This document shows, piece after piece, positions 1-64,000 of a stretch of DNA of 64,000 bases. Both the position numbers and the translations under genes were made by a program. Positions within the stretch are counted from its first letter, which is position 1. Every line of letters begins with the position of its first letter. The DNA comes from an uncultured Gammaproteobacteria bacterium (lineage in GTDB: Bacteria > Patescibacteriota > Patescibacteriia > Magasanikbacterales > GWA2-37-8). The notes under the pieces are model-generated. The model made no database searches, was not told the origin of the DNA, and saw nothing but the letters and a program-made list of their open reading frames with translations. The stretch covers positions 3,084-67,083 of the forward strand of contig CAZHYJ010000005.1 in the NCBI GenBank assembly GCA_964536725.1, in the 5' to 3' direction.

Positions 1-1035
1 TACAAAGAACACGTCGAAGAAGCAATAAAAAATCCCGGTGTGTGTGTAATAAAATATGCTGATTTTGCCAGGAACGCTTTAAGTATTAATAATCTTCCTG
101 AGGGAACAAAAAAGGATAATCTCAGAAAAAAATATGGGCCAGTTATCCAGGAAGTATTTTTGCCGGCTTTTCGTTCCATGTCCGAAAACCACCCCTTATT
201 CAATATTAGAGAAGCGCTTATTTTAGAATTAGAAAAAGCTTACAACGAACAATATTTGGCAGAAAACCCAGTTGAAACCTCCGAAAAAACAGCACAAACT
301 ATCTTGCTTGATTTTCTTGTTGACAATAATTTCCTAACGAGAAATGAAGTAACTTTAATATCTCCTGAAAAAGTTGAGGAGTTGATTGTGAGAACAGCGC
401 ATGACTATGAACATATCCCGAACGAGATTCCACAAATACAGATTGACAAAGCACGACGTATTCTCGGGCTTCAGCCGAATCTTGGTGAAGGCAGAATAGA
501 CACAACAAAAAGGAGTGAGGAAATCAAAAGGCTTACAGATGAAATGAGAAGGTATTTAGAAGAATTTAAAGCACGGTGCCCTGAGGTTTTGGGAGTGATT
601 CTTTGTGGAAGCAGAATGGACTCTGACAAATTACCTGCTCCAAACAGCGATGTAGATACTGTTTTAGTTTTAAAAAAAGGGACTATCACTGACCCTAGCA
701 CCCCGGAAGGTGAAGCACTGTTATATAAACTCAGAGCGTTCTCGGACAGTACGCCAACTGATTCAGGTTTTACCGTTGAACTAGATGAACTTTACTCAGC
801 AGATGACTTGCTGGCAAAACTTAAAAACTCGAACGACAAAAGCAAATTAACATGGGGTTGGAATCCAAGTGCAGTGAAATATATTGGAGACAACATCGAC
901 GACCTAGACGAGTTGGGAGCACAAATAAGAATTCTGGAAGGCATAAATAATCCTGGTGTAGTTAATTTAAAAAAAGAAAAGATTGCCGAAGCTAAAGAAT
1001 TAATCATTCACTATTTGGGACAGATAAAAAAATAA
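1..1035 (+). CDS. Nucleotidyltransferase-superfamily protein (Pol-beta-like NTase fold), 5' partial; the reading frame is open to the window edge and the track start at 40 is GTG
   Basis: C-terminal half has the hG[GS]x9-13[DE]h[DE]h pattern: LCGSRMDSDKLPAPNSDVDTVLVL. The roughly 190 aa upstream region has no recognisable motif. Frame is open from nt 1. Confidence 0.5.
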   Translation, partial: YKEHVEEAIKNPGVCVIKYADFARNALSINNLPEGTKKDNLRKKYGPVIQEVFLPAFRSMSENHPLFNIREALILELEKAYNEQYLAENPVETSEKTAQTILLDFLVDNNFLTRNEVTLISPEKVEELIVRTAHDYEHIPNEIPQIQIDKARRILGLQPNLGEGRIDTTKRSEEIKRLTDEMRRYLEEFKARCPEVLGVILCGSRMDSDKLPAPNSDVDTVLVLKKGTITDPSTPEGEALLYKLRAFSDSTPTDSGFTVELDELYSADDLLAKLKNSNDKSKLTWGWNPSAVKYIGDNIDDLDELGAQIRILEGINNPGVVNLKKEKIAEAKELIIHYLGQIKK

Positions 1036-1046
1036 TTGATAATATT

Positions 1047-1418
1047 ATGGCCCTCTATCTCAAAAATTTAGGTAAAAAAGGACGCGGGGTTTTTACTGAT
1101 AAATTAATACGCAAAGGCGAAGTAATTGAAACTTGCCCTGTCATTCCTCTTTCAAAAGAAGAGATAAAGATAATTAGAAAGACTCGTTTGGTTCACTACT
1201 GGTATTCTTGGAGCAAAGATTTAAGAACTGGCCAATGTATTGTGATGGGCTGGGGCATGATTTACAACCACTCATGCAAACCTAACGCTGATTTCAAGTC
1301 GGACATGAAAAACAAAAATATTATATACTTTGCAATTAAAGATATTTTGCCCGGGGAGGAAATAACGGACGATTACGGTGTAAGATTGTGGTTTAAAGAA
1401 CATGATGAAAATAAATAA
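1047..1418 (+). CDS. Minimal SET-domain protein (putative lysine methyltransferase), 123 aa
   Basis: GRGVF (GxG AdoMet motif), NHSCKPN (the SET NHSCxPN motif) and EEITDDYG (ELxxDY-like). No pre- or post-SET extensions. Confidence 0.75.
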   Translation: MALYLKNLGKKGRGVFTDKLIRKGEVIETCPVIPLSKEEIKIIRKTRLVHYWYSWSKDLRTGQCIVMGWGMIYNHSCKPNADFKSDMKNKNIIYFAIKDILPGEEITDDYGVRLWFKEHDENK

Positions 1419-1420
1419 TT

Positions 1421-1927
1421 ATGAATGAATGCTTAACTACCTGCCGCGGTTGCTGTAAATTTAAAAAAGATGAAATATATTTTGCACCAAAAATCACGCG
1501 CGAAGAAATAGCCACCATAAAATCCAACGGCTCATACAAGGATGTTTTTCGTCCTTTCAAAAAATCCAAAAAAATTTTCCAAATAACTTTGATCAAATCA
1601 GGGCTTACTAAAGAAGTGTTTGTCTGCCCATATTTAAACGAAGCTACACAGGCATGTGAAATATACAATTTCAGACCATTTGATTGTGAATTCTGGCCTT
1701 TTTTATTAATGTATGATAAGAAAAAAGAGAAGATACTTATCGCTCATGTTAATAAAGAAATATGTCCGATCACTGATACGATGAATGAAGGAGAATTTAA
1801 AAATTATCTGATCAAAAAACTTGATAAATTAATGCGAGAAAAAGACGTGATCAATTTGATCAACAAATACCCTGAGTTAATTTGGGACTATGAACCCGAC
1901 ACATTCGTTATTAAAGAAATCGTATAA
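1421..1927 (+). CDS. YkgJ/UPF0153-family cysteine-cluster protein (FliB-like CxxCxxCC domain)
   Basis: N-terminal CLTTCRGCC matches CxxCxxCC. The second cluster FVCPYLNEATQACEIYNFRPFDCEFWPF fits the family pattern. Start lies 3 nt after the SET gene stop. Confidence 0.7.
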   Translation: MNECLTTCRGCCKFKKDEIYFAPKITREEIATIKSNGSYKDVFRPFKKSKKIFQITLIKSGLTKEVFVCPYLNEATQACEIYNFRPFDCEFWPFLLMYDKKKEKILIAHVNKEICPITDTMNEGEFKNYLIKKLDKLMREKDVINLINKYPELIWDYEPDTFVIKEIV

Positions 1928-1954
1928 GACGATTACAAATTAGTTTAACTAACA

Positions 1955-1993
1955 CAAAAAAATATGCCGATCGGACTGATCGGCATATTTTTA
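1955..1993. terminator. Bidirectional intrinsic terminator between convergent genes
   Basis: An A-run, then stem atatgccgat/atcggcatat, then a T-run. It sits between the YkgJ (+) stop and the uvrA-paralog (-) stop. A near-identical stem occurs at 44029-44058. Confidence 0.6.
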
Positions 1994-4579
1994 TAACACT
2001 TTCTTTAAATACTGCCCAGTAAAAGTACCAGCCTTCCGTGCCACTTCTTCGGGTGTACCAGTCGCCGTCACTTCCCCGCCTTTGTCTCCACCCTCCGGAC
2101 CCAAGTCGATTATCCAATCGGCACATTTAATTACGTCTAGGTTGTGCTCAATTACCAACACGGTATTTCCCTGACTAACCAACCGCTCTAATACCACCAG
2201 CAATTTTCGCACATCCTCGTAATGCAGACCAGTGGTCGGCTCGTCTAACAAATACAAAGTTTTGGTAGTACCGTGTTTTGCCAACTCACGACTCAATTTA
2301 ATACGTTGCGCTTCCCCACCTGACAAGGTAGTGGCTGATTGCCCAAGAGTTAAATAATCCAAACCAACCTCATTCAATATTTTCAACTTGTCATAAATCA
2401 TCGGAATATCCCGAAAGAATTCCTCCGCATCTTCGATCGTCATCTCTAAAACGTCCGCGATACTTTTGCCTTTGTAATGAATCTGCAAAGTTTCTTGATT
2501 AAATCTTTTGCCTTTACAAATATCACACCCCACTTTCACGCTGGGCAAAAAATGCATTTCAATTTCCAAATATCCCCGTCCTTCGCAGTTTTCACAGCGA
2601 CCGCCAATACCGCGATGACTACCGTCTTTCGGTGGTAACGACGGAACATTGAAACTAAAACGACTAATACCAAACCCACGCATGCGTGCCTCCGGAGTGG
2701 CTGCAAACAATTCGCGGATAAAATCATAAGCCTTGGTATAGGTGGCAGGATTTGAACGCGGCGTACGCCCGATCGAACTTTGATCGATTGCGATAATCCG
2801 ATCCAAATATTCCATGCCTACAATTTCTTTAAATGCTCCAGTTGGTTTATCTAAATGATTAAATTTGTTAGACACTGCCTTTTCGATAATATCGTGCATC
2901 AAAGTACTTTTACCCGAACCGGACACACCGGTTAAACAAACAAGCCGGCGCAGCGGAATTTCAACAGTAATGTTTTTTAAATTGTGCTCCGTCGCACCTT
3001 TGACTTTCAACTTCGGTGTCGTATTGTCCACCTTACGTCTTTTTTCTGGTGTCGCGATTTTTAATTCACGACGTAAATATTTTCCCGTCAAAGATTTTTC
3101 CGCGCTACCCAAAACCTGACAAACTGGATTACTTGCTTTGTTTTTTGATAACAAACTTATCCGTGGTCCACTGTAAATGATTTCACCACCATGCTTACCT
3201 GCCCCTGGACCAAAATCTACTACCCAATCGCTGGCTAAAATTGTATCTTCGTCGTGTTCCACTACAATAATAGTATTACCAACATCACAAAGATTGCGCA
3301 ATGTTTTTACCAATTGATCATTGTCTTTTTGGTGCAAACCAATTGTGGGCTCATCCAACACGTACAAAGCACCGACCAATCGTGTGCCCACCTGACTGGC
3401 CAAACGAATACGCTGTGCTTCTCCACCTGACAAAGTGCCAGCGGTGCGGTTTAAAGTAAGGTAATGCAAACCCACATCATACATAAACTGCAGACGATTT
3501 TGAATTTCTTTTAAAACTGCTCCGGCGATTTCTTGGTCGCGACTAGGCAGTTCCATTTCTAGTTCCGCAAAAAACTCGCGGACATTGCGAATGTTCAAAG
3601 ACACCACTTCCCAAATATTTTTCCCGCCCACCCGTACGTTCAGTGCGTTTTCATTCAAACGTTTGCCATTACATTTTGGACAAACTTCTTCACTAAACAA
3701 TTCTTTCGTTCCTAAGCCAGTACAATATTCACAATATCCATATGGACTATTAAAACTAAACAAACGCGGCTCAATTTCTGGAAAACTAAAGCCATCCTTC
3801 GGACAAGAATATTCCGTCGAGAAAATTATTTCTTCCTTATCAGGAAAAATCGCGATACACAATCCATTCGCTAAATCCACTGCATTCTCCACCGCCTCAC
3901 TCAAACGCTTTTCAACCTCTGTGGTTAGACCATCGGATAATGAAATACGATCCACCACCACCGCGATATCATGCTTGTCGTTTTTACTCAAAAGCAAACG
4001 CTCGCGCAAACTTTTAAATTTCCCATCCACCCGCACTTCCAAATATCCCGAGTTATACAAATCATACAACATTTGATAATACTCACCTTTGCGCCCCCGC
4101 ACCACAGGCGATAAAATTACTAGTTCATCCTTGCCAGCATGTTTCTTAATTTTTTTAACAATCTGTTCATACATTTCATCTGTTGTCATCTTCTCAATCT
4201 TTGTGCCACACAACGGACAATGCGGCGCGCCGATACGTGCGAACAACACGCGGAGATAGTCATAAATTTCCGTAATGGTTGCTACAGTGGAACGCGGATT
4301 GGCGCTATGTGCTTTTTGATCAATCGAAATGGCTGGTGACAAGCCGTCAATTTCATCCACATCTGGTTTTTGCATGCCGCCCAAAAACTGCCGGGCATAG
4401 GCCGACAATGATTCGATATATCGTCTTTGACCTTCAGCAAAGATAGTATCAAACGCCAAAGAGGACTTGCCTGAACCAGACAAACCCGTAAAAACAATCA
4501 TTTGATTGCGTGGCAACTCCAAAGAAATATTCTTTAGATTGTGCTCGCGCGCTCCTTTGATGATAATTTTGTTTTGCAT
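1991..4579 (-). CDS. uvrA: UvrA-like excinuclease ABC subunit A paralog (862 aa) lacking the insertion domain
   Basis: Two ABC ATPase modules ([18 protein letters not shown]; signature LSGGE twice). Zn module CPLCG..CPKDG..YCEYC..CPKCNGKRL is present. Only about 13 aa separate CEYCTGLG from CPKC, against about 125 aa in the 936-aa paralog at 20622-23432. Confidence 0.85.
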   Translation of the reverse strand: MQNKIIIKGAREHNLKNISLELPRNQMIVFTGLSGSGKSSLAFDTIFAEGQRRYIESLSAYARQFLGGMQKPDVDEIDGLSPAISIDQKAHSANPRSTVATITEIYDYLRVLFARIGAPHCPLCGTKIEKMTTDEMYEQIVKKIKKHAGKDELVILSPVVRGRKGEYYQMLYDLYNSGYLEVRVDGKFKSLRERLLLSKNDKHDIAVVVDRISLSDGLTTEVEKRLSEAVENAVDLANGLCIAIFPDKEEIIFSTEYSCPKDGFSFPEIEPRLFSFNSPYGYCEYCTGLGTKELFSEEVCPKCNGKRLNENALNVRVGGKNIWEVVSLNIRNVREFFAELEMELPSRDQEIAGAVLKEIQNRLQFMYDVGLHYLTLNRTAGTLSGGEAQRIRLASQVGTRLVGALYVLDEPTIGLHQKDNDQLVKTLRNLCDVGNTIIVVEHDEDTILASDWVVDFGPGAGKHGGEIIYSGPRISLLSKNKASNPVCQVLGSAEKSLTGKYLRRELKIATPEKRRKVDNTTPKLKVKGATEHNLKNITVEIPLRRLVCLTGVSGSGKSTLMHDIIEKAVSNKFNHLDKPTGAFKEIVGMEYLDRIIAIDQSSIGRTPRSNPATYTKAYDFIRELFAATPEARMRGFGISRFSFNVPSLPPKDGSHRGIGGRCENCEGRGYLEIEMHFLPSVKVGCDICKGKRFNQETLQIHYKGKSIADVLEMTIEDAEEFFRDIPMIYDKLKILNEVGLDYLTLGQSATTLSGGEAQRIKLSRELAKHGTTKTLYLLDEPTTGLHYEDVRKLLVVLERLVSQGNTVLVIEHNLDVIKCADWIIDLGPEGGDKGGEVTATGTPEEVARKAGTFTGQYLKKVL

Positions 4580-4669
4580 AAAAACGCCAAAAAGCCCCTA
4601 AAACGGGGTTACATACCAGACTATTAAAATACAAAGAACAGCTTAATTATACTAAATTAGTGTGAATTG

Positions 4670-5434
4670 TCAAGCGGCTTCTCTATAGTCTTCTTCTCTT
4701 GGACTAACAGCAACCGTGTCTCTGCCTGTAATTTTTCTTCCACCAAACCCACCTGTCTTAGAAGAGACATCTTCTACATTTTCCGTATTCACCAAAGCGC
4801 CGGAATCGCCATTAAACCACTGCCATACCATTTCAACAGGGAAAGTGTTTGTTTTCATTTCAGCACCCATTTTATAGGTCACTCGAATTTTTTTGCCATC
4901 TTCTATAATATCGTAGATATTTGAAAATCTATCTTTACCACCATCCACTATTCTAATATTTAACAGATCACCTTTGTATTTTGATTTCAATATCGAATCC
5001 AACCATTCAGCTGCTTTCCTGTCTTCTGTTTTATATTTTTTATAATACAAATCCGGATGATTATTTTTACAATCTGATTGGAGAGACAAAAATTCCTTAA
5101 CCCTAATTCTTCTTGGCGGCATGCTTTCATCTTCTTCAAAACCATCTTTAACAAGCGGTTGGACTAACACTAGATCCTCCGTTTGACCAGGCATATTATC
5201 CTTAAGCGGTGCACTAATCATTCGTCCTAACTCATACTTTCCATTAGCCGATGGTATCCAAACAACTTTCCCCATCATCGCCGTTGCTTCTCGGTAGAGC
5301 CGACTTCTTTCTCTTTCATTAACATTTTCCTCTATATTACCCACCGCCGCTGGCCTTGATTCTGGGGACTTTTCCCCTGCTTTAGCATATTTTTCTAATT
5401 CATTATAAAACCCTCCCATCATTCCTTCTCTCAT
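4670..5434 (-). CDS. Hypothetical protein (254 aa) between the uvrA paralog and uvrB
   Basis: Long ORF in the same operon orientation. Gly-rich C-terminal tail (GGFGGRKITGRD). No recognisable motif. Confidence 0.45.
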   Translation of the reverse strand: MREGMMGGFYNELEKYAKAGEKSPESRPAAVGNIEENVNERERSRLYREATAMMGKVVWIPSANGKYELGRMISAPLKDNMPGQTEDLVLVQPLVKDGFEEDESMPPRRIRVKEFLSLQSDCKNNHPDLYYKKYKTEDRKAAEWLDSILKSKYKGDLLNIRIVDGGKDRFSNIYDIIEDGKKIRVTYKMGAEMKTNTFPVEMVWQWFNGDSGALVNTENVEDVSSKTGGFGGRKITGRDTVAVSPREEDYREAA

Positions 5435-5477
5435 ATAAATAAGTTAAATTAACAATTTCAACATAATTACTATACCA

Positions 5478-7544
5478 CTATTTTTTTCCACCGACAATCT
5501 TGTTTTTACCCAGACCTTTCCTCAACACATCAACCTCGTCTCGCAAAATCGCCGCCAACTCAAACTCCAGATCTTTAGCCGCTTCACGCATCTGCTGTTC
5601 TTTTTCTTTGATAATTTCCCCCACCGGACGACCATCGCCCAGCAGATCTAATTCTAAAATATCTTTAATTCTTTCTTTGCCTTTTCTTTTACCTGCTTTT
5701 TCTTTGCTACCAGAAATGCCAAATTCTTCTAAAATATTTCTAATACTTTTCACGATCGTCTTCGGCGTAATACCATGTTTCTTGTTGTACGCCAACTGTA
5801 CTTTCCGGCGACGATCTGTCTCTTCAATCGCGCGTTTAATTGAACCAGTAATATTATCCGCATACAAAACCACCCGACCATTAGCGTTGCGCGCGGCACG
5901 GCCGATAGTTTGAATCAAACTAGTGGTACTACGCAAAAATCCTTCCTTATCTGCATCCAAGATCGCTACGAGCGACACCTCAGGCATGTCCAACCCTTCA
6001 CGCAAAAGGTTGACGCCGATAATTACATCAATCTCGCCCTTGCGTAGGGCGGCGATAATCTCAATTCGTTCAAGTGTTAAAATATCGCTGTGTAAATATT
6101 TTACCTTTACTTTCTTTTGTAATAAATAATCACTCAAATCTTCCGCCATTTTTTTAGTTAAAGTGGTAACCAATACTCGCTCGTTCACTTTAACGCGTTC
6201 ATCAATCATCACCATCAAATCTTCGATCTGCGATTTTACCGAACCATCTTTTTTGCCTGTCACCGGTCGGATGATCACCTCGGAATCAACCAAACCTGTT
6301 GGACGCACCACCTGCTCTACCACTTGTTGGCTAGCAGTTAATTCATATTCATCTGGAGTAGCCGAAACATATACCGTCTGTACCACCCGGCTTTCAAATT
6401 CTTCATAACGCAACGGCCGATTGTCTCGCGCACTCGGCAACCTAAACCCATGTTCCACCAAAATATCTTTACGTGCCTTGTCGCCATTGTACATCCCCCG
6501 AATCTGGGGCACGGTCATATGCGACTCATCGATCACGGTTAAGAAGTCCGGTGAACAATATTTAAAATAATCCAACAACGAAAAAGGCGGCTCACCTGCG
6601 GCGCGATTTTCAAAATGACGGGAGTAGTTTTCAATACCATTACAATAACCAAGATTTTGGATCATTTCCAAATCATAATTCACCCGACGTTTTAATCTCT
6701 CATATTCCAAAACTTTTCCTTCATCTTCAAATTGTTTTAATTGTTCTGCCAACTCCGCTCGAATCGAAAGAACCGCTTTGTCACGTGCCGCCGGACTAGC
6801 GACATAATGCCGAGCGGGAAAAATCCACGCATCCGAAACTTCGCGTTTTACTTTCCGCGTCACCGGATCCACCTGTTCAATCAAATCGATTCTCTCCCCC
6901 ACTTCGAAACGATAGATCATTTCTTCGTTCACCGGCATCAGCTCAAACACCTGGCCATGCAAACGAAAACTACCCCGTTTCAAATCACTGTTAGTTCTTT
7001 CAAATTGCATCTCCACTAATTGTGCCAACAATTCTTCGCGATTGAGCTTTTGATCAACTGTTAGATGCAAAACAATTTTTTCATATTCTGCCGGCGAACC
7101 CAAACCATATATCGCAGAAACTGAGGCGACGATAATCACATCCTTACGCATCAGCAAAGCTTGGGTGCAAGCATGGCGCAAACGATCGATCTCTTGATTG
7201 ATCTGTGCTTCTTTTTCGATGTAGGTGTCAGAGTGTGGTAGATATGCTTCAGGTTGGTAGTAGTCATAATAGGAAACAAAATATTCCACCGCATTGTCCG
7301 GAAAAAATTCACGGAATTCATTGCACAACTGCGCCGCTAAAGTTTTGTTGTGGGCGATGACCAAAGTCGGCAGCTTTACCTCATTAATCACATTGGCAAT
7401 CGTAAAAGTTTTACCCGAACCGGTAACACCAAGCAATGTCTGTTTAGACATTTTTTGTTTCAACCCTGCCACCAGCTTTTCAATCGCTTCCGGCTGATCA
7501 CCGGCGGGCTTCATTTTAGTTTGTAATTTAAAAATCTCTTCCAT
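5478..7544 (-). CDS. uvrB: Excinuclease ABC subunit B (UvrB)
   Basis: GVTGSGKTFTIANVI Walker A; helicase motifs; C-terminal UVR-like coiled coil (EQQMREAAKDLEFELAAILRDE). Confidence 0.93.
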   Translation of the reverse strand: MEEIFKLQTKMKPAGDQPEAIEKLVAGLKQKMSKQTLLGVTGSGKTFTIANVINEVKLPTLVIAHNKTLAAQLCNEFREFFPDNAVEYFVSYYDYYQPEAYLPHSDTYIEKEAQINQEIDRLRHACTQALLMRKDVIIVASVSAIYGLGSPAEYEKIVLHLTVDQKLNREELLAQLVEMQFERTNSDLKRGSFRLHGQVFELMPVNEEMIYRFEVGERIDLIEQVDPVTRKVKREVSDAWIFPARHYVASPAARDKAVLSIRAELAEQLKQFEDEGKVLEYERLKRRVNYDLEMIQNLGYCNGIENYSRHFENRAAGEPPFSLLDYFKYCSPDFLTVIDESHMTVPQIRGMYNGDKARKDILVEHGFRLPSARDNRPLRYEEFESRVVQTVYVSATPDEYELTASQQVVEQVVRPTGLVDSEVIIRPVTGKKDGSVKSQIEDLMVMIDERVKVNERVLVTTLTKKMAEDLSDYLLQKKVKVKYLHSDILTLERIEIIAALRKGEIDVIIGVNLLREGLDMPEVSLVAILDADKEGFLRSTTSLIQTIGRAARNANGRVVLYADNITGSIKRAIEETDRRRKVQLAYNKKHGITPKTIVKSIRNILEEFGISGSKEKAGKRKGKERIKDILELDLLGDGRPVGEIIKEKEQQMREAAKDLEFELAAILRDEVDVLRKGLGKNKIVGGKK

Positions 7545-7546
7545 AA

Positions 7547-8644
7547 TTAGTATCTTTTTTCAATCACACTCTGCACCATCCCAACCATCAAAAGATTAAC
7601 AATCAAAGACGAACCACCATAACTAACAAACGGTAACGTCACACCCGTCACTGGTAATAATCCCAAATTGGCGCCAACGTTGATAACCAACTGACTAAAA
7701 AATACCAGCGTCACCCCACTCACTATTACCGCGGCAAAATCATTATCGGAATGCCGAATAATCCGTATCAGCCGCCAAAACACAAAACCGAATAAACCCA
7801 ACACTGCGGCCGCACCAGCAAAACCTAATTCTTCACCAATCACTGAGAAAACGAAATCAGTCTGTGCTTCCGGTAAAAACCGCAACTGACTTTGCGAACC
7901 AAAACCCAAACCGCGCCCAAAAAACTTACCCGAACCAATGGCGATCGCCGCTTGATTGGTATTGTACCCTGCTCCCAATGGATCCGACGCTGGATTAACA
8001 AAAGTTAACACACGATCTTTTTGATAATCTTGCAAAAGAAAAAACCAACTAAAAACTGCCACCACCATTACCCCCACCATTAAACCAATTAAATACAATC
8101 GTCGTGCGCCGACTAGACACATAATACCAAACCAAATCAAACCAAGTATTACTGCCGAACCAAGATCCGGCTGAAACATAACCAAAACGATCGCCGCTAA
8201 AGTAATCATCCCCGTACCAAAGAAAAAAAGTGGCCGCTCAAAATGCCGACCAAAACGCGACACTACATGAGCTAAAACAAGAACCAACCCCCACTTGGCC
8301 AACTCCACTGGTTGAAAAGAGAATCCCGCAACTGCAAACCAACCACGCGTGCCACGAATGGTGGAGCCAAAAAACAGAACAGCTAACAACAAAATTAGAC
8401 AAATAAGAAAAAACCACTTCGCATAGGAACGAAAAAAACCGCTCTGACGACTGGCGGCGAGGAACATTAAGGTAGTACCGATAAGAAGCGCAATCGATTG
8501 TTTGCGAAAATATATTAATTCCTGACCACGCGAAAGATCCACGCTATAAATCGCCGCCAAACCAATCAAAATCAAAAAAAACACGGCCCCCGTCAATCCC
8601 CAATCAAAATTACGCCATGAAAACTTAGAAAAAATTCCCGACAT
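7547..8644 (-). CDS. SEDS-family cell-wall polymerase (FtsW/RodA)
   Basis: Polytopic membrane protein of typical SEDS length. Stop abuts the uvrB start (3-nt gap). Confidence 0.7.
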   Translation of the reverse strand: MSGIFSKFSWRNFDWGLTGAVFFLILIGLAAIYSVDLSRGQELIYFRKQSIALLIGTTLMFLAASRQSGFFRSYAKWFFLICLILLLAVLFFGSTIRGTRGWFAVAGFSFQPVELAKWGLVLVLAHVVSRFGRHFERPLFFFGTGMITLAAIVLVMFQPDLGSAVILGLIWFGIMCLVGARRLYLIGLMVGVMVVAVFSWFFLLQDYQKDRVLTFVNPASDPLGAGYNTNQAAIAIGSGKFFGRGLGFGSQSQLRFLPEAQTDFVFSVIGEELGFAGAAAVLGLFGFVFWRLIRIIRHSDNDFAAVIVSGVTLVFFSQLVINVGANLGLLPVTGVTLPFVSYGGSSLIVNLLMVGMVQSVIEKRY

Positions 8645-8649
8645 AGTTT

Positions 8650-9621
8650 TTAGCTAGTAGGGGGAAGATATACTGAATTGTCGTAAATGTCAATCAACGG
8701 AAACACCCTCACATCTGTCACATTTAAACCAGTAACAAAACTGCGCAAATCAATCGCTCGAGTAGTACCTGCTACAAAACTGGGCAAGCGCAATTGCAAA
8801 ACACCCATCAACGTTTCGCCCTGAAACAAACCAACAGCAAAGTTTGCTTCTACATAAGAATACGGACTGGCATTATTTAAATTAAATTTAATTATATTCG
8901 CCGCCGCGCCTTCATCAGTATTAATACTACCAGCAGGCTCGAAAGAAAAATCACTCACCTTAAAATTCAAACGCGCTGCCTGCCACGCCGTCACATCGGT
9001 AATTTGATGATTCGAAATACGACGCCATTGTAAATTACTTATCACTAGCTCCGCTCCGCTCGGATATTCTGTTTGATCATATCCTAAATGGGCAATCATC
9101 TTGGTTTCTTCTGGTAAAAGAAAAGCACGTTGTACTGGCGTCGGCGCACCATCAATATTAAAATAATAATCAAACGAAACGTAGAATCGATTGTTAGGAT
9201 TGGACACCTCACCTACCAAATCATATTTCTTTACTCCCCCTTGCAGAATCTGTGTGCCTGCAATTAAAAGCGGTGCCGGAGAATATGCGGGATGGATGAC
9301 CGTGTAATCATAAAAATACGCAAGGTCGCGATCCAATTTACTGCCGCTTTGCAATTCGTAAAGTGCCAAGCTACCACCCCTAATCAAAACATACAACCAA
9401 AAAATCACACTAAGTCCAATCAAAAACCCCACTGCCACGCGATACAACACCACCCGATTGCGCGCAAACCAAAAACCCCACTTAAACTCTGAAGTGGTAA
9501 ACTCAGCGGTTGGATCGGTATAACGAGTAAAACTTGGTTTAGGTAATTTCGAAGCGGAGTCCGGAGTAGGTGTACTAGCACTATCATTATTACCATTTTT
9601 TTGGTTATATATATTAAGCAT
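8650..9621 (-). CDS. Hypothetical membrane-anchored protein (N-terminal TM, extracytoplasmic domain)
   Basis: One N-terminal hydrophobic helix (VVLYRVAVGFLIGLSVIFWLYVLI), then about 230 aa with no motif. First gene of the minus-strand operon. Confidence 0.45.
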   Translation of the reverse strand: MLNIYNQKNGNNDSASTPTPDSASKLPKPSFTRYTDPTAEFTTSEFKWGFWFARNRVVLYRVAVGFLIGLSVIFWLYVLIRGGSLALYELQSGSKLDRDLAYFYDYTVIHPAYSPAPLLIAGTQILQGGVKKYDLVGEVSNPNNRFYVSFDYYFNIDGAPTPVQRAFLLPEETKMIAHLGYDQTEYPSGAELVISNLQWRRISNHQITDVTAWQAARLNFKVSDFSFEPAGSINTDEGAAANIIKFNLNNASPYSYVEANFAVGLFQGETLMGVLQLRLPSFVAGTTRAIDLRSFVTGLNVTDVRVFPLIDIYDNSVYLPPTS

Positions 9622-9727
9622 AGAATAGATTAATTTCGTTATTACTATTATACCTCAAAAACCGTTTTTCTTAAATACACGGCCTTGCCGACCTGGAGTA
9701 TTTATGGTAAAATTAAGTCACTTTTAA

Positions 9728-11959
<2,232 letters not shown>

Positions 11960-11967
11960 AATAGCTA

Positions 11968-11996
11968 TTGACGAAAGTAGCTATTTGTGCTAAGAT
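11968..11996 (+). promoter_or_regulatory. Sigma70-like promoter candidate (TTGACG-17-TAAGAT) followed by a hairpin
   Basis: Consensus-like hexamers with 17-nt spacing. A hairpin at 12015-12037 lies immediately downstream, so its function is uncertain. Confidence 0.3.
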
Positions 11997-12014
11997 ATAC
12001 GCATAAATAATTTA

Positions 12015-12038
12015 AAACGGCCCTTCAAAGGCTGTTTT
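12015..12038 (+). terminator. Hairpin downstream of gyrB, a possible weak terminator
   Basis: Stem aaacggcc/ggctgttt with loop cttcaaa. The T-tract lies within the stem and is followed by A's. Confidence 0.35.
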
Positions 12039-12058
12039 AAAAACCTTAAAAAATATAT

Positions 12059-12132
12059 CCGCTAAAGCGATATATTCTCATTCACTCGGAAATGAAAAAC
12101 TACATTTTTCATTTCTCTCATTCATTTCGAAT
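12059..12132 (+). promoter_or_regulatory. Conserved leader with palindromic operator-like motif ATATAT-CGC-TAAA-GCG-ATATAT, duplicated at 32096-32139
   Basis: ccgctaaagcgatatattctcattcac ... ctcattcatttcgaatATG. The second copy upstream of the sugar transferase gene matches 26 of 28 nt of the core and shares ctcattc..tcgaatATG. The secE copy carries an extra internal hairpin (ggaaatgaaaaa/tttttcatttct). Confidence 0.5.
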
Positions 12133-12327
12133 ATGCAAATATTTTCCGCGATCAAAAACTACTTCGTCAGCTCATACGCTGAAATGAAGAAGGTTTCCTG
12201 GCCAACTAAAAAACAAACTATTAACTACAGTTTGTTAGTTATTGGTCTTTCAATTGGTATGGCGGTGTTTTTCGCTGTCTTAGACTATGTCTTCAACCTT
12301 GGTATCGCCGAGCTCATTACTCGCTAA
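12133..12327 (+). CDS. secE: Preprotein translocase subunit SecE
   Basis: Small single-TM protein (VSWPTKKQT...IGLSIGMAVFFAVLDYVF) immediately upstream of nusG. Confidence 0.85.
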   Translation: MQIFSAIKNYFVSSYAEMKKVSWPTKKQTINYSLLVIGLSIGMAVFFAVLDYVFNLGIAELITR

Positions 12328-12350
12328 GCCCAATATAATTTTAAAACAAT

Positions 12351-12896
12351 ATGGCAAAACAAACACTTAATCTTGGGCGACGCTGGTATGTGCTACACAC
12401 CTACTCCGGTTACGAAGAAAATGTAAAACACAACCTCGAACAACGTGTCGAATCTTTTGACATGCGCGATAAGATTTTTGGAATAATCGTTCCCAAAGAA
12501 AAAAGAATTAAAATCAAAAACGGCAAACGTACCACGGTGGAAGAAAAAATCTTCCCGGGTTACGTCTTGGTAGAAATGATCGTTACTGATGATTCTTGGT
12601 ACGTAGTGCGTAACACGCCAAACGTTACTGGTTTCGTTGGTTCCGGTACTACCCCAACTCCGATTGACCAAAAAGAAGTTGACCAACTTTTGAAACGGGT
12701 TAACTCGGCTGAGCCACAACACAAGATTGATATCAACATTGGCGACATTGTACGCATCTCTGACGGCCCATTCAAGAACTTTGAAGGCAAGGTTTCTGCC
12801 GTTGATGCTGAACGCAGCAAGATCAAAGTCATGGTCACTATGTTCGGTCGTGAGACCCCAGTGGAATTAGACGCTTTACAAGTTAAGAAAATTTAG
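12351..12896 (+). CDS. nusG: Transcription termination/antitermination factor NusG
   Basis: NGN domain (WYVLHTYSGYEENV) and C-terminal KOW (GDIVRISDGPFKNFEGKV). Confidence 0.92.
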   Translation: MAKQTLNLGRRWYVLHTYSGYEENVKHNLEQRVESFDMRDKIFGIIVPKEKRIKIKNGKRTTVEEKIFPGYVLVEMIVTDDSWYVVRNTPNVTGFVGSGTTPTPIDQKEVDQLLKRVNSAEPQHKIDINIGDIVRISDGPFKNFEGKVSAVDAERSKIKVMVTMFGRETPVELDALQVKKI

Positions 12897-12964
12897 GTAG
12901 TATGTTAAACGCGACTGGTATCGAGTTAATCGGTACGCTTCTCAGGCGCATTAAATAATAATAT

Positions 12965-13390
12965 ATGGCAAAAAAACTATTAACTCAAATCAAATTACAG
13001 ATCGTTGGTGGCGCCGCTAATCCAGCTCCTCCAGTCGGTCCAGCCCTTGGTCAACACGGTTTGAACATCCAGGGTTTCTGTAAGGAATTCAACGACAAGA
13101 CCCAAGACAAAAAAGGTGATGTCGTACCAGTAATCATCAACGTTTACGCCGACCGCACTTTTGACTTCGTTATGAAGACGGCTCCAACTGCTGAGCTCAT
13201 CAAGAAAGCGGCTAAGATCCAAAAAGGTTCTGCTAAACCTTTGCAAGAAAAGGTTGGCAAAATCACCAAGGCCCAAGTCAAAGAAATCGCCGAAAAGAAA
13301 ATGACTGACTTGAACGCCAAGGATTTAGGCGGTGCAATGAGAATGGTGGAGGGTACTGCTAAACAGATGGGTGTGACGATTGAAGGATAA
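12965..13390 (+). CDS. rplK: 50S ribosomal protein L11
   Basis: [28 protein letters not shown] is the L11 signature. Conserved order secE-nusG-rplK. Confidence 0.95.
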
Positions 13391-13402
13391 AAAAACAAAA
13401 AA

Positions 13403-13435
13403 ACACTCCGATTTAAGTCGGAGTGTTTTATTTTA
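13403..13435 (+). terminator. Intrinsic terminator after rplK
   Basis: Stem acactccgattt/aagtcggagtgt followed by tttatttt. Confidence 0.75.
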
Positions 13436-13514
13436 TCTCTTTTTCACTTTCAAATCCTCGCCGCTTTCTACAAATTTTGCAAAAAACGGGGAAGGGATTT
13501 GAAGGTGAAGCCCT

Positions 13515-13832
13515 TCAGAAGGTGGGGGGAATAAATACCCCGAAGAGGGAGAGGGCGAACGAGGCAAGACGGCACAATCCATAGGAAAGCCCGTAACCGA
13601 CAGCACCGCTAACGATAGCGACGATGGCGGTAACCACGACCACCACGATCGTCGCAACAGTAGAGAAACCTGCCCACCACACGAAACTGTGCCGACGAGG
13701 CTGTCCGCCCAATCTGGTGGCATGACGAGCCAGGCCAACCACGATACCACAGATGGACAGAACCACCCAGAATGCCACGACCCCCACAATTGCGAAAGTC
13801 ATCGCAGTTGACCAGCAGAGCATGGTTTCCAT
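13515..13832 (-). CDS. Small hydrophobic membrane protein on a GC-rich island; start taken at the internal METM downstream of a GAGGAG ribosome-binding site
   Basis: Local GC is clearly higher than the flanks. GAGGAG sits 6 nt before the ATG. About 105 aa with two or three TM helices (FAIVGVVAFWVVLSICGIVVGLA; VATIVVVVVTAIVAIVSGAVGYG). Confidence 0.4.
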   Translation of the reverse strand: METMLCWSTAMTFAIVGVVAFWVVLSICGIVVGLARHATRLGGQPRRHSFVWWAGFSTVATIVVVVVTAIVAIVSGAVGYGLSYGLCRLASFALSLFGVFIPPTF

Positions 13833-13954
13833 GATTAACTCCTCGAGACAAGAGATGATAGTATACAAACACAAAAAACACCATTTTGTCAAGATTGCAA
13901 ATACCAAGGAAACAAAAAACCGGCCATAAGACCGGTTGCGAACAAAAAAACAAA

Positions 13955-15061
13955 CTAACCCAGACAACTGGCTATGTCTTGTTTAATTTTTTCGTACTCT
14001 GCTTTATCTTTTAAACCATAGTTTACTTGGGTATAACCAAAAGTTAATTTTTGCAGAAAACTCATTGGCTTCTCGGCCAGTTTCTTTAATTCTTTTTTTG
14101 TCTCCTCACCAAGCTGATAACGATCCAACATTCTTCTTATCGCCACTGCATGATCTACACCATTTCCATGTTGCAACGCTGCCGAAGAAGACATTAGAAA
14201 AATAAACAAATCCCGTGCCTGCCTCTCTGGTACTGGCACTTTGGGACTATATTCCGTCTCCGGATCGCAAATATGAACATTCTGATCCTTATCGATAATC
14301 ATATTGGGCAAATTCAGTTCACCCCACTGTACCCCTTGAGTATGCATTGCTTTAGTTTGATCAACAACTTTGTCCAACACCCCCATCAAACCATCCGCAT
14401 CCATGTCTTTAGCAAAATCACACTCACCATAATCTTTAATTAACGAACGATTGGCAAACAAATCATATAAGTTAACATTGGGGAGATAATCCATCACTAT
14501 TGTATTAGGATCGCTGTTGTTAATAGTGGGGATCTGACTACGACGCTCGAAAGTTTCTTTCCATTTTATTGAATCGGCTTTTTTAATTTTCCTACCACTC
14601 AAAGTCTTAAAAATATTATCAAATTTTCTATGAATCCAAGAGGTTGGGTAGTTGAAAACTACAAATAATTTCCGGCCGCTTTCTAAAGTAACGATTTTAG
14701 TTTGTGTGCTATAACTATGAACATGACAATCATATTCAGCCGCCGTGTTATTTCCTTTAATTATCGCCGGCGCACGAAAACCAACTTCTTTTTTAAGATC
14801 TTTAATTTTTCCTTCCAACTCACCCTGCTCCTTGGTTGTTAAAACTGCCCCAGAAATGGTGGCTGGGCTTTCTGGACCTAAAATAGCTGCGCGCACCTCC
14901 TCTATGCGATCTTTAATGTCCGCTTGCTTTCCTTCCCCAACACCACGTAATTCCGCGATCTTTGGTCCAAAATCTGGACCACCATCTTCTACCTTTTGTG
15001 GAGCTTTGTCTTTTCCTCTCTCCGTTGGATGTCCAAGCGGGTCCCTGTCTAAAGTGTCCAT
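13955..15061 (-). CDS. Protein-kinase-like fold protein (APH/Kdo/RIO-like, atypical) with a disordered N-terminal region
   Basis: WGELNLPNMIID resembles the HGDLHxxN catalytic loop and NVHICDPE the DFG-like metal-binding region. A Glu sits where the catalytic Asp is expected. Stop lies 10 nt before the queA start. Confidence 0.35.
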   Translation of the reverse strand: MDTLDRDPLGHPTERGKDKAPQKVEDGGPDFGPKIAELRGVGEGKQADIKDRIEEVRAAILGPESPATISGAVLTTKEQGELEGKIKDLKKEVGFRAPAIIKGNNTAAEYDCHVHSYSTQTKIVTLESGRKLFVVFNYPTSWIHRKFDNIFKTLSGRKIKKADSIKWKETFERRSQIPTINNSDPNTIVMDYLPNVNLYDLFANRSLIKDYGECDFAKDMDADGLMGVLDKVVDQTKAMHTQGVQWGELNLPNMIIDKDQNVHICDPETEYSPKVPVPERQARDLFIFLMSSSAALQHGNGVDHAVAIRRMLDRYQLGEETKKELKKLAEKPMSFLQKLTFGYTQVNYGLKDKAEYEKIKQDIASCLG

Positions 15062-15070
15062 ATAAAAAAA

Positions 15071-16171
15071 TTATTGTATAAACATGGCGTCACCAAAACT
15101 ATAGAAGCGATATTTTGCTTCTACTGCTTTTTGGTAACACTCTAATGTGAATTCCCTACTCCCTACAAATGCTGATACCAGCATTATCAACGTGGACTCA
15201 GGTAAATGAAAATTAGTAATCAACGCATCCACCACTTTAAATTCAAACCCGGGTGTAATAAAAATATTAATATCACCACTAAATGCTTCCAGTCGCCCAC
15301 GTTTAGCAAAAATTCCTTCCAACGATCGCACGGCGGTTGTTCCCACTACGACCACTCGCCTACCTTGCGCTTTAGCCGTGTTTATCAGCTGTGCATTTTT
15401 ATCTGTCAGTTCCACCCACTCTGGATGCATTTTGTGTTCTTCCACCTTTTCGGTCTTCACCGGCAAAAATGTTCCCAAACCAACATGCAAAGTAACTTCG
15501 GCAAATTCGACTCCTTGGTTTTTTAATTGCTCAATCAATTCCGGAGTAAAATGAAAACCAGCTGTTGGTGCCGCTACCGACCCTTCCTCTTTTGCATACA
15601 CCGTTTGATAGCGTTCGTCCAAATTCAATCCGATCGCTTTACCACTCATCTCTTTGATATATGGTGGCGTTGGCACCTCGCCATATTTATTCGCCTTAGC
15701 CCGCACAGTCATATCATCATCTTTAAATTGCACCAGAACAGTGCCGTCTTCTTCTTTGGTAATCACCTCGGCAAAAAAGTCTTCCGCAAAAACAACCTTC
15801 ATTCCCAAACGTAATTTCTTCCCCGGCTTCGCCAACACCTTCCACACCCCAAAATTTTCCATTGGTCTAACCAAAAATATTTCAACACTTGGTGTATTAA
15901 AAATTCTATCCGTTAAATCTTTGCCTTTTATCTCCAACACTTCTTCGTCTAAAAGTAACACTCCCTTTAATCGCGCCTTAAGCACTTTCGAATTGTTCCA
16001 CACCAACAGATCGCCGGGACGTAGATATTCACCGATATTAAAAAACTGGCGATGATTAACTTCTCTCGTTGTGCGATTAATCACCATTAGACGCGACTGA
16101 TCACGTCGCTCGGCTGGCGTTTGGGCGATTAGTTCTTTGGGTAAATTGTAATCAAAATCGGAAGTTAACAT
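15071..16171 (-). CDS. queA: S-adenosylmethionine:tRNA ribosyltransferase-isomerase QueA
   Basis: N-terminal MLTSDFDYNLPKELIAQTPAERRDQSRLMV matches QueA. Length 366 aa. Confidence 0.9.
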   Translation of the reverse strand: MLTSDFDYNLPKELIAQTPAERRDQSRLMVINRTTREVNHRQFFNIGEYLRPGDLLVWNNSKVLKARLKGVLLLDEEVLEIKGKDLTDRIFNTPSVEIFLVRPMENFGVWKVLAKPGKKLRLGMKVVFAEDFFAEVITKEEDGTVLVQFKDDDMTVRAKANKYGEVPTPPYIKEMSGKAIGLNLDERYQTVYAKEEGSVAAPTAGFHFTPELIEQLKNQGVEFAEVTLHVGLGTFLPVKTEKVEEHKMHPEWVELTDKNAQLINTAKAQGRRVVVVGTTAVRSLEGIFAKRGRLEAFSGDINIFITPGFEFKVVDALITNFHLPESTLIMLVSAFVGSREFTLECYQKAVEAKYRFYSFGDAMFIQ

Positions 16172-16174
16172 ATT

Positions 16175-17032
16175 TTAACGTAAATATTTCGCCACGTTAA
16201 CATTGTGCTCTTCCAGTGTCTTCGCGTAATGCATCACTCCGTCGGTGCCACTCATAAAATACCAGTAATCATTTTTTGTTGGGTAAAGTGTCGCATTGAT
16301 TGCTTTTAAACTCGGATTACCAATTGGACCAAGTGGTAGGCCAGGATATTTATAGGTATTATAAAAAGAATCTATTTGACGATCCTCTGCATTGACGGCT
16401 GGGTCATTTTTACCGGTAACATAATTCACAGTTGCACACGATTGCAGTGCCCAGTTTTTTTGCAGACGTCTCCAAAAAATATCTGCCACCAATTTCATAT
16501 CTTCCGCCGATGCCGCCTCCCGCTCTACTACCGATGCCATGGTTAAAATATCAAACCACGTTTTTTTCTGTGCAACGGCTTCAGTGCGCATTTCAGGAAT
16601 AATTTTGTCATCTAAAACAGAAAATATTTTTTTGATAATTTCTTCTGGCTTGGCGTCAGCATAAACACGATAGGTTTCTGGTAAAAAATATCCTTCATAT
16701 GAGACACTGCTGGATTTGTCCGTAAACAATTCAGCCAAAGTCCCGGTCGCTGTCCAGTCCAAAACCGGCGAAACAGTTTTTACCGCACGATAATTTTTTG
16801 CCGGCTCACCCACCAATGCATATAGCTCATCTTCGTTTTTAATCAACCCTTTTTTAACCCAATCAGTAGCAATCTGGCGCAAATTCCACCCGGGGATAAT
16901 AGTGATGTTTATCTCTGGACGTGGTGGCAATGGAACATATTTTGGCCGACTAAAATGACGGTAACCAAAAATACCCAATACTGCCAATATGATTATTGCG
17001 ATTAAAAATGTGTTTATTTTTTGGATATTCAT
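16175..17032 (-). CDS. mltG: Endolytic murein transglycosylase MltG (YceG family)
   Basis: N-terminal TM, then YceG-like motifs (GYFLPETY, YNTYKYPGLPLGPIGNPS). Confidence 0.85.
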   Translation of the reverse strand: MNIQKINTFLIAIIILAVLGIFGYRHFSRPKYVPLPPRPEINITIIPGWNLRQIATDWVKKGLIKNEDELYALVGEPAKNYRAVKTVSPVLDWTATGTLAELFTDKSSSVSYEGYFLPETYRVYADAKPEEIIKKIFSVLDDKIIPEMRTEAVAQKKTWFDILTMASVVEREAASAEDMKLVADIFWRRLQKNWALQSCATVNYVTGKNDPAVNAEDRQIDSFYNTYKYPGLPLGPIGNPSLKAINATLYPTKNDYWYFMSGTDGVMHYAKTLEEHNVNVAKYLR

Positions 17033-17733
17033 TCGATTGTTGGAGGATTAAACTTTTCTTCCGCACGATAATATTTCTCTAGTGTGTCTGTCGGAAACCA
17101 TTGCCCATTGTGACAACAGGAAAAAATTACACCACTCGGAGATAGTTTTTCAAAACAATCACGCTCGATCATACAAAAACCTTCTGGCAACATTTCCAAA
17201 ACGTCTTTCTCCATTACATATCCGCCAGCGTTATTTAAATTTGATGGCGCCTCTTCCACCTTAGGTTTTTCGATAAACCGCTTAATCTTCTCCCCTTCTA
17301 ATTCAGCAATACCAAATTGCGTTACATCCTCCACCGGAAAAAGTGCCAGGGTAATTTTGGCTGGATTGCGTTCATGTGTTGCAATTAATTCCGTCCAGTC
17401 AAAATCCGCCAAATTATCACCATTAATTACCAAAAATTTTTCGTTAATATTTTCTGCCGCTTTACGAATCGCACCACCCGTTCCTAGCGGAGCATCCTCA
17501 ATACAATATTCAATATTCATCCCCCATTTACTACCATCACCAAAATATTCTTTAATCAATTCCGCACGATAGCCAATCGAAAGAATAACATCGGTGATAC
17601 CATGTTTTTTAAAATTTAATAAAGCGTGCTCGATAATTGGCTTACCCTTAATTGTTAAAAGTGGTTTGGGAATATTTTCCGTTAATGGTCGTAAACGTGT
17701 TCCTAAACCACCTGCTAGAATGATTGCTTTCAT
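17029..17733 (-). CDS. Sugar-phosphate nucleotidyltransferase (NDP-sugar pyrophosphorylase family)
   Basis: MKAIILAGGLGTRLRPLTENIPKPLL is the GGxGTRLxPLT motif. 4-nt overlap with mltG. Confidence 0.85.
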   Translation of the reverse strand: MKAIILAGGLGTRLRPLTENIPKPLLTIKGKPIIEHALLNFKKHGITDVILSIGYRAELIKEYFGDGSKWGMNIEYCIEDAPLGTGGAIRKAAENINEKFLVINGDNLADFDWTELIATHERNPAKITLALFPVEDVTQFGIAELEGEKIKRFIEKPKVEEAPSNLNNAGGYVMEKDVLEMLPEGFCMIERDCFEKLSPSGVIFSCCHNGQWFPTDTLEKYYRAEEKFNPPTIE

Positions 17734-18260
17734 AGATCAATAACAATACGTAACCAAAACATTATCACCGTCACCAAACCTGCCAAGGACAACCCGCCAA
17801 CAATATCAAAAGGATAGTGGACGCCGGCATACACTCGCCCCCAACCAACCCATAATGCCATTGGCAACAACATCCAGGCTCCCGGCAAACCCAAAAGTAA
17901 CGCCAGAAACAAAAGTAAGAAGGCAGAAAACGCATGATCGGACGGAAATGACTTCCAACTACTCAAGGGATAGAACAAAAGATGGCTTTCCGGGTGTTTC
18001 ACATGCGGACGAGACTCCTTTACAATCATACCGATCAACAAACTGAGCATTATCCCCATTGCCCACGCACTACCCAAAATCATCACTCCAATGAACATCG
18101 CTTTGCGATCAGGCATGCGTACCATCCACATTCCAACCAAAAACCAAGCGGTCATACCAAAAATCACCCACTCCGCTCCCGCGCGACCAAAGGCGTCAAA
18201 CCAGCGATTTTTCCCGACCAAACTGTTAATTTTCAAAAAAAGACGTGTGTTCCAGTCCAT
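17730..18260 (-). CDS. PAP2-family phosphatase (undecaprenyl-diphosphatase-like)
   Basis: PAP2 motifs KxxxxxxRP (KESRPHV), PSDHA (SFPSDHAFSAF) and a downstream His (AGVHYPFD). Polytopic membrane protein. Confidence 0.75.
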   Translation of the reverse strand: MDWNTRLFLKINSLVGKNRWFDAFGRAGAEWVIFGMTAWFLVGMWMVRMPDRKAMFIGVMILGSAWAMGIMLSLLIGMIVKESRPHVKHPESHLLFYPLSSWKSFPSDHAFSAFLLLFLALLLGLPGAWMLLPMALWVGWGRVYAGVHYPFDIVGGLSLAGLVTVIMFWLRIVIDL

Positions 18261-18363
18261 AGGATATATAATGGATATATCTTAACAAAAAGCAGGCTTA
18301 ATGGCAACTAGGCCAAAACCTTGAATTTTTCTGACTTAATGGTATAATTCCCCCCATCAATAT

Positions 18364-18436
18364 GCGCCCATAGCTCAGGGGTTAGAGCACCGCCCTTATA
18401 AGGCGGGGGTCGATGGTTCGAAGCCATCTGGGCGCA
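18364..18436 (+). tRNA. tRNA-Ile with anticodon UAU (reads AUA)
   Basis: Hand-folded cloverleaf: acceptor gcgccca/tgggcgc, D stem gctc/gagc, anticodon stem ccgcc/ggcgg with loop CTTATAA (34-36 = TAT), T stem gatgg/ccatc with loop TTCGAAG, discriminator A. Body resembles a tRNA-Ile(GAU) sequence (…CTGATAAG… in the standard isoacceptor). No encoded CCA. Confidence 0.75.
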
Positions 18437-18438
18437 CT

Positions 18439-19419
18439 ATGAAAAAACCAATCCCCAACCCAAAAGACATGCCGAAGACACCGATCCAACGGTTAGATGT
18501 TTTTTTAACCGAAACACTAAAAATCACCCGCTCCCAAGCACAAAAGATGTTGGAACGTGGAGAAGTTTTGGTAAACGGTGAACCACCATTTAAAACCGGC
18601 CAGAAAATCGGTCCAAAGGACAAAGTTACTTTTATTAAACCCGCCCCCAAGAAAGACGACAACGAAAGAAAAAAAGTGATCGCCGAAAGAACAAAAAAAT
18701 TCACTTTTAAAGATCTAACTATCACCAAAAAAACTCCCGACTATTTTATCGTTGAAAAACCAACCGGGATGCTCACCCACTCTACTTTAAAAAATGAACC
18801 TGACTCGTTGGCAGAATTAATGGCCAAAAAATTTCCCGAAATAAAAAACGTGGGCGACGATCCTGCTCGTCCTGGTATTGTCCATCGTTTAGATAAAGAG
18901 GCCTCCGGTTTATTGGTTGTTGCCCGCACACAGAAAATGTTTGAACATTTAAAGGAACAGTTTAAAAAACGTACTATCCAAAAAGAATACCTTGTCTTGG
19001 TGCACGACAAAGTTGCTAAAGATTGGGCAGAGATAAACTTCCGCATCGAACGCTCCGAAAATGCCGACCGCATGGCTGCTCGTCCCACATTAGAAAAAGG
19101 CCAACCATCCGAGGCCGGCAAAGAAGCCCTCACCGAATTTTGGGTGGAAAAAAGATTTGTTAACTTCACACTTCTACGCGTAAACATCCACACCGGTCGC
19201 ATGCACCAAATCCGTGCACATATGTTGGCGTACGATCACCCAGTAGTTGGCGACCCACTATATTTCCAAAAGAAACAAAAACGCACCTGGGACATCCGTT
19301 TGGGTCGACTGTTTTTGCATTGCAATAAAATTGCCTTTGAGGATTTAAATGGCAAAACGGTTAGTGCCGAATCACCTTTACCTGAACCACTAGAAAATTT
19401 CCTTAAAACTTTGGCGTAG
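18439..19419 (+). CDS. RluA-family 23S rRNA pseudouridine synthase (RluD/RluC-like); alternative start at 18469
   Basis: N-terminal S4 domain (RLDVFLTETLKITRSQAQKML) and catalytic HRLDKEASGLLVVART. The ATG lies 2 nt after the tRNA. Confidence 0.88.
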   Translation: MKKPIPNPKDMPKTPIQRLDVFLTETLKITRSQAQKMLERGEVLVNGEPPFKTGQKIGPKDKVTFIKPAPKKDDNERKKVIAERTKKFTFKDLTITKKTPDYFIVEKPTGMLTHSTLKNEPDSLAELMAKKFPEIKNVGDDPARPGIVHRLDKEASGLLVVARTQKMFEHLKEQFKKRTIQKEYLVLVHDKVAKDWAEINFRIERSENADRMAARPTLEKGQPSEAGKEALTEFWVEKRFVNFTLLRVNIHTGRMHQIRAHMLAYDHPVVGDPLYFQKKQKRTWDIRLGRLFLHCNKIAFEDLNGKTVSAESPLPEPLENFLKTLA

Positions 19420-19420
19420 T

Positions 19421-20044
19421 ATGAAAGCTGCCCAAAAAAATCCAATTATAATAATTAGCGGCCCCGCTGGTGTAGGCAAAACTACTGTCGCTAAAGCATT
19501 GCAACGCGATTATTCCAACTTAGAAACCAGCGTCACCTATACCACCCGCCAACCCCGTCTTGAAGCCCCAGAAGATAAAAAAATATATTACATTACTATT
19601 CCGGAATTCGAAAAAATGATTGTCCAAGATGAATTTTTAGAATGGGCAAAAGTACATGGCCAATATTACGGCACACACAAAAACAAAACTTTGGAAAAAT
19701 TAAAGAACCATCCGGTAATTTTTAACCTTGATGTTCAGGGCGCAAAACAAATTATGGAGAAGATTACTGACCACCCCTTGGTTAGCATTTTCCTTGTACC
19801 AGAATCAATTGAACAAATCAAAGAACGGATAATCAAACGTGGTCACTCTGATCCGGACGATCTCGCCCGACGTCTCGAGTCGGCTGAAAAAGAGCTAAAA
19901 ACACAGAACATCTATCAGCACCAAATAGTGAACAGTGAAGGCAGAGTACAAGAAACGATTGCTACAATAAAGAAAATCCTCACCCCATATTTAACCCAAA
20001 AAACCTCCATATTTAGCCAAATTCGCACATTTCTGCATTTTTAA
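19421..20044 (+). CDS. gmk: Guanylate kinase
   Basis: P-loop GPAGVGKTT and guanylate-kinase signature TTRQPRLEAPEDKKIYYITIPEFEKMI. Confidence 0.88.
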   Translation: MKAAQKNPIIIISGPAGVGKTTVAKALQRDYSNLETSVTYTTRQPRLEAPEDKKIYYITIPEFEKMIVQDEFLEWAKVHGQYYGTHKNKTLEKLKNHPVIFNLDVQGAKQIMEKITDHPLVSIFLVPESIEQIKERIIKRGHSDPDDLARRLESAEKELKTQNIYQHQIVNSEGRVQETIATIKKILTPYLTQKTSIFSQIRTFLHF

Positions 20045-20054
20045 TTACGACACC

Positions 20055-20083
20055 TTGACAAAAAACAGAAAATTGGCTAAAAT
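20055..20083 (+). promoter_or_regulatory. Sigma70-like promoter for rplS (TTGACA-17-TAAAAT)
   Basis: Perfect -35 hexamer, 17-nt spacer, A/T-rich -10, about 20 nt upstream of the ATG at 20105. Confidence 0.6.
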
Positions 20084-20104
20084 ATGGCAACAATCAATAC
20101 TTAA

Positions 20105-20467
20105 TTGAAATTTATGACCGAAACAAAAGACAACCAAATTTACAAACCTGGCATGTTGGTAAGAGTTCACCAGAAAATTAAAGAAACCAACACTAAGGGT
20201 GAGGAGAAAGAACGTATCCAGATTTTCGAAGGAACCATCATCGCCGCTAAACACGGACAAGAGATTGGTGCCACCATCACTGTATACAAAGTTTCTGAAG
20301 GCGTCGGTGTAGAAAAAATCTACCCAATCCATTCGCCGGTGGTCGCTAAGATCGAAATCGTCAAAGCGTTCCGTGTCCGTCGTGCCAAGCTTGGACATTT
20401 GCGTGATCGCAAGTTCAAACGCAAGTTGAAGGAAGTTAAGAAGGCAAAAGTGGAAGTAAAGAAATAA
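20105..20467 (+). CDS. rplS: 50S ribosomal protein L19
   Basis: Motifs FRPGDTVRVHQKI-like (KPGMLVRVHQKIKE), IQIFEGTIIA, YKVSEGVGVEKIYPIHSP. About 120 aa. Confidence 0.93.
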   Translation: MKFMTETKDNQIYKPGMLVRVHQKIKETNTKGEEKERIQIFEGTIIAAKHGQEIGATITVYKVSEGVGVEKIYPIHSPVVAKIEIVKAFRVRRAKLGHLRDRKFKRKLKEVKKAKVEVKK

Positions 20468-20474
20468 TTAAACT

Positions 20475-20508
20475 AAAAAATCCGGCCTTGTTGGTCGGAT
20501 TTTTTTAT
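20475..20508 (+). terminator. Intrinsic terminator after rplS
   Basis: Stem aaaaaatccggcc/ggtcggattttttt. The same stem family (aaatccgacc/ggtcggattt) recurs at 31676-31706. Confidence 0.75.
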
Positions 20509-20521
20509 TTCTTTTGGGTCT

Positions 20522-20603
20522 TACATTTTAAAAATATTTTATCTCGGAGCCGCGGTCGCTGTGACGCTCCCTAGGCTCCTCAATAAAAATTTTTAAAAAT
20601 GTA
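20522..20603. repeat. Palindromic intergenic element between convergent rplS and uvrA
   Basis: Outer inverted repeat tacattttaaaaat/atttttaaaaatgta around a GC core with nested ggagcc...ggctcc pairing. Confidence 0.5.
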
Positions 20604-20621
20604 GATACTACCTTACTACTC

Positions 20622-23432
20622 TTATAAATACTTTCCCGTCTGGGTTTTTTTGTTTTTCTTGATGTCAGCTGGCGTGCCTTCGGCAATTAATTGACCGCCG
20701 CCTTTGCCTCCCTCTGGGCCGAGTTCGATTACCCAATCGGAGTAGTTGATTACATCTACGTTGTGTTCGATTACCAAAACGGTATTCCCCTTCTCTACCA
20801 ATCGCTGTAACACACCCAAAAGATTTTGAATATCGGCAAAATGTAAACCAGTGGTTGGCTCATCTAAAATATACAAAGTCTTGCCCGTAGCTGAACGCAC
20901 CAACTCTGTCGCTAATTTTATTCTTTGCGCCTCACCACCCGACAATGTGGTCGCTGGCTGACCAAGGCGTAAATAACTCAAACCCACTGCTCGGAGCAGA
21001 TCCAGTTTGTCGGCCAAAGCTGGCACATCATGAAAAAATTTGTATGCTTCTTCCACTGTCATCTGCAAAACATCGGCGATATTTTTGTTGTGATGATGCA
21101 CCTCTAACGCTTCTTGGTTATAGCGCGAACCATTACATTCGTTACACACTACAAACACATCCGCTAAAAATTGCATCGGGATACGAACATAACCCTCACC
21201 GGCACAAGCCTCACATCGTCCACCACCTTTAACATTGAAACTAAACTTACCCGCATCATACCCGCGTAAGCGCGCCTCTTGCAAATTGGAAAACAGATCA
21301 CGGATTAAAGTAAAGATACCGGTATAGGTAGCAGGATTAGAACGTGGAGTCCGACCAATTGGTGCCTGATCTACAGCGATAACCTTATCAATATTGTCCA
21401 TTCCTTTTATCTCTTTGTGTTCGCCCGGTTCGTCTTTGGCACGATAAAACTTCTTGAGCAAGGCTTTAGACAAAACCTCACCAATCAGAGTAGATTTACC
21501 TGAACCAGAAACACCAGTAACACAAACCAATTTGCCGAGCGGAATACCGACAGTAATATTTTTTAAATTAAACGCTTTCGCCCCCACAATCGTCAAACTG
21601 TTTTTGTTTGGCTTTTTCAACTCACCTGCTAAATTCTTCTTACTGACCGGAGCTTTTTCCAAAGTAATTTTTTCTTGACCAGACAAAAACAGACCAGTTA
21701 AGGATGATTTATTTTTCTTCACCTCCGCCACCGTACCCGCCGCAATGATTTCTCCGCCATACACGCCCGCCCCTGGACCAACGTCGATTAGATAGTCGGC
21801 CGCTTCCATCATCGCCGCATCGTGCTCCACCACAATTACTGAATTACCCAAATCACGTAAAAACTTTAATGTTCCAATTAACTGCTGGTTGTCACGGGGA
21901 TGCAAACCCATCGAGGGTTCGTCCAATACATATATCACACCAGTTAAACCCGAAGACAACTGCGAAGACAACCGTACGCGTGTAATCTCACCACCAGACA
22001 AAGTATTTAGTGATCGGTCTAAACTTAAATATTCCAAACCTACTTTTTCTAGATTAGTTAAACGTGGTAATAATTCTTTAACAATCGGCGTAACGATCAC
22101 TGATTTAGCTTTGTCTACACCAATTTTTTTCAACACTACCTGATTTTCCGCCACACTCATACCAGACAAATCAGCGATACTGTATCCACCCAACTTTACC
22201 GCCAAAGATTCCGGACGTAACCGTTTGCCTTTACATTCTGGACACACCATCTCACGCATATATTGTTCTACTTCTTTGCGCACATAATCAGAGGTAGTCT
22301 GCAAATGACGCTCACGCAAATCATTTACCACACCAACAAAAGGAGCCGTTTTGTTTTCTATCGTATACACTTCCTTGCCCGTACCATACAAAATGGTCTC
22401 ACGCACATTTTCGGGTAAATTGTCCCAAGCAATATTTAAAGAAAAATGGTGCTTCTCAGCCACTACTGCCAACATCTTTTGATACCAAACTTGATTGCCG
22501 GTAATGCGAGTCCAGGGTTGAACTGCGCCTTCAGCCAAAGTTAAGCGTGGATTAGGGATAACCAAATTCACATCTACTTCCATGGTTAGACCTAAACCCG
22601 TACAACGCGGACAAGCACCATATGGACTATTAAAACTAAAACTACGCACATCCAATACTGGCAAAGTACGATCACATTTCGGACACAAACCAACAGTGGA
22701 AAAAAATTCTTCTGTTGTATTGTTTTTAGCAATCAAAAGACCGTTGCTAAATTCAAGTGCCAGATCAACTAATTTTGTCGGATTATCTTTTTTAATATCC
22801 TCAATCTTACCAACCATCACCGCAATATCATGAATTACTCCAGGTTTAAATGAGCGCTTGGCGAACTCCGGCAATTTCATCACTTCACCATTAATCATCA
22901 CCCATTCATATCCCGATTTTTCAATCTTGTCCAAAATTACTCGTTGCTCAACCTGACCACAACGCACCAGTGGAGAAAATATTGACACCGCCCCGCGCCG
23001 TGCCATCTTGCGCACATTCTCTGAAATTTCACCGGGAGTATTCGCCAAAACCCGCACCTTACATTCCGGACAATATTGTTCACCGGCGCGCGCAAAAAGT
23101 AAACGCAAATAATCGTAAATTTCTGTTACGGTTCCAACCGTCGAACGTGGATTTTGCGAAAATACTTTTTGATCAATGGCGATCGTCGGTGACAACCCAT
23201 CAATTCCATCCACATCCGGCTTGTCGCGCATTTCCATGAACTGGCGTGCATAGGCCGAGAGTGATTCAGCATAACGACGCTGTCCTTCAGCGTAGATAGT
23301 ATCAAATGCCAAAGAAGATTTCCCAGAACCAGACAAACCCGTGATTACCACGAGTTTGTTTTTTGGAATTTCGATGTTTACGTTTTTCAAATTGTGGACG
23401 CGCGCGCCACGAATAACAATTTTATCTGGCAT
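20622..23432 (-). CDS. uvrA: Excinuclease ABC subunit A (canonical, 936 aa, with insertion domain)
   Basis: Tandem ABC modules ([18 protein letters not shown]), three Zn modules, and about 125 aa between CPRCTGLG and CPECKGKRL. Confidence 0.93.
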
Positions 23433-23440
23433 AGTTAATC

Positions 23441-24805
23441 TTATTTAAACAAATAATCATAGACTTTATAGTCAGCGCTCTCATCCATATCATAAATTTT
23501 TTCTGCGTCAACATTTGCTAACATACCCGATGGATCTTTTAGCTTCTCAAGCGAAATAAAATATTTTTTATTGATTTTATCAGCGTTCTTTAAAAAGAAA
23601 CCCTGATCACCCAGATCGACAACTGACCCATTATCAAAACCAACTAAGTGCGCCTCGTCTTTAGGGTCCCAGTTTTCATTCATCTCAAACATCAAGACAA
23701 AACCCCGTAATCCTTTATGGCTGCCAGCACAACGCTTAGCCGCTTCATCCAAATCAGCCACATCAGCATCAATTAGATAGGTCTGATTTTTATCATCAAT
23801 CTTACCGCCATAATCACCATTACTCACATCTGTTGTATCTCTGTCCTCACAAACTGCCCATAACTCTGATTCACCCACATTTATTGCTGGATAATCCCAA
23901 GTTTCAAGCTTTAAACCTTCAAGAGGGTGAATTTCTTTCTCAAGAGAATTATAAGCAACCTTACCTCCAATCAAACCAGCACGACAAACATACAAATTTT
24001 TCGTCGGCTGTTTGTAGTCTGGAGCACAGAGTTGCATCTTGCTATCACTCCTCGGTTCACAAAAATCCCCCACACAAGTATTGCCCCCACTGTTTTTTAC
24101 ATAAAATTGCCTGCCGCAGGCGAATTCTTTCGTTCGACTAAAAGTTAAATCGAAGGAGGCGGTCTTATATTTATCTTTATCAACTAATTCCCCTGGCTCA
24201 GCAGCAAAAGCAAAGCTAGTAGAAGACGGGATTTTACTACAATAGTCCGGCACTATAGAACTAGATCGCACCATAAACGTCTGTGGCAACCGCAAATTCA
24301 CCAACGCCGGATTGATTGTGCTTAAAATCACATAGGAAAGATACGCGATCAGTAAACCAATCAACGCCCCGCCAATACGTTTCTTTGCGCTACTAATCGC
24401 CTCACTGCTCCCAGCGGAAGTCACCCATTGCACCCCAGCGATAATTATCATAATCGCCGCCAAAATGCCGACCACACTAATAATGTAGTTGTAATTTACA
24501 AAAAGAAACTCACCAATATCTTTAAACGTTGTCTGTCCGCCAAATTTAATTTGTGTTTCTGTCACTCCGGCCGGCAAACATTTTCCCCATCCCGTCTTAT
24601 TACACGGCTCCTCCCCCTGCAGCCAACCACCCTCCAAAACTTGTTGTGTAGCATCCGGATTAAATTGTTTTCTGGCTGCAACACAAGCTTCCTTTTCCCA
24701 ACAAATTGGATTAAACTCGGGAATCAATTCGGTGTCCGCAGCGCGCACAGAAAAAACAGGCAGGAGCAGCGCTCCTAACAGTAATACAAAAAAAATTCGC
24801 TTCAT
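23441..24805 (-). CDS. Secreted Cys-rich protein with a VirB2/TrbC-like two-helix membrane hairpin (paralog of 52418 and 54043)
   Basis: Signal peptide [22 protein letters not shown] and a Cys-rich N-terminal domain. Central [53 protein letters not shown] is nearly identical to the equivalent segments of the other two paralogs. The 280-aa C-terminal domain has about 10 Cys. Confidence 0.6.
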
Positions 24806-24806
24806 A

Positions 24807-25592
24807 CTATTTGCTTAATTTAGAAAAAAACGCTTCCCACGCTTCCCACGGCACCACACCTTCAATCTTTTCACCATTTACAAAGAATGTCGGCGTGCCA
24901 TTCACACCCAATTTAAACCCATCGGCATAGTCACGATTTATTTCCGTCACCATCGTTTGGTTATTAAAACAGTCGGTCAATTTTTTGTAATCCAACCCCG
25001 TCAGACCCGCTACTTCCTTTAGATCATTAGCAGAAATATTCTCGGGCAAACTATCCTGATTTGTATACAACCAATCATGCACTGGCCAAAACAACCCTTG
25101 ATTGTAAGCACAACCGGCCAACTCTGCCATTTTGTTGGCCCCTGGATGCAATGACTCCACGGGAAAATCACGCACAATCAATTTTATTTTTTGCCCATAT
25201 TTTGCCAGCACTCGTTTCATAATCGGCAAAGCTGTTTTACAATTTGGACATTTAAAATCAACAAACTCCACAATCACAATCTCAGCATTGGCATTCCCTA
25301 AAAATGGATCGTCAGTAGTTTCAATTTCAGTGCGCTTAACAAATGCCGGGCCAGTATTACTGCCTGAAGCACTAAATTCACCATATATTTTTTGCGTCAG
25401 TGCCGCTCCACGCCCCGCCTTAATCTCACGCCAGTAATAAAATGTCAGACCACCAAAACCCAAAATACCCGCCACCACCAACGCCCCCAACCCAACCAAA
25501 GCCACTTTCCAACCACTGTGATACCAATGTTTGACAGGAAAAGGTTGATTTTGCATATGTATAGTAATAGTTAGACAAGCATAGTATACCAT
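24807..25592 (-). CDS. DsbA-like thiol:disulfide oxidoreductase (thioredoxin fold, membrane-anchored)
   Basis: N-terminal TM, CxxC active site (FKCPNCK), DsbA-like length. Encoded 1 nt upstream of the Cys-rich protein. Confidence 0.75.
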   Translation of the reverse strand: MVYYACLTITIHMQNQPFPVKHWYHSGWKVALVGLGALVVAGILGFGGLTFYYWREIKAGRGAALTQKIYGEFSASGSNTGPAFVKRTEIETTDDPFLGNANAEIVIVEFVDFKCPNCKTALPIMKRVLAKYGQKIKLIVRDFPVESLHPGANKMAELAGCAYNQGLFWPVHDWLYTNQDSLPENISANDLKEVAGLTGLDYKKLTDCFNNQTMVTEINRDYADGFKLGVNGTPTFFVNGEKIEGVVPWEAWEAFFSKLSK

Positions 25593-25678
25593 AAAAAGGT
25601 TTTTTGCAATACCCTACCTTTGAACAGCAATTGACAAAAATCCACCAAAATGGTATCATACTAACTACTTAAAACCCT

Positions 25679-25897
25679 ATGACTCAAACTATTTTCAACA
25701 TCTTACAAATTATACTCGCTGTTATCATGATTTTGATTGTTTTGATCCAACAAAAAGGCACTGGCCTCAGTGGTGTTTTTGGTGGCTCTTCTAATGTCTA
25801 CAGCACCAAACGCGGAATTGATAAAATTCTTCATTACTCTACTATTGTAGTGTCCATCCTCTTCTTCGTTCTTTCTTTGCTTCGTTTAGTTTTCTAA
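25679..25897 (+). CDS. secG: Preprotein translocase subunit SecG
   Basis: 72 aa with two TM helices and LIQQKGTGLSGVFGG, the SecG Gly-rich motif. Confidence 0.8.
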   Translation: MTQTIFNILQIILAVIMILIVLIQQKGTGLSGVFGGSSNVYSTKRGIDKILHYSTIVVSILFFVLSLLRLVF

Positions 25898-25931
25898 AAA
25901 ACCCAAATACAGGGTGTTGTAATTTACTCCC

Positions 25932-27890
25932 ATGAATTGGAAAGTACTCTTGTCACGCTTTAAAAAACCGGACCACACTGTTGTCCGGAAGAATTTGGAT
26001 AGCAAACTGATTCGTAAAGCTAACTTACATCAGTTACCAAAATTTTCACAATTAAAATATTTGGGACAATTTTTGAATGCCTCTGAAAAGAAAATAGTTC
26101 TTGGTGGTCTAATTGTTTCTCTTGTCGGGCTACTTGGTTGGACCACCGTCTTTTTGGCTCGTCACTACGAACGCGCTCCAAAAACGGGCGGTGAATATAT
26201 TGAAGGTCTGGTCGGACAACCAAAATATATCAACCCAATTTTTTCCACTACCAACGATGTCGATGCCGACATTGTCGGATTGGTTTACGCTGGCTTGTTC
26301 AAATATGGCAAAAATGGAACTATCGAACCAGAGTTGGCAGAAAGTTACAAGTTAAGTGCTGATAAAAAAACTTATACTATAAAATTAAAACCAAATTTAA
26401 AATGGCCTGATAGCCAACCGATCACCAGTCAGGATATTTCTTACACTTTTGAAACGATCCAAAACCCCGAGGTTGGTAGTCCACTATTCGCTGCTGTACA
26501 AGGAGTAAAGATCGAAGTCACTGGCGAGTTAACAATAAATTTTACTTTAAAAGAATCCTTCTCCCCTTTCTTGGGAGTCTTAACTACTGGTATATTGCCG
26601 AGCCATCTTTGGTCTGATACACCAGCGGCCAGTATAAAATTGGCTAAATTAAATTCCCAACCAGTAGGAGCAGGTGCTTGGAAATTTTCTAAATTAGTAA
26701 AAGATGAGGGTGGAAATATTCAAACCATCACCCTAGTACCAAACGATTTATACTACAACACTCGCCCTTATTTAAAAAATCTTACTTTCAAATTTTATAA
26801 CAACTACACTGAAGCGATTAACGGCCTGCGCGGACAGACAATTAATAGTATCGCCTTTGTCCCGCAAAAATTAAAAGATAAAGTCGGTGGAAAAAATATC
26901 TCGCTTTACGATTTTACTTTACCCCAATACAGCGCCATTTTTTTCAACACCAACCAGTCATCTGAATTAAAAGACAAAGATTTACGTCTGGCTTTAAATT
27001 TAGCAATCGATAAGGAAAGAGTTATTCGTGAAGCATTAGACGGTGCCGGTATCACCATTGATTCCCCGATTCTACCCGGTATGCTTGGTTATGACGCCAC
27101 GATTAAGGATGCAGATTTCAACCCAGAATTAGCCAATAAAACATTGGACAAAAAATGGACGCGCATCCAACCGGAAGAATATTTTACAATCAAACAAACA
27201 GCCGAATTAAAAAAATATCAAGTCGAAATCGATGAGGTAAAAAAGAACGCCAGTTCCACTCCGGAGATGGTTTCATCTACAATAGAACGTATCAACAACG
27301 AAACAAAAAGTACTGTGCGCCAAACCATGGACGCCGGCCAAACATTCTACCGCAAAGACAGCAAAGGTAACGTCCTTTCTTTAACCATCACCACTGCCGA
27401 CACTCCCGAATATTTGAAAACCGCTCAAACGGTCGCCACATTTTGGCGCGCACTAGGTGTACAAACTACCATTCAATCACTTAGTGGCTATCAATTAAAC
27501 AAAGATATTGTGCGCGATCGCAACTACCAGATTTTCATCTACGGCGAAATCGTCGGCGCTGATCCTGATCCATTTTCTTTTTGGCATTCTTCACAAGGAG
27601 ACTACCCTGGTATGAATTTAGCAATGTTCTCCAATCGTGATGCCGATAAGATTTTGGAAGAAGCCCGCACTACTTTTGCTGATGCTGAACGAGTGAAATT
27701 GTACAAAAAATTTCAAGATATCTTAGTCAAAGAAATTCCCGCGATTTTCCTTTACACCCCTAAACATTTAATGGCTATTGGCCAAGATATTAAAGGAGTA
27801 AAAATTGAAAATCCGGCAACTCCCGCAAATCGTTTCCAATATTTAAACGAGTGGTACACCAAAACCACTTGGCGTTGGAAAAGCAACTAA
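25932..27890 (+). CDS. ABC transporter substrate-binding protein, family 5 (OppA/DppA-like)
   Basis: N-terminal anchor helix, then GGEYIEGLVGQPKYINPIFSTTNDVDADIVGLVYAGL typical of SBP_bac_5. About 650 aa. Confidence 0.8.
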   Translation: MNWKVLLSRFKKPDHTVVRKNLDSKLIRKANLHQLPKFSQLKYLGQFLNASEKKIVLGGLIVSLVGLLGWTTVFLARHYERAPKTGGEYIEGLVGQPKYINPIFSTTNDVDADIVGLVYAGLFKYGKNGTIEPELAESYKLSADKKTYTIKLKPNLKWPDSQPITSQDISYTFETIQNPEVGSPLFAAVQGVKIEVTGELTINFTLKESFSPFLGVLTTGILPSHLWSDTPAASIKLAKLNSQPVGAGAWKFSKLVKDEGGNIQTITLVPNDLYYNTRPYLKNLTFKFYNNYTEAINGLRGQTINSIAFVPQKLKDKVGGKNISLYDFTLPQYSAIFFNTNQSSELKDKDLRLALNLAIDKERVIREALDGAGITIDSPILPGMLGYDATIKDADFNPELANKTLDKKWTRIQPEEYFTIKQTAELKKYQVEIDEVKKNASSTPEMVSSTIERINNETKSTVRQTMDAGQTFYRKDSKGNVLSLTITTADTPEYLKTAQTVATFWRALGVQTTIQSLSGYQLNKDIVRDRNYQIFIYGEIVGADPDPFSFWHSSQGDYPGMNLAMFSNRDADKILEEARTTFADAERVKLYKKFQDILVKEIPAIFLYTPKHLMAIGQDIKGVKIENPATPANRFQYLNEWYTKTTWRWKSN

Positions 27891-27900
27891 CACACATCTT

Positions 27901-27982
27901 GGGCAAGTGGCGGAATTGGTATACGCGTACGTCTCAGAAGCGTATGGGGAAACCCACAGGAGTTCGACTCTCCTCTTGCCCA
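27901..27982 (+). tRNA. tRNA-Leu with anticodon CAG (long variable arm)
   Basis: Acceptor gggcaag/cttgccc, 3-bp D stem, anticodon stem tacgt/gcgta with loop CTCAGAA (CAG), variable arm tggggaaacccac, T stem aggag/ctcct with loop TTCGACT, discriminator A. Confidence 0.75.
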
Positions 27983-28035
27983 CAAATTTATCTCTCCTCT
28001 AGTCGAAATGAGGGAAAAACTTCTTTTAATTTATT

Positions 28036-28148
28036 GTGAAATTTGTGTGTTTGGTATTTTTTGAGCGGGTTATGAAGCCCACGGCTTCATCCTTTCATCC
28101 TCGCGGATGAAAAAAGCGAAAAAATTACCAAACGCACAAATTTCACAT
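28036..28148 (+). repeat. Structured palindromic element, copy A of a 3-member family (possible cis-regulatory RNA or MITE), in the RNase J leader
   Basis: Outer stem gtgaaatttgtgtgtttggta / taccaaacgcacaaatttcac, conserved core TTTTTTGAGCGGGTTATG, hairpin atgaagcc-cac-ggcttcat, hairpin catcc-tcgc-ggatg, then AAAAAAGCGAAAAAATTA. Ends 14 nt before the rnj ATG. Confidence 0.7.
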
Positions 28149-28162
28149 CACATATTTAATTT

Positions 28163-29941
28163 ATGATTACAACTAATACGCGACGTGAGCCACGAAAATT
28201 CGTGCCCCGTCAAAATCCCCGCGCCCCACATGGACGCAACAATTATCAACCTTCGTTTTCTCGCTTTCGCAACGACGACACCAAACTAAAAGTTATGGTC
28301 GTCGGCGGACTAGAAGAAGTTGGTCGCAACTGCACATTCCTGGAATATGGTAATGATATCATCATTATCGATATGGGTCTGCAGTTTCCCGAGGAAGACA
28401 TGCCTGGAATCGATTACATCATTCCAAACATGAGTTATCTCAAAGGAAAAGAAAAAAACATCCGTGGCGTTATCATTACCCACGCTCACTACGACCACAT
28501 CGGCGGTATTCCCCATCTTATCCCAATGCTCGGCTATCCTCCAATCTATGGTTTGCCTTTGACAAACGCCATTATCAAGAAAAGACAGGAGGATTACAAA
28601 GGTTTAAAGCCACTTAATATTCACAATGTAAAAATTGATGACAAATTAAGATTGGGAAGTTTCGAGGTGGAATTTTTCCATTTGAACCATAACATTCCCG
28701 ATACAATGGGTATCGTAGTAAACACTCCAGAAGGAACAATCGTTCATACAGGTGATTGGAAGTTTGATTATCAACCAGTAGCGGGTGATCAACCAGCCGA
28801 CCTACAGCGCATTGCTCAAATTGGCGCAAAGGGCGTAATGGCACTCTTGACCGATTCCACCAATGCATCACAGCCTGGTCACCAAATGTCCGAATCAGAA
28901 ATCGGTACAAATATGGACGACATTATCGGCAAAGCTCCCGGTCGTTTGATTATCGGCACTTTTGCCTCTCTACTGTCTCGTATCAAACAAATCGTAGACA
29001 TCGCCGAAAAAACAGGTAAGGTGGTAGCGCTCGATGGTTTTTCAATGAAAGGCAATGTGGAAATCGCCAAAGAATTGGGCTACATGAAATTTAATCCTCA
29101 TACTTTTGTCGACCTGACCCGAGTAAAAGATTATCCGGATAACAAGGTGATCATCATCTGTACTGGCGCTCAAGGAGAAAAAAATGCTTCATTAATGCGC
29201 ATCGCTAATGGCGAACATCGTATTGTCACTTTAAACTCTGGCGACACTGTCGTTTTCTCTTCTTCGGTGATCCCAGGCAACGAACGCACAGTTCAACGCT
29301 TGAAAGATACGCTGTTTAGAAAGGGTGCTAATGTTATCCATTATCAAATGATGGACGTACATGCTGGTGGCCACGCTAAAGCTGACGATGTGAAGTTGAT
29401 GATTCGTCTTTTGAATCCAAAATATTTTGTGCCAATTGAAGGCAACCACTATTTACTTCATTACAACGCACGCGTTGCCGAATCGATTGGGTTTGATAAA
29501 GAAAAAATCTTTATCGCCGACAATGGCCAAGTAATGGAATTCAAATCCGGTGTAGGTAAATTAACTAAAGAAAAAGTTCCTTCCGATTATGTATTCGTTG
29601 ATGGCTTGGGTGTATCCGACGAAACCAATGTGGTTTTGCGTGATCGCCAAGTGTTGGCCGAAGACGGTATGGTCGTGGTGATTGCCACCGTTGATTCCAA
29701 AACTGGAAAATTAATCCAGAACCCCGACATCATTTCTCGTGGCTTTGTTTTCTTAAAAGAACATAAAGAATTGATTGAGGATTTACGTCATCGTGTTAAA
29801 AAGATTGTCACTGATTCCGACCCTCTGACTTGGGCGGATACTAATAACATCCGTAACAAGATCCGCGATTACGTTGGCCAATTTCTGTTTACCAAAACCG
29901 AAAAACGACCGATGGTGTTGCCAGTGATAATTGAGGTGTAA
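28163..29941 (+). CDS. rnj: Ribonuclease J
   Basis: Metallo-beta-lactamase HAHYDHIGG and beta-CASP/RMMBL regions. About 590 aa with an Arg-rich N-terminal extension. Confidence 0.9.
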   Translation: MITTNTRREPRKFVPRQNPRAPHGRNNYQPSFSRFRNDDTKLKVMVVGGLEEVGRNCTFLEYGNDIIIIDMGLQFPEEDMPGIDYIIPNMSYLKGKEKNIRGVIITHAHYDHIGGIPHLIPMLGYPPIYGLPLTNAIIKKRQEDYKGLKPLNIHNVKIDDKLRLGSFEVEFFHLNHNIPDTMGIVVNTPEGTIVHTGDWKFDYQPVAGDQPADLQRIAQIGAKGVMALLTDSTNASQPGHQMSESEIGTNMDDIIGKAPGRLIIGTFASLLSRIKQIVDIAEKTGKVVALDGFSMKGNVEIAKELGYMKFNPHTFVDLTRVKDYPDNKVIIICTGAQGEKNASLMRIANGEHRIVTLNSGDTVVFSSSVIPGNERTVQRLKDTLFRKGANVIHYQMMDVHAGGHAKADDVKLMIRLLNPKYFVPIEGNHYLLHYNARVAESIGFDKEKIFIADNGQVMEFKSGVGKLTKEKVPSDYVFVDGLGVSDETNVVLRDRQVLAEDGMVVVIATVDSKTGKLIQNPDIISRGFVFLKEHKELIEDLRHRVKKIVTDSDPLTWADTNNIRNKIRDYVGQFLFTKTEKRPMVLPVIIEV

Positions 29942-29994
29942 GAAAAGTGTTAAACAATTCCGAACAGTCGGGGTTGTTTTTAATTAGTAAAAAA

Positions 29995-30003
29995 TGCTAT
30001 AAT
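29995..30003 (+). promoter_or_regulatory. Extended -10 promoter element (TGcTATAAT)
   Basis: tgctataat lies about 30 nt upstream of the ATG at 30033, preceded by hairpin aacaattccgaacagtcggggttgttttt. Confidence 0.45.
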
Positions 30004-30032
30004 TAAAGCGCTTAAATTAACTAAAAAAAAAT

Positions 30033-31067
30033 ATGCCCACCACCAAAAAACTCCACGTCGTCTTCTATGGCATTTGGCCAGAGATGAAAGAATACGTTCG
30101 CTCCCACATGAGTGGATTTAGTTGTTCGATTATCGAAGAAAAAGATATTACGGAAAAAAATATAAAAAAAGATGCTGATGTGTTGGTGGTATTTGTCGAA
30201 TCCCCTGTTACTAAAAAAACTATTGAGCAGATGCCTCATTTAAAAATGATCGCCACCATGAGTACTGGCTTTGATCATATCGATGTTAAAGCCGCCAAAG
30301 CTCGAAAAATTCCAGTGTGCACCGTCCCCTTCTATGGCGAAAATACCGTTGCTGAACATGCGCTCGCTTTGATTCTCGGATTAACCCGCAAACTTTTCCA
30401 ATCCGTTAAGAGAGTAAAAGAAGGTGTGTACGATTATCACGGCCTACGCGGAGTTGATCTAAAAGGAAAAACTTTGGGTGTTATTGGTACTGGTCGCATT
30501 GGCACCCATCTTGTTCGTATGGCTAAAGGTTTGGAGATGAATGTAATTGGTTATGATCCATATCCTAACAAAGAGATGGCAGAAAAAATGGGTTTTACTT
30601 ATACCACACTAGACAAACTTTTGGCGAACTCCGATGTCATTAGTTTGCATGTTCCCCTATTCCCTGAGACCTATCATTTGATCAACAAAAAAAATATTAA
30701 GAAAATTAAAAAAGGTGCTTACCTGGTCAACACCGCCCGCGGCGGATTAATCGATCCCGAGGCATTGGTTTGGGCATTACAAAAAAACCAAATCGCCGGT
30801 GCTGGTTTGGATGTATTAGAGGATGAAGGCTTCGTCCAAGAAGAAGACAAATTTCTTTCCAGCGACTGCACTGAATGTCAGATCAAAACTAATCTGATGA
30901 ACAACATCATCATCGACCACCCCAACACCATCGTCACTCCGCACAATGCTTTTAATAGTACAGAAGCATTACAAAGGATAATCGATACGACGATCGAGAA
31001 TGTACGTTCGTTTGCAAAGGGTGAGATTAAAAACGACGCGACAGCACCCAAGCCAAAAAAAAAGTAA
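30033..31067 (+). CDS. D-isomer-specific 2-hydroxyacid dehydrogenase (NAD-binding)
   Basis: Rossmann GxGxxG (GVIGTGRIGTHL) and the family catalytic region (NTARGGLID..., HNAFNSTEA). Confidence 0.85.
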   Translation: MPTTKKLHVVFYGIWPEMKEYVRSHMSGFSCSIIEEKDITEKNIKKDADVLVVFVESPVTKKTIEQMPHLKMIATMSTGFDHIDVKAAKARKIPVCTVPFYGENTVAEHALALILGLTRKLFQSVKRVKEGVYDYHGLRGVDLKGKTLGVIGTGRIGTHLVRMAKGLEMNVIGYDPYPNKEMAEKMGFTYTTLDKLLANSDVISLHVPLFPETYHLINKKNIKKIKKGAYLVNTARGGLIDPEALVWALQKNQIAGAGLDVLEDEGFVQEEDKFLSSDCTECQIKTNLMNNIIIDHPNTIVTPHNAFNSTEALQRIIDTTIENVRSFAKGEIKNDATAPKPKKK

Positions 31068-31082
31068 TCAAAAAAGTACGCA

Positions 31083-31109
31083 AAACCCCATAAAATATGG
31101 GGTTTTTTG
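31083..31109 (+). terminator. Intrinsic terminator
   Basis: Stem aaaaccccata/tatggggtttt followed by a T-run. Confidence 0.75.
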
Positions 31110-31119
31110 ATGCTCAACA

Positions 31120-31148
31120 TTGACAAAACCCCAGTTTTATGGTACTAT
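31120..31148 (+). promoter_or_regulatory. Sigma70-like promoter for RNase P RNA (TTGACA-17-TACTAT)
   Basis: Perfect -35, 17-nt spacer, -10 TACTAT. The predicted transcription start, about 7 nt downstream, coincides with the 5' strand of the proposed P1 helix. Confidence 0.6.
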
Positions 31149-31155
31149 CCCCTTG

Positions 31156-31672
31156 TTCATTATTGGTAATCGCTCCCAAGTAATTGGGAAGAGGAAAGTC
31201 CGAACATCTCCAACGCAAGTTGGGAAAAAGACAGTGGGTAACGCCCACCCCCTAACCTGCAAAGTGTTAGGGCGGGAAAGCGGCACAGAGACAATACTAC
31301 TTTGTCCGCCGAAGCCTTGGCGAAGGAGGATCCAACCGACCCACCTCCGCTAAAGCTACGGCGGGCAAGGGAAAGGTGAAAAGCGCATGGAGGTTTTGGT
31401 TCTAGATCAAAGCTACTATGCCCCATCCACAGCAATGTGGAATGGTGCCAAGCCCTGTCTGATGCAAGAGCAGCCTTGCAACTGGAATATCTGGTTACAT
31501 GGAAAAGTTCGCTCGCGTTGATTCCGTTGGTAACAACGGGACAAGATAAATGATTACCTCCTGTTAAAAAAGCCAAGGCCAAAAGATACCGAGAAATCCA
31601 ATACGCGGAAAGTAGCGGTGTAAAATGGTTCGGCTCAACAACAGAAGACAAAATTCGGCTTATAATAATGAA
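31156..31672 (+). ncRNA. rnpB: RNase P RNA (bacterial type A-like), apparently enlarged
   Basis: Conserved blocks AGAGGAAAGTCCG (P4 5' strand), GGGTAACGCC-like, GGGAAAGGTGAAA, GCCAAAAGATACC, ACAGAAGACAAAATTCGGCTTA (P4 3' strand / CR-V). P1 pairs tcattatt with aataatga. Ends are approximate. The spacing between the conserved blocks is about 470 nt, against about 300 nt in E. coli M1 RNA. Confidence 0.85.
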
Positions 31673-31675
31673 ACT

Positions 31676-31706
31676 AAAAATCCGACCTTAATTGGTCGGA
31701 TTTTTT
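31676..31706. terminator. Intrinsic terminator after rnpB (possibly bidirectional)
   Basis: Stem aaaaatccgacc/ggtcggatttttt. The stop of the minus-strand ORF 31688-32047 lies inside the hairpin. Confidence 0.7.
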
Positions 31707-32047
31707 GTCAGCATACTTTTTATCCTTTCCCCTTCTCGTTCTACCACGTCTCCGTCTTTCTCCCCGGCATGCGCCTTTACACCGGCGTAGACCGGTGCCC
31801 GCTGGTCTAAGTGTAGATCAAACGACCAGTTATCGCCTCGATCTTCTACATACACATGAAACCGCGGATACAACATCGTACGATCGGGATGACGGGTGTA
31901 ACTTTTAGTGCCACCATGACGATCAATTTTTAAACCATAGCCACAACGACGGATATATTGCTCTGGATCTACGATTTGAATTTTTGGCAATAGGATTTTC
32001 ATACCTCCACATCCTACCATAATTGGCCAAAAAATCCAATTGACCAA
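31688..32047 (-). CDS. Hypothetical protein (119 aa; alternative start at 32002)
   Basis: ORF with no overlap to other genes. Contains GGTKSYTRHPDRTMLYPRFHVYVEDRGDNWSFDLHLD but no family I can name. Its 3' end overlaps the terminator hairpin. Confidence 0.35.
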   Translation of the reverse strand: MVNWIFWPIMVGCGGMKILLPKIQIVDPEQYIRRCGYGLKIDRHGGTKSYTRHPDRTMLYPRFHVYVEDRGDNWSFDLHLDQRAPVYAGVKAHAGEKDGDVVEREGERIKSMLTKNPTN

Positions 32048-32139
32048 AACTATCCTTTAGCGTAAAATACAAGAAAACATTAAATAAACCTATATTCGCT
32101 AAAGCAATATATTCTCATTCACCTCATTCCTAATCGAAT

Positions 32140-33558
32140 ATGAAACGCTTTGAACTTATCTTCACTTTCCTTCAACTACCTCTAGATTACCTTGCCATTA
32201 TCCTTGCCGGCTTTGCCGCCTATGGCTTGCGTTTTTCTAATATTGTCACCTCCATCCGACCGGTAGTTTTTAATCTAGGATGGGAAAAGTATTGGCCGCT
32301 TGTCTTGATGGTGGGTGTTGGTTGGTTAATTATCTTTGCCCTAAACGGACTGTATAAAATTGACCCCAACCGCAAATTCGCCGCTGACATTTCCCGCATC
32401 TTCATGGCCTGTTCGACCGGCTTTGCTGCCATCACTATTTACGTATTTTTCACTTTACAAAAATTTGATTCCCGCTTTTTGGTTTTAGTGGGTGGAGTTT
32501 TGGCGATAGTTTTTGTGATATTCGAACGCATGGCTATCCGTGGTACTAAAGCAATTCTTTACCATTACGGAATCGGACTACGCAGACTTGTCATTGTTGG
32601 CAATGAAAATATTTCCCAAATAATCGCCGACTCATTTAAACAAAAAAAATATCTCGGCTATTCCGTAGTTGGTATTTTTAACCACTTTGACGAAGAGACA
32701 AAAAAGCAAATTAAAGATCTTCGTCCTGATGAAATGCTTTTAACTGACCCAAAAGCATCTGAAGAAGAATCCCTGCAAGCTGTAGATTTCGCCAACGAAA
32801 ATCACCTTACTTTCAAATATTCCGCTGACCTTTTTGCCACCATTTCCACCAACATGACAGTATATGCAATTGCCGGCATCCCGATCATTGAACTCCGCCG
32901 TGCCCGCATCGGTGCTTGGGGCAGAATCAGCAAACGTTTACTGGATATTATTCTTGGATTGATTTTAATGATCATTCTCTCCCCTGTTTACTTCATCATC
33001 GCTCTCGGAATTTTAATCGAAACCGGTCGCCCGATAATCTACAAAAATGAACGTGTAGGACAAAAAGGAAAAAAATTTACTACTTTGAAATTTCGTTCAA
33101 TGTACCAAAAATATTGTACTGGTACACAATTTGATACACAAAACAAAGCGGCGTTGACTGAAGAAGAAAAACTAATTGCTAATCAAAGTGTGAAAGACGG
33201 ACCAGTATACAAAATTAAAGATGATCCAAGAGTGACCAAATTTGGCCGCATCATTCGTGCCTGGAGTTTGGATGAATTACCCCAGTTTTGGAATATTGTA
33301 AAAGGCGAAATGAGTCTGGTTGGACCACGCCCCCATCAACCCCGCGAAGTGGCGAAATATGAGAAATGGCAAAAGATAGTGATGGTAGCTAAACCTGGTT
33401 TAACTGGCATGGCACAAGTTTCTGGACGCAGCAATCTATCCTTCGACGAAGAAGTAAAACTCGACACTTTCTATATCGAAAACTGGTCGCTGTTGTTAGA
33501 TTTAATTATTTTAATTAAAACACCTTTTATCGTCATCAAACGCAAAGGTGCTTGGTAA
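32140..33558 (+). CDS. Polyprenyl-phosphate glycosyl-1-phosphate transferase (WbaP/EpsL-type bacterial sugar transferase)
   Basis: N-terminal TM helices, then the C-terminal bacterial sugar transferase domain (KPGLTGMAQVSGRSNLSFDEEVKLDTFYIENWSLLLDLIIL). Confidence 0.88.
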   Translation: MKRFELIFTFLQLPLDYLAIILAGFAAYGLRFSNIVTSIRPVVFNLGWEKYWPLVLMVGVGWLIIFALNGLYKIDPNRKFAADISRIFMACSTGFAAITIYVFFTLQKFDSRFLVLVGGVLAIVFVIFERMAIRGTKAILYHYGIGLRRLVIVGNENISQIIADSFKQKKYLGYSVVGIFNHFDEETKKQIKDLRPDEMLLTDPKASEEESLQAVDFANENHLTFKYSADLFATISTNMTVYAIAGIPIIELRRARIGAWGRISKRLLDIILGLILMIILSPVYFIIALGILIETGRPIIYKNERVGQKGKKFTTLKFRSMYQKYCTGTQFDTQNKAALTEEEKLIANQSVKDGPVYKIKDDPRVTKFGRIIRAWSLDELPQFWNIVKGEMSLVGPRPHQPREVAKYEKWQKIVMVAKPGLTGMAQVSGRSNLSFDEEVKLDTFYIENWSLLLDLIILIKTPFIVIKRKGAW

Positions 33559-34681
33559 AACTATGCGAATCGCCCTAGTACATGATTATCTCGCGCAAGA
33601 TGGAGGGGCGGAGCGCGTCTTGAAAGCTCTCCAAGAAATTTGGCCTAGTGCGCCAATTTTTGTGTTGTTTCACGATCCCAAGAAAATCAACTACATCCCC
33701 ACTGAAAAAATTACTGAATCATTTTTAGCAAAAATGCCTTTTATTCGCTCGTCGTTCCCGTGGTACCTATCACTAATGCCGGTGGCCACTGAACGCCATG
33801 ATCTAAGTAAATTTGACATCGTCATTTCTTCTTCTAGTGTCTTCGCTAAAGGTGTAATCACCCCACCACACGCTTTGCACGTTTCCTACTGCCACACACC
33901 CGCCCGCTTCCTCTGGGCAGATGGTCACCACTATTTGTCTGATCTAAAGAGAAGTTGGTTGGTTAAAAAAATCCTACCCATCATAATGCACCGCCTGCGC
34001 CTCTGGGACCAAATGAGTACCCAAAGAGTCGATCGATTTATTGCTAATTCCCACACAGTTCGTCAACGTATTTTAAAATATTATCGTCGTGAAAGTGTTG
34101 TTATCTACCCGCCCGTGAATATTACCCCATCCTCAGTCAACCGAATTGGACAATATTTTATCGCCGGCGGACGCTTGGTCCCTTACAAACGCCTAGACAT
34201 TGCCGTTAAAACTTTCAATCGTTTAGGTTGGAATTTAAAGATATTTGGTACTGGACCAGAATTAAATTATCTCAAAAAAATCGCTAAACCAAATATCGAA
34301 TTTTTAGGAAAAATATCCGAAGAAGAAAAAGCTAATTTGCTTTCTGGCGCACGCGCTTTCATCCACCCGCAACTAGAAGATTTTGGCATCACCCCCATCG
34401 AAAGTATGGCCGCCGGCCGTCCCGTTATCGCCTATGGCCAGGGTGGCGCTACTGAAACTGTGCGCCATAATATTACTGGTGTGTTTTTTCCTGAGCAGAC
34501 TTGGGAATCGCTCTATGAGGCGGTAGTTAAATTTAAACCGTTTGAATGGGACACAGAAAAGATCAAAGAACACGCCACTAAATTTAGCACGGAAAAATTT
34601 AAGACGGAAATAAAAAAACAAGTCGAGGACTATTACGAGGAGTTTAAAAAAGGATGGAATCAGTGCCAGTTGATAAAGTAA
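33548..34681 (+). CDS. GT4-family glycosyltransferase
   Basis: C-terminal GT-B motifs (EDFGITPIESMAAGRPVIA). 11-nt overlap with the upstream sugar transferase gene. Confidence 0.85.
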   Translation: MLGKTMRIALVHDYLAQDGGAERVLKALQEIWPSAPIFVLFHDPKKINYIPTEKITESFLAKMPFIRSSFPWYLSLMPVATERHDLSKFDIVISSSSVFAKGVITPPHALHVSYCHTPARFLWADGHHYLSDLKRSWLVKKILPIIMHRLRLWDQMSTQRVDRFIANSHTVRQRILKYYRRESVVIYPPVNITPSSVNRIGQYFIAGGRLVPYKRLDIAVKTFNRLGWNLKIFGTGPELNYLKKIAKPNIEFLGKISEEEKANLLSGARAFIHPQLEDFGITPIESMAAGRPVIAYGQGGATETVRHNITGVFFPEQTWESLYEAVVKFKPFEWDTEKIKEHATKFSTEKFKTEIKKQVEDYYEEFKKGWNQCQLIK

Positions 34682-34860
34682 AAAACAATAAAATAGCCAC
34701 AGTTACCTAGCGAAGTTTTGCTAAAAAAATAATAAGTTTTTAGTAAAATATCATTGCTTGAGGCCTCGCGGCCGAGTTATGATATTTTACGTAAGAAAAC
34801 TTATTATTTTTTTCAAAACGTAGCGCGGTAACTGTGGTTATTTTATTGTTTTTTATCAAT
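34682..34860. repeat. Long (~180 bp) near-perfect palindrome filling the gap between convergent gene stops, with a GAGGCCTCGCGGCCGAG core
   Basis: Left arm aaaaacaataaaatagccacagttacc...aaaaaaataataagtttt pairs with right arm aaaacttattattttttt...ggtaactgtggttattttattgtttttt. Inner stem gtaaaatatcat/atgatattttac encloses gaggcctcgcggccgag. The same GC core occurs in element copy C (39391-39497). Confidence 0.65.
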
Positions 34861-36103
34861 TAAACCCCAGAAAAGAAGTCACCACCAACGCCACCGTCGC
34901 TGCAATAATACCCAAAATCGTTAACCAAGCGATAATATTACCAATCGGCTTGTTGGTATGCTCCCCCATAATCCGCTTGTCATTTATTATCTTCATCACA
35001 AAAATCAAGATAAACGGCAATAAAATACCGTTAATATCTTGCGACCAAACCATGATTTTAATCAAAGAAATTCCCGGAATTAAGACCATTAATGCCGGGA
35101 TAAAAATAGTGAATAAAATAATGCTGTAAAATATTTTTCCATTCTCCCAAGTCGTATCAAATCCTGACTCCCAACCAAAAGCCTCACAAATTGCATAGGC
35201 AGTGGCCGTGGGTAAGATAAAAGCACCAAGCATCGAAGCCACAAACAAACCGAAGGCAAATAAAAATTGTGCTAAATCACCCGCTAACGGTCGCAAGGCC
35301 TGCGCTACATCTGATACATTATCTATACGAATGCCGTGTTTATATAAAGTAGCAGCCGTACCAATGATGATAAAGAAACTGACAATATTCGTAATAAAGG
35401 CACCGATAAACACCTCAACTTTTTCCGTTTTATAGTGTTTAATTTCCAACCCCTTGTCCACGACATATGACTGGATAAAAAACTGCCCCCATGGCGTAAT
35501 AGTTGTGCCAATTACGGCGATCATCATTAAAAGAAAGGGGGCGTTCCATTCTAATGTCGGCTTAAACATATCTTTCACTGCCGCACCAAAATCTGGGCCG
35601 ACCACAAACCCGTTAATGATGTAGACGATGTAGAAAAAAGAAAATACCAAAAATATTTTTTGTGTGGTTTTAAACGAGCCTTTGTACAGAATAAACCAAA
35701 CCACCAAAGCGGAAATCGGAACGGATAAATATTTACTAACCCCAATCAGAGAAAAAGAAGAAGCCACACCGGCAAATTCGGCGGTGACAGTACCGATATT
35801 GGCCACCAACATCAACAACATCGCTAACGTTGTCAATCGCACCCCAAAACTTTCACGGATAATACCGGCCAAACCCTGACGCGTAACAATACCAATACGC
35901 ACGCCCATCTCCTGAGTAACTGCTAAAGCAAAAGTAATTAAAAGCAACACCCACAACATCTTCGTACCAAAGTGGGCACCAGCAATCGAGTAGGTGGTAA
36001 TTCCACCGGCATCATTATCCGCGTTCGCCGCAATAATACCGGGACCAATCACTCCTAAAAAAAAGACAATTTTGACCCACCAATGACGAAGTTTTCCACG
36101 CAT
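34856..36103 (-). CDS. Nramp-family divalent metal (Mn2+/Fe2+) transporter
   Basis: GPGIIAANADNDAGGITTYS corresponds to the Nramp GPG...DPGN region. About 11 TM helices, 415 aa. Confidence 0.8.
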   Translation of the reverse strand: MRGKLRHWWVKIVFFLGVIGPGIIAANADNDAGGITTYSIAGAHFGTKMLWVLLLITFALAVTQEMGVRIGIVTRQGLAGIIRESFGVRLTTLAMLLMLVANIGTVTAEFAGVASSFSLIGVSKYLSVPISALVVWFILYKGSFKTTQKIFLVFSFFYIVYIINGFVVGPDFGAAVKDMFKPTLEWNAPFLLMMIAVIGTTITPWGQFFIQSYVVDKGLEIKHYKTEKVEVFIGAFITNIVSFFIIIGTAATLYKHGIRIDNVSDVAQALRPLAGDLAQFLFAFGLFVASMLGAFILPTATAYAICEAFGWESGFDTTWENGKIFYSIILFTIFIPALMVLIPGISLIKIMVWSQDINGILLPFILIFVMKIINDKRIMGEHTNKPIGNIIAWLTILGIIAATVALVVTSFLGFN

Positions 36104-36108
36104 ATATT

Positions 36109-37326
36109 TTAAGCTTGTGGCACTAGATGACGCATCACATCATCAATCGTCACCATACCCAACATTCTTTTTTCGTCATCCAACACGACCGCAGTATACA
36201 AATCATATTTTGTCATCACCTTGATTACATCTTCAATATCCTGACCCACTCGCAAGATTGAACTACTTGGAAATGTTTTTAACAACTCTTTAATTTTTTT
36301 ATCTGCATCCGAAACCAACAGCCAACGCAAAGAAATCGCTCCTAAAAATTTATCTTCATCATCCAAGACATAGACATAAAGCACCGAACGCAAAGTTGGG
36401 GACAACTTTTTAACTTCCGCCACCGCCTCTTTAACCACCCACTCTGGTCGCACACGAATATACTCTGAAGTCATCAAACCACCCGCGGTATCGTCCTCGT
36501 ATTTAATCAACTTTTCAATCTTTTTTGCTTTTTGATTTTGCAAGTAAGACAAGAAAATGCGCGCCTCTTCCTTTGGCATCGTTTTCAACAAGTCCACGAT
36601 TTCATCAGTCGACATTTGACCCAAGATACTGGACATTTTTTCTGGACCCAAATATTTTACCAACACTTTCTGTAGATGGGGATCAACTTCTTCCAACACC
36701 TTCGCCGCCGATTTGGCGTCCAAGTTGATAACCAACTGACTACCCGCTTTAACATTCAAATCTTCAATAACATTAGCCAAATCTGCTGGATGCAGACGGT
36801 TCAAGTTTTTCGCTGCCGTATCTAGTTTCAAAATACCACGTACTGGTTGCGTGTGACGCCAATCAATCAAATTCACCTTTAACCAATTACCAAAATCTAT
36901 CCATTCCAAACCCATCCGACGCAACAACCCTTTGGTACTCACATCAATCCCCACAACACTCATTTTTTCCTTAAAAATGTTAAGACGTAAATCATTAACA
37001 CGCACCAAACGTGCGCCCGCCACATCGACAATCTGCTCATCCATTACATCACGCTTCAAATATACCCAACCACTATCGGTGATTTCCGACGTAGTCGATA
37101 TTTTTTTGATTGGAGTTTTTAGAAAAATAAAACGCCGGCTAAAATTGCCGACGAAAGAGTATGGTATCAAAATATTATCACCTGTTTCTTTACTTTCTAT
37201 TACCAAAAACTCTAGAGGTTGATATTCAGAAGCTTTGGAACTAATCAAAATATCTTTTAATCGTCCCACCACTTCATCGGCGCTGTCTTTAACTTTATGA
37301 TTTAGGAGCTCGCTTAAGTATGGCAT
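36109..37326 (-). CDS. Soluble MgtE-N-like plus CBS-pair regulatory-domain protein with no transmembrane channel module
   Basis: N-terminal PRC-barrel-like region, a helical MgtE_N-like middle, a C-terminal CBS pair (YVYVLDDEDKFLGAISLRWLL; VVLDDEKRMLGMVTIDDVM), no TM segments. Its stop lies 5 nt upstream of the Nramp start. Confidence 0.6.
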   Translation of the reverse strand: MPYLSELLNHKVKDSADEVVGRLKDILISSKASEYQPLEFLVIESKETGDNILIPYSFVGNFSRRFIFLKTPIKKISTTSEITDSGWVYLKRDVMDEQIVDVAGARLVRVNDLRLNIFKEKMSVVGIDVSTKGLLRRMGLEWIDFGNWLKVNLIDWRHTQPVRGILKLDTAAKNLNRLHPADLANVIEDLNVKAGSQLVINLDAKSAAKVLEEVDPHLQKVLVKYLGPEKMSSILGQMSTDEIVDLLKTMPKEEARIFLSYLQNQKAKKIEKLIKYEDDTAGGLMTSEYIRVRPEWVVKEAVAEVKKLSPTLRSVLYVYVLDDEDKFLGAISLRWLLVSDADKKIKELLKTFPSSSILRVGQDIEDVIKVMTKYDLYTAVVLDDEKRMLGMVTIDDVMRHLVPQA

Positions 37327-37530
37327 AAAAGTATTAGTTAGACGCCAATATTATATACCAAAAAATGAAAAAAAACAATCTAAAATAAAAAAGAAACAAC
37401 CGAGTGATTGTTTTTTAAATGAGAAAGGCGGTGGGAGGGCGACGCATCTTTCTGAATCCGACATAGCTGTCAGCTCACAGAAAAATATTGCGTCGCCCTT
37501 GCCTTATGGTGGGTGGAGCCGAGGTGGTCG

Positions 37531-37953
37531 TCACTTGGTGAACGGCCGCTCCCGTGGCGGCGCGGGTACGGACGGCTGAACGGCGGGGAACCCCGGGGCG
37601 AGACAGAAGATCTCTCCGCGCAGCCCGCCGGCTTCGTCGCTTGAGTACGCGACGCGGATCTCGTACCCCGGGGGGCAGATCCACTGCGAGGGCACCGGCT
37701 TGCCGGCGACGTCCGTCGCACGACACACCATCCCCACACCGCCCGCACCTCCTTCGTCATGGCAGCTCATCACGGCCTCCGAACGGACCACCACCGACGG
37801 CGTCGTTCGAGAGGACGACGTCCGAAGGGGGGGAAGCTCCTCGTCGTGTTCGCCGGCGACGATCGGCTTTCCGAAAGCCCCGCCACACCACGCCACGAGC
37901 ACGACGATCCCCACAGCCACCAGCACCGCAACCTTCTTCGATCCTTCCGACAT
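37531..37953 (-). CDS. Small secreted Cys-containing hypothetical protein on a GC-rich island
   Basis: Within about 560 bp of roughly 65-70% GC. GGAGG lies 7 nt before the ATG. Signal or TM segment VAVLVAVGIVVLVAWCGGAFG. A GC-rich stem (gggcgacgca...tgcgtcgccc) lies downstream. Other-frame ORFs here are Arg-rich GC artefacts. Confidence 0.5.
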   Translation of the reverse strand: MSEGSKKVAVLVAVGIVVLVAWCGGAFGKPIVAGEHDEELPPLRTSSSRTTPSVVVRSEAVMSCHDEGGAGGVGMVCRATDVAGKPVPSQWICPPGYEIRVAYSSDEAGGLRGEIFCLAPGFPAVQPSVPAPPRERPFTK

Positions 37954-38111
37954 ACCGTTTGCCTCCTGGCAAATCAGCCCACCAATTTGGGCATTGTACC
38001 GAACAAAATACTTCATAAATATTCTGATCGGTAAAATCCCCAAAAACACCATAAGTAACAGCTAAAGATAGCAAACTTTTGCCTTTTTGTCAATATACTG
38101 TTAAAATCAGA

Positions 38112-38219
38112 GTAGAAGTTACACGTTTGGTATTTTTTGAGCGGGTTATGCGCCAAGGCACATCCTTTCGCCCTCGCGGGCGAAAAAAGCGAAAAAATTA
38201 CCAAACGTGTAACTTCTAC
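38112..38219 (+). repeat. Structured palindromic element, copy B, in the GT4 gene leader
   Basis: Outer stem gtagaagttacacgtttggta / taccaaacgtgtaacttctac (perfect), core TTTTTTGAGCGGGTTATG, hairpin 1 atgcgcc-aa-ggcacat, hairpin 2 cgccc-tcgc-gggcg, AAAAAAGCGAAAAAATTA. Ends 8 nt before the ATG at 38228. Confidence 0.7.
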
Positions 38220-38227
38220 GAAACCAT

Positions 38228-39331
38228 ATGAAAATCGGCATCGACGCCCGCATGTATGGCCCTGCGCAAGGCGGCATTGGGCGATATATCGAACAATTAA
38301 TTAAGCAACTACAAAAAATTGACCAAAACAATCAATATATTTTGTTTTTACGTAAAAGCAATTTTGACGAATGCGAAATCACCAATTCAAATTTTAAAAA
38401 AGTATTAGCCGACATTCCCTGGTACAGTCTGAAAGAACAAACCGACTTTTGTAAGATAATCAAAAAAGAAAATATTGACCTGATGCACTTCCCCCATTGG
38501 AACGTGCCGCTGTTTTATCGTGGTAAATTTGTCGTCACCATCCACGATCTGATCATGTACCATTTTCCTCGCACCGAGGCTTCCACCCACGGACCAATTG
38601 TGTACTGGTTAAAAGACAAACTTCATCGTCTCATCTTATCCTCCGCCGCCAAGCGCGCTCAAGCCGTTATCGCCACCAGCGAGTTTACCAAAAACGACAT
38701 TGTTAAAGAATTAAAAATCAATCCAGAAAAAATTACCGTTACCTACCAAGCTCCATTTTCCCAGACTACCTCCATTGAATCACTCCCGACCGAAGTGAAG
38801 AAACCATACGCTTTGTATGTTGGTGCCGGATACCCACACAAAAATCTCCCTGCACTGTTGTGTGCCTGGAAAAAAATTGAAGGGATAAACTCCGAACTTA
38901 ACTTGGTGCTGGCTGGACGAAAGAATTTCTTCTATGATCAACTAACCAATTCCGTTGAATTTAAAAACTGCCAACGGATACAATATGTGTCCAACCCAAC
39001 TGACCCACAGCTCGAAACACTCTATCAAAACGCTGACCTCTTCGTTTTTCCTTCACTTTATGAAGGCTTTGGCCTACCACCACTCGAGGCCATGCTCCGC
39101 AATATACCCGTTGTATCTTCGAACACTTCTTGTCTCCAAGAAATTTTAGGCAACGCCGTTTGGTATTTTGACCCAACAGACACCGAAGACATGGCACGCA
39201 AAATTTTGATGACTTTTGACAACACTGATCTCCGCGACACTCTCCAAAAATCCGGTGTCGAACTACTAAAAAAATACTCTTGGGAGAAACTTACTTATGA
39301 AACACTTCACACTTATCAAAAAAGTGGATAA
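38228..39331 (+). CDS. GT4-family glycosyltransferase
   Basis: GT-B fold with C-terminal EGFGLPPLEAMLRNIPVVSS motif. Confidence 0.85.
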   Translation: MKIGIDARMYGPAQGGIGRYIEQLIKQLQKIDQNNQYILFLRKSNFDECEITNSNFKKVLADIPWYSLKEQTDFCKIIKKENIDLMHFPHWNVPLFYRGKFVVTIHDLIMYHFPRTEASTHGPIVYWLKDKLHRLILSSAAKRAQAVIATSEFTKNDIVKELKINPEKITVTYQAPFSQTTSIESLPTEVKKPYALYVGAGYPHKNLPALLCAWKKIEGINSELNLVLAGRKNFFYDQLTNSVEFKNCQRIQYVSNPTDPQLETLYQNADLFVFPSLYEGFGLPPLEAMLRNIPVVSSNTSCLQEILGNAVWYFDPTDTEDMARKILMTFDNTDLRDTLQKSGVELLKKYSWEKLTYETLHTYQKSG

Positions 39332-39390
39332 CTTCCCAGAAAAACAATGCCAAAAGTTGTAAATTGATGTATAATAATGATAACGAAAAA

Positions 39391-39497
39391 GAAATTACGC
39401 GTTTGATATTTTTTGAGCGGGTTATGAAGTCCACAGACTTCATCCCTGAGGCCTCGCGGCCGAGGAAAGTGAAAAAATTATCAAACACGTAATTTCT
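39391..39497 (+). repeat. Structured palindromic element, copy C, in the leader of the large surface protein gene
   Basis: Outer stem gaaattacgcgtttgata / tatcaaacacgtaatttc, core TTTTTTGAGCGGGTTATG, hairpin 1 atgaagtc-caca-gacttcat (compensatory relative to copy A), hairpin 2 cctcg-cggc-cgagg within gaggcctcgcggccgagg, then GAAAGTGAAAAAATTA. Confidence 0.7.
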
Positions 39498-39514
39498 AGA
39501 AAATCAATTTAAAC

Positions 39515-42052
39515 TTGGTTAAAATGGCAAAGGCAAAAAAACGCCTACAAGTGCGCCGTTGCGCGGTCTGTAACAAGGTGGGACACAACAAATCCACCTG
39601 CCCAAAATACCTCGCAACACTCAAACCAGCAGATCATCCTCGCACGGTTAATTTTTTTGTTCATCACGTTCAACATTCCCCCGCTCAATCACCGCATGTC
39701 ATTGATTTAAAAAGAGAAACCTCAAGTCATTGGAACAACGTGGAAACCGTATCACCTACTGAATCCACCAACCCACTATATCATTTTTATCACGAGGCAA
39801 AATCCGAAGTGGCACAACCAAACCAAAGTCTTTTTTCTGCCCCACTACAAAATGCCGGGCGACCGGAAATGATTGTAGAAGAAAAAACTGTTGAACAGAA
39901 AAAAGTAAAATCATTACCCCAAAAAACAAAACGTCAATTTACTAACCCCTTTAAACTAATCGGCGGAAAAGTCAAAAATACCCACACACAAATTTCCAAC
40001 AAAATCAAAAACAGCCTTACCACTACCAATGATGCAGTTGTTAATACAAAAAATAATTTAAAAAAAGCGCTCCAACCAAATTTGAAAAAGATGGCTTGGG
40101 CAATTGCACTAATGATATTAGCAACCATCGTCCCTGGACCAACTTGGGGATATTATCAAAATCTAAAACACACTACCGCCAACATCGCCGCCGATGGTGC
40201 CGCCGGTTTTATGTCCCTTCAAGATTCCACGACCGCCTTGATGCAAGCCAACATGCCATTGGCACAGGCATCCATCTCCGAAGCGCTAAGCCGTTTTGAT
40301 AGTGCGGTCACCACCATGGAAACAAAAAATAAATTTCTCCAGAGTTTTGCTTCAGCATTACCCTTTATCGGTGACGAAGTTTCTAGCCGACAAAAATTAG
40401 TACTTGCCGGACAACAACTCACATTAGGTAACACATACTTACTCAAAGGCCTAACTGAAAGCCAAAACGCTCCCTCCTCCACTCTCACCGCGCGTGCCAA
40501 TATTATTATCACCCACTTACGAGCAGCCGTTCCCAACTATGAAAAAGCTTTAGAGAATTTGCAAGCCGTCAAACCCGATGTTTTACCTTTGCAATATCAA
40601 GGTGTGTTCAAAGATTACCGCACACTTTTTGCCTCCATCTTCACTGATTTAAAAAACTTGGCCAATTTAGGCGATGCTGTCCAAGAGGCGTTCGGCGGTA
40701 AAGGACTACGCCGTTATTTATTAATCTTCCAAAACGTCAGCGAGATTCGTGCGACTGGTGGTTTCATGGGTAGCTTCGCCATTCTCACTGTGAAAGATGG
40801 TGAAATTATTAATCTAGAAGTCCCCCCAAATGGTACCTATGATTTAAAAAAACAACTGGACATCTACGTCGAGCCACCTCGTCCCATGTTACTATCCAAT
40901 CGCCGTTGGGAATTCCAAGACGCCAATTGGTTCCCTGATTTCCCGGCTAGTGCCGAAAAAATTCTTTGGTTCTATCAACACAGTCGCAATGAAACCGCTG
41001 ATGGTGTGATTGCAATCAACTCCACTGTTTTGGAAAGAATTTTAGGAGTAATCGGCCCCGTGACTGACGAGAAGCGCGGCTTGGTTTTAACCCAAGAGAA
41101 TGCGATCAACACGATCCAACAAAAAGTAGAAACCTGGGACGCAGAGAAAAAAGATTATCGACCAAAACAGATTATCACCGACCTCTCCCAAACCTTCTTG
41201 GAATATTTTAAAAACATCGAACCACAAAATCTTTTACCACTGTTAGTAAACTTACAAGAATCGCTTGGACAAAAAGAAGTCCAGGTATATTTTACTGATT
41301 TCAAAACCGAAAGAGCCATCAAAGATTTTGGTTGGGGCGGACAAATTCTCAACACCAATGCCAATCAAGATTACTTGATGGTAGTAAACACCAACATCCA
41401 AGGACAGAAAACTGACGCCAACATCAAACAGGTTATCAGCCACCAAGCTGTGATTGCGGATGACGGTTCAATCACCGATACCGTGACGATTGCTCGCACC
41501 CACACTGGCATAAACGACGGTAGTTTGTATGGTGGAACCAATATCGACTACATTCGTCTGTATGTCCCACAGGGCACTGAACTAATCTCTGCCAACGGTT
41601 TTACCTGGCCTGAAGAAAAATATTTCCGCGCACCAGATAGCTGGACCAAAAAAGATGCATTTTTGGCAGAGATGGAAAAAGAAATTAAAATCGATGCCCA
41701 AAGCGGCACGCGTATCACGAACGAATTTAACAAAACAGCTTTCGGCAACTGGATAATCACCGAGCCGGGGCAAACTTCGCAGATTGAATTTGTCTATCGT
41801 ATCCCAAGCAATGTATTTTCGACTGAAAAACAATCTGATAAAGTCCAGAAAAAAACTGCACGTTACCAACTAATCACTCAAAGACAGTCTGGTTCAGAAA
41901 CTAGTTTTGAAAGTCAGATAATTTTACCGAATAATTTAACACCGGTTTGGAAAGATGGTCTTGAAACTGAAGTGGCCGCCAATGGCATGGTGATTGCCCC
42001 ACAACAATTGAAGAGTGACCGAATCTGGAGCTTGGTGGCTGAACAAAAGTAA
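39515..42052 (+). CDS. Large membrane-anchored extracytoplasmic hypothetical protein with an N-terminal Zn-ribbon-like motif (probable start ATG 39524)
   Basis: RRCAVCNKVGHNKSTCPKY gives a CxxC..H..C knuckle. One TM (WAIALMILATIVPGPTWGYY) and about 620 aa outside. No catalytic motif recognised. Confidence 0.5.
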   Translation: MVKMAKAKKRLQVRRCAVCNKVGHNKSTCPKYLATLKPADHPRTVNFFVHHVQHSPAQSPHVIDLKRETSSHWNNVETVSPTESTNPLYHFYHEAKSEVAQPNQSLFSAPLQNAGRPEMIVEEKTVEQKKVKSLPQKTKRQFTNPFKLIGGKVKNTHTQISNKIKNSLTTTNDAVVNTKNNLKKALQPNLKKMAWAIALMILATIVPGPTWGYYQNLKHTTANIAADGAAGFMSLQDSTTALMQANMPLAQASISEALSRFDSAVTTMETKNKFLQSFASALPFIGDEVSSRQKLVLAGQQLTLGNTYLLKGLTESQNAPSSTLTARANIIITHLRAAVPNYEKALENLQAVKPDVLPLQYQGVFKDYRTLFASIFTDLKNLANLGDAVQEAFGGKGLRRYLLIFQNVSEIRATGGFMGSFAILTVKDGEIINLEVPPNGTYDLKKQLDIYVEPPRPMLLSNRRWEFQDANWFPDFPASAEKILWFYQHSRNETADGVIAINSTVLERILGVIGPVTDEKRGLVLTQENAINTIQQKVETWDAEKKDYRPKQIITDLSQTFLEYFKNIEPQNLLPLLVNLQESLGQKEVQVYFTDFKTERAIKDFGWGGQILNTNANQDYLMVVNTNIQGQKTDANIKQVISHQAVIADDGSITDTVTIARTHTGINDGSLYGGTNIDYIRLYVPQGTELISANGFTWPEEKYFRAPDSWTKKDAFLAEMEKEIKIDAQSGTRITNEFNKTAFGNWIITEPGQTSQIEFVYRIPSNVFSTEKQSDKVQKKTARYQLITQRQSGSETSFESQIILPNNLTPVWKDGLETEVAANGMVIAPQQLKSDRIWSLVAEQK

Positions 42053-42084
42053 CTAAAATAACTTAAAAAATATTTTAAAAAAAT

Positions 42085-44016
42085 ATGGCTGAAGAAACCC
42101 CTTCTTTTACTACCCAACGTATTTCCAAAGAACCAACAAAACCAAAAAGACGAATAATACGAAAGCGTGCAACAGCTACTGCTGCGCCGCGCGCACGTCG
42201 CCCATCCGTTCCAAAAGAACCATCTATCAACACCGAAAGAATTAATCAGCAACTAAACGACATCTACCGTGATGAAAGCGGCAAAATCCCTGATATGAGT
42301 AGAATAAAAATTAAAAAAGAGGGGTCAATATTCAAGAAGTTTTTTATCTTCTTAATCGTCGCTGGGTTGCTAGCTGCCGCCGCGTGGACCGGTTTTTTCA
42401 TGATGCCAAAAAATAATATCTCCGACACACAAGTTGCCGTCACTATCGAAGGACCAGAGAATCCGGTTTTTGGCGCTACCACTACTTATGATATAGTTGT
42501 CGCCAATCAACAGGCAGTAGGAATTAAAAATATCAACCTCACTGTACGCTATCCTGAAAGCTTTGTCTTTGGCACTAGCACCATATCCCCCACTAATCAA
42601 GGCAACACCGAATGGAATTTGGGTGACTTAGCAGGAAACAAAAACAAAAAATTGCAAATTAGCGGTGTCTACTATGGTGCTCTAGACCAAGACCAGTCCT
42701 GGCGAGCATCAGCACGCTACAAACCAGAAAATTTCAACTCGGAATTGCAACGTAGTGCCGTTAAAACAACGCGTATTACTCGCTCCCCTTTCTCTTTGAC
42801 TTTAACCGGACCGGATAAAATTGCTATTGGCAACGAGGTAACATATCTCATCACTTTAGAAGATCGCGAAGGAAAACCAAATCAAAAATTTGTTATTCAA
42901 AATACCTGGCCAACCAATTTCTATCCCACCAGCTCAACGCCAGCACTAGAAAAAAACAACAGTTGGATATTTGTTTACACTCCCCCAACGTCAACTACTT
43001 CTACTCCAGTCTTACCGATTAAACAAACTTTTAAAATTACCGGCAAGTTTAGTGACAGTGACCAAAAAAATGTCACAATGAAATCTGCCTTACTTTTTGT
43101 CACCAACAAAAACAGCTATCAAATCGGTGATGCTTCGGTGACTACTGAGTTAATCAAAAACTCTGTTTCACTCCAGCTCGCTATCAATGGATCGCTCGAG
43201 AAAATCACCACTCGACCGGAGGAAAATTTAAATGTTACTGTTGCGACAAAAAATGAAAGTGCAAGTAAATTAACTAAAGCGACGATCAATATATATTTCG
43301 ACGCCCCGGCTTACAAAAAAACCAGCGTAATTGACTGGGCGAAGATTACTGACAAGCTGGATGGCGACGTGGTGGGTAAACAAATTTCTGATACTATCCG
43401 CCAAGGAAAAATTACCTGGAACAGCTCCAAATTAAGCACCCTAGGCAACTGGAAAGCGGGCGGAGAAATTCAGTTCGATTTCCAAGTACCACTCAAAGAT
43501 ACCAAAGCGGTTGATTGGAGTACGATTAGCGAGACGAAAATAGTGGCCACCCCAGAGATTGTTTTCACTGACTCCGCTGGCGCAGTACAAACCATTACCG
43601 GTAAACCACTCGAGATTATCATCAATTCCGATCTAAGTTTGGAAGTGAGAGAAGAGATTGAAAACACCGATGGTAAAGATGTCCACAATGTTACTTGGGT
43701 AATTAACAACAGCGTCCATCCACTCAAGAATATTACCCTAAGTGCTGACCTCTACGGCGATATCACAGTAACCAATCCAATTGTCGCTCCAGCCGGTACT
43801 GTCACCTATGACGCAAAAGAGAAAAAGATAACCTGGGAGATACCACAGATGGGTAGTGAGACTGATGTCTTAGCACTCCCCTTCACTATCACGATCAACA
43901 AAAAGAATCCCACGCAAAATCTGTTGGTGAGTAAAGTTCGAGTCCGGGCTGAGGATACGGTCACAGGTGAAAAGTTAGATTTAATGGGCGAAGAAATACC
44001 GTTGGTGACTCAGTAA
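42085..44016 (+). CDS. Large membrane-anchored surface protein (hypothetical; beta-rich repeat-like ectodomain)
   Basis: Basic N-terminal tail (KPKRRIIRKRATATAAPRARRPS), one TM (FFIFLIVAGLLAAAAWTGFFMM), and a roughly 520 aa Thr/Asn/Val-rich ectodomain with recurring motifs (ITLS.DLYGDITVTN; NLTVRYPESF). Confidence 0.5.
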   Translation: MAEETPSFTTQRISKEPTKPKRRIIRKRATATAAPRARRPSVPKEPSINTERINQQLNDIYRDESGKIPDMSRIKIKKEGSIFKKFFIFLIVAGLLAAAAWTGFFMMPKNNISDTQVAVTIEGPENPVFGATTTYDIVVANQQAVGIKNINLTVRYPESFVFGTSTISPTNQGNTEWNLGDLAGNKNKKLQISGVYYGALDQDQSWRASARYKPENFNSELQRSAVKTTRITRSPFSLTLTGPDKIAIGNEVTYLITLEDREGKPNQKFVIQNTWPTNFYPTSSTPALEKNNSWIFVYTPPTSTTSTPVLPIKQTFKITGKFSDSDQKNVTMKSALLFVTNKNSYQIGDASVTTELIKNSVSLQLAINGSLEKITTRPEENLNVTVATKNESASKLTKATINIYFDAPAYKKTSVIDWAKITDKLDGDVVGKQISDTIRQGKITWNSSKLSTLGNWKAGGEIQFDFQVPLKDTKAVDWSTISETKIVATPEIVFTDSAGAVQTITGKPLEIIINSDLSLEVREEIENTDGKDVHNVTWVINNSVHPLKNITLSADLYGDITVTNPIVAPAGTVTYDAKEKKITWEIPQMGSETDVLALPFTITINKKNPTQNLLVSKVRVRAEDTVTGEKLDLMGEEIPLVTQ

Positions 44017-44028
44017 ACAAAAAACAAA

Positions 44029-44058
44029 ATATGCCGATTAAGTCGGCATATTTTTTTG
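44029..44058 (+). terminator. Intrinsic terminator
   Basis: Stem atatgccga/tcggcatat followed by ttttttt, the same stem as at 1963-1987. Confidence 0.75.
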
Positions 44059-44084
44059 TTTTCCAAATATCGCTTAGAAACAAC

Positions 44085-44113
44085 TTACCACCAGCTGAAA
44101 GCCGGTGGTAAGA
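44085..44113 (-). terminator. Hairpin downstream of pgm, a candidate terminator
   Basis: Perfect 9-bp stem cttaccacc/ggtggtaag, followed on the minus strand by ttgtttct. Confidence 0.45.
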
Positions 44114-44196
44114 GTTGACGTTAAAGATTTTACTCTCTAATATCACAATAGTAAGTATAGCACAAAACAACAATTTTGTCAAGTTTTTTAGCTAAA

Positions 44197-45561
44197 TTAT
44201 GCTAAAATAACTCGCTCCACCTCTTTTGTTTTTTCTTGCATCAATATTTCAGTGCGCGCCTCTAAATTCAAGCGCAATAATGGTTCGGTATTGCTTCCTC
44301 GCACATTAAACCACCAATCTGGATAGGTAAAAGTCACACCATCCAATTCGTTAATAACCGCCTCGTGATATTTTTCTTTCAAACGAACCAGTGCACCAGC
44401 CTTATCTTCCACTGTATAATTTATCTCTCCCGAATGAAAATATCTTTTTAAAGGCTCAACATATTCTGCTACAGACAAACCTGACTCAGACAACTCCTGT
44501 AATAATTTTACCGCTACAACAAGTGGTGATTCAAAAGAACCATAAGGGAAACGTACAAAGAAGTGTCCCGAAGACTCTCCACCAAAAACTGCGCCCTCTT
44601 TCAACATTTGCTCTTTAATCAAAGAGTGCCCAACACGTGTTACCGATGGTTTACCGCCACCTTCTAAAATCATATCTTCAGTTATCTTCCCCGGACGAAT
44701 ATCGTAACAAATCACTGCCCCTGGATTGGTGCGCAAAAATATGCGCGCCATTATTCCCCGAACAATCGCCGGCTCAACCACCTTACCTTCATTATCTACA
44801 AAAAATATTCGATCCCCATCACCATCCGTGGCAATTCCCAAATCTGCACCCTCTACTTTTACCCGCTCGCACAGATCATGGGTATTTTCTTCTTGAAAAG
44901 GATCAGGCTGATGACTAGGAAAAGTACCGTCCAGTTCACTATTCATTTTTACCAGCTCTATTTGTGGAAAATTAGCAAAAAGCGGCTCGAGATAAGTAAT
45001 ACCCATAGAATTGGCCGTATCCAACACTATCTTAAACGGCTTAATCTTAGAAAAATCAGCCCACTGTTTGGTGATTTCAACTTCTTCTCTGCCAATATTA
45101 TTATGTTCTGTCACTTTGCCTTTTGTTGCCGCCGCCGTCAACATATTCTCGCGCACAATTTCTTTTAGTTCCTCCATACCCATCCCCTTACCTACCGGTT
45201 TCGACTCTTCGCGCACCAATTTTAGCCCATTATATTCTTTAGGATTATGCGAAGCAGTTACCAAAATACCACCATCATATTTAAAATATGCCACTGCGAA
45301 ATAAAAAGTTGGCGTGGAGGCCAAACCGATATCGACTACGTCACCACCCTGGTCGACCACACCCTGTTTTAGAGCAGAAAACAAAGCTGGCGAAGAAAGA
45401 CGCATATCATGCCCCACCACCAATTTTACACTGTCCCTACCCAATTCTTTTTGACGTAAAAAAGTAAATGCCTGGCCAACCCGATAGGCCAAATCTTCGT
45501 CCAATTCACTCGGGTACAGCCCACGAATATCATAGGCCTTAAAAATATTTTCTGGGAACAT
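44197..45561 (-). CDS. Phosphoglucomutase/phosphomannomutase (alpha-D-phosphohexomutase)
   Basis: Active-site serine loop TASHNPKEYNGLK, metal-binding DGDGDR (ATDGDGDRIFF) and the sugar-binding region. Confidence 0.9.
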   Translation of the reverse strand: MFPENIFKAYDIRGLYPSELDEDLAYRVGQAFTFLRQKELGRDSVKLVVGHDMRLSSPALFSALKQGVVDQGGDVVDIGLASTPTFYFAVAYFKYDGGILVTASHNPKEYNGLKLVREESKPVGKGMGMEELKEIVRENMLTAAATKGKVTEHNNIGREEVEITKQWADFSKIKPFKIVLDTANSMGITYLEPLFANFPQIELVKMNSELDGTFPSHQPDPFQEENTHDLCERVKVEGADLGIATDGDGDRIFFVDNEGKVVEPAIVRGIMARIFLRTNPGAVICYDIRPGKITEDMILEGGGKPSVTRVGHSLIKEQMLKEGAVFGGESSGHFFVRFPYGSFESPLVVAVKLLQELSESGLSVAEYVEPLKRYFHSGEINYTVEDKAGALVRLKEKYHEAVINELDGVTFTYPDWWFNVRGSNTEPLLRLNLEARTEILMQEKTKEVERVILA

Positions 45562-45591
45562 AAAATTGATGAATTTTAAGGTAAATTAGCT

Positions 45592-45620
45592 TTGACGCAC
45601 CACTTAAAATATTATATAAT
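45592..45620 (+). promoter_or_regulatory. Sigma70-like promoter for the clpC-like gene (TTGACG-17-TATAAT)
   Basis: Near-consensus hexamers with 17-nt spacing, about 55 nt upstream of the ATG at 45676. Confidence 0.6.
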
Positions 45621-45675
45621 ACAACCGCCTAATAGGCAAACTTTTTTCGTATTTTAAAACTGTTGCAAGCAAAGT

Positions 45676-48198
45676 ATGAACATCCTCGATCGCTTCTCCA
45701 CCCACCTCAAAAACACCCTTACCAAAGCCATAAAAGTGGCTACAGACTTGAGAAATCCGAACGTCGAACCAATCCACCTTTTGTATGTTTTGTTTGGTGA
45801 AAAAGGGTCAATCGGAGCGGAAGTTTTAAGTCGTTTAAAAATCGGACAGCGTGAAACGGAAAACATCATTTTAACCTTACCCGCTGAGCCAGAAACCGGC
45901 ACGCAAAATACCCCGACAGAGGTCATCGCCCCCCTCTCCCCCTTAACCAAAGGTGCTTTGGAAAAAGCGATGCTCATTGCCGAAGAAAATCACCATAACT
46001 ATGTCGGCACTGAACACTTACTGCATGCTTTGGTTAACTTAGGCGACCAGAAAATTTTAACCCTTTTAAAAACTTGCCACGTCGAGCTAGGAGTAGTTAA
46101 CAAACAGTTGGAAACCGTACTTAACAACGCCACCCAATTCCCCCAAATTAGTGAAGCGATGGATGTTTTGGATAAGTTTACGGGAGATTTGGACAGTCAC
46201 AGGGATCCAGTGTCCGCCGCACCAAAAAACAACAAAAAAAACAACCGCTCCAAAGAAAGTGCTTTGGATTTTTTTGCTACCAATTTAACTGCCAAAGAAA
46301 ACCAAAAAAATATCGACCCGGTAATCGGTCGCGAAAAAGAGATCGAACGCATTATCCAAATAATCTGCCGCCGTACCAAAAACAACCCCGTACTACTTGG
46401 TGATCCGGGTGTCGGCAAAACTGCCATCGTCGAAGGATTAGCTCGCCGCATCACTTTGGGTGAAGTTCCAGACCTGTTGTTAAACAAAAAAATCTACTCA
46501 CTCGACATGGGACTCCTGATCGCCGGCACCATTTACCGCGGTGAATTCGAAGGCCGGCTCAAACAAGTGATCGACGAAGTGGCACAAGACCCCAACATCA
46601 TTCTTTTCATTGACGAAATACACAACATCGTCGGTGCTGGTTCGAACCAAGGCACAATGGACGCCGCTAACATTTTAAAACCCGTACTAGCTCGTGGCCA
46701 AATTCGTTGTATCGGTGCCACTACTCCAGGAGAATTTAAAAAACATATTGAAAATGACGCTGCGTTGGAGCGCCGTTTCCAACCAGTGATGGTCGGTGAA
46801 CCATCCGCTGAGGAGACGATAAAGATAATCGAGGGAGTGAAGAAGAATTACGAACTTTACCATCGGATTAAAATTGAACCGGATGCCATTGAGGCCGCTG
46901 TCCGACTTTCAATGCGTCATATCGCCAACAAATTTTTACCTGACAAAGCGATTGATTTGATTGACGAAACTGCCGCGGCTAAACGTATTAAATCAAAACC
47001 CTTGTCCTGGCAGAACAAATTGTTCCACCTGCGTCAAAAACTTGAACAAACAATTTTGGATAAAGAAAATGCTGCCCGAACAGACAAATTTGATGAGGCA
47101 GTAAAACACAAAAAGATTGAGGAGGAAATTAGAAAGGAGATAATAAAAATCGAAAAACAGGCTGAGGAAAAACAACCAAAGATGATTGGCTCAATTACCG
47201 CCAAAGATGTTGCGGAACAGCTTTCCAAAATTACTGGCGCCAAATTAACTGACTTGAATAAAGAAGAAAAGGTGTCGATTGCCGAAAAATTAAAAACCCA
47301 AATCGTCGGCCAAGACGAGACAATCGAAAGTGTCGCCAAACAAATTCGTCGCGCTGAATTGGAACTGTCACACCCTGACCGACCACTGGCCTCATTTTTG
47401 TTCGTCGGTGCTAGTGGTGTAGGCAAAACTGAACTAGCCAAAGTACTAGCCGAGACCCTCTACCCCGGCCGTGACGCCCTCATCAAATTGGACATGAGCG
47501 AATTCAACGAGGCATTTGGTGTTTCCAAATTACTCGGTTCCCCCGCTGGATATATCGGCTACCGTGAGTCAAACCAATTCACCGACAAATTAAAATTAAA
47601 CCCCTACTCCGTAGTACTGTTTGATGAAATCGACAAAGCCCACAAAGATGTCGCCAAACTACTTTTACAAATTTTAGAAAACGGGGAAATTACTGACTCC
47701 ACGGGCAAGAAAATTTCTTTAAGACATGGTATAATAATACTAACAACCACCGTCGGAGCCGAAGACCTCCAACGGGGAAATTTTGGTTTTAGTGAGACTA
47801 CAAATTTAACCAAAGAAAATCTAAAAAAAGTTACTGAAACGTTAAAACAACATTTCTCACCTGAGGTGATCAACCGCCTTGATCAAATCTGTCTGTTCAA
47901 TCCCCTGACATCCGCCGACTTAGTTAAAATTGCCGAATTAGAAATCAAACGTCTCAATACTCGGCTCACCCACTATCAAACGAATATTGTCGCCGACGAA
48001 AAAATATTAAAACAATTTTTAGTACAATTACCAAAAGAAAAAAACAGTGCCCGTGATTTAAGAAGAGAGGTGCGTGGACAGATTGAGGAATTAATTGCAG
48101 GGGAAATAATGTCCACCAAAGACGAATCCGCCTCGGGCGGAAAGATGAAGAGTAAATATCAATTAACTTTTAAAGATAACCAGTTAGCTTTAAAATAA
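45676..48198 (+). CDS. AAA+ Clp/Hsp100 chaperone, ClpC-like (two NBDs, short middle domain)
   Basis: Clp_N repeats, NBD1 [18 protein letters not shown]2 [15 protein letters not shown], sensor and arginine-finger motifs. The middle domain is about 65 aa, short relative to ClpB. Confidence 0.9.
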
Positions 48199-48199
48199 T

Positions 48200-50497
48200 A
48201 TGCCGGACGAAGCGGCACAGCCAGTAGTCGACAACGACCGAGAAACAGCAAACACAGAGCAACCAAAAGTTGGTAGTGTTAAGGTTGAAGGAGACGATAC
48301 GAAAGTGGAAAAACAAGGTAACGTATACCATGTTAATTTTGGTGGAGAAAAAGAAGTGGCAACTACACAAACCAATAAATCTCCAGTGACGACTACAGAA
48401 ACCAATGAATCTCCAAAAAACAACGTGAGCCCTTTACCACAACCACAATCGCCAACACCAACACCCGCGGCACAAACACTACCTCCGACACACACACCGG
48501 CCAATACTGGTAATACAAAACCAAACAATTCTCAAATAAATAAACAAAATCCAGCAACCAGATCGACCAAACCAGATATAGACAAAAACGCTCCTTCCTC
48601 AGCACCGACTGCCAAAATTCCTTCAACACAAACAAACGGCCAACCTTCAGCAAACCCAGAAGGCGCCACTACAGGCGAAAACCAATCACCGGCTACTCTT
48701 CCTGAACAAAACGAGGGAGAGCAAGGCACACCAACCGAGCAAGCACAAACAGCAACAACACCACCAACCAGCCAACTAAGCCCAGAACAACAAAGAGAAG
48801 CCGGCCAAGAAATGAAAAAAGACTCCTTAGGAAAAAGAATTTCTGATGCTGGAAACAAGCTGGCAGATGTTGGACAAAAAATTGCAGATACTCCAGAAAA
48901 TATTAGAAAAAAAGGCAGGGCCATAAAAAATAAAGCTAAGGCTTTAAAAAAAGGGGCTGCTGCCGCTATTAAAAACCCCAAACAATTCGGGAAAAATTTG
49001 GGAAAAAACATGGGCAAGAAAATTGCCCAATCAGGTGTACGCAACCTAGATAAAATGGCAAAAGGCGCACAAAACAAATTAAAAGACGCTGCCAATAGCC
49101 TGCGTACTAGCGGCATGAAAAAAAGAAAATTATTAAAAGATATAAAAAAAATCGACAAAGAATTAGACGAATTACAAGGCAGTCTTACTAGTTTAAAAGC
49201 TTCAAAAGCACTATTAGCACTAAAATTTTTCTTCCCCGGTCTATACAGCAAAATTGCCGGTGTAACAGAAATAAAGAGCGGTGCATCACAAAAAGTGAAA
49301 GTGGCCAAGCTTGAAGCCCAAGCCACGGCACTCAAATCCGCCAAAGCTGCATTACAAACAGCGCAGTTTGCGGCTGCGGTATTAGACGCCTTGGTGTCCA
49401 TCGGAGAGATGATTGCCTATACATTATCTACGATTTTGCTACCGGTTTTAATTATTCTCTTATCGCCACTATTACTAATGATATTAGTACCAATATATCT
49501 TACACTCGGTGGAAAGTTCTCGAGAATTTTTAAACAATTAGTAACGCAAATAAACAAAGTCCTCGAACCATTAGAAAAAACATTAGTTATAGAAAAAAAG
49601 AAATTAGCACTAATGAACAATAAAAAAGACAAACGCGCTGAAATAACAAAGGTAGGAACCGAAGAAGAGATCCAAAGAAAAAGAGAACAGGAACCAGAGG
49701 CGCAACCAGAACCAAGTAAACCAGAAGAGAAAAAACCTGAAGAAACAGGCGCAAACACAGAAGAAACAAAAGCAACAGAACCAGAAAAAACTCCTGAGAC
49801 AACACAATCACAATCATCAGAAGGAAATGCCCCGCAAGAAGCTCCTGAAGCACAACCAGCAGAAACAGCAAATCCAACAGAAACAGAAACGACTACACAA
49901 CCACAGACCGGAGCCGAAGAAAGTGCAGAAGGAAAAGAGGCGGAAACAACAGAGACACCCAAACCTGAAACACAGGACATTACAAAACCAACGGCACCAA
50001 AACCCGAAGTACAAAAACCAACTGCACCACCAACCGAGGTACAAAAACCAGAAGAACAATCACAAAATAACAACGCAACAAAAGAAGGCGGTCCGGAAAC
50101 AGTCGAACAACCAACACAAAACCAAACACCTGGGAAAACTGCACCACAACCAATGCAAACACCAGCGGCTCAACAACAAAATCAAGTCGCGGCACCGCAA
50201 CCTTCCGTCCAACCAGCTCCACCACCACCTGCAGCAGAGCCGACCGAACAAGCACAGACAGCAGAAGGTCAGCCAGCGAGTGCAGAAGAAAAACCAGCCG
50301 CACCACCAACTGAAGAACAAAAACCAGAAACAACCGAACCACAAGAAACCGAGGTGCAAACCGACGGTCGATCGATTAAAGAACCAAAAATAGAAATGAA
50401 AGTGGACGTAAAAGTAAAAACCAAAGGCAAAGATGGCAAACAGTCAAAAATCAAAGTCGACGAAGAAAAAGGTGAAAACATAAAATTAGCCGCTTAA
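48200..50497 (+). CDS. Low-complexity Pro/Thr/Gln/Glu-rich protein with a central basic amphipathic region and two TM helices
   Basis: 765-aa ORF starting 2 nt after the clpC stop. Long PT/Q/E-rich tracts (PTAPKPEVQKPTAPPTEVQKPEEQ) and TM segments IAYTLSTILLPVLIILLSPLLLMILVPIYLTLG. Antisense ORFs here are low-complexity artefacts. Confidence 0.55.
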   Translation: MPDEAAQPVVDNDRETANTEQPKVGSVKVEGDDTKVEKQGNVYHVNFGGEKEVATTQTNKSPVTTTETNESPKNNVSPLPQPQSPTPTPAAQTLPPTHTPANTGNTKPNNSQINKQNPATRSTKPDIDKNAPSSAPTAKIPSTQTNGQPSANPEGATTGENQSPATLPEQNEGEQGTPTEQAQTATTPPTSQLSPEQQREAGQEMKKDSLGKRISDAGNKLADVGQKIADTPENIRKKGRAIKNKAKALKKGAAAAIKNPKQFGKNLGKNMGKKIAQSGVRNLDKMAKGAQNKLKDAANSLRTSGMKKRKLLKDIKKIDKELDELQGSLTSLKASKALLALKFFFPGLYSKIAGVTEIKSGASQKVKVAKLEAQATALKSAKAALQTAQFAAAVLDALVSIGEMIAYTLSTILLPVLIILLSPLLLMILVPIYLTLGGKFSRIFKQLVTQINKVLEPLEKTLVIEKKKLALMNNKKDKRAEITKVGTEEEIQRKREQEPEAQPEPSKPEEKKPEETGANTEETKATEPEKTPETTQSQSSEGNAPQEAPEAQPAETANPTETETTTQPQTGAEESAEGKEAETTETPKPETQDITKPTAPKPEVQKPTAPPTEVQKPEEQSQNNNATKEGGPETVEQPTQNQTPGKTAPQPMQTPAAQQQNQVAAPQPSVQPAPPPPAAEPTEQAQTAEGQPASAEEKPAAPPTEEQKPETTEPQETEVQTDGRSIKEPKIEMKVDVKVKTKGKDGKQSKIKVDEEKGENIKLAA

Positions 50498-50515
50498 AAT
50501 ATTTAAACAAAATAT

Positions 50516-51751
50516 ATGTCCCCCAACCTAAAACGCATCCTCCTAATCGCCGGCCTCACAATTGTCACTGCGCTGATTGCCTACGGCCTCTATTTTATGT
50601 TTCAAAAGACCGCCCCTGGAAGCAAAATCCCTGGACAAACCACAACTACTACCGGCGGAAAATTACCCACTGCCGGAGAACGCCAGCCGGGTGCCACCAC
50701 CACCCCCGGCACCATTGGTCCAGATGGACAACTACTCCCCACCGCCGGATATATCCCCCAAACCACACCGAACTATTACAAACCAACTCCGGTAACACAA
50801 ATCACTTCTGACTATGCCACCTTTCCTTCTTTAAGTAAAAATAATGCATTGCGCTATTACAATTCATCCGACGGAAAGTTTTATCGCGTTCTACCAGACG
50901 GCTCAATCAAAGAACTGGCCGACCAGGTATTTTACAATGTACAAAAAATCACTTGGGCAAATACAAAAGATGAGGCCGTATTAGAATACCCCGATGGCGC
51001 GAAAATAATCTACAATTTTGAAACAAAAAAACAAGTCTCAATTCCGAGTCACTGGGAAGACTTTTCTTTTTCTCCCGAGAGCAATGAACTCGCCGCTAAA
51101 AGCATCGGCCTCTCTCCGGAAAATCGCTGGTTGATAACTTTTAATGACGATGGTACTGGCACCAAGCTCATTGAACCAATGGGAGAAAACGCGGACAAAG
51201 TACAAATTGCTTGGTCCCCTAGCCGTCAAGTTGTTGCCTTTTCACAAACCGGCGAACCTTTAGGACTAGACAGAAAAGAAGTATTGTTGGTCGGTTTAAA
51301 CGGTGAAAATTTTAAATCAACCATTGTGGAAGGAAATGATTTTCGTCCCCAATGGTCACCTACCGGCAGCCGTTTACTTTACAGCGTCTACAGCGCACGC
51401 AGTAGCTATCAACCAGAATTATGGATTGTTGATGCCTACGGCGAAAACATCGGTGACAACCGCCAATTATTAAAAATAAATACTTGGGCAGATAAATGTA
51501 CTTTTCAAAACAACACGACTTTGTATTGCGCTGTACCACGCAACCTACCAGAAGGATCAGGAATGTTGCCAGAATTAGCTGCCGGTGTTTATGATGACTT
51601 GTACAAAATTGATCTAAAAACTGGTTTAAAAACCGGCATACCACTAGGTGCAGACTACGAAATCAACAATATTTCTTTTGACACTGCGGGAGAAAAAGTA
51701 TTTTTTACTTCCAAAAGTCAAACTGGTATTTTTGAAGTAAAATTAAAATAG
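50516..51751 (+). CDS. Membrane-anchored TolB-like beta-propeller (PD40-repeat) protein
   Basis: N-terminal TM, Thr/Pro-rich linker, then PD40-like repeats (IAWSPSRQVVAFS; PQWSPTGSRLLYS). Confidence 0.5.
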   Translation: MSPNLKRILLIAGLTIVTALIAYGLYFMFQKTAPGSKIPGQTTTTTGGKLPTAGERQPGATTTPGTIGPDGQLLPTAGYIPQTTPNYYKPTPVTQITSDYATFPSLSKNNALRYYNSSDGKFYRVLPDGSIKELADQVFYNVQKITWANTKDEAVLEYPDGAKIIYNFETKKQVSIPSHWEDFSFSPESNELAAKSIGLSPENRWLITFNDDGTGTKLIEPMGENADKVQIAWSPSRQVVAFSQTGEPLGLDRKEVLLVGLNGENFKSTIVEGNDFRPQWSPTGSRLLYSVYSARSSYQPELWIVDAYGENIGDNRQLLKINTWADKCTFQNNTTLYCAVPRNLPEGSGMLPELAAGVYDDLYKIDLKTGLKTGIPLGADYEINNISFDTAGEKVFFTSKSQTGIFEVKLK

Positions 51752-51760
51752 AATAAATAT

Positions 51761-52414
51761 ATGAAACACATCCACAAATTCTATTTGATACTCGGTCTTT
51801 CAGTCTTGGTGCTCGCGAGTATTTTTTTCTGGCAGGCAAAGAAAGCGATTAACATCCGCGTCACTCAAAATGAAACACCCTTAATCAGTGAACAAATCTA
51901 TAATATTTCCCTTGCTGATGATGAAGCGGTGCGCGGAAATCCAGGGGCAGCCATAACCATCATAGAATATTTGGATTTAAACTGCACCGATTGTGTAGAT
52001 AAATACAACGAACTCAACAACTTGGTTGACAAAAATCCGGCCAAATTACGCCTGGTATTAAAATTAGCGGACACTAGCGGACTTTTTGCTCATAACTCAC
52101 AATATGTGAACACTGCTGCATATTGTGCCAACCAACAAAAACGCTATTGGTTATTTTTAGACTCTTTAATGACCAAAGAAAAACGTTGGAGTGAAGAGAC
52201 TATTTTGGCCGCTGCCAGTGAAGCAAAAATCAACCTGACTACTTGGAACAAATGTCGCGAAAACGAAACCACAATCGCCGCAGTAAATTTATCTTTACAA
52301 CTTGCCAAAGAACTGGGTGTAAACACTTCGCCTACCATATTTGTCAACAATCAAAAAATTGACCCTCAAACAGAGGTCAGTTTTACCGAAATAATTAACA
52401 AATTTATCCAGTAA
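51761..52414 (+). CDS. DsbA-like thiol:disulfide oxidoreductase
   Basis: N-terminal TM, CxxC (LDLNCTDCVDKY), thioredoxin-fold length, and an extra Cys pair (YCANQQ...KCREN). Immediately upstream of the two Cys-rich paralogs. Confidence 0.7.
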   Translation: MKHIHKFYLILGLSVLVLASIFFWQAKKAINIRVTQNETPLISEQIYNISLADDEAVRGNPGAAITIIEYLDLNCTDCVDKYNELNNLVDKNPAKLRLVLKLADTSGLFAHNSQYVNTAAYCANQQKRYWLFLDSLMTKEKRWSEETILAAASEAKINLTTWNKCRENETTIAAVNLSLQLAKELGVNTSPTIFVNNQKIDPQTEVSFTEIINKFIQ

Positions 52415-52417
52415 AAT

Positions 52418-54016
52418 ATGACAAAAAAAGTGGCGCAAAAAGTTTTGGTAGTTGCAATATTAATGATTGCTGCCATCTGGCCGCACGCCACTCTTTTGGC
52501 CGCTACAGATTTACCAATCGGATCACCTTGTAAAGATAATTCAGACTGTAGATCGAATGATTGTGAAACAAGTGAAAAAAAAGATGCAAGCAACAACAAC
52601 TTGCGGTTTTGTGACTGTAACGATGCCGGTGACTGCCAACAACAATACGGCGCCCCAGCCAGCGGGGTGTGGAAGTGCGTAGACGGAGCGTCGGTAACTG
52701 CGGATTTGGACTATTGCATAAATGAAGCTAATAATAGAATAGAGTCAACACTGCCTGAATATGAGACTAACACTTCGTTAATGGGCAGACTACACACCGC
52801 TCTTTTTGACACCAAAGCGTTGCAAGCCACCTTGATGCAAGAAGTAATGACTTTTAAGCCCGGACTAGAAATCCGCTTACCTGGATTAGAATTTAGCGAC
52901 TTAGCAAAAAAAGTAGACGAGGAAGGCTTCTTGCATATTCCCTGGATTGGAGAATTTTTAAAAGCAATATACAATTTTGGACTTGCTATAATTAGTATCG
53001 TGGCAGTGGTGATGATAATAATGCAAGGAGCAAAAATTATTGTTTCCGGCGGCGAATCAAAAGTGGAAGGTTACAAAAAAATCGGACAGATTGCGATCGG
53101 TTTGATGATCGCTTGGGGGTCTTATGCCATACTTTATACAATCAATCCGGCGTTGGTTCAGTTTAATAGTTTAAAAGTAAAATATATTGAAAAAAAACCA
53201 TTAACACTTGAATTTTTATCTAATGAGTCATATCAAAAAATCACAGGAAATGCTGTAATGTCAAAATCTGACTCTTTCCAAAAAGCCAAAGAAATGAGCG
53301 CGGCAGCTGGTTTTGATCCTTGTGTTATGCAAGCCATCCTATTAACTGAATCTGGTGGTAATCCGGCCGTAATTGGACACGATGAAAATGCTGGCGTCGC
53401 CAAACCGATACCAGCTCGAAGAGAATTTTTGCTATCAGGAAAAAAATATTCCGGAGCAACATTTGACCCCTCTCCTGGAACCAGTAATAATTTTGATGTT
53501 AATGAGAATAAAAGAAAAATATGGAATGATGATGGTGGAAAAAATTTAAATACCGCCGTTGGCCCACCAGATTATGGACTCGATTGGAGATTCACCCACG
53601 GATTCGGATTAGGACAGATCACAATAACCGGAAAAGAATATTGTTCACCTGGTGTTAGAGGTGCAAAAAGATGTGGTAAGTGCTATACCATTCCTGAGCT
53701 ATTATCTCCACAATCTTCAATTGAAATCTCTATTTGTCTAATGAAAAAAAATATAGAAAAGGCAAAAAGTAAGGGTTGGAAAAGTGAAGACGATATTATA
53801 CGCGCCGCCTTTTGGGGATTTGCTGCTGGACCTGGCAATATACCCAGCCCATCTTCTGGTAGCGAAATACTCTACGGAAAAAAAGCAGACGGCACAAGAA
53901 AACCTGGTGATACAAAATGGGAACCATACAAACAATGTAAAAGTAATCCGACTGTACCAAAAGAATTAACACCCGACCCAGAGGATCCCAAGGAGATTGA
54001 ACCGGAACAATCGTAG
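52418..54016 (+). CDS. Cys-rich secreted protein with a VirB2/TrbC-like hairpin plus a C-terminal lytic-transglycosylase (SLT)-like domain
   Basis: Signal peptide and Cys-rich N-domain (PIGSPCKDNSDCRSNDCETSEKKDASNNNLRFCDC). Hairpin AIISIVAVVMIIMQGAKIIVSGGESKVEGYKKIGQIAIGLMIAWGSYAILYTINPAL. C-terminal LLTESGGNPAVIG ... GFGLGQIT resembles SLT family-1 motifs (ES..NP.A; GLMQI). Confidence 0.55.
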   Translation: MTKKVAQKVLVVAILMIAAIWPHATLLAATDLPIGSPCKDNSDCRSNDCETSEKKDASNNNLRFCDCNDAGDCQQQYGAPASGVWKCVDGASVTADLDYCINEANNRIESTLPEYETNTSLMGRLHTALFDTKALQATLMQEVMTFKPGLEIRLPGLEFSDLAKKVDEEGFLHIPWIGEFLKAIYNFGLAIISIVAVVMIIMQGAKIIVSGGESKVEGYKKIGQIAIGLMIAWGSYAILYTINPALVQFNSLKVKYIEKKPLTLEFLSNESYQKITGNAVMSKSDSFQKAKEMSAAAGFDPCVMQAILLTESGGNPAVIGHDENAGVAKPIPARREFLLSGKKYSGATFDPSPGTSNNFDVNENKRKIWNDDGGKNLNTAVGPPDYGLDWRFTHGFGLGQITITGKEYCSPGVRGAKRCGKCYTIPELLSPQSSIEISICLMKKNIEKAKSKGWKSEDDIIRAAFWGFAAGPGNIPSPSSGSEILYGKKADGTRKPGDTKWEPYKQCKSNPTVPKELTPDPEDPKEIEPEQS

Positions 54017-54042
54017 TTATAAAAATACTAGCTAAACAAAAT

Positions 54043-55686
54043 ATGCCAGTCAGAAAAAAAATATTCCTATCAATAATTTTTGCCTTGCTGTTTTTTGTGT
54101 TACAGACATCTACGACATCGGCTGTTGACAAACTTCCTATTGGATCGCCTTGCAGTGGGCCTGTCAGTGGCAATTCAGAATGCCGTTCAAACGACTGTGA
54201 GGGCAGCCAAAAGAAAGATGCTTCCGGCAAAACCTTAAGTTTTTGTGACTGCGTTACTGCTAATGATTGTAACATTGAATATGGCACCCCGACTACCGGA
54301 AAATGGGAGTGCAGTGATGGTGCTGCGTATACTTATAATTCTGATTATTGTTATAACGCCACCACCAGAGAAGTTAAAACAGCTTCAGGTATAAACAAAA
54401 ATGCCACCCCCATAAGCAAATTAACAGATGCAATTTTTGACTCCCCTGCCACCCAGGCCGCATTGTTAGAAAAAGTAAAAACCTTTACACCTAATTTGGA
54501 AATTACAATTCCTGGAGTTGAATTCAGCAACCTAGCAGACACCACCGACGAAGAAGGGTATTTAAACATCCCTTGGATTGGAGAATATATTGTCGGTGTC
54601 TATACTTACGCCTTGGGTATCGCTGCCATTATCGCAGCTATTATGATTATTATCGCCGGTGTACGCTGGACTACTTCTGGTGGGAACAGCGAAGCAATTG
54701 GCAGTTCAAAAAAACGTATTGGCGGTGCATTAGTTGGCCTACTAATCGCCTACCTTTCTTACGCAGTATTAAATATTATCAATCCCGGATTAACAACGTT
54801 CAAAAGTTTAAAAGTAAAATATATTGAACGAGAAGAAATTCTTTTTGGTGACAATACTATGGATGAAACAGACGACAACACTGGTATTAAAAATACTGAC
54901 AACGCTAGTGATGCTGGATTTTCAGAAAAATTTTCAGAATGTCCAATCAAAATGAGTTCAGGGCCAATTACGAAAATTGGTAAAAATAATAAACCGATAC
55001 CAGATCCAACAGGAAATCAATCTCGAAAACAAGAATTTGTTCAAAAAATATTGGACAACAAAATTCTTACCGGTGACTTCAGCAATCGTGCAATGATGGC
55101 AGCAGAAGCAGCTTCCAAATGTAAAATTTATTTTGGAACCTGCGGACAAGGAACTACTGCTATTTACGCTTTAGCTGGAGTAAACGGTAGTTTCGGCCTT
55201 AATAACAAATGTCTTAAACAAACATGTAATATGGGAGGCGATCCAATAATAAAGAAGCAAACGGTCCGTTCAGTTTACTCTACTAAGATTGGTGGTGTAA
55301 GTGTAGGAAAACTTCTACAAGGCATGATGTGCGAGGGAGTTCCTGTGTGCAAAGGCGCTGGCTGGGATGTAAACTGGAAAGAACAGTGCTTTACAGACCC
55401 AAAAGCGGCATCAAATAAATTAAAGGAGCTACTAAAAACCACCGGAAAATGGGACGAGGAGCAGTGGTTTAATGATTTGAAACCAGGTGATTATTATAAT
55501 ATTGCAAACTGGAACTCTACTTGTTCGCCAACACATTCTGCTATGTTTTTGGGGTGGAAAGACAAAGCAAACCATGTCGCATTTGAAGCAAGCGGAGATG
55601 CAGGAAATTTTTTTCGTATTTCTACGCGTGATTTTGATAAAAAAGGTGTTGTAATTATTATGATTGAAAGGCCTCAAGATAAATAA
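54043..55686 (+). CDS. Cys-rich secreted protein with a VirB2/TrbC-like hairpin plus a possible C-terminal CHAP/NlpC-P60-like peptidase domain
   Basis: N-domain PIGSPCSGPVSGNSECRSNDCEGSQKKDASGKTLSFCDC parallels 52418. Hairpin [57 protein letters not shown]. The C-terminus has a Cys (FGTCGQG), then a His about 115 aa later (THSAMFLGW), then NHVAFE. Confidence 0.5.
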   Translation: MPVRKKIFLSIIFALLFFVLQTSTTSAVDKLPIGSPCSGPVSGNSECRSNDCEGSQKKDASGKTLSFCDCVTANDCNIEYGTPTTGKWECSDGAAYTYNSDYCYNATTREVKTASGINKNATPISKLTDAIFDSPATQAALLEKVKTFTPNLEITIPGVEFSNLADTTDEEGYLNIPWIGEYIVGVYTYALGIAAIIAAIMIIIAGVRWTTSGGNSEAIGSSKKRIGGALVGLLIAYLSYAVLNIINPGLTTFKSLKVKYIEREEILFGDNTMDETDDNTGIKNTDNASDAGFSEKFSECPIKMSSGPITKIGKNNKPIPDPTGNQSRKQEFVQKILDNKILTGDFSNRAMMAAEAASKCKIYFGTCGQGTTAIYALAGVNGSFGLNNKCLKQTCNMGGDPIIKKQTVRSVYSTKIGGVSVGKLLQGMMCEGVPVCKGAGWDVNWKEQCFTDPKAASNKLKELLKTTGKWDEEQWFNDLKPGDYYNIANWNSTCSPTHSAMFLGWKDKANHVAFEASGDAGNFFRISTRDFDKKGVVIIMIERPQDK

Positions 55687-57028
55687 AAATATGAAACAAA
55701 CTATTCTGTTCCATTGTTCCCACTGCAATGCCCAATTCCAAAAATGGATTGGACGTTGTTTGGAATGCGGACAATGGGGAACGATTGAAAAGTCACAATT
55801 GATTGGTGAAAATACTAGTAAAAAAGAGGTTGCCGAATATGCTCCGGTTAAAACAGTTGGATTAAAAGAAATCGAAGGTAAAAACACTCTACGGATAAAA
55901 ACCAAAACCGAAGAGTTGGATCGCGTATTGGGCGGGGGTATCGTCCCTGGCAGCTTAATTCTCCTAGGAGGCGAACCTGGAATTGGTAAATCTACTTTGG
56001 CCTTACAACTCGCCACTCTCCTCTCCCCCACTTTGTATTTCTCCGGAGAAGAATCCGTTGAACAAATTAAATTACGCGCTGACCGTTTAAAAATTTCTGG
56101 CGCTGGTTTAGAAATCGGCAACTCATCAGTGGTGGAAAATATCATTGCTACTATCAAGACAAAAAAACCAAAACTAGCCATTATCGACTCCATCCAAACC
56201 GCTCGCTCCAATGAAGCCGACGGTGAAAGTGGTAGTATCACCCAAGTTCGTGCCGCCACTGTTAAGTTTATGGAAACAGCTAAGACTACTGGTACCACGA
56301 TTGTTTTGATCGGCCAGGTCACCAAAGAAGGTGGTGTTGCTGGACCAAAGACATTGGAGCATCTGGTGGATGTGGTGATGTATTTAGAAGGTGATAAATA
56401 TCATCAATATCGTATCCTCCGTGCTGCCAAGAATCGCTTTGGCTCTACTGATGAAATTGGTGTATTCTCAATGACCGAAAATGGATTAGAAGAAGTGAAA
56501 AATCCTTCTGCCGCCTTTTTGTCCGGTCGTGGAGATCCGGTGCCCGGTACTGCAATCACCTGTCTAATGGAAGGCACCCGACCGATTCTTGTTGAAGTTC
56601 AGGCCCTCGTTACCAAAACCAATTTTGGCTACCCACAACGCCGTGCCTCTGGATTCGATTTAAACCGCTTACAAGTTTTAATCGGTGTTTTATCCAAACG
56701 CGCCAAATTACCACTTGAATCATTTGATGTGTTTTTAAATGTGGTCGGTGGAGTTAACGTGGAAGAGCCGGCTGCAGATCTGGCGGTAATCCTCGCTCTC
56801 GCCTCCGCTTTAAAAGAAAAAACTTTACCGGCTGATTTAGCAGCATTCGGTGAAGTGGGATTAGGAGGAGAGGTACGACCAGTGGCACAACAAAAAAGAC
56901 GTTTGGAAGAAATTAAAAAAATGGGATTAAAATTTGCAGTGACACCAGTAATGAATGAAAAGATTGGTGATATAAAAATAGCACCGATAAAGAATGTGCA
57001 AGAAGTGGTGGAAAAAATAGTGAAATAA
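55664..57028 (+). CDS. radA: DNA repair protein RadA (Sms)
   Basis: Zn ribbon CSHCNAQFQKWIGRCLECGQWG, RecA-like Walker A GGEPGIGKSTL, KNRFG motif and a Lon-like C-terminal domain. Confidence 0.92.
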   Translation: MKGLKINKNMKQTILFHCSHCNAQFQKWIGRCLECGQWGTIEKSQLIGENTSKKEVAEYAPVKTVGLKEIEGKNTLRIKTKTEELDRVLGGGIVPGSLILLGGEPGIGKSTLALQLATLLSPTLYFSGEESVEQIKLRADRLKISGAGLEIGNSSVVENIIATIKTKKPKLAIIDSIQTARSNEADGESGSITQVRAATVKFMETAKTTGTTIVLIGQVTKEGGVAGPKTLEHLVDVVMYLEGDKYHQYRILRAAKNRFGSTDEIGVFSMTENGLEEVKNPSAAFLSGRGDPVPGTAITCLMEGTRPILVEVQALVTKTNFGYPQRRASGFDLNRLQVLIGVLSKRAKLPLESFDVFLNVVGGVNVEEPAADLAVILALASALKEKTLPADLAAFGEVGLGGEVRPVAQQKRRLEEIKKMGLKFAVTPVMNEKIGDIKIAPIKNVQEVVEKIVK

Positions 57029-57047
57029 AAAACAAGCATAAAAAAAT

Positions 57048-57080
57048 CTCCCGACCAGAATATGGTCGGGAGTTTGTATT
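57048..57080 (+). terminator. Intrinsic terminator after radA
   Basis: Stem ctcccgacc/ggtcgggag with loop agaatat, followed by tttgtatt. Confidence 0.7.
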
Positions 57081-57192
57081 AGATAGGACCGACGACGGAC
57101 ACATCCAGTTTGTTGCGCTACGTAAACGCATCAAACTTTTTGTATTCGTCGTCGGGTATGGGCGGAAAAATGCGGGATACACGGGGAAAGGA

Positions 57193-57414
57193 TCAGAACG
57201 AGAGCCGACCCACTACCGGAACGTACTTGAACGTCCGGACGGTAGCTGCCGTCGGAACGACGAGACGTACCCGACGCGGACGACAGCGCGTGACCGGAGC
57301 TGCCCAGCCACAGCGCAGCATCTTCTCCTCGTCCTTGCTGCGGATCTTCCGCATCAAGGACTTCCTGGCACGCCGCTCCAGACACTCCTGCTTCACCTTG
57401 TTGCAAAACCCCAT
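57193..57414 (-). CDS. Small basic hypothetical ORF on a moderately GC-rich island (uncertain)
   Basis: About 350 bp of roughly 58% GC. 73-aa Arg/Lys-rich ORF (MGFCNKVKQECLERRARKSLMRKIRSKDEEKMLRCG...) with a G-rich stretch before the ATG. This could equally be a noncoding element. Confidence 0.25.
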   Translation of the reverse strand: MGFCNKVKQECLERRARKSLMRKIRSKDEEKMLRCGWAAPVTRCRPRRVRLVVPTAATVRTFKYVPVVGRLSF

Positions 57415-57520
57415 TCTTCCCCCCTAGGAAGAAACCAACCCGACCGAAATTGGCAGGAATGAAGGACCTAATGTCCTCACAATTCCCAAGCGGGTTGAAA
57501 ACGAAGCTCAGTATATCAAA

Positions 57521-57554
57521 AAACCGAACAAAAGTCAATGTTTGCTCGGTTTTA
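57521..57554 (-). terminator. Intrinsic terminator after recG
   Basis: Minus-strand hairpin aaaaccgagcaaacattgacttttgttcggtttttt followed by a T-run. Confidence 0.65.
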
Positions 57555-57576
57555 ATGCAAAATATATCCATTAACC

Positions 57577-59649
57577 TTATTCCCAGTGCACCCCATCAAT
57601 TTTCTTGAAATTCTTTAAAACTTGCGCATATTTTTTCGGTTCTTCTACCACTTTGGTCGCCCAAACTCGCGCATCTTTTATTATTTCCCTGTCCCCCAAA
57701 TTTGCCAATTTCAAATCCATCTGCCCACTCTGCTCAACACCATACACCTCCCCCGGACCGCGCTTCGACAGATCATATTCCGCTAATTTAAATCCGTCCA
57801 GGTTCTTTTCAAAAAAATTCAGTCGCTCCAACACACCACTACTATCATTTCCAGAAAAAACCAAACAATACGACTGATGAACACTGCGCCCCACTCGCCC
57901 ACGGAACTGATGCAGTTGCGCCAGACCAAAGCGCTCTGCCCCCTCAATCATCATCACACTCGCATTTGGGATATCTACCCCCACCTCAATCACCGCCGTC
58001 GAAACCAAAATATCAATTGCGCCATTTTTAAATTTACTCATCACCTCTTCTTTTTCCCGACCCAACATTTTCCCATGCAAATACCCAACACGTAAATCAG
58101 AAAAAATTTGTTTAGATAATTTTTCGTATTCTGTCAAAACACTTTTCTTTTCACTTCCCAAATTTTTATCTTCAATCAACGGACACACCACGAATGCTTG
58201 ACGACCGCTTTTTACTTGGGCACGAATAAAATCATATGCCTTAATACGATTCGCCGCTGAAACAACACGGGTGATAATCGGCTTACGCCCCACGGGCAGC
58301 TCATTGATAACCGACAGATCTAAATCGCCATAGACCGTCAGTGCTAGCGAACGCGGGATTGGCGTGGCAGTCATGCTTAAAAAATGCGGCCTCCTGCTAT
58401 CTGCCATTTTTTCTTTCAATGCTTTCCTTTGTTCCACCCCAAAACGATGCTGTTCGTCCACCACCACCATACCTAAATTTCTAAAATTAATTTTTTCACT
58501 CAGAAGAGCGTGTGTACCGATTACCAAAAGCAACTCACCCGCATTAGTTTTTTCTACTAAAAGATTTTTTTGTTTGGCAAAACTTCCACCTAATTCTTCT
58601 CCACTAACCCGCGCCTGACTACGTGTTAACAGGCCAATTTTTATTGGCAATTCAGAAAACAACTGATTTAATGAGTTAAAATGCTGAGTGGCCAGTATCT
58701 CGGTTGGGGCCATAAATACGGTCTGCAGACCATTTAACGCCGTATTGTACCCTGCCAGAGCTGCTACTACAGTTTTTCCTGAACCAACATCACCCGACAA
58801 CAAACGGTTCATTGGATGACCTTTTCCCAAATCACCCAAAATCTCCCAAGCCGATATTTTCTGTGATTTAGTCAAAGTAAACGACAGGCTGTCCACAAAT
58901 TCCTTAATCTCTTTTTCTTGAAATTTTATCGCTACTGCTTTTTCTTTTTCGCGTCGCGAACGTTCGATTGCCGAATGTATCTGCAGAGAAAACAGTTCGT
59001 CAAATTTAAGGCGGCGCAAACATTCGGTTAAGTCTTTTTCGTCAGTGGGAAAATGCAGCCCCTTAATCGCCGCACCAATCGGTACCAAATCTTCACCTTC
59101 TAAAATATCACTCGGCAACCACTCCGGGATTTTACTTACTAGCGGTAAAACCTGACTAATCAAAAAGCGCAATTGCTTTTCCGACAAACCTGCAGTCAGA
59201 GGATACACCGGCACTAGACGCGCCGTGTGGGTCGTTTCTTTTTTGCCAATCTTTTCATACACCGGACTGACAAATTGCACCCCCAACATATCACCAGTCA
59301 CCTTGCCGGACAAAGAAATATCATCACCAATTTTTAAAACTTTTGTTAGATACGGCTGATTAAACCAAATCACTCGTACCGCACCCGTACTATCCTCAAC
59401 CAAAGCTTCTGTAATATTTTTTCGCGTTTTAAAACTTCTTCGGCTAGCGATTAAATTTATCCGACCATTCACAGTCACCACATCGTCCGGTTTCAGATCT
59501 TTAATCGCTACAACTTTGCGAAAGTCGTCGTAGCGAAAAGGGAAATAATACAAAAGATCCCGGGCAGTTTTAATACCAAGATTTTCTAGTTTTTTAACAA
59601 GCACTTTGCCAATACGATTGAGTTGCGAGACAGAATCTGACAATTCCAT
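57577..59649 (-). CDS. recG: ATP-dependent DNA helicase RecG
   Basis: Wedge/OB N-terminal domain, helicase motifs (DVGSGKT; DEQHRFG; QFRGRVGRS). About 690 aa. Confidence 0.92.
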   Translation of the reverse strand: MELSDSVSQLNRIGKVLVKKLENLGIKTARDLLYYFPFRYDDFRKVVAIKDLKPDDVVTVNGRINLIASRRSFKTRKNITEALVEDSTGAVRVIWFNQPYLTKVLKIGDDISLSGKVTGDMLGVQFVSPVYEKIGKKETTHTARLVPVYPLTAGLSEKQLRFLISQVLPLVSKIPEWLPSDILEGEDLVPIGAAIKGLHFPTDEKDLTECLRRLKFDELFSLQIHSAIERSRREKEKAVAIKFQEKEIKEFVDSLSFTLTKSQKISAWEILGDLGKGHPMNRLLSGDVGSGKTVVAALAGYNTALNGLQTVFMAPTEILATQHFNSLNQLFSELPIKIGLLTRSQARVSGEELGGSFAKQKNLLVEKTNAGELLLVIGTHALLSEKINFRNLGMVVVDEQHRFGVEQRKALKEKMADSRRPHFLSMTATPIPRSLALTVYGDLDLSVINELPVGRKPIITRVVSAANRIKAYDFIRAQVKSGRQAFVVCPLIEDKNLGSEKKSVLTEYEKLSKQIFSDLRVGYLHGKMLGREKEEVMSKFKNGAIDILVSTAVIEVGVDIPNASVMMIEGAERFGLAQLHQFRGRVGRSVHQSYCLVFSGNDSSGVLERLNFFEKNLDGFKLAEYDLSKRGPGEVYGVEQSGQMDLKLANLGDREIIKDARVWATKVVEEPKKYAQVLKNFKKIDGVHWE

Positions 59650-59906
59650 ACCAACTCATTATATCAGATAGACAGCAAAAAACCACCAACTTGGTGGTTT
59701 TCAAAAACATACTATCCACATCAACTAAGAAAAAAATTCTTAACTAATACAGATCAGGGACGGCCATTAGCGCCGTCCCTAGTTATGCTCTTTTATCAAC
59801 TTTGCACACCCGAAAGTGCCGCAAGGTTAGAACAGGCCGAGCAGGCCTTGAGGTTAGTCACCTCTTTTTTCCACACCACCTCTTTGGTGTGGAGAGGTTG
59901 AAGAAT

Positions 59907-60581
59907 TCACTCACAGCACCACCGCCGCGAGTATTCTTCGTGATCGAAGATCGACCAGTATTTCAAGTCGTGAAGATTAGGCTTCACCGACTTGAACCAC
60001 TTGGCCACCTCCTGCCAGATCCGGAAACGGGAGCGGTACTCGGGAGCGGCCCAGACGAAATGGGACTCCGCTTCCACGAGAACCAACCAGATGGCCTCCT
60101 GCTTCCCCACGAGATCGTCGAACGCATCCATCGACGATCCGAGGTCGGCACAGACATCCGCCTCCGGACCGAGGACCAGTCGACATCCCTCGAGCACCAT
60201 ATCCAAGTTCACTCTGAACTGGACGGCTCGATTGATGTCTTCTGACTGGTCGTCACAGTCCGAATCCGTTTCCAGACCGACACCACCCTCATCGATCACG
60301 ACCACCGCCTTCAACAGCCGAACGAGATGCTCGTCCAGCTTACCAGCGAAACCGTCGTGATCTTCAAGGAATGTTCCCGCCCATTCGACCAGGTGGTCCC
60401 TGAGCTTCTCGGCCCACTCCTGGGCCTCGCTCTTCATCCCCAAGAACACCATCGTGCCCAGCACACTGAGCACGGACGTCACCGCCGACAGTTCTCCACC
60501 CACCGCCTCTTCCAGGATCTCCCTGGAAAGAGAAACGAGCTGGTCGTCCGCGGTCCACGTGGTCCCCTGAGCCTTTTCCAT
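59907..60581 (-). CDS. Acidic hypothetical protein on a GC-rich island (start at MEKAQG downstream of AAGGAG)
   Basis: About 700 bp of roughly 60% GC. AAGGAG lies 5 nt before the ATG. 225 aa rich in Asp/Glu with a Trp-rich C-terminus (FVWAAPEYRSRFRIWQEVAKWFK). Flanked by GC hairpins (agggacggc/gccgtccct at 59757-59785; ccacacc/ggtgtgg at 59873-59895). Confidence 0.5.
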   Translation of the reverse strand: MEKAQGTTWTADDQLVSLSREILEEAVGGELSAVTSVLSVLGTMVFLGMKSEAQEWAEKLRDHLVEWAGTFLEDHDGFAGKLDEHLVRLLKAVVVIDEGGVGLETDSDCDDQSEDINRAVQFRVNLDMVLEGCRLVLGPEADVCADLGSSMDAFDDLVGKQEAIWLVLVEAESHFVWAAPEYRSRFRIWQEVAKWFKSVKPNLHDLKYWSIFDHEEYSRRWCCE

Positions 60582-60867
60582 AACACTCCTTTGCCAAACG
60601 CTTTTGCGTTGGCGAAAAATGTGAAAGAACACTCCCTCCCACCCCTTTCTCTCTCTAGAAGAGGCGAGAGGAAGGGAGACACTTTGTCCCCGCATCCGTT
60701 CTTTAATCAGCAACTTGCGAACAAACAGCTAATCAAAGACCCTACATTCTATCATTTTATATATCCACTGTCAATCTTAAACGGACTATTTATACACATT
60801 ATTCAAAATACTTTTTAATATAGCATTAAATTTGGCTAAAATATCCTAATACACTGTCAGAATATAT

Positions 60868-60896
60868 TTGACAATAATCATAAAACATGCTAATAT
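60868..60896 (+). promoter_or_regulatory. Sigma70-like promoter for the TrmB-family regulator gene (TTGACA-17-TAATAT)
   Basis: Consensus -35 with 17-nt spacer, about 20 nt upstream of the ATG at 60918. Confidence 0.55.
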
Positions 60897-60917
60897 ACCT
60901 ATATTATTAACAACAAT

Positions 60918-61679
60918 ATGTACGAAAACCTCCTATCCAACCTCGGACTAAACAAAAACGAGGCCCTACTATACGAAACACTCCTGTCCCAAGGCCCCCA
61001 ATCAGCCAAGCAGCTTTTAGGTAAAGGATCATTAACCAGAAGCAATATATATAATGTTATGGAGGGGTTGAAAAAGCTCAATTTAATAACTGAAACCCTG
61101 GATAAATCGAGAAAAATAGTTTTCCGTGCTGAACCACCAGCAAAATTAGAAAAAATCCTCGCCGACAAAGAACAGACAATATCCCTATCAAAAGCAGAAT
61201 TTTACGCCCATTTACCAACGCTGGAACAAATGTTTCTCTACACCCAAGATAGGCCGGTCATAAAATACTACGAGGGATACGCTGGGGTAACAAGAATTTA
61301 TAATGAGACACTAACCGACCAACCGGATGAAATGTGGGTTATCGTTTCAAAATACAGTTTTACAATTATGGATTCTTTTCTACATGATTACATAATTAAA
61401 AGGAAGGAACTTGGTATTAGAACAAAAATAATTTCTAGCAAACCAATTACACCAGAGATGTTGATAAAAGATAAAGACAATAACCTGGAACGAAGGTTTT
61501 TTGAGACACCCTTCCCTACTGAAATTAATATCTTTAAGAACAAAGTCGCACTACTTTCCTATCGAGAAAAACTCCTTGGCATGATAATCGAAGACAAAGA
61601 CTACGCCGACGCTATGCGTATATTATTTACCACTCTTTGGTCAACTGCAAAAAATCCATATTTAAAAAACAACCAGTAA
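60918..61679 (+). CDS. TrmB-family transcriptional regulator
   Basis: N-terminal wHTH typical of TrmB (LGLNKNEALLYETLLSQGPQSAKQLLGKGSLTRSNIYNVMEGLKKLNLI) and a C-terminal effector domain. Confidence 0.7.
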   Translation: MYENLLSNLGLNKNEALLYETLLSQGPQSAKQLLGKGSLTRSNIYNVMEGLKKLNLITETLDKSRKIVFRAEPPAKLEKILADKEQTISLSKAEFYAHLPTLEQMFLYTQDRPVIKYYEGYAGVTRIYNETLTDQPDEMWVIVSKYSFTIMDSFLHDYIIKRKELGIRTKIISSKPITPEMLIKDKDNNLERRFFETPFPTEINIFKNKVALLSYREKLLGMIIEDKDYADAMRILFTTLWSTAKNPYLKNNQ

Positions 61680-61693
61680 TTAAAAACTGGTTG
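61666..61693. terminator. Bidirectional hairpin between convergent genes
   Basis: Stem aacaaccagt/actggttgtt with an A-run on the left. Confidence 0.5.
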
Positions 61694-61719
61694 TTGTGTG
61701 AATAAAAGAGTCCACCCAC

Positions 61720-63165
61720 CTACCATCTTGGCTTTGCTTTAAAGTCATAATTACGACTATAAAGATTAGCAGACTTCTTATCACTAAATTGATCTGAAGC
61801 TATTTTCCCTAGACTAATCGCTATATCACAGTTTGTTTTTAACTTTTGACCATCATTAGTATTTTCCCAGTCGTCATATGCTTTTTTTGCATCATTGATT
61901 TTTTCAATTATTACTTCAATTTTTTTCATAATTCCATCTACTTTTTTAGATATAAATTCTAAAAAGGCAGCTGGTCCATAATCATTGATCATGCGGTCAA
62001 CATTATCTTGGCGCATTTCTGGGTCACCGAATAATAATGGTTGTAAGAAATTTATCATTTTATTCACTTCTGTTGTCCTTGTTACAAACTTTGATGTAAA
62101 GTCAGCTCTTACACTATGAACTAAATTATCAAAATTCTTTTTTACTTCACCCATTTTGAAAAAAGACTTCTTAAAATCACCCTCGATCGTTCTTGCTTGA
62201 GCAATTCTAAACTGTAGAAGTGGTAAAACAGTGTCTTTGTATTCTTTTAATTTTCCGTTAATTTTCTCAGCAGTCCCCATTATACTACTATCCACACCAT
62301 AAGGAGAATCTCTAAAAAAATAACCTCTAAGCGATAAAGCAAAATCGATCGGATCTTTTATGTTAGACACAGAATCAAAATGTAGTAAATCTGGCGGCTG
62401 TTTATAATCAATTGAATGTTTTAAAGTAGGATCCTCCAATTTTTTATTTATATCACTACAACCAAGTGAAGCTATTGCCTTTTTGTAAATATTATTAGAT
62501 TCCTCATTCGTCTCACTAAGCATTTCTATCGCTATTTCAACGAGCCTCTCTCTTACTGTATTTGCTAATTCCATGGTATGTACATCTTTGTTCTGTGGAA
62601 AAACCAAGCGTTTAATTTCTTCAATTACATTTTCATCCCCGTCTATGATATTTCTGATTTTAGTTCTAACAAATTCATCACCTTGCCACCTATCCAGAAT
62701 AACCTTGATATACTCATGATTCAATCTAATTTCCTCCTCATTCCTTAAATCAGCGAATTTTTTTAATGTTTCGGGAGGTAATTCAGATCTCCAATGTGGC
62801 TTACCGATCTTATCAATATATTCAATTTCACCAACTTCCTGTTGTAAAACATTAATTCTATTTTTTAAATCCTCTACAACATCTCTTAATTCTTTCTTAT
62901 TCGCCTCACTGACATTAAAATCTCCGAGCATCTTTCTAATTTGCTCTACTGTATCTGATATTTGTTTGATTTGATCTCTTTTATCGGGTAAAGAATCTGT
63001 TTTATTTGCTTGTTCTTCTAATTCAGATCTTATTTTAAAAGCTTCAGCATCAAGTTGATTATCAGCTATTGCAGCCGCTGCCTTTCTTCTTACTTCAGCC
63101 TCAGCCTCAGATTTTTTCAAAACTCCTTTTGCTACCACCAAAGCGTCTCGATAATTTTCTGGCAT
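61720..63165 (-). CDS. Hypothetical coiled-coil-rich protein (481 aa)
   Basis: Long ORF with charged helical heptad-like regions. No enzymatic motif. Confidence 0.45.
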   Translation of the reverse strand: MPENYRDALVVAKGVLKKSEAEAEVRRKAAAAIADNQLDAEAFKIRSELEEQANKTDSLPDKRDQIKQISDTVEQIRKMLGDFNVSEANKKELRDVVEDLKNRINVLQQEVGEIEYIDKIGKPHWRSELPPETLKKFADLRNEEEIRLNHEYIKVILDRWQGDEFVRTKIRNIIDGDENVIEEIKRLVFPQNKDVHTMELANTVRERLVEIAIEMLSETNEESNNIYKKAIASLGCSDINKKLEDPTLKHSIDYKQPPDLLHFDSVSNIKDPIDFALSLRGYFFRDSPYGVDSSIMGTAEKINGKLKEYKDTVLPLLQFRIAQARTIEGDFKKSFFKMGEVKKNFDNLVHSVRADFTSKFVTRTTEVNKMINFLQPLLFGDPEMRQDNVDRMINDYGPAAFLEFISKKVDGIMKKIEVIIEKINDAKKAYDDWENTNDGQKLKTNCDIAISLGKIASDQFSDKKSANLYSRNYDFKAKPRW

Positions 63166-63362
63166 ATATTTTAATTATATCTTTAATAATACATATTGAT
63201 ATTATAGAGCCAACCAATCATCTAGTCAAGAAAAAACTGAGATCAGTTTCTTTTTATCATACTTCGTGTGTTTGGTTTGGATCATGCCAAGATTAACAAA
63301 CACCACCTTTGCAAAATATGGTTTTGTTTAGTAAAATACTACCTTTTTAAGGTGGTATTTTG

Positions 63363-63434
63363 TGCGCCCATTAGGAGTCGAACCTAAATTTTCGGCTTCG
63401 CAGGCCAATGTCCTATCCATTGAACGATGAGCGC
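63363..63434 (-). tRNA. tRNA-Arg with anticodon GCG (isotype inferred from the anticodon)
   Basis: The plus strand shows the reverse complement of a tRNA 3' half (ggagtcgaacc). Minus-strand fold: acceptor gcgctca/tgggcgc, D stem gttc/ggac, anticodon stem ttggc/gccga with loop CTGCGAA (GCG), T stem ttagg/cctaa with loop TTCGACT. Confidence 0.65.
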
Positions 63435-63505
63435 CTGAACAAATTAACCCCGCTTCACCAACCAGCCAAGCTAGTTTAAGCAAAGCAGGGTTAATTTGTT
63501 TGATT

Positions 63506-63901
63506 TTAAATTTTGAATAAACGACTAATACTGTCACTAAATGGTTCTTCTTCTTGGTCCAAATCTTCCTCAACAAACTGTTCAAGATGCTCCCGAATCG
63601 GACGCGGATCATTGTCAAGCAATGGCACCTGCACCCGATGTCGCAGCACACTATCTAGACCAAAATATAAATTCTTTATCGCTGGTGGGTCATAAATCAT
63701 CCAAAAACTCTTTAATTCACTAAAACGATAATATTTTTTACCAACAACTACGCCTGTTTCTGTGATGAGCACCGGCACTTCCATCGGTTCCACCATATCA
63801 TGCATAAACAGAATTATTCCAAACAATACTATCACTAGCGCAAATAAATAATTTCCCGAAATAAGCGCATAACCTACCAAAGATACACCTACAATCCCCA
63901 T
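63506..63901 (-). CDS. Hypothetical small membrane protein
   Basis: Two N-terminal TM helices, then an acidic C-terminus. Near the window edge. Confidence 0.4.
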   Translation of the reverse strand: MGIVGVSLVGYALISGNYLFALVIVLFGIILFMHDMVEPMEVPVLITETGVVVGKKYYRFSELKSFWMIYDPPAIKNLYFGLDSVLRHRVQVPLLDNDPRPIREHLEQFVEEDLDQEEEPFSDSISRLFKI

Positions 63902-64000
63902 TAGGATATACCATCGACGCTCACGTTCAGGCTGTTCGTATTCCTTAACTGTCCATTCAAAAACAACGTCGCCGATATCTACCTCATTTTTGATTATATC

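Follow-up and report, generated by a model that had tools for sequence, protein, structure and literature searches.

What the insertion domain (ID) of the DNA repair protein UvrA contributes is disputed, and deletion mutants have given conflicting results. The stretch of DNA analyzed here (the window, 64 kb, from a bacterium of the Patescibacteria) raises the question of how a cell uses a UvrA that has no ID at all, encoded on the same strand as uvrB, when a second and ID-bearing uvrA lies 16 kb away. The four open reading frames in question had been described in an initial annotation and were recovered as described (an 862-aa uvrA, a 254-aa ORF, uvrB, and a 936-aa uvrA). The features referred to below are as follows.

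1958..1992, minus strand: intrinsic-terminator-like hairpin at the 3' end of the ID-less uvrA, with a 15-bp stem and then a T run, from a sequence scan
1991..4579, minus strand: ID-less uvrA (862 aa), an ORF with PF17760 present and PF17755 absent
3659..3733, minus strand: compact zinc module 2 at the usual site of the ID, translation CEYCTGLG-TKELFSEEV-CPKCNGKR
3848..4168, minus strand: UvrB-binding domain (UBD) of the ID-less UvrA, residues 138-244, from Pfam and alignment to Geobacillus stearothermophilus UvrA
4646..4673, minus strand: candidate sigma-70-like promoter, TTGACA-16-TATAAT, 12/12 by consensus match
4670..5434, minus strand: ORF254 (254 aa), between uvrB and the ID-less uvrA, from the ORF call
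5478..7544, minus strand: uvrB (688 aa), with PF12344, PF17757, PF00271, PF04851, and PF02151
20622..23432, minus strand: second uvrA paralog (936 aa), ID-bearing, with a divergent UBD and a variant zinc-3 hairpin, from ORF call and Pfam
22263..22574, minus strand: ID of the 936-aa UvrA, residues 287-390, from Pfam and translation
22722..23039, minus strand: divergent UBD of the 936-aa UvrA, residues 132-237, from Pfam and motif comparison

A class I UvrA without insertion domain

The 862-aa protein lacks the ID and retains the UBD, as had been proposed from the sequence: Pfam gives 92.9 bits for PF17760 and no match for PF17755. Its alignment to the solved UvrA 9gxk breaks into two parts, with residues 3-298 matching chain positions 24-311 and residues 295-862 matching 423-960, and about 112 residues of the chain in between (311-423) have no counterpart. 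The compact zinc module 2 at this site (3659-3733, minus strand) translates as CEYCTGLGTKELFSEEVCPKCNGKR. Its linker had been counted as 13 aa, which holds for the distance between the two CxxC pairs but not between the motifs as first written, where there are 9 residues. T291 and F295 of the linker are invariant among 48 ID-less sequences.

Outside this site the protein has what is expected of a class I UvrA. Both ATPase modules are kept (GLSGSGKSS, LDEPT twice, and VVEHD/VIEHN, invariant in the clade), with intact Walker A/B, signature, and H-loop motifs at both sites, and the signature-II DNA-binding surface is preserved. There are three zinc modules, predicted to bind metal through residues that are all invariant in the clade: C121, C124, C259, and D262 in Zn1, C283, C286, C300, and C303 in Zn2, and C662, C665, C685, and C688 in Zn3. 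The second half of zinc module 1 reads C-P-K-D, that is, one Cys and an Asp in place of a CxxC. The UBD carries the canonical motifs VRGRKGEY (R161-Y167, invariant in the clade) and KNDKHDIAVVVDR, and by alignment R225 and E231 are the equivalents of R216 and E222 of G. stearothermophilus UvrA, which have been described as UvrB-interface residues (PMC3025350); R225 is invariant and E231 common in the ID-less clade. The equivalog models are passed, each in two stretches, with 1,263.6 bits for NF001503 (NCBIfam; cutoff, 1,147) and 1,206.2 bits for TIGR00630 (cutoff, 729.8). The AF2 model (pLDDT 77.9) has as its top fold match 3uwx_A (TM 0.82), the UvrA of a UvrA-UvrB complex. Two other segments were considered as compensation for the missing ID and rejected: a 12-residue insert before zinc module 3 (about residues 646 to 657) is not in the clade consensus, and a variable insert at about residues 475 to 495 is not conserved in it.

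The protein can thus be set against three kinds of known UvrA. With the class I enzymes (G. stearothermophilus 2R6F/3UWX, Escherichia coli, Thermotoga maritima 3PIH, and Mycobacterium tuberculosis 3ZQJ) it shares both ATPase modules, the three zinc modules, the UBD with its R216/E222 equivalents, the binding loop, and the EMHFLP zinc-3 hairpin, and it differs from them in that the ID (residues ~287 to 399 in G. stearothermophilus) is replaced by the conserved 9-residue linker. Like the class II UvrAs (Deinococcus radiodurans UvrA2 2VF7, DrrC, and Ecm16 7SH1), it is one of two paralogs and lacks an accessory domain, but with the loss reversed. Class II proteins have neither UBD nor zinc module 1 and require the ID for DNA binding (PMC10192343), whereas here the UBD and zinc module 1 are present and the ID is gone. 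Searched against the PDB, the 862-aa protein scores 576 and 424 bits with class II structures and about 1,000 bits with class I, which agrees with the earlier view that it is not a class II protein. The closest precedents are laboratory constructs of E. coli and G. stearothermophilus UvrA from which the same domain has been removed at the same place with the UBD kept. E. coli UvrA lacking residues 290 to 400 remains functional with UvrB, although its discrimination of damage is poor, and the engineered deletions still allow incision of short substrates as well as Mfd-dependent repair (PMC3025350). In contrast to these constructs, the 862-aa UvrA is natural, is under purifying selection, and has a conserved linker. 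The comparison with characterized class I and class II UvrAs, proposed at the outset as a check, confirmed the ID gap and placed the protein closer to class I, but it did not bear out the description of the 936-aa paralog as canonical.

Conservation in Patescibacteria

The compact zinc module 2 was found in all 80 related loci, from Magasanikbacteria and other Patescibacteria, which puts the ID-less feature far beyond chance. In 77 of these the 9-residue linker (consensus TKELFSEE) is kept, and 3 have an extra 10 residues. PF17755 is absent from all 120 best database matches of the 862-aa protein, very many positions are invariant in the clade alignment, and a scan of species-representative genomes gave at least 574 matching stretches. 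The possibility that the missing ID is an assembly or annotation artifact, or that the gene is a decaying pseudogene, can be dismissed with near certainty: the 80 loci come from different MAG projects, the 862-aa ORF is intact and identical across independent assemblies, the alignment is invariant at so many sites, and the model has a UvrA fold. The ID-less protein is a real UvrA that occurs naturally in Magasanikbacteria-type Patescibacteria and is strongly conserved there, and its architecture is fixed in a large clade of the Patescibacteria. We found no description of a natural ID-less UvrA in the searchable papers, and the architecture, first noted as unusual, is therefore unreported in them but by no means rare. 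A library of 50%-identity representatives was also searched with a 181-aa segment around zinc module 2; the resulting ranking does not reflect how widely the architecture is spread, since it is dominated by double-length UvrAs, whose several matching stretches add up, and the clade of the query seems to have been folded into other representatives. The fused architectures described below came to light in this search.

The second UvrA

The 936-aa UvrA shows the reverse pattern. Its ID scores 97.1 bits with PF17755 while its UBD reaches only 42.3 bits with PF17760, still above the Pfam gathering cutoff of 23.3 bits. The CxxC pairs of zinc module 2 are 119 residues apart by our count, not about 125 as first estimated. 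In the UBD, RGRKGE has become RCGQVE, and the position equivalent to R216 has no Arg, in an alignment that is uncertain here owing to an adjoining 3-residue deletion. Identity to the G. stearothermophilus UBD is 0.22, compared with 0.34 for the ID-less UvrA. Further changes lie in signature I, in the segment that follows the H-loop, and in the zinc-3 hairpin, whose core is QA in 117 of 120 members of the ID-bearing clade. Zinc module 1 and a recognizable UBD have nevertheless been kept under purifying selection.

These differences extend to the whole of both clades. PF17760 is matched at an E value of ≤1e-18 by 48/48 ID-less and 0/48 ID-bearing members, and PF17755 by 0/48 and 48/48, respectively; VRGRKGEY and R225, invariant in the ID-less clade, are missing from the ID-bearing one. 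With a UBD that is degraded throughout its clade, the 936-aa protein does not qualify as canonical, and the two paralogs are better seen as complementary than as one standard and one odd UvrA. It is the ID-less protein that is closer to G. stearothermophilus UvrA (57.8% identity outside the gap versus 54.0%), has the more canonical UBD, zinc-3 hairpin, and signature motifs, and evolves more slowly, with stronger conservation within its clade. In a neighbor-joining tree from 718 ungapped columns, the support bearing on whether the two paralogs are sisters is low (19%).

The two proteins also occur together. Both were found on equal-sized contigs or under the same MAG name in at least nine assemblies (contigs of 96074, 778751, 48803, 202660, 45796, 96850, 1343778, and 234253, and MAG RIFOXYD2_FULL_41_14), and in two of the related loci (L006 and L070) they are no more than 10 kb apart. 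From these contig-level matches, the ID-less UvrA seems always to be accompanied by an ID-bearing paralog.

A possible division of labor

Recent structural work assigns the clamping, unwinding, and reading of the lesion to the ID. In the cryo-EM structures of the UvrA homodimer, the lesion is held by the ID of one protomer while the other frees its ID and binds UvrB, and the ID-DNA and UBD-UvrB contacts are mutually exclusive on one protomer (PMC11985968). We infer that the two paralogs of the window may form a division-of-labor pair, most likely one asymmetric heterodimer in which the ID-less subunit recruits UvrB, and give this reading a probability of roughly 0.45. The ID-bearing subunit would clamp and recognize damaged DNA and the ID-less subunit would dock and load UvrB, so that the heterodimer would hard-wire the asymmetry that the protomers of an ordinary homodimer adopt; after the loading of UvrB, standard UvrABC excision repair would follow. 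The reciprocal decay of the two domains, the co-occurrence of the paralogs, the linkage to uvrB, and analogous fusions in nature (see below) speak in favor of such a pair. On the other side, the UBD of the 936-aa UvrA passes its gathering cutoff and UvrB binding may persist, the genes are separated by 16 kb with a consensus promoter match before the ID-less uvrA, and engineered ID-less UvrAs are homodimeric in vitro (PMC3025350). That the lineage swapped the symmetric homodimer for an obligate pair, with the sole lesion-reading ID on one subunit and the sole competent UvrB dock on the other, and that fused double UvrAs represent a second origin of this arrangement, is a more tentative proposal. 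An obligate pair with one dock would load a single UvrB per heterodimer.

It is rather unlikely, in our judgment, that the paralogs instead form two independent homodimers, with the ID-less dimer routinely loading UvrB in nucleotide excision repair, where its poorer damage discrimination would be tolerable given a genome size of about 1 Mb, and the 936-aa paralog acting for the most part independently of UvrB, as class II proteins do, for instance, in tolerating toxins that bind DNA. The nearer-canonical sequence and stronger conservation of the ID-less UvrA, its linkage to uvrB, and the changes in signature I, the post-H-loop region, and the zinc-3 hairpin of the 936-aa protein would all fit this arrangement, as would the incision still supported by engineered ID-less UvrAs (PMC3025350). 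However, the 936-aa UvrA has kept both UBD and zinc module 1 under selection where true class II proteins have deleted them, and the recurrent fusion of an ID-bearing to an ID-less half would be left unexplained. The ID is moreover central to lesion clamping (PMC11985968), and a sole ID-less sensor would thus be expected to perform poorly on long DNA (PMC3025350).

The same experiments with engineered proteins bear on a further and improbable explanation, in which the ID-less UvrA is a specialist of transcription-coupled repair and the 936-aa paralog serves global repair. Mfd at stalled RNA polymerase would bring the ID-less protein to lesions, and it would therefore need no damage recognition domain of its own. 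E. coli UvrA lacking residues 290 to 400 indeed loses global repair selectively and keeps Mfd-dependent strand-specific repair (PMC3025350), and Mfd, too, is likely to bind the UBD (PMC3025350), a canonical domain in the ID-less UvrA. For global repair, the 936-aa paralog would nevertheless still depend on a working UvrB dock, the very domain that is degraded in it, and the tight uvrB linkage does not single out a role with Mfd. Neither mfd nor uvrC was seen in the window (no Mfd-length ORF, with Pfam run on most large ORFs), in the 80 related loci (by ORF length, ≥800 aa for Mfd, and N-terminal sequence), or in additional flank beyond the window, a small sample that says little about genome-wide absence, and a literature search for Mfd in Patescibacteria returned nothing relevant.

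Among the roles offered in the initial annotation, that of a housekeeping partner of UvrB fits the ID-less protein better than one outside nucleotide excision repair, given its canonical UBD, hairpin, and signatures, its slower evolution, and its passing of the equivalog cutoffs. Loading of UvrB and damage-specific DNA binding by this protein are predictions from sequence, for which the linkage to uvrB is circumstantial evidence.

Double-length UvrAs

A similar layout, favoring the asymmetric pair by analogy, is found in tandem UvrAs of Planctomycetota and Fibrobacterales (~1,750 to 1,950 aa; for example, RME03298.1, MDB9744133.1, and MBN1441489.1), which are annotated as plain UvrA. Among double-length representatives, the ID is found only in the N half in 42, compared with 4 having the reverse order. 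The ID was confined to the N half in all six that were checked with Pfam, and in five of the six the best UBD lies in the ID-less C half; in P0269 and P0294 this is the sole UBD, while P0243 has a UBD in both halves, the best one in the ID-bearing N half. Many of these proteins thus resemble the pair in the window in having an ID-bearing module with a weak or absent UvrB dock and an ID-less module with a good one. They differ in that the modules are fused in one chain. They are not orthologous to the window proteins: identity to either paralog is only 35 to 50%, and a rough neighbor-joining tree places them outside a clade that unites both paralogs with G. stearothermophilus UvrA. They would represent an independent case of a complementary ID/UBD layout, as an analogy and not as proof. 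The hairpin variant EMQFL[AS]D is common to the tandem ID-bearing halves and the 936-aa UvrA. It was rejected as a mark of an ID-less partner, as it also occurs in the N halves of double UvrAs with an ID in each half.

A natural, widespread, and selected ID-less UvrA together with an ID-bearing, weak-dock paralog amounts to a ready-made experiment on the role of the ID. The pair opens tests of whether one ID and one UvrB dock per dimer are enough, of how many UvrB molecules are loaded, and of whether damage recognition and UvrB recruitment lie on different protomers. Should the pair prove to be obligate, excision repair would need no more than a single ID and a single UvrB dock in each UvrA dimer, and the asymmetry of homodimers in cryo-EM would be the essential working state. 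The plain label UvrA in automatic annotation covers at least three architectures (ID-less, UBD-degraded, and tandem-fused), and such uniform labels mask variation of repair systems in candidate-phyla bacteria and Planctomycetota.

Linkage to uvrB and the intervening ORF

The uvrB gene of the window encodes the full domain set, including the UvrA interaction domain (PF17757, 75.9 bits) and the C-terminal UVR motif (PF02151). A same-strand uvrB lies upstream of the ID-less uvrA in 57 of the 80 related loci, or in 43/53 when counting those with at least 6 kb of upstream sequence, and also in the outlier P0357, whose ID-less UvrA is 57% identical. The two genes had been taken as an operon, a description that calls for qualification. 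They are neighbors on one strand and no terminator-like site was seen between them, but a consensus promoter match precedes the ID-less uvrA and a terminator-like hairpin follows it. The candidate promoter lies 67 nt upstream of the uvrA start and overlaps the stop codon of ORF254, and this match makes a separate promoter for the ID-less uvrA probable.

ORF254 is present between the two genes as first described, and it is called as a gene in independent assemblies, but it is not a conserved member of the locus. It has no Pfam or NCBIfam match, no homologue other than itself among 5.8 billion proteins, no tblastn match in the 80 related loci, and a low-confidence AF2 model (pLDDT 57). It is an orphan insertion outside the UvrA system and no conserved operon member. 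In relatives, 77 bp to 8 kb separate uvrB from uvrA, and unrelated genes, some of them on the opposite strand, often occupy this gap. These were considered as repair partners and rejected, as they look unrelated by inspection of their sequences, resembling genes for a SanA/DUF218-like protein, a small lipoprotein, a TypA-like GTPase, a decarboxylase, and secreted proteins.

Domain content and conservation of the ID-less UvrA

The genes of interest lie in the window where the initial annotation had placed them, as the listing of the window's ORFs shows:

5478-7544, minus: uvrB, ORF of 688 aa
4670-5434, minus: ORF254, 254-aa orphan ORF between uvrB and the ID-less uvrA
1991-4579, minus: ID-less uvrA, ORF of 862 aa
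20622-23432, minus: ID-bearing uvrA, ORF of 936 aa, separated from the ID-less uvrA by 16 kb

Pfam found the UvrB-binding domain (UBD, PF17760; 92.9 bits) in the 862-aa UvrA and no insertion domain (ID, PF17755), which is present in the 936-aa UvrA (97.1 bits). Solved UvrA structures align with the 936-aa protein over its whole length and with the 862-aa protein in two separate blocks, between which residues 311-423 of 9gxk_A are skipped. At the junction, zinc module 2 reads CEYCTGLG-TKELFSEEV-CPKCNGKR (window 3659-3733), and its CxxC pairs are 13 residues apart versus 119 in the 936-aa UvrA. These results corroborate the proposed absence of the ID and the retention of the UvrB-binding region. 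Two spacings need correction: the motifs as first written are separated by 9 residues, 13 being the distance between the CxxC pairs, and the distance given as about 125 aa for the 936-aa UvrA is 119. The AlphaFold2 model (mean pLDDT, 77.9; alignment of 48 relatives) had its best fold match in 3uwx_A, the UvrA of the UvrA-UvrB crystal structure (TM, 0.82). Both ATPase sites (Walker A, Walker B, signature, and H-loop), the signature domain II loop, and the cysteines of zinc modules 1 to 3 are intact and invariant in the clade.

The protein has two lineage-specific inserts, neither conserved in the clade consensus. The first, SLPPKDGSHRGI, immediately precedes zinc module 3 (residues ~646-657, window 2612-2647); the second is variable and precedes the SLTGKYL motif (residues ~475-495, window ~3095-3155). 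Length variation at the latter site across relatives accounts for the clade members of 900-955 aa.

In a collection of 5.8 billion proteins, PF17755 was absent from all 120 best matches (70-100% identity, 847-955 aa). When one genome per species was scanned, at least 600 stretches matched, 574 of which were confirmed relatives, and the 80 best, nearly all from Magasanikbacteria or other Patescibacteria MAGs, were compared as related loci. Zinc module 2 is compact in 80/80 of them, with a 9-residue linker (consensus TKELFSEE) in 77 and an extra GGSAxGGS in the other 3; linker residues T291 and F295 are invariant in the ID-less clade. The compact module in every locus, the conserved linker, and the window gene order, reproduced exactly in independent assemblies, exclude an artefact or a pseudogene.

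Divergence of the ID-bearing paralog

The 936-aa UvrA had been taken as the canonical one, but it is not simply canonical. Its UBD scores 42.3 bits versus ~93 in the ID-less paralog; comparison scores were 90 bits for P0357, a distant ID-less UvrA, and ~92-125 bits per domain for tandem UvrAs. At E<=1e-18, the UBD was found in 48/48 members of the ID-less clade and 0/48 of the ID-bearing clade, and the ID in 0/48 and 48/48, respectively, a reciprocal decay that is observed directly. The UvrB-interaction residues of Geobacillus stearothermophilus (Bst) UvrA are R216 and E222 (PMC3025350), and both fall at the positions given there in the Bst sequence that we rebuilt from structure-alignment output. 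Their equivalents in the ID-less UvrA are R225, invariant in the clade, and E231, and the UBD motifs VRGRKGEY, KNxKHxIxVVVD, and QRLxEAVE are kept in this clade. The 936-aa clade has lost all three motifs and lacks an Arg equivalent to R216, next to which it has a 3-residue deletion.

Further conserved departures of the 936-aa clade from solved class I UvrAs are LSGGEVTRVRL at signature I (residues ~477-490) and HDxAMM after the H-loop (residues ~536-545). Its zinc-3 hairpin (residues ~747-760) also departs from their IEMHFLPDV, with a Q/A pair in 117/120 ID-bearing members versus H/P in 120/120 ID-less members. The paralogs share 52% identity, and identity to Bst UvrA is 57.8% for the ID-less and 54.0% for the ID-bearing protein. 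Of the two, the ID-less UvrA is the more canonical and slower evolving. Both are annotated as plain UvrA because both score above the NCBI equivalog cut-offs.

Genomic context

In 57/80 related loci, uvrB lies upstream of the ID-less uvrA on the same strand (43/53 among loci whose upstream sequence extends for 6 kb or more), and P0357 (845 aa, 57% identity) likewise follows uvrB. The gap between the genes ranges from 77 bp to 8 kb and is <=230 bp in 11 loci. In other loci it is occupied by genes that, on sequence inspection, seem unrelated, among them one for a SanA/DUF218-like protein in 21 loci and a small lipoprotein gene on the opposite strand in 27. Since unrelated genes fill it in related genomes, this slot looks like a gene insertion hot spot. 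ORF254, although predicted as a gene in independent assemblies, has no Pfam or NCBIfam match, and no homologue but itself in the 5.8-billion-protein collection, nor do the 80 related loci contain a counterpart; it is an orphan insertion and not a system component. Predicted signals flank the ID-less uvrA:

4673-4646, minus: predicted sigma-70 consensus promoter, TTGACA-16-TATAAT (12/12), directly before the gene, overlapping the ORF254 stop codon
4585-4612, minus: short hairpin in the ~60-nt uvrA leader, CCCC-GTTTTA-GGGG and then CTTTTT
1992-1958, minus: strong terminator-like hairpin after the gene

The leader hairpin, with a stem too short for the terminator scan, looks like a weak terminator or attenuator. 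Given the 12/12 promoter match directly upstream, the ID-less uvrA, a conserved uvrB neighbour, probably has its own promoter. Of the operon originally proposed, the conserved same-strand neighbourhood stands, and co-transcription of the two genes is possible.

ID-less and ID-bearing matches pair on contigs of equal size (96074, the window's own, 778751, 48803, 202660, 45796, 96850, 1343778, and 234253), and one further pair shares the MAG name RIFOXYD2_FULL_41_14. In two loci, L006 and L070, the second paralog is <10 kb from the first. The paralogs thus travel together in several assemblies, a contig-level sample that does not establish strict co-dependence.

Relation to known UvrAs and tandem UvrAs

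The 862-aa UvrA agrees with class I UvrAs in all features tested except the ID. It is not a class II UvrA, as the initial annotation had recognized: those lack the UBD and have the ID, and here both are reversed. Further UvrA classes are given in older reviews. In function, the 862-aa UvrA comes closest to ID deletions made in the laboratory; only such engineered deletions were found in the literature searched, and a description in a subscription journal is possible. It represents a new natural variant of a known protein and is common within a single large uncultured lineage.

An independent parallel came from a query with the zinc-2 segment, which returned ~150 representatives, mostly UvrAs of 1500-2300 aa with two tandem modules (P0242-P0391), whose halves we classed by zinc-2 spacing.

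Distribution of the ID in tandem UvrAs
N half ID, C half ID: 54 representatives
N half ID, C half no ID: 42 representatives
N half no ID, C half ID: 4 representatives
N half no ID, C half no ID: 1 representative

The strong bias to ID loss in the C half suggests that the halves are not functionally equivalent. In six tandem UvrAs checked with Pfam, PF17755 was confined to the N half, and the best PF17760 was in the ID-less C half in five; P0269 and P0294 have their sole UBD there, and P0243 has a UBD in both halves with the best one in the ID-bearing N half. In permanently paired modules, one tends to lose the ID and the ID-less module tends to hold the good UvrB dock, as is also the arrangement of the two window genes.

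Tandem UvrAs share 35-50% identity with the window paralogs, and those with named sources belong to Planctomycetota and Fibrobacterales and all carry the plain annotation UvrA. A rough NJ tree places them outside a well-supported group in which the ID-less and ID-bearing clades join Bst UvrA. In this tree the C halves of P0243 (ID-less) and P0245 (ID-bearing) group together with 91% support, so the ID was lost more than once. Two independent assemblies both show P0243 as one unbroken ORF, and its stop codon overlaps the start of the next gene in locus L082:

L082 8001-13352: P0243 tandem UvrA
L082 13349-17100: two genes with XPB/ERCC3-type helicase domains (Helicase_C_3, ERCC3_RAD25_C), directly after P0243

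This may be a bacterial UvrA-XPB-like repair cluster.

Possible division of labour

In Mycobacterium tuberculosis UvrA, cryo-electron microscopy showed two IDs that clamp and unwind DNA, UvrB binding to one protomer and ID-DNA contact by the same protomer exclude each other, and 'recognition' and 'support' protomers were proposed (PMC11985968). The paralog pair could hard-wire this asymmetry: the ID that reads the lesion would come from the 936-aa subunit and the UvrB dock from the ID-less one, most likely in a single heterodimer. We give this reading a probability of roughly 45%. The main alternative, which we consider less likely, is two separate homodimers, with the ID-less UvrA as the routine UvrB loader and the other as a semi-independent, class II-like paralog. 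Escherichia coli UvrA without its ID retains UvrB interaction, short-substrate incision, and Mfd-dependent strand-specific repair (PMC3025350). This mutant makes a specialist role of the ID-less UvrA in transcription-coupled repair attractive, although we consider that role improbable. The small sample of scanned window ORFs, related loci, and extra flank contained no recognizable mfd. The earlier interpretation is supported in part and extended, and what the pair implies about the sharing of work within UvrA dimers is plausible and can be tested.

Gene neighbourhood in the window

UvrB has a full domain set, in which both the UvrA-interaction domain and a UVR motif at the C terminus are present. 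No uvrC, uvrD, or mfd is among the scanned window ORFs. G+C is ~0.42 throughout, and named relatives of both UvrAs are from Candidatus Magasanikbacteria and other Patescibacteria. Other genes are as follows:

40-1035, plus: HD_4 protein of 524 aa (C-terminal part), next after the SET-domain gene on the far side from the ID-less uvrA
1047-1418, plus: 123-aa SET-domain protein, opposite in strand to the ID-less uvrA and directly downstream of it
1421-1927, plus: CxxCxxCC zinc/iron-chelating domain protein, directly downstream of the ID-less uvrA
7547-8644: rodA/ftsW, ending 2 bp before the uvrB start
23441-24805, minus: 454-aa secreted or membrane protein (weak T4SS_pilin match), 8 bp upstream of the ID-bearing uvrA start
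24807-25592: DsbA-like thioredoxin, upstream of the 454-aa protein gene
55664-57028, plus: RadA/Sms-like protein (KaiC/AAA_25 and zinc ribbon)
57577-59649, minus: RecG, identified through locus L084

With its T4SS_pilin-like and DsbA-like neighbours, the ID-bearing uvrA lies within a string of cell envelope genes and not in a repair operon. Farther beyond the HD_4 gene, an AAA_33 kinase-like gene and a Fic gene are seen in locus L086. At least 15 related loci (L005, L019, L020, L022, L028, L030, L040, L043, L045, L049, L053, L055-L057, and L063) share an ORF of ~915 aa, located ~4-8 kb downstream of the ID-less uvrA, that starts with a zinc-ribbon-like CxxC...CxxCxGMS motif.

Follow-up and report, generated by a model that had tools for sequence, protein, structure and literature searches.

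A VirB2-type hairpin protein paired with a DsbA-like protein in a Magasanikbacteria-type CPR bacterium: a candidate disulfide-stabilised surface protein

Does the repeated neighbourhood of a DsbA-like gene and a gene for a Cys-rich protein with a pilin-like hairpin indicate that the two products act together, or does it reflect chance or inherited gene order? The question is raised by two minus-strand ORFs of a Magasanikbacteria-type CPR bacterium: 23441..24805, whose 454-aa product is called T here, and 24807..25592, which encodes a DsbA-like thioredoxin-fold protein of 261 aa (DsbA1). Both lie in a 64-kb stretch of DNA that was analysed as a whole and is referred to as the window. A first-pass annotation of the sequence had regarded the pairing as a functional module and not as chance synteny. 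We consider T to be probably a DsbA-assisted, hairpin-anchored surface protein, with a probability of about 0.6.

T is composed of a signal peptide, an N-terminal domain with four Cys, a two-helix hairpin and a C-terminal domain with eight Cys, hence twelve Cys in total, and the structure prediction of the C-domain proposed in the first-pass annotation yielded a confident model (pLDDT 87.7). The signal peptide (aa 1-22; 24740..24805, minus strand) is recognizable by a hydrophobic N-terminus followed by VRA-A, with the predicted cleavage site preceding the last Ala, and its region is modelled as a helix (aa 2-18) by AF2. The putative extracytoplasmic N-domain (aa 23-96; 24518..24739, minus strand), which had not been noticed before, is a small alpha/beta domain with a pLDDT of ~90. 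Its four Cys columns (C35, C41, C68 and C76) are invariant across 71 homologues, and matches of the corresponding HMM (T_N) were confined to Magasanikbacteria-type orthologues. The hairpin (aa 97-169; 24299..24517, minus strand) comprises helices 97-129 and 134-164, separated by a short loop in the AF2 model, with the basic residues K141-K142-R143 at the start of helix 2 and a linker segment of 12 residues behind it. Hydrophobic segments of T extend over aa 1-25, 100-133 and 143-169. The remainder (aa 170-454; 23444..24298, minus strand) forms the predicted extracytoplasmic C-domain, which is mainly beta with few helices and mostly modelled with a pLDDT >90.

The assignment of the hairpin to the VirB2/TrbC type was borne out at the family level, where we regard the homology to PF18895 (T4SS_pilin) as secure: this profile was matched by all 71 full-length homologues at E <= 1e-3 (best 1.9e-10), and PF04956 (TrbC/VirB2) by six of them. 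T alone is sub-threshold with 23.1 bits (E 8.1e-5), the curated cut-off of 26.6 bits being just above it, while syntenic Uhrbacteria-type proteins reached 27.6-33.3 bits and thus exceeded it. T also matched the NCBIfam model of the Mbov_0395 pilin-like conjugal transfer protein (E 2.5e-4). The hairpin peptide quoted in the first-pass annotation corresponds to T residues 116-167, and the same hairpin indeed recurs in two paralogues: aa 97-172 of T are 62% identical to the product of ORF 54043..55686 and 47% identical to that of ORF 52418..54016, with no likeness outside the hairpin. These three ORFs are the only ones in the window that match a hairpin HMM. T thus has the pilin-like succession of a signal peptide and two hydrophobic helices with a short basic loop, but it is not a small pilin of ~70-120 mature residues made up mostly of the hairpin, since globular domains of 75 aa and 285 aa flank the latter.

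The C-domain of T was correctly described as distinct from those of its paralogues; it measures 285 aa instead of 280 and contains eight Cys (189, 230, 244, 249, 260, 274, 319 and 359) rather than about ten. All twelve Cys of T are at least 97% conserved among the 71 homologues (34-60% identity), and the full-length conservation at this divergence, with every Cys kept, disposes of the suspicion that the gene might be a pseudogene. The single homologue missing two Cys has lost C189 and C244 together, as expected of a disulfide pair; the evidence on connectivity consists of this joint loss. No Pfam match to the C-domain was obtained in any of the 71 members, and PDB sequences searched with a profile of it yielded no match at E <= 1. 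Known folds were likewise not matched by Foldseek, neither in PDB (best E 0.15) nor in BFVD, where only generic TM-hairpin matches appeared (best E 0.12). Among 1.84 billion representative proteins, the C-domain was found in 168 cluster representatives, always behind a hairpin and in no other architecture. It is present in ~120 of 125 relatives and is therefore a conserved, not a swappable, cargo. D383, E384 and H386 are conserved to 66-83%, and the conservation table of the 71 homologues contains no strictly conserved residues of catalytic type, so that the domain is probably non-enzymatic; our guess is a lineage-specific domain that most likely serves as a binding or structural surface module.

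The partner gene was identified correctly as DsbA-like, with 97.3 bits against PF13462 (E 1.4e-27; cut-off 23.2) and 59.6 bits against PF01323 (E 4.7e-16; cut-off 25.6). It had been described as a membrane-anchored CxxC protein encoded downstream of T after a 1-nt gap. The gap (TAG-T-ATG), the TM anchor and the CxxC motif, a CPNC, all hold, but transcription runs along the minus strand for both genes, which puts DsbA1 upstream of T. The catalytic domain follows a single TM anchor near the N-terminus (aa 26-53) and is therefore predicted to be on the extracytoplasmic side, and CPNC (aa 115-118) is accompanied by the cis-Pro loop GTPT (aa 232-235) and a second, conserved Cys pair, C161/C208. As judged from the orthologue alignment, the true start is probably Met13 (nt 25556). 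T is flanked by the DsbA-like gene on the secG side and by uvrA (20622..23432, minus strand; assigned from the ORF translation) on the other, co-oriented and 8 nt downstream. A scan for promoters and terminators gave no signal exceeding shuffle expectation by which DsbA1, T and uvrA would be separated; uvrA is probably part of the same transcript, and it is context that stands outside the mechanism proposed below.

As claimed initially, the pairing occurs at two distant loci, with the DsbA gene preceding the hairpin gene both at locus 1 (minus strand) and at 51761-55686 (locus 2, plus strand). The window contains two DsbA-like and three hairpin genes, and each DsbA-like gene directly precedes a hairpin gene; DsbA-like genes are thus not scattered throughout the window beside unrelated genes. 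When the order of the 47 genes was randomized, 0.3% of the permutations placed a hairpin gene directly behind each of the two DsbA genes, and 1.3% showed adjacency on either side. The recommended comparison of gene neighbourhoods revealed that the adjacency is kept at both loci in every relative examined. The DsbA-then-hairpin order was present in five loci retrieved via T homologues and in 12 of 80 species-level loci retrieved with the locus-1 DsbA as query, this type alone being used for the locus scan since an alignment of both DsbA paralogue types was too divergent. The order DsbA-hairpin-UvrA is conserved in relatives, and the pairing of the second DsbA with a hairpin gene in five of them. 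Even in Uhrbacteria-like genomes, where the ectodomains are unrelated and carry 26-42 Cys, the hairpin protein of locus 1 still follows DsbA. The pairing is real and old.

At locus 2, DsbA2 (51761..52414, plus strand; PF13462 E 1.2e-19) has a TM anchor at aa 3-27 and a CTDC motif at aa 75-78, and is only about 25% identical to DsbA1 by BLAST. It is followed by hairpin paralogue A (52418..54016, plus strand; 532 aa, 14 Cys; hairpin HMM E 3.6e-30) and paralogue B (54043..55686, plus strand; 547 aa, 17 Cys; PF18895 E 1.2e-4, hairpin HMM E 2.2e-37). Paralogue A consists of a signal peptide, an N-domain with eight Cys, the hairpin and a C-domain with motifs resembling SLT and goose lysozymes (ES ... 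GLGQ ... AAG). Its enzyme matches are weak (SLT E 0.037, EmtA E 0.016), and a profile of 16 homologues retrieved EmtA (E 0.04) and goose lysozymes (E 0.048 and 0.07) from PDB. Paralogue B shares the type of N-domain and the hairpin with A and has a different C-domain of unmatched fold, with an invariant Cys (GxCG) and His (THSAxFLGW) in the alignment. A reading of this domain as an NlpC/P60- or papain-like peptidase, based on GxCG, PGDYY and THSAxFLGW, was not confirmed: no PDB sequence matched, the AF2 model had a pLDDT of only 64.9, and its top fold matches were all insignificant, the best one of papain fold being phytochelatin-synthase-like (E 1.2-3). Directly upstream of DsbA2, a TM-anchored beta-propeller-like protein of 411 aa is encoded (50516..51751, plus strand; weak PD40 match). 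Its gene keeps this position in all locus-2 relatives, with orthologues 74-83% identical in relatives L008 and L009 and genes for 412-413 aa in L091-L093, and it may be a further member of the cluster.

Across 89 relatives, the locus-2 hairpin proteins carry at least nine different enzyme families. Domains seen as cargo comprise SLT, Amidase_2, M15, VanY, C39-like, M23, GDSL lipase, metallophosphatase and glucosaminidase. The cargo domain differs at the same syntenic position, which makes A and B, unlike T, carriers of swappable cargo.

On the basis of these data, we propose that T is exported and, after cleavage of its signal peptide, held in the cytoplasmic membrane by the VirB2/T4SS_pilin-type hairpin. 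The loop end with KKR would point toward the cytoplasm, and the N- and C-domains would be located outside the cell, stabilised by two and four disulfides, respectively. DsbA1 is very probably co-transcribed with T and, given that the gap is only 1 nt, may be translationally coupled to it. The membrane-tethered DsbA1 would form or proof-read the disulfides of T as it leaves the translocon, acting as a dedicated folding partner and not simply as the general oxidase of the cell. The hairpin proteins T, A and B are the sole Cys-rich exported proteins in the window and its obvious DsbA substrates, since all other exported or membrane proteins there have 0-2 Cys each. T is the member of the family with a conserved cargo; at locus 2, the same hairpin bears interchangeable envelope-degrading enzymes.

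The designation of DsbA1 as an oxidoreductase may be too simple for the locus-1 type as a whole. In 9 of 18 locus-1 orthologues, CxxC is replaced by CxxS/T. These proteins cannot be classical oxidases, as the second active-site Cys is lost, and their T partners keep all Cys. Among other DsbAs, the replacement was seen in 1 of 12 (Fisher p = 0.024, not phylogenetically corrected). A DsbB homologue was not detected in the window by tblastn, nor was any multi-TM CxxC candidate for DsbB or VKOR; a DsbB gene (PF02600) was seen near locus 2 in a single relative, L093. The frequent CxxS/T and the lack of a re-oxidising candidate in the window both weigh against the role proposed for DsbA1.

Each of the two loci is one conserved syntenic block, RNase J-SBP-SecG with DsbA-hairpin-UvrA at locus 1 and ClpC-...-propeller-DsbA-hairpin(s)-RadA-RecG at locus 2. 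The evidence therefore amounts to two ancient linkages and not to many independent ones, and since RNase J, SBP, SecG and UvrA, or ClpC, RadA and RecG, are as syntenic as the pair itself, adjacency alone is no proof of a functional link. It could accordingly be argued that DsbA1 and DsbA2 are general oxidases that happen to have been inherited beside hairpin genes within housekeeping blocks, the more so as hairpin-linked DsbAs were found in these two blocks only, and as no hairpin gene adjoins the DsbA-like gene at 12 further CPR loci. We regard this as quite unlikely. The same pairing is found in two separate blocks with strongly diverged DsbAs, its spacing is very tight and its order constant, and it has outlasted a complete replacement of the ectodomains, with Cys numbers rising to 42. 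The hairpin proteins are also the only Cys-rich exported ones in the window. Moreover, the uncorrected excess of CxxS/T among the linked DsbAs speaks against this explanation, because a sole general oxidase should not tolerate such a change. The initial view of a functional module is thus supported by conserved adjacency and by its survival of ectodomain turnover, on the strength of two old linkages.

A different role is suggested by the homology of the hairpin to PF18895 and, in six members, PF04956, and by the match to the Mycoplasma ICE pilin-like protein: T could be a true T4SS pilus component, such as a minor pilin or one at the tip. A VirB4-type machine with genes elsewhere would pull it out of the membrane for incorporation into a VirB2-like pilus, the filament would expose its disulfide-stabilised domains, and DsbA1 would be a pilus-assembly factor like TrbB/TraF of F. 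VirB2-like pilins and T4SSs are widespread in Patescibacteria (PMC12102498, PMC12857230), T4SS loci of class ABY1 have been reported with recG and radA, both of which flank locus 2 here, and F-like systems couple pilus assembly with thioredoxin-fold proteins (PMC11315126). However, a Pfam scan of the 37 larger ORFs of the window revealed no VirB4, VirB6, VirD4 or PrgI-like gene, and T is situated between secG and uvrA. Mature T has ~430 aa compared with ~70-120 aa for known VirB2-type pilins, and, given published pilus geometry, a globular domain of 30 kDa per subunit would be hard to fit into the helical lattice. Foldseek retrieved no solved conjugative pilin with the T model, a method by which short hairpins rank poorly. 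A pilus subunit is for these reasons an unlikely identity for T. The hairpin might also be a carrier for secretion and processing, with T being cut at the 12-residue segment after helix 2 and its C-domain released as a soluble extracellular factor. This segment is among the most conserved ones (N165, P166, L173 and P174 at 98-100%) and common to all three paralogues, TrbC and VirB2 are known to be processed C-terminally, and the C-terminal hydrolases of locus 2 would work better if released. Yet neither locus has an associated protease gene, a structural linker at the membrane exit would account for the motif equally well, and in at least one relative, L092, the enzyme domain (Metallophos, aa 43-251) is N-terminal to the hairpin (aa 398-458), an arrangement more in keeping with an anchor than with a signal for C-terminal release, so that we consider release of the C-domain very improbable.

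As a hairpin-anchored protein with a folding partner of its own, T resembles several known systems in part. The VirB2-like pilins of Patescibacteria (Wang et al. 2023, as cited in PMC12857230) share with T the CPR lineage and a homologous hairpin, with a signal peptide, two hydrophobic helices and a basic loop, and they also form several divergent paralogues per genome, including a tandem pair, here A and B. In contrast to them, T, A and B are 430-550 aa in size and have a globular, Cys-rich domain on either side of the hairpin, T has neither virB4 nor another T4SS neighbour among the scanned ORFs of the window, and it has a dedicated DsbA-like partner, whereas the words 'disulfide' and 'DsbA' are absent from PMC12102498. 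F-like T4SSs encode thioredoxin-fold proteins of their own, of which TrbB is a CXXC isomerase for the Cys-rich TraN/U/H and TraF lacks CXXC (PMC11315126). There, too, a secretion or pilus gene set brings along a thioredoxin-fold protein for Cys-rich extracytoplasmic components, and a redox-active CXXC form exists beside forms without the full motif, comparable to CxxS/T among the locus-1 DsbAs. DsbA1 shows a faint match to PF13728 TraF (E 0.12), but DsbA1 and DsbA2 are of the DsbA/Thioredoxin_4 type with an alpha-helical insert and a TM anchor, the proposed client itself bears the pilin-like hairpin, and the pair resides on a monoderm CPR chromosome and not in a plasmid transfer operon.

Membrane-anchored DsbA-like oxidoreductases of monoderm bacteria, such as Bacillus BdbD and the actinobacterial DsbA/MdbA, are required in known cases for pilus components or those of the competence pseudopilus to fold. 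DsbA1 has their N-terminal TM anchor, Thioredoxin_4/DSBA fold, CxxC and cis-Pro loop. It differs from them in that its gene is fixed beside one client family, that half of the orthologues lack the second active-site Cys, and that the window yielded no re-oxidising DsbB/VKOR. Locus 2 is reminiscent of polymorphic toxins, as the N-domain, hairpin and DsbA2 are kept while the cargo is swapped at the same chromosomal position. Unlike in those systems, the cargo of T is conserved, no immunity-like gene is evident, with uvrA directly behind T and radA directly behind the hairpin genes of locus 2, and the carrier is a pilin-like membrane hairpin instead of one of the established toxin-trafficking domains.

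Attachment to host cells is the way of life of CPR/Patescibacteria, and in the single species examined in this respect their T4SS with its arrays of VirB2-like pilins proved essential (PMC12857230, PMC12102498). T represents a conserved sub-family in which a pilin hairpin is fused to large, presumably disulfide-bonded surface domains and has its own thioredoxin-fold partner at each locus, while in its sister genes the hairpin bears varying hydrolases of the cell wall and of lipids. We speculate, as a rather doubtful extension, that in ABY1 Patescibacteria the VirB2-type hairpin may have become a general carrier of disulfide-stabilised cargo, adhesin-like in T and swappable peptidoglycan hydrolases, lipases or phosphatases in the paralogues. 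Exposed on a T4SS-type pilus or at the surface in contact with the host, this cargo would serve to bind the host cell envelope and to breach it; each locus would have its own membrane-tethered DsbA-like assembly factor, which in many lineages would have changed from an oxidase into a CxxS chaperone acting through mixed disulfides. Should the hairpin be a membrane anchor and nothing more, what is left would be more modest, i.e. a lineage-specific family of surface proteins with its own folding catalyst. In this family, the drift of DsbA-like proteins from CxxC to CxxS beside a fixed client can be studied in a natural setting, and its members are testable candidates for surface molecules that may grip or open the host envelope.

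The 454-aa Cys-rich hairpin protein T (ORF 23441..24805, minus strand) has a hydrophobic N-terminus that, as read from the sequence, ends in VRA/A, an N-domain whose four Cys lie at positions 35, 41, 68 and 76, and a 285-aa C-terminal region; between the two, the model places a pair of long, hydrophobic helices (aa 97-129 and 134-164) linked by a short loop, with K141-K142-R143 after it. The hairpin peptide quoted in the first-pass annotation matches T exactly, but the C-domain contains eight Cys rather than about 10, and the whole protein 12. A search of 5.8 billion proteins yielded 183 relatives, most of them full-length, 34-60% identical and from Candidatus Magasanikbacteria and other Patescibacteria (CPR), some bearing the NCBI name 'pilin'. 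Across an alignment of 71 of them, conservation reaches 97% or more at all 12 Cys, and the hairpin and the 12-residue linker after it are the best-conserved stretches. Given these full-length relatives and the Cys conservation, a pseudogene is excluded. The only homologue with 10 Cys lacks both C189 and C244, and this joint loss suggests that the two pair.

The 261-aa ORF of DsbA1 (24807..25592, minus strand), whose start is probably Met13 according to an alignment of orthologues, encodes a Thioredoxin_4/DSBA protein (PF13462, 97.3 bits) with a CPNC motif, a cis-Pro loop and a single N-terminal TM segment, in agreement with the earlier description of a membrane-anchored CxxC thioredoxin-fold neighbour. 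The reported 1-nt gap is also present (TAG-T-ATG), but DsbA1 lies transcriptionally upstream of T, not downstream. On the same strand, uvrA follows 8 nt 3' of T. The window holds exactly two DsbA-like genes and three hairpin genes, with a hairpin gene directly 3' of each DsbA; at the second locus, DsbA2 (51761..52414, plus strand) precedes the hairpin paralogues A (52418..54016, plus strand, 532 aa) and B (54043..55686, plus strand, 547 aa). This arrangement arose in 0.3% of random gene-order trials, which upholds the proposed recurrence of the pairing at two loci, and DsbA-like genes are not ubiquitous in the window. T, A and B contain 12, 14 and 17 Cys, respectively, versus 0-2 in the other exported or membrane proteins of the window.

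The 936-aa uvrA product (20622-23432, minus strand) is one of two UvrA-type proteins encoded in these 64 kb; the other (1991-4579, minus strand; 862 aa, with a UvrA interaction domain) is separated by one gene (4670-5434) from uvrB (5478-7544). A tRNA-Ile with anticodon TAT (UAU) was detected by ARAGORN at 18364-18437 (plus strand); this anticodon is uncommon in bacteria, where AUA is usually read by a lysidine-modified CAT tRNA. A class A bacterial RNase P RNA (31154-31678, plus strand; 138.5 bits) spans 525 nt against a model of 367 positions, implying sizeable insertions, and the ORF at 31160..31651 (minus strand) is therefore spurious. At 37531-38074 several ORFs overlap on both strands, including one whose 173-aa product has a single TM segment and 6 Cys, in a locally GC-rich segment (46.5% in the 36-38 kb bin versus approximately 42% elsewhere) that matched no RNA family.

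Only the hairpin region (aa 97-172 of T) is common to T, A and B, with 62% identity between T and B and 47% between T and A, and an HMM of this region found no fourth copy in the window. T itself scores below the cut-off of the T4SS_pilin model PF18895 (23.1 versus 26.6 bits) and weakly matches DUF6112 and a Mycoplasma ICE pilin-like protein family. When scanned singly, however, all 71 homologues matched PF18895 (best E 1.9e-10) and six matched PF04956 (TrbC/VirB2). These matches securely establish the hairpin as homologous to the VirB2-like pilins of Patescibacteria, and its designation as VirB2/TrbC-like is borne out. Such pilins, already described with PF18895 in 1,948 assemblies, frequently form arrays and frequently lie close to virB4 (PMC12102498); in the sole species cultivated and mutagenised, one such array is essential (PMC12857230).

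The AlphaFold2 model of T, based on the 71-sequence alignment, has a mean pLDDT of 87.7, and its C-domain, beta-rich with a few helices, is mostly above 90. Foldseek found no match to the fold in the PDB (best E 0.15) or among viral models (best E 0.12), the family profile matched no PDB sequence, and none of the 71 family members matched Pfam outside the hairpin. When the C-domain by itself was run exhaustively with HMMER against 1.84 billion cluster representatives, just 168 proteins matched. Almost all of them measure 420-600 aa, with the match beginning around residue 170-300, which confines the domain to positions behind a T-type hairpin. Strict conservation is confined to Cys, Gly and aromatic residues, a D-E-x-H patch reaching 66-83%, and we therefore regard the C-domain as probably a non-catalytic, lineage-specific surface domain.

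T and DsbA1 combine two known kinds, a member of the Patescibacteria VirB2-like pilin family and a DsbA-like protein. We consider it most likely (probability roughly 0.6) that T would be exported via Sec and anchored in the membrane by its hairpin, while DsbA1, co-expressed and tethered to the membrane, would carry out the oxidative folding or proof-reading of its two ectodomains. That T additionally enters a T4SS pilus is doubtful: although its hairpin belongs with the pilins, T is far bigger (about 430 aa when mature) and its hairpin is flanked by a globular domain at either end; while pilins are often found near virB4, the 37 larger window ORFs scanned against Pfam include no T4SS component. 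Cleavage of T with release of its C-domain appears highly improbable.

Mere synteny of T with a housekeeping oxidase, slightly less probable than pilus entry, has to be weighed against the related genomes. The pair was found in five loci looked up via T homologues and in 12 of the 80 species-level loci that a DsbA1 query retrieved, always with RNase J, SBP and SecG transcribed divergently from DsbA, hairpin protein and UvrA; a hairpin neighbour was absent at 12 DsbA-like loci of other CPR lineages and at all non-CPR loci. The arrangement holds at the five Uhrbacteria-like loci, where DsbA is 32-36% identical; their hairpin proteins, with 26-42 Cys, are not matched by the N-domain and C-domain HMMs of T, and three of these proteins pass the PF18895 cut-off. 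At locus 2, five relatives keep the order in which the propeller-like protein precedes DsbA2 and the hairpin protein(s) are followed by RadA and then RecG. Since the other genes of both surrounding blocks are just as syntenic, the evidence amounts to two ancient linkages. On balance, a functional link is nevertheless favoured: the genes are tightly spaced and constant in order, the two DsbAs are divergent, the pairing persists while ectodomains turn over, and it makes sense biochemically. The functional module proposed earlier remains the better reading.

The active sites of the locus-1 DsbAs also bear on this choice. In the protein alignment, 9 of 18 orthologues, all encoded just 5' of a hairpin gene (loci L003, L005, L014, L015, L017, L020, L030, L035 and L036 in related genomes), carry CPNS, CPNT, CPYT, CPYS, CGYS or CVYS instead of CxxC; the window's DsbA1 is CPNC. 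In these forms the first Cys is retained, as are the cis-Pro loop and the structural pair C161/C208, and the T proteins that accompany CxxS forms have kept their complete Cys set. Only 1 of 12 unlinked CPR DsbA-like proteins has CxxS (Fisher p = 0.024, with no phylogenetic correction). A DsbA acting as the cell's sole oxidase is unlikely to be able to lose its resolving Cys, and the pattern is in keeping with an isomerase or mixed-disulfide chaperone dedicated to its client. It is reminiscent of the F plasmid, where TrbB is a CXXC isomerase of the Cys-rich TraN/U/H and TraF, a thioredoxin fold without CXXC, is required for pilus extension (PMC11315126). No DsbB or VKOR was found in the 64-kb window; the relative L093 has a DsbB gene (PF02600; 12780-13190, minus strand) about 5 kb from its DsbA2-hairpin cluster, with no counterpart in the window.

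The gene that always lies immediately 5' of DsbA2 (50516-51751, plus strand) encodes 411 aa with a TM anchor and faint PD40/beta-propeller matches; its product is 74-83% identical in relatives and may be part of the cluster. The gene between clpC and this one (48200-50497, plus strand) encodes a 765-aa protein that is free of Cys, strongly low-complexity and P/T/Q/E/K-rich; a hydrophobic segment occupies its centre (aa 398-439), and it matches nothing in Pfam. In relatives the gene at this position varies widely in length, from 244 to 573 aa. Downstream are radA and recG (55664-59649). Class ABY1 T4SS loci commonly contain recG, radA and comF (PMC12102498), which raises the possibility of a virB4 locus just beyond the window edge.

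The relatives of A and B share an 8-Cys N-domain and the hairpin but differ in their cargo. Pfam matches among 89 relatives comprised SLT (8), Amidase_2 (7), Peptidase_M15_4 (6), VanY (5), Peptidase_C39_2 (4), GDSL lipase (3), Peptidase_M23 (3), Metallophosphatase (1) and Glucosaminidase (1). At the position between DsbA2 and radA (52418-55686, plus strand, in the window; L008, L009, L091, L092 and L093 in relatives) the cargo varies between genomes, namely SLT-like, Amidase_2, SLT plus GDSL lipase, Metallophos, VanY, Peptidase_M15_4 or without assignment, a cassette-like polymorphism; in one relative the enzyme domain is N-terminal to the hairpin. A carries an SLT/goose-lysozyme-like domain, on weak but consistent signals: the motifs ES, GLGQ and AAG occur in the expected order, and a 16-sequence profile reached EmtA (E 0.04) and goose lysozymes (E 0.05-0.07). 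The C-domain of B found no match. In the literature searched, we found no description of pilin-hairpin/hydrolase fusions, of a DsbA link or of such cargo polymorphism. The greater significance of T lies in its membership of a family of hairpin carriers with swappable, envelope-degrading cargo.

Follow-up and report, generated by a model that had tools for sequence, protein, structure and literature searches.

The window (the whole stretch of 64,000 nt that we analyzed) carries three complete copies of a structured element, referred to here as copies A, B, and C. Copy A (28035/28036-28148) lies between a tRNA-Leu gene (27901-27983) and rnj (28163-29941), the product of which was matched by Pfam to the RNase_J beta-CASP and C-terminal domains. 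Copy B (38112-38219) occupies the divergent spacer ahead of a GT4 glycosyltransferase gene (38228-39331), and copy C (39390/39391-39497) is located between this gene and a further gene (ATG 39524-42052), in whose protein Pfam names DUF4012. An earlier note had described a three-member family at these sites, and all three elements were found where it had placed them, on the plus strand and with lengths of ~108-114 nt. As it had also reported, they end shortly before a start codon, at distances of 14 (A), 8 (B), and 26 nt (C). The density in the window is roughly one copy per 20 kb.

The fold of each copy consists of a long basal stem (P1) that opens into a three-way junction, from which two hairpins (P2 and P3) extend. 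In copy A, the P1 arms (28035-28062 and 28120-28148) lead into a tandem G.A pair plus a GC/GC junction (28063-28066 with 28116-28119), followed by P2 (28067-28092, with the layout GGG-UU bulge-AUG..CAU-CC), P3 (28093-28112, loop TCGC), and the AAA strand J3/1 (28113-28115). Copy B has its P1 arms at 38112-38138 and 38193-38219, P2 at 38143-38165 with one C.A mismatch, and P3 at 38166-38185. In copy C, the corresponding positions are 39390-39414 and 39473-39497 for P1, 39419-39445 for P2, and 39445-39466 for P3, which contains a tandem G.A pair where copies A and B have two Watson-Crick pairs. The minimum free energy of copy A is -57.5 kcal/mol, and comparison with shuffled sequences gave folding z scores of -10.1 (A), -10.0 (B), and -7.1 (C). 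The conserved core claimed for the three copies is real: exactly three occurrences of its 18-nt part, TTTTTTGAGCGGGTTATG, were counted in the window versus 0.25 expected from shuffles, and three of the 3' core versus 0.07 expected.

The compensatory differences that had been quoted between the copies are present in the outer stem (tttggta/taccaaa versus tttgata/tatcaaa), in hairpin 1 (gaagcc/ggcttc versus gaagtc/gacttc), and in hairpin 2 (catcc/ggatg versus cgccc/gggcg). The broader statement that every stem changes in a pair-preserving way holds for all of these quoted changes, but some mismatches are left in P1 and hairpin 1. P1 has one G.U pair in copy A and one C.A mismatch in copy C, and hairpin 1 of copy B contains an uncompensated C.A mismatch. 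The basal stem, at 23-27 bp with a T-run/A-run, is longer than had been described.

A covariance model of the wider family (see below) scored copies A, B, and C at 98.4, 96.5, and 96.8 bits, respectively (E ~1e-22), and its search of the window found no further full copies. A nested palindrome of 177 nt between convergent genes (34679-34855, no strand assigned) scored 20.3 bits (E 0.016) and is possibly related. Its outer arms measure 49 nt (86% complementarity) and its inner arms 32 nt, and it has an A-run and a T-run on its flanks, as in a bidirectional terminator. The apical sequence, GAGGCCTCGCGGCCGAG (about 34757-34778), matches P3 of copy C exactly, but P2 and the junction are absent. 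The palindrome could have arisen from the element by rearrangement, or it could be a terminator with the same apical hairpin. A long AT-rich hairpin of a second kind, with 30-nt arms and a different GC-rich center, CTCGGAGCCGCGGTCGCTGTGACGCTCCCTAGGCTCC, lies at 20522-20603 (and 20470-20510). It comes directly after a terminator hairpin with the canonical A-run and T-run and could be a member of a different repeat family.

With Rfam 15 at gathering thresholds, only the RNase P RNA and three tRNAs were matched in the window. The match to bacterial type A RNase P RNA (31154-31678) covers 525 nt versus 367 model positions, indicating that this gene carries about 150 nt of insertions. ARAGORN assigned a tRNA-Ile with the anticodon UAU at 18364-18437; in most bacteria, AUA is read instead by a CAU tRNA modified with lysidine. 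Two genes for UvrA-like ABC ATPases (1991-4579 and 20622-23432, encoding 862 and 936 aa) are found within 20 kb, and one of the two adjoins uvrB (5478-7544).

A wider family of structured elements

Public genomes, one genome per species, were scanned with gapped patterns. Copies were found in Patescibacteria MAGs and on one contig binned as a gammaproteobacterium, and the other matches were chance matches in coding sequence. The contig in question (L004, CAZXFG010000003.1, binned as "uncultured Gammaproteobacteria") holds a perfect family member, is the same sequence as metagenome locus L042, and is probably a misbinned contig of Patescibacteria. A partial core-like string, TTTTCCGAGCGGGTTAAAAAATG, is found ~70 nt upstream of its element. 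The pattern scan of metagenomes gave 78 loci. On these, 85 matches, nine of them without the exact search pattern, were found by a covariance model that was based on 66 distinct copies. A search of this kind had been proposed in the earlier note, and it recovered a wider family with covariation. About 90 further copies came from the pattern scans of public genomes and metagenomes, nearly all of them hosted by Patescibacteria or located on unbinned groundwater and sediment contigs. The viral contigs scanned yielded two matches, both by chance in GC-rich coding sequence.

Many contigs, L091, L092, L015, L028, L032, L054, L055, L058, and L070 among others, end inside the element, which is the behavior of an assembly-breaking repeat. 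Metagenome 3300009769 has short contigs that encode the GT4 protein of the window and terminate within copy B, and eight further loci of this metagenome are therefore probably extra copies from the same population. The view that the element belongs to no known RNA family was borne out, with no match in Rfam 15 at gathering or relaxed E-value thresholds; the best subthreshold matches of the element were to generic hairpins (23.6 bits versus a threshold of 55). In full-text searches of the literature, neither the core sequence nor repeats or MITEs of CPR bacteria gave a relevant record. The family is an undescribed, cleanly structured one in a poorly known phylum, of a generally familiar kind.

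The element is non-coding and about 95-125 nt long. P1 is a near-perfect duplex with a median of about 20 bp and a maximum of 35 bp. Its inner 8-14 bp are conserved per subfamily, whereas the distal part is specific to a locus or lineage, being conserved only inside lineages, yet always self-complementary. At the inner end of P1, a T-run/A-run helix that includes a conserved pyrimidine-pyrimidine mismatch is followed by a tandem G.A pair and then by GC/GC. P2 follows the consensus GGG, UU bulge, AUG-stem-CAU, CC, and P3 is an 8-bp hairpin with a UCGC loop in which two pairs are either Watson-Crick (UC/GA) or tandem G.A. The third strand of the junction is a single-stranded AAA. In subfamily 1, for example in L016, L046, L053, and L074, P1 is flanked by an A-run and a T-run, with a TTAC motif at its conserved boundary. 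One copy (L072, 852-967) has an extra 22-nt hairpin, GCCTGCCTGCCGGTAGGCAGGC, inside the 5' strand of P3, indicating that P3 tolerates insertions.

A conserved structure with covariation is thus seen not only in the window but also on 66 distinct copies. In these sequences, 93% of the cells are standard pairs, compared with 69% in column shuffles and 40-47% when the partners are slid, and double changes were observed at 26 of 37 pairs. Rare variants of the junction also behave structurally. The tandem G.A pair (GA/GA) is replaced by UU/AA, that is, by two U-A pairs, in L016b; AUG/CAU becomes CGA/UCG in L021b; and a variant of the T-run helix changes UU/AA to CC/GG. The invariance of the 5' junction, GAGCGGGTTATG...CATCC, is inflated because the search patterns demanded part of it; in the 3' half, which was unconstrained in the metagenome scan, conservation is still >90%.

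A small ORF starting at the conserved ATG was considered and rejected, as differences in loop length shift the frame and the covariation of ATG/CAT to CGA/TCG in L021b shows that this ATG is not a start codon. The core was also compared, by its strand layout, with the hammerhead, twister, and pistol ribozymes and the k-turn, and with the T-loop, the 11-nt receptor, and the L11-binding rRNA domain; each was rejected because its conserved strands differ from those of the core in order or polarity.

Genomic sites and turnover

Context classes were derived from crude ORF calls around 87 copies, and individual cases were read directly as a check on these calls. Among the 66 classifiable copies, those between tandem genes comprise 27 antisense and 14 sense copies, and 17 and 8 copies lie between convergent and divergent genes, respectively. 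Measured from the edge of the model match, the median distance is 17 nt to the closest stop codon and 53 nt to the closest start codon; the family is mostly located just after stop codons. In L009, for example, an antisense element sits 2 nt past a stop codon and about 10 nt ahead of a gene whose product begins with MSLSVGIVGLP, presumably the start of a YchF-like GTPase.

Comparison of orthologous sites revealed gains, losses, and changes of orientation. One such site is empty in L055, filled in the sense orientation in L071, which retains the ancestral terminator downstream of the element, and filled in the antisense orientation with a different P1 in L033. Another is a 30-nt hairpin-free spacer in L062 and carries the element in L021. 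Ordinary terminators in L066 and L030 occupy positions that are filled by the element in L074 and L026. Two genes of the window can be followed in the same way. The rnj ortholog in L016 (about 78% nucleotide identity) has tRNA-Leu upstream, as in the window, but the spacer between them lacks the element and has a short hairpin and then a T-run instead. An antisense copy is found in L016 right after the rnj stop codon, where the window has an ordinary 12-bp terminator hairpin. In L083, a GT4 ortholog has an inverted copy with an unrelated P1 in the equivalent upstream spacer.

Whole elements also recur at unrelated loci. In the pairs L024/L043 and L016/L051, the ~120-nt element, including a P1 of 20-27 bp, is the sole similarity between unrelated contigs, and copies A, B, and C of the window and those of L025, L036, and L050, which come from the same metagenome, are homologous along the entire P1. 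Cores with 100% identity occur on distal P1 stems that are unrelated to each other (L016/L030, L019/L038/L071, and L017/L074/L053), and the converse, similar P1 stems with different P2 and P3, is seen in L016/L051. At orthologous sites (L067/L069b/L014, L017/L062, and L027/L031), compensated changes in P1, P2, and P3 have accumulated at about the rate of flank divergence, and several such copies have been kept with an intact structure across 71-85% flank identity. This retention could reflect a host-level function rather than selfish persistence, and at individual sites absences could be deletions, not non-insertions, and inversions could have occurred via the element's own inverted arms.

We looked for the usual traces of transposition. 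No target-site duplication of consistent length or sequence was observed above artefacts; apparent duplications of at least 4 nt were present in 7 of 58 cases and were mostly self-complementary stem ends. The fetched loci contained no autonomous parent element or insertion sequence with the same ends, and the window had no convincing solo palindromes (P1 without the core). A phmmer search of about 510 kb of window and locus ORFs found no transposase or RAYT-like ORF, a weak result given that the IS608 TnpA and E. coli RAYT queries were approximate. Insertion into the loop of a pre-existing terminator was rejected as the general origin of P1, as L071 keeps a terminator beside its element and the L062 site is hairpin-free; for the A-run/T-run subfamily, this origin is possible.

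The whole hairpin has been copied to unrelated intergenic sites and is gained or lost at orthologous sites in either orientation. We read the elements as a dispersed, multi-copy family of structured palindromic repeats of Patescibacteria (CPR), non-coding and MITE/REP/bcr1-like, and assign this reading a probability of about 0.6.

Strand asymmetry and alternative readings

The two strands of the element are not equivalent. The top strand, as the earlier note wrote it, is the more stable one in 51 of 66 copies, by 2.4 kcal/mol on average. Its stems contain 47 G.U versus 23 A.C pairs, and the tandem G.A motifs are also on this strand. The bottom strand gives good hairpins as well, with the P3 loop reading GCGA (a GNRA loop) and some P2 loops reading UUCG. 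The advantage of the top strand is equal in sense and antisense contexts (p = 0.98). Being the same whichever strand the neighbors transcribe, the asymmetry is a property of the element and not of host mRNA, and selection at the RNA level that follows the transcribed strand was rejected on these grounds. In a test of orientation against local GC skew, which is rough because local skew also tracks gene orientation, the top strand lay on the C-rich strand at 36 loci and on the G-rich strand at 27 (p = 0.31). Within the window (1-64000), the GC skew of the plus strand is negative in 15 of 16 4-kb bins, independent of gene orientation, and the entire window seems to lie on one replichore with the plus strand as the C-rich strand.

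Since the asymmetry is independent of the neighbors' transcribed strand, the requirement for the fold would come from the element itself, through a strand-specific intermediate. We propose that a trans-acting factor that copies or maintains the element recognizes this folded intermediate, and that the fold would be kept for this reason. The likeliest intermediate would be single-stranded DNA, as for REP/RAYT or the ends of IS200/IS605, and less likely the element's own RNA. Duplication of the whole unit may have been followed by gene conversion between copies and by compensation that was either templated by the hairpin or selected. Gene conversion and hairpin-templated correction would account for the identical cores on unrelated basal stems and for the many compensated changes. 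At its resting sites, the element would produce a very stable transcript hairpin in either orientation, and only the strong hairpin would matter to the host. The A-run/T-run subfamily presumably occupies the position of a bidirectional intrinsic terminator.

A more specific proposal is that the core serves as the recognition module of a dedicated partner in Patescibacteria, such as an HUH-type or other nuclease, a recombinase, or a ribozyme or RNA-protein module, and that the basal stem is generated by copying. The partner could be a domesticated enzyme in a REPIN-RAYT-like association in these reduced genomes, and the basal stem could arise through inverted duplication or template switching at insertion. 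If true, this would be a mode of spread that has not been described for bacterial repeats, and we consider the proposal rather unlikely.

A functional structured RNA module that acts in many transcripts, as a global protein site, an exonuclease block, or a small self-cleaving ribozyme, with genomic spread being secondary, seems to us improbable to a similar degree. Its well-defined junction (invariant nucleotides, tandem G.A, UU bulge, AAA strand), the top strand being consistently the better folder, and the retention at orthologous sites described above are in agreement with such a module, as is the low number of decayed copies, about 1 in 95, although the pattern-based sampling favors intact cores. 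However, the top strand is antisense to both neighbors in the 27 tandem cases, and many of the spacers are too short for a separate promoter. The independence of the asymmetry from the transcribed strand and the lack of resemblance to a known ribozyme or Rfam family also argue against this reading.

The elements might instead be a host-maintained cassette acting as a bidirectional terminator or mRNA-end hairpin, inherited vertically, homogenized by gene conversion, flipped via its own inverted arms, and non-mobile. The proximity to stop codons (median 17 nt) and the ratio of 17 convergent to 8 divergent contexts point to such a role, as do the A-run and T-run that flank P1 in subfamily 1, the ordinary terminators of relatives at the same positions, and the P1 stems kept with compensated changes in the orthologous copies L067/L069b and L017/L062. 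Against this, the T-run is missing in copies A-C and in most of subfamily 2, and a terminator scanner found no terminator-like site at copies A-C. In L071 the element stands beside the retained ancestral terminator, and in L021 it sits where the L062 spacer has no hairpin. Finally, whole-element copies occur at unrelated loci, and a symmetric function leaves the conserved asymmetric core unexplained. We therefore regard a non-mobile cassette as doubtful.

The earlier note had favored a cis-acting 5' leader RNA, riboswitch-like or protein-binding, that would control the translation or stability of the rnj, GT4, and DUF4012 genes. All window copies are sense and end 8-26 nt before a start codon, the three-way junction combines conserved nucleotides with covariation, and promoter-like hexamers lie close upstream of copies B (38079-38107) and C (39347-39375), 5-15 nt from P1. 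The number of these hexamers is, however, not above shuffle expectation. Across the family, copies occupy all four contexts in both orientations, with only 14 of 66 being sense between tandem genes compared with 27 antisense, and the adjoining genes are unrelated. No recurrent neighboring protein family was found at the fetched loci beyond orthologous housekeeping contexts, and, where matched, the 27 window genes examined with Pfam belong to housekeeping families. The empty site upstream of rnj in L016 and the inverted copy upstream of the GT4 gene in L083 argue against a conserved regulation of either gene. It is true, as had been noted, that the three genes lack Shine-Dalgarno (SD) motifs, but this observation is uninformative: none of 41 putative window genes carries an SD-like motif (GGAG, GAGG, AGGA, or AAGG, 4-22 nt upstream of the start), so that SD absence is a property of the genome. 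The window leaders are A/T-rich, and translation initiation appears to be SD-independent genome-wide. The leader reading is thus largely refuted by context, and we consider it very unlikely. The structured mobile palindrome that the earlier note had offered as its second option is a better fit, except that the family shows no specific targeting of promoter-proximal sites.

A chance resemblance or a single recent triplication in this region, in favor of which the short distance of 1.2 kb between copies B and C could be cited, is already refuted by the about 90 further copies in many metagenomes and MAGs and by the 0.07-0.25 matches expected per window by chance, leaving it practically no probability.

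As dispersed structured repeats, the window copies may still influence the transcripts in which they lie. If the promoter-like hexamers are real, copies B and C probably form the 5'-terminal stem-loop of an mRNA. Copy A would be cotranscribed with tRNA-Leu or lie just downstream of it. In Firmicutes, where RNase J carries out 5'-end-dependent decay, a 5'-terminal stem-loop stabilizes mRNA. By analogy, the stem-loops of copies B and C could act as a shield against RNase J-type 5' decay, which would be a side effect and not gene-specific regulation.

Patescibacteria have tiny genomes with few recognized mobile elements or regulatory RNAs. Many of their intergenic regions are shaped by the repeat described here, which also causes metagenome assemblies to break, and masking or annotating it avoids its misreading as a riboswitch. 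Three local copies with perfect covariation had suggested a leader RNA, a view that was overturned by the family-wide context; covariation alone cannot separate regulatory RNAs from structured repeats. The asymmetric core on interchangeable stems, with an asymmetry that is independent of host transcription, provides a handle for finding the factor that recognizes it.

Comparison with known repeat systems

The family shares features with several known repeats. With bcr1, a MITE-like element of ~155 bp, it has in common a dispersed, non-coding, intergenic occurrence and a closing stem with two hairpins. bcr1 has conserved ends and a TTTAT target duplication. In the present family, by contrast, the distal closing stem varies by locus, no target duplication was observed, and the host phylum is a different one; a sequence relationship to bcr1 would not be expected. 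bcr1 occurs in the Bacillus cereus group, and its RNA structure has been described as cruciform-like, having two stem-loops that are independent of each other (Delihas, PMC3184786).

The likeness to REP/BIME and REPIN sequences lies in the extragenic, multi-copy occurrence in either orientation, often right after stop codons, in a hairpin that is kept via compensated changes, and in the lack of a target duplication. REP sequences affect mRNA 3'-end stability and termination, and an HUH-enzyme partner (RAYT, TnpA_REP) acting on folded single-stranded DNA has been proposed for them. They are, however, simple GC-rich hairpins of 20-40 nt with a conserved 5' GTAG, whereas the present element is about 100 nt long and has a three-way junction. 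An overview of REP elements is found in PMC3184786, which also tabulates the bacterial MITEs of the ERIC, Correia, and RUP types and SPRITE, a terminator-like repeat of S. pneumoniae. The latter four resemble the present family as imperfect palindromes of about 100-130 nt in transcribed intergenic regions that form long RNA hairpins, are polymorphic for presence or absence, and can supply terminators or processing sites. They differ in that their terminal inverted repeats are conserved and that a TA or other short target duplication is usual, whereas here only the inner stem is conserved and a duplication is not detectable. As in MITEs in general, we found many dispersed non-coding copies at unrelated loci together with presence/absence polymorphism.

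The IS200/IS605-derived palindrome-associated elements (PATEs) likewise lack a target duplication and have strand-specific imperfect hairpins with conserved mismatches, and the TTAC motif at the conserved boundary of subfamily 1 adds to this likeness. In contrast to the present element, PATEs have separate left- and right-end hairpins, insert 3' of a fixed tetranucleotide, and show a replication-strand bias; here, orientation showed no GC-skew bias, and no TnpA was found in our weak approximate-query search. The absent link to GC skew does not favor an IS200/IS605-like lagging-strand mechanism.

Three-way-junction riboswitches, such as the purine class, also have a P1 that closes a two-hairpin junction, covariation in the stems, and conserved junction nucleotides. 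The present family differs from them in having no Rfam match, no consistent sense placement in 5'-UTRs, and no common gene class or expression platform, and its P1 is a near-perfect duplex of 20-35 bp. The GC-rich stem followed by a T-run that defines intrinsic terminators is present only in the A-run/T-run subfamily and not at copies A-C. Together, these comparisons indicate that the element works like the structured intergenic repeats and fits the definition of no classical MITE, REP, or IS200/IS605 derivative, its unusual modular feature being a conserved three-way-junction core on interchangeable basal stems.

Follow-up and report, generated by a model that had tools for sequence, protein, structure and literature searches.

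Several kinds of mobile element make use of hairpins as targets; the insertion sequences IS1397 and ISKpn1 are found in the loops of REP sequences, and class C group II introns lie beside terminators. The genomes of Patescibacteria (CPR), where intergenic spacers are very short, are about 1 Mb in size. Small hairpin-forming repeats that do not encode proteins are represented by the REP/BIME, ERIC, Correia (CREE) and BOX/RUP families, and the accounts of them that we draw upon describe them as intergenic, co-transcribed and sporadically distributed between close relatives, and as able to affect termination, mRNA stability and RNase III cleavage (PMC2649163, PMC2229807, PMC3049150, PMC10969869). 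Background on bidirectional termination of transcription is found in bioRxiv 10.1101/2022.10.23.513370. Here we analyze a long palindrome that shares features with both bidirectional terminators and the small repeats. It lies in a 64,000-nt stretch of DNA from an uncultured bacterium (GCA_964536725.1, CAZHYJ010000005.1:3084-67083; "the window" below), whose host should belong to the Patescibacteria, judging from the Magasanikbacteria-type names of the homologues of the two proteins encoded beside the palindrome.

These two neighbors are convergent. The GT4 gene (Pfam Glycos_transf_1 / Glyco_transf_4) ends with a TAA stop codon at 34679-34681, and the Nramp gene (PF01566; 415 amino acids, equal in length to its homologues) is on the minus strand and ends with TGA at 34856-34858. 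The 174-nt spacer between the two stop codons is entirely filled by the palindrome, whose parts are as follows.

34679-34855: the whole imperfect palindrome, 177 nt (self-alignment of 184 columns, 82.6% identity)
34679-34727 and 34807-34855: outer arms of 49 nt, 86% complementary
34723-34741 and 34795-34813, plus strand: A/T-rich stem of 19 bp, in which the 18 nt of 34723-34740 and 34796-34813 are 100% complementary
34744-34754 and 34779-34789, plus strand: 11-bp stem, left arm TAAAATATCAT and right arm ATGATATTTTA
34759-34776, plus strand: apex TGAGGCCTCGCGGCCGAG, a GGCC/GGCC stem with a TCGC loop and GA/GA flanks
34762-34773: apex stem-loop GGCC-TCGC-GGCC

An earlier note on this DNA described a palindrome of about 180 bp between the convergent GT4 and Nramp genes, and both its sequence and its position are borne out; it is a single imperfect 177-nt hairpin and the longest inverted repeat of the window. 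Its plus strand folds at -88.7 kcal/mol (shuffled sequences -31.4 +/- 4.1 kcal/mol, z -13.9, with none of 200 shuffles equal to it) and its minus strand at -77.3 kcal/mol (z -13.4); on the minus strand the apex loop reads GCGA, which is of the GNRA type. The TTGAT/ATCAA flanks of the palindrome are inverted and not direct. Its small open reading frames have TTG starts only and are 21-39 amino acids long, and a promoter scan inside it gave a single weak 9/12 match, to which shuffled sequences are equally good.

A hairpin of this length might be suspected to be a fold-back chimera of assembly or amplification in which two contigs were joined, and all of the Logan short-read contigs of the host do end within the palindrome, between 34736 and 34765. 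These contigs were found via exact-protein look-ups and come from several SRA runs. Those on the GT4 side extend through the left arm to 34736 or 34752, those on the Nramp side reach back through the right arm to 34765 or 34759, and both arms are identical to the window, arm-to-arm mismatches included; the 6 nt at 34753-34758 come from the window assembly, and no independent contig crosses them. An artefact is nonetheless extremely improbable, since the arms differ at defined positions and each is exactly reproduced in several independent runs, since contig L002 spans the entire 18-nt apex, and since GT4 and Nramp are also convergent neighbors in L004, L007, L009, L170 and L171. The palindrome is real, with both arms recurring in independent assemblies. 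Flip-flop inversion of the apex was considered as the cause of the contig breaks, and the positions of the breaks do not fit it.

By its sequence, the body of the palindrome belongs to a family of long hairpin repeats that lie between genes in Patescibacteria and are apparently undescribed; we coin the name LP for it. The family was defined from L064:3048-3219, L095:2115-2283 and L158:5589-5796. A search for long inverted repeats in about 1 Mb of contigs that had been fetched for another reason gave LP-type hairpins of about 170-210 nt, the latter two as well as L095:3146-3328 and L148:7393-7569. Three to five copies are known besides that in the window, all of them within this 1 Mb. The LP parts of the window palindrome are listed below.

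34701-34832, plus strand: LP core, a hairpin of about 130 nt homologous to L064:3048-3219 (minus strand) and L095:2115-2283 (minus strand)
34708-34722, plus strand: LP block TAGCGAAGTTTTGCT, 5' side of an internal loop
34814-34826, plus strand: LP block CAAAACGTAGCGC, 3' side of the same internal loop
34744-34754, plus strand: left arm of the 11-bp stem, included in LP block TAGTAAAAT
34779-34789, plus strand: right arm of the 11-bp stem, from which LP block ATTTTACGTAAG continues

An HMM built from the L064 and L095 copies only, with the window excluded, matches 34701-34832 with an E value of 3.8e-9 (the next match in the window has E 0.9), and the palindrome core thus belongs to the LP family. 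Global alignment of the window copy with L095:2115-2283 is colinear (z 8.9, in one orientation only) and that with L064 gives z 12.0; the LP alignments are orientation-specific, and the opposite orientation scores 39 and 59. A profile made from the window, L095 and L158 copies finds the independent member L064:3048-3219 with E 6.4e-22. Among the consensus pairs of three aligned copies, 19 of 65 are changed on both sides with pairing kept. The window copy has the continuous 170-210-nt hairpin fold of the family, whose conserved blocks are TAGCGAAGTTTT(A)GC, TAGTAAAAT, TTGAG...CGAGTT, ATTTTACGT(T)AAG and AAAACG(T/A)AGC. Among the approximately 1 Mb of fetched loci, the 12-mer TAGCGAAGTTTT occurs only in the window (and the Logan contigs of the same organism) and in L095. 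The outermost 22-28 nt or so on each side are unrelated between LP copies and complementary within each copy.

The LP copies occupy spacers of more than one kind. That of L064 fills the spacer between two convergent open reading frames (2397-3047 and 3220-3915), and L095:2115-2283 fills a co-directional spacer, from a stop codon at 2114 to a start codon at 2290; a second LP-type element of L095 is about 1 kb away. In L095 and L148, where the copies fill co-directional spacers, 6-20 nt separate them from the following start codon, so that the LP core cannot in itself be an efficient terminator.

The tip of the window palindrome has a different kinship, which leads to a second family, much commoner than LP. 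The window contains three elements that the earlier note had called leader elements.

28035-28147, plus strand: element A (99.7 bits), related to the palindrome through its P3 hairpin only
38112-38219, plus strand: element B (109.6 bits), absent at the equivalent site in L004, L005 and L006
39390-39497, plus strand: element C (91.1 bits), with an identical 18-nt P3

The three have in common a long closing stem P1, a junction strand TTGAGCGGGTT, a variable hairpin P2 (ATG...CAT), a hairpin P3 with the tip CCTCGCGG, and a junction strand AAAGCGAAA, and we refer to them as the three-way-junction family. Elements of this family are about 110 nt long and are present at at least 120 metagenome loci (scan TTGAGCGGGTTATG N12-40 CCTCGCGG). 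Over 112 aligned copies, the columns of junctions TTGAGCGGGTT and AAAGCGAAA are invariant or at least 90% conserved, and 20 of the 29 consensus pairs show compensatory changes. In the window, elements B and C lie between promoter and start codon, and both are missing from the equivalent sites of L004, L005 and L006 (for C, the comparison with L004 is a clean presence/absence). The family does not consist of leaders in particular, as the metagenome copies are mostly found at gene 3' ends and between convergent genes; among 94 copies with two called neighbors, 35 are in convergent, 52 in co-directional and 7 in divergent spacers, and the motif strand of the co-directional copies is antisense in 34 and sense in 18. 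Direct counts of A and T runs at the base of the outer stem found both runs in 27 of 32 copies between convergent genes, against a background of about 36% per run, while the run that would follow the hairpin drops to background, at 41-48%, when the spacer is co-directional. The outer part of P1 thus resembles a terminator in those contexts that call for termination.

Read on the reverse strand, the three-way-junction family has loops that fall into stable RNA tetraloop classes; among 111 copies GCGA is invariant, and C(CUCG)G occurs 43 times, C(UUCG)G 12, C(UGCG)G 6 and C(CUUG)G 6. An unbiased count of wobble pairs, used as a test for the strand of function, gave 33 G.T and 31 A.C. The ATG in the core was considered as the start of a reading frame, which by inspection is not conserved because the frame shifts with the length of P2.

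The apex TGAGGCCTCGCGGCCGAG of the palindrome is identical at 18 of 18 positions to 39447-39464 in element C, which lies 4.7 kb away on the same strand, so the GC core that the earlier note saw in both places is indeed shared. Nor is this core common by chance, as the 8-mer CCTCGCGG occurs only four times in the window (0.8 expected), each time on the plus strand and at a hairpin tip (elements A, B and C and the palindrome). The nhmmer profile of the three-way-junction family matches 34752-34776 with E 0.0067, and identical cores of 17-19 nt are present in at least 12 three-way-junction copies from other contigs. The usual LP tip, TTTGA-GCGAAGC-GAGTTTT (TTGAG-CGAAG-CGAGTT), is not found in the window copy, where the tip TTGAG-GCCTCGCGGC-CGAGTT replaces the LP loop CGAAG. 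This is exactly the P3 hairpin of "type II" in the three-way-junction family, (C)TGAG-GCCTCGCGGC-CGAG(G), and the TGAG...CGAG flanks are common to both kinds of tip; the other LP elements have no match to the three-way-junction profile. The window LP copy is, on these comparisons, a chimera with a three-way-junction P3 tip in place of the LP loop. An identity of 18 nt is unlikely to have arisen by convergence, which leads us to infer that a three-way-junction copy took part in a short recombination or conversion event. The most likely route would be short-patch recombination or gene conversion through the TGAG...CGAG flanks with a nearby copy; element C is a plausible donor.

The kinship to the leader elements proposed in the earlier note thus holds for the apex, which is a P3 hairpin with the invariant CCTCGCGG tip, but not for the body, which belongs to the LP family. 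Junctions TTGAGCGGGTT and AAAGCGAAA are absent from 34679-34855, and the look-alikes there (TAGCGAAG and GTAGCGC) are weak and not significant. Hairpin P2 is missing, and alignment to the covariance model deletes 22 model positions at that place. The covariance model R1 scores the palindrome at 26.1 bits on the plus strand (34721-34816) and 12.3 bits on the minus strand, against 66-121 bits for members, 13-18 bits for generic terminators and up to 33 bits for the reverse-strand echoes of members, so that the score of 26 bits is within the range of such echoes. The halves of the palindrome interior have no significant similarity to three-way-junction elements (p 0.01-0.7), and resemblances at AGCG and AAAATATCA were set aside for this reason. 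Judged by its sequence, then, the palindrome falls outside the leader family. The two still have in common the P3 tip TGAGGCCTCGCGGCCGAG, a closing stem that is long and flanked by A/T runs, and a preference for gene 3' ends and convergent spacers, even to the same site in one relative (see below); the palindrome differs in having neither the invariant junction strands nor P2, and in its LP-homologous body.

The same spacer was compared in relatives whose Nramp proteins are 87-91% identical to that of the window; GT4 homologues, used to look for nearer relatives, did not exceed 89% identity. The arrangements are as follows.

L004: 43-nt spacer with AAAACCCCGGTAACAACCGGGGTTTT
L009: GT4/Nramp spacer with AAAAATACCGACCAAGTCGGTATTTT
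L007: GT4/Nramp spacer with AAAAAAGCACCTGTGGTAAGGTGCTTTTTT
L005 and L006: one additional gene; Nramp is followed by short terminators
L171: GT4 and Nramp overlap by 15 nt, with neither spacer nor terminator
L170: 138-nt spacer in which a canonical three-way-junction element (79.1 bits) adjoins a short terminator

The spacers of L004, L007 and L009 (43-59 nt) contain short terminators with an A-tract, a hairpin and a T-tract that are unrelated in sequence. The element in L170 has CCTCGCGG on the GT4-sense strand, the same orientation as in the window. The palindrome itself is absent from the equivalent spacer in six relatives, as expected if it was an insertion, and the possibility that relatives might carry equally long palindromes of unrelated sequence, which would have spoken for a generic terminator, was not borne out; their hairpins at this site are 20-30 nt, and none is long. 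It appears from these spacers that the position is normally occupied by a short bidirectional terminator of rapidly changing sequence, that the long palindrome is specific to one lineage, and that hairpin repeats have entered the GT4/Nramp spacer at least twice. The gene overlap in L171 indicates that a terminator at this site is not indispensable.

Outside the LP homology, the window palindrome retains an outer shell with the features of such a terminator.

34679-34700, plus strand: A-tract and left half of the outermost stem, TAAAAAACAATAAAATAGCCAC, outside the LP homology
34833-34855, plus strand: other half of the stem and the T-tract, which for GT4 transcription comes after the hairpin, TGTGGTTATTTTATTGTTTTTTA

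Read on the minus strand, the left shell supplies the U-tract after the hairpin for Nramp transcription. A terminator scan picks CGCGGTAACTGTG followed by GTTATTTTAT in the right shell, and a stem GCCACAGUUACC/GGUAACUGUGGU is followed by UUAUUUUAUUGUUUUUU on the plus strand and by UAUUUUAUUGUUUUUU on the minus strand, as in a bidirectional terminator; ordinary terminators within the window have the same design of A-run, stem and T-run. The palindrome does not have the compact form of a terminator hairpin (a stem of up to about 20 bp and a loop of 3-8 nt), as its basal 12-bp stem (34696-34707 and 34827-34838) has about 120 self-folded nt between its halves. The earlier note had suggested a bidirectional terminator built from the leader module; the terminator site, A-tract, basal stem and T-tract are indeed kept, but only the apex is leader module.

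We think it roughly 60% probable that the palindrome is an LP core that lies in the loop of an older GT4/Nramp bidirectional terminator and bears a three-way-junction tip. It would then have three layers. The shell (34679-34700 and 34833-34855) would be the original short bidirectional intrinsic terminator of the gene pair, with an A-tract, an 8-9-bp stem AUAGCCAC(A)/(U)GUGGUUAU and a U-tract; that the shell is ancestral seems the most likely interpretation, given the boundaries of the LP homology and the resemblance to the terminators of relatives. The self-folding LP core of about 130 nt (34701-34832) would have been inserted within the loop of this preexisting hairpin, and the LP loop would have been swapped for the P3 tip. 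Since the insert folds on itself, the terminator hairpin would merely be lengthened, and since the basal stem and U-tract survive on both strands, the GT4 and Nramp mRNAs should each still end in, and be protected by, a hairpin of about 87 bp. An RNA duplex of that length would also lend itself well to cleavage by RNase III. The context-dependent A/T runs of the three-way-junction family fit the same arrangement of shell and insert. A relative with the exact outer stem and without the insert was not found among those compared.

Of the other ways to account for the palindrome, one partly overlaps with this reading, namely that it is a dedicated structured RNA (or single-stranded DNA) element kept for its function with a specific partner protein of Patescibacteria, which might be an RNase, a factor acting in termination or antitermination, or an HUH-type enzyme of single-stranded DNA. 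Its loop blocks (UAGCGAAG / CGUAGCG, UAGUAAAAU and ACGU(U)AAG) and the P3 tip would be putative sites of protein binding or processing. That these blocks are conserved in one orientation at unrelated loci while the stems co-vary is in keeping with such a role, as are the invariant junction nucleotides of the three-way-junction family across its many loci, its compensatory changes and stable reverse-strand tetraloops, and the persistence of the elements in very compact genomes. The LP apex elsewhere includes GCGAAGC, which is an unusually stable DNA mini-hairpin. However, the elements occur in both orientations relative to neighboring genes at about 2:1, which is not expected for a strictly cis-acting RNA, and their clean presence or absence between close relatives means that the adjacent genes do not need them; we regard a dedicated element as unlikely, though worth keeping in mind. 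The earlier note's other suggestion, a MITE-like element, is right in part, in that the palindrome is an LP-family repeat that is intergenic, A/T-rich, absent from the equivalent site in relatives and related to copies at unrelated loci on other contigs. A classical MITE, however, is a non-autonomous element with terminal inverted repeats that is moved in trans by a DDE transposase, and neither the window copy nor five further LP elements have target-site duplications. From one LP copy to the next the ends are entirely different and it is the interior that is conserved, the opposite of what recognition of terminal repeats by a transposase would give, and there is one copy in 64 kb. The search for the arms that the note had proposed found no two-arm match; with an 18-mer of the arm, representative genomes of 185,579 species gave 30 single-arm chance matches, and with a 26-mer, JGI metagenomes gave none. 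A MITE in the classical sense is therefore improbable.

The palindrome could also have begun as an ordinary terminator, without kinship to a repeat family, and been extended on the spot through local inverted duplication or template switching, with the GC hairpin a product of convergence. Its terminator position, its A- and T-tracts and the fast sequence turnover of orthologous terminators would agree with this, but about 130 nt of colinear homology to elements at unrelated loci, whose flanking open reading frames differ from those of the GT4/Nramp locus, would not, and the 18-nt apex identity takes in the GA/GA flanks, which do not pair. The short hairpins of the relatives likewise give no sign of such growth, and we consider this origin very improbable. 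Insertion of an LP core into a terminator loop accounts for the locus-specific shell and the family-specific interior together, and it is the reading that we prefer.

A wider proposal is that the LP and three-way-junction hairpins are parts of a previously undescribed, Patescibacteria-wide modular system of structured repeats that lodge in or build terminator hairpins, swap modules, and are recognized strand-specifically by a dedicated host or selfish protein; this is tentative, and the odds are against it as it stands. Neither family was found in Rfam 15 (searched with the window and four loci at gathering and permissive thresholds) or in the searchable literature. When viral contigs were queried with the core, leader motif, LP apex and a gapped LP pattern, the matches proved on checking with both HMMs to be due to chance, and a phage BLAST gave no match. 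If the modular system is real, it would be a new class of "mobile terminator inserts" that shape transcript ends and the plasticity of ultra-small genomes, and the window palindrome would be a natural recombinant that links its two families. The palindrome alone is a modest finding; its value lies in this link between two apparently undescribed repeat families of Patescibacteria, related large conserved hairpins that occupy whole spacers of compact CPR genomes. Residence in terminator loops would explain how repeats can spread harmlessly in such genomes, and would open a way to study how transcripts are terminated and processed in organisms that cannot be grown by themselves. Also, since the short-read contigs of the host all break at hairpins, such hairpins probably contribute systematically to the fragmentation of CPR genome bins.

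In comparison with known systems, the palindrome resembles bidirectional intrinsic terminators in that it directly follows both stop codons and has an A-tract, a stem and a T-tract, which give a hairpin and U-tract on each strand. It differs from them in its arms of about 87 nt, against stems of 5-14 bp with loops of 3-8 nt, and in that its "loop" is a 130-nt repeat; it is known here from sequence alone. Like REP/BIME, ERIC, Correia and BOX/RUP, the LP family consists of intergenic hairpin repeats that are sporadic among close relatives, but it has no sequence relationship to them and is of another size and from another phylum. Its unit size and conserved blocks do not resemble the 20-40-nt units of REP with their 5' GTAG-type tetranucleotide, and its conserved interior and locus-specific outermost stems are the reverse of Correia-type terminal repeats. 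In contrast to the small palindromic repeats in general, neither target duplications nor a transposase of the RAYT or DDE kind were seen with the LP elements, which also exchange modules with another family whose core is a three-way junction. The palindrome has no coding capacity and no intron or IS features, in which it is unlike IS1397, ISKpn1 and the class C group II introns; lodging in a terminator hairpin, by analogy with what these do in or beside theirs, would nevertheless explain both the locus-specific outer stems and the bias of the repeats toward gene 3' ends.

The window's three "leader" elements are members of a family of ∼110-nt three-way-junction hairpins with invariant junctions:

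28035-28147, leader A
38112-38219, leader B
39390-39497, leader C

This family has no entry in Rfam 15; a metagenome scan placed it at at least 120 loci (L045-L164), where multiple copies on one contig are frequent and copies lie mainly at gene 3′ ends and in convergent spacers, not in leaders. At these loci the runs that flank the copies vary with gene context: an A-run and a T-run both flank the element in 27 of 32 convergent spacers, and in co-directional spacers the run expected 3′ of the hairpin occurs at background level. The terminator shell of the elements seems to persist only at sites that call for termination. The scanned loci also include a branched element that may be a remote relative of the family:

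L063:1925-2062, minus strand, branched (multi-hairpin) element with an A-run and a T-run at its flanks

Its junction strands (TTTTGAGC... / ...GCGAGAAA) recall those of the family, its interior differs, and it scores 26 bits with the family's covariance model, R1.

All short-read Logan contigs of the source organism (L001-L003 and L165-L168) end within the palindrome between the convergent GT4 and Nramp genes, at window 34736-34765, and the opposite end of L001 falls inside the tip-hairpin (P3) region of leader B, at 38186. These ends are not explained by any perfect repeat of at least 31 nt; our guess is that they are caused by coverage loss tied to the hairpins. Such elements may fragment assemblies of the Patescibacteria (CPR) systematically. 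In the relative L171 (88% identity in GT4), the convergent GT4 and Nramp genes share 15 nt at their ends (L171:3402-3416), leaving neither spacer nor terminator.

Directly upstream of leader B, window 37500-37950 is an island of 68-72% G+C in a genome of ∼41%, which looks like a foreign insertion. The same-organism contig L001 also carries it, spanning this stretch. It encodes an open reading frame that has no match in Pfam:

37531-38052, minus strand, 173-aa ORF with a hydrophobic N-terminal segment

In another relative, L004, the corresponding place has a 192-aa ORF visibly unlike it in sequence.

Other RNAs or RNA-like sequences were seen in the window and at the metagenome loci:

31154-31678, class A RNase P RNA (138.5 bits)
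18364-18437, tRNA-Ile with anticodon TAT (UAU)
L055:5784-5949, L141:9289-9454 and L164:5445-5610, structured RNA-like sequence of ∼165 nt

The RNase P RNA is 525 nt long against a 367-position model and has several large insertions. The tRNA would decode AUA in a way uncommon among bacteria. The ∼165-nt sequence, enclosed by a long stem with an A-run and a T-run outside it, looks by eye like a 5S rRNA whose processing stem is extended, and is a putative one.

The palindrome's core belongs to LP, a family of ∼170-210-nt intergenic hairpins. At metagenome locus L095, three successive intergenic spacers are each wholly occupied by one long hairpin element, two of LP type and one three-way junction:

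L095:2115-2283, spacer-filling hairpin
L095:3146-3328, spacer-filling hairpin
L095:4448-4558, spacer-filling hairpin

The LP copies stop 6 and 11 nt upstream of the next start codons; the gene downstream of one element looks like QueA, judged by its N-terminus. TTTGAGCG occurs both in the LP apex (L064, L095 and L158) and in the three-way-junction family, at its 5′ junction. In these three loci the apex is TTTGA-GCGAAGC-GAGTTTT (for example, L095:2190-2215), and so includes GCGAAGC, a DNA mini-hairpin of exceptional stability.
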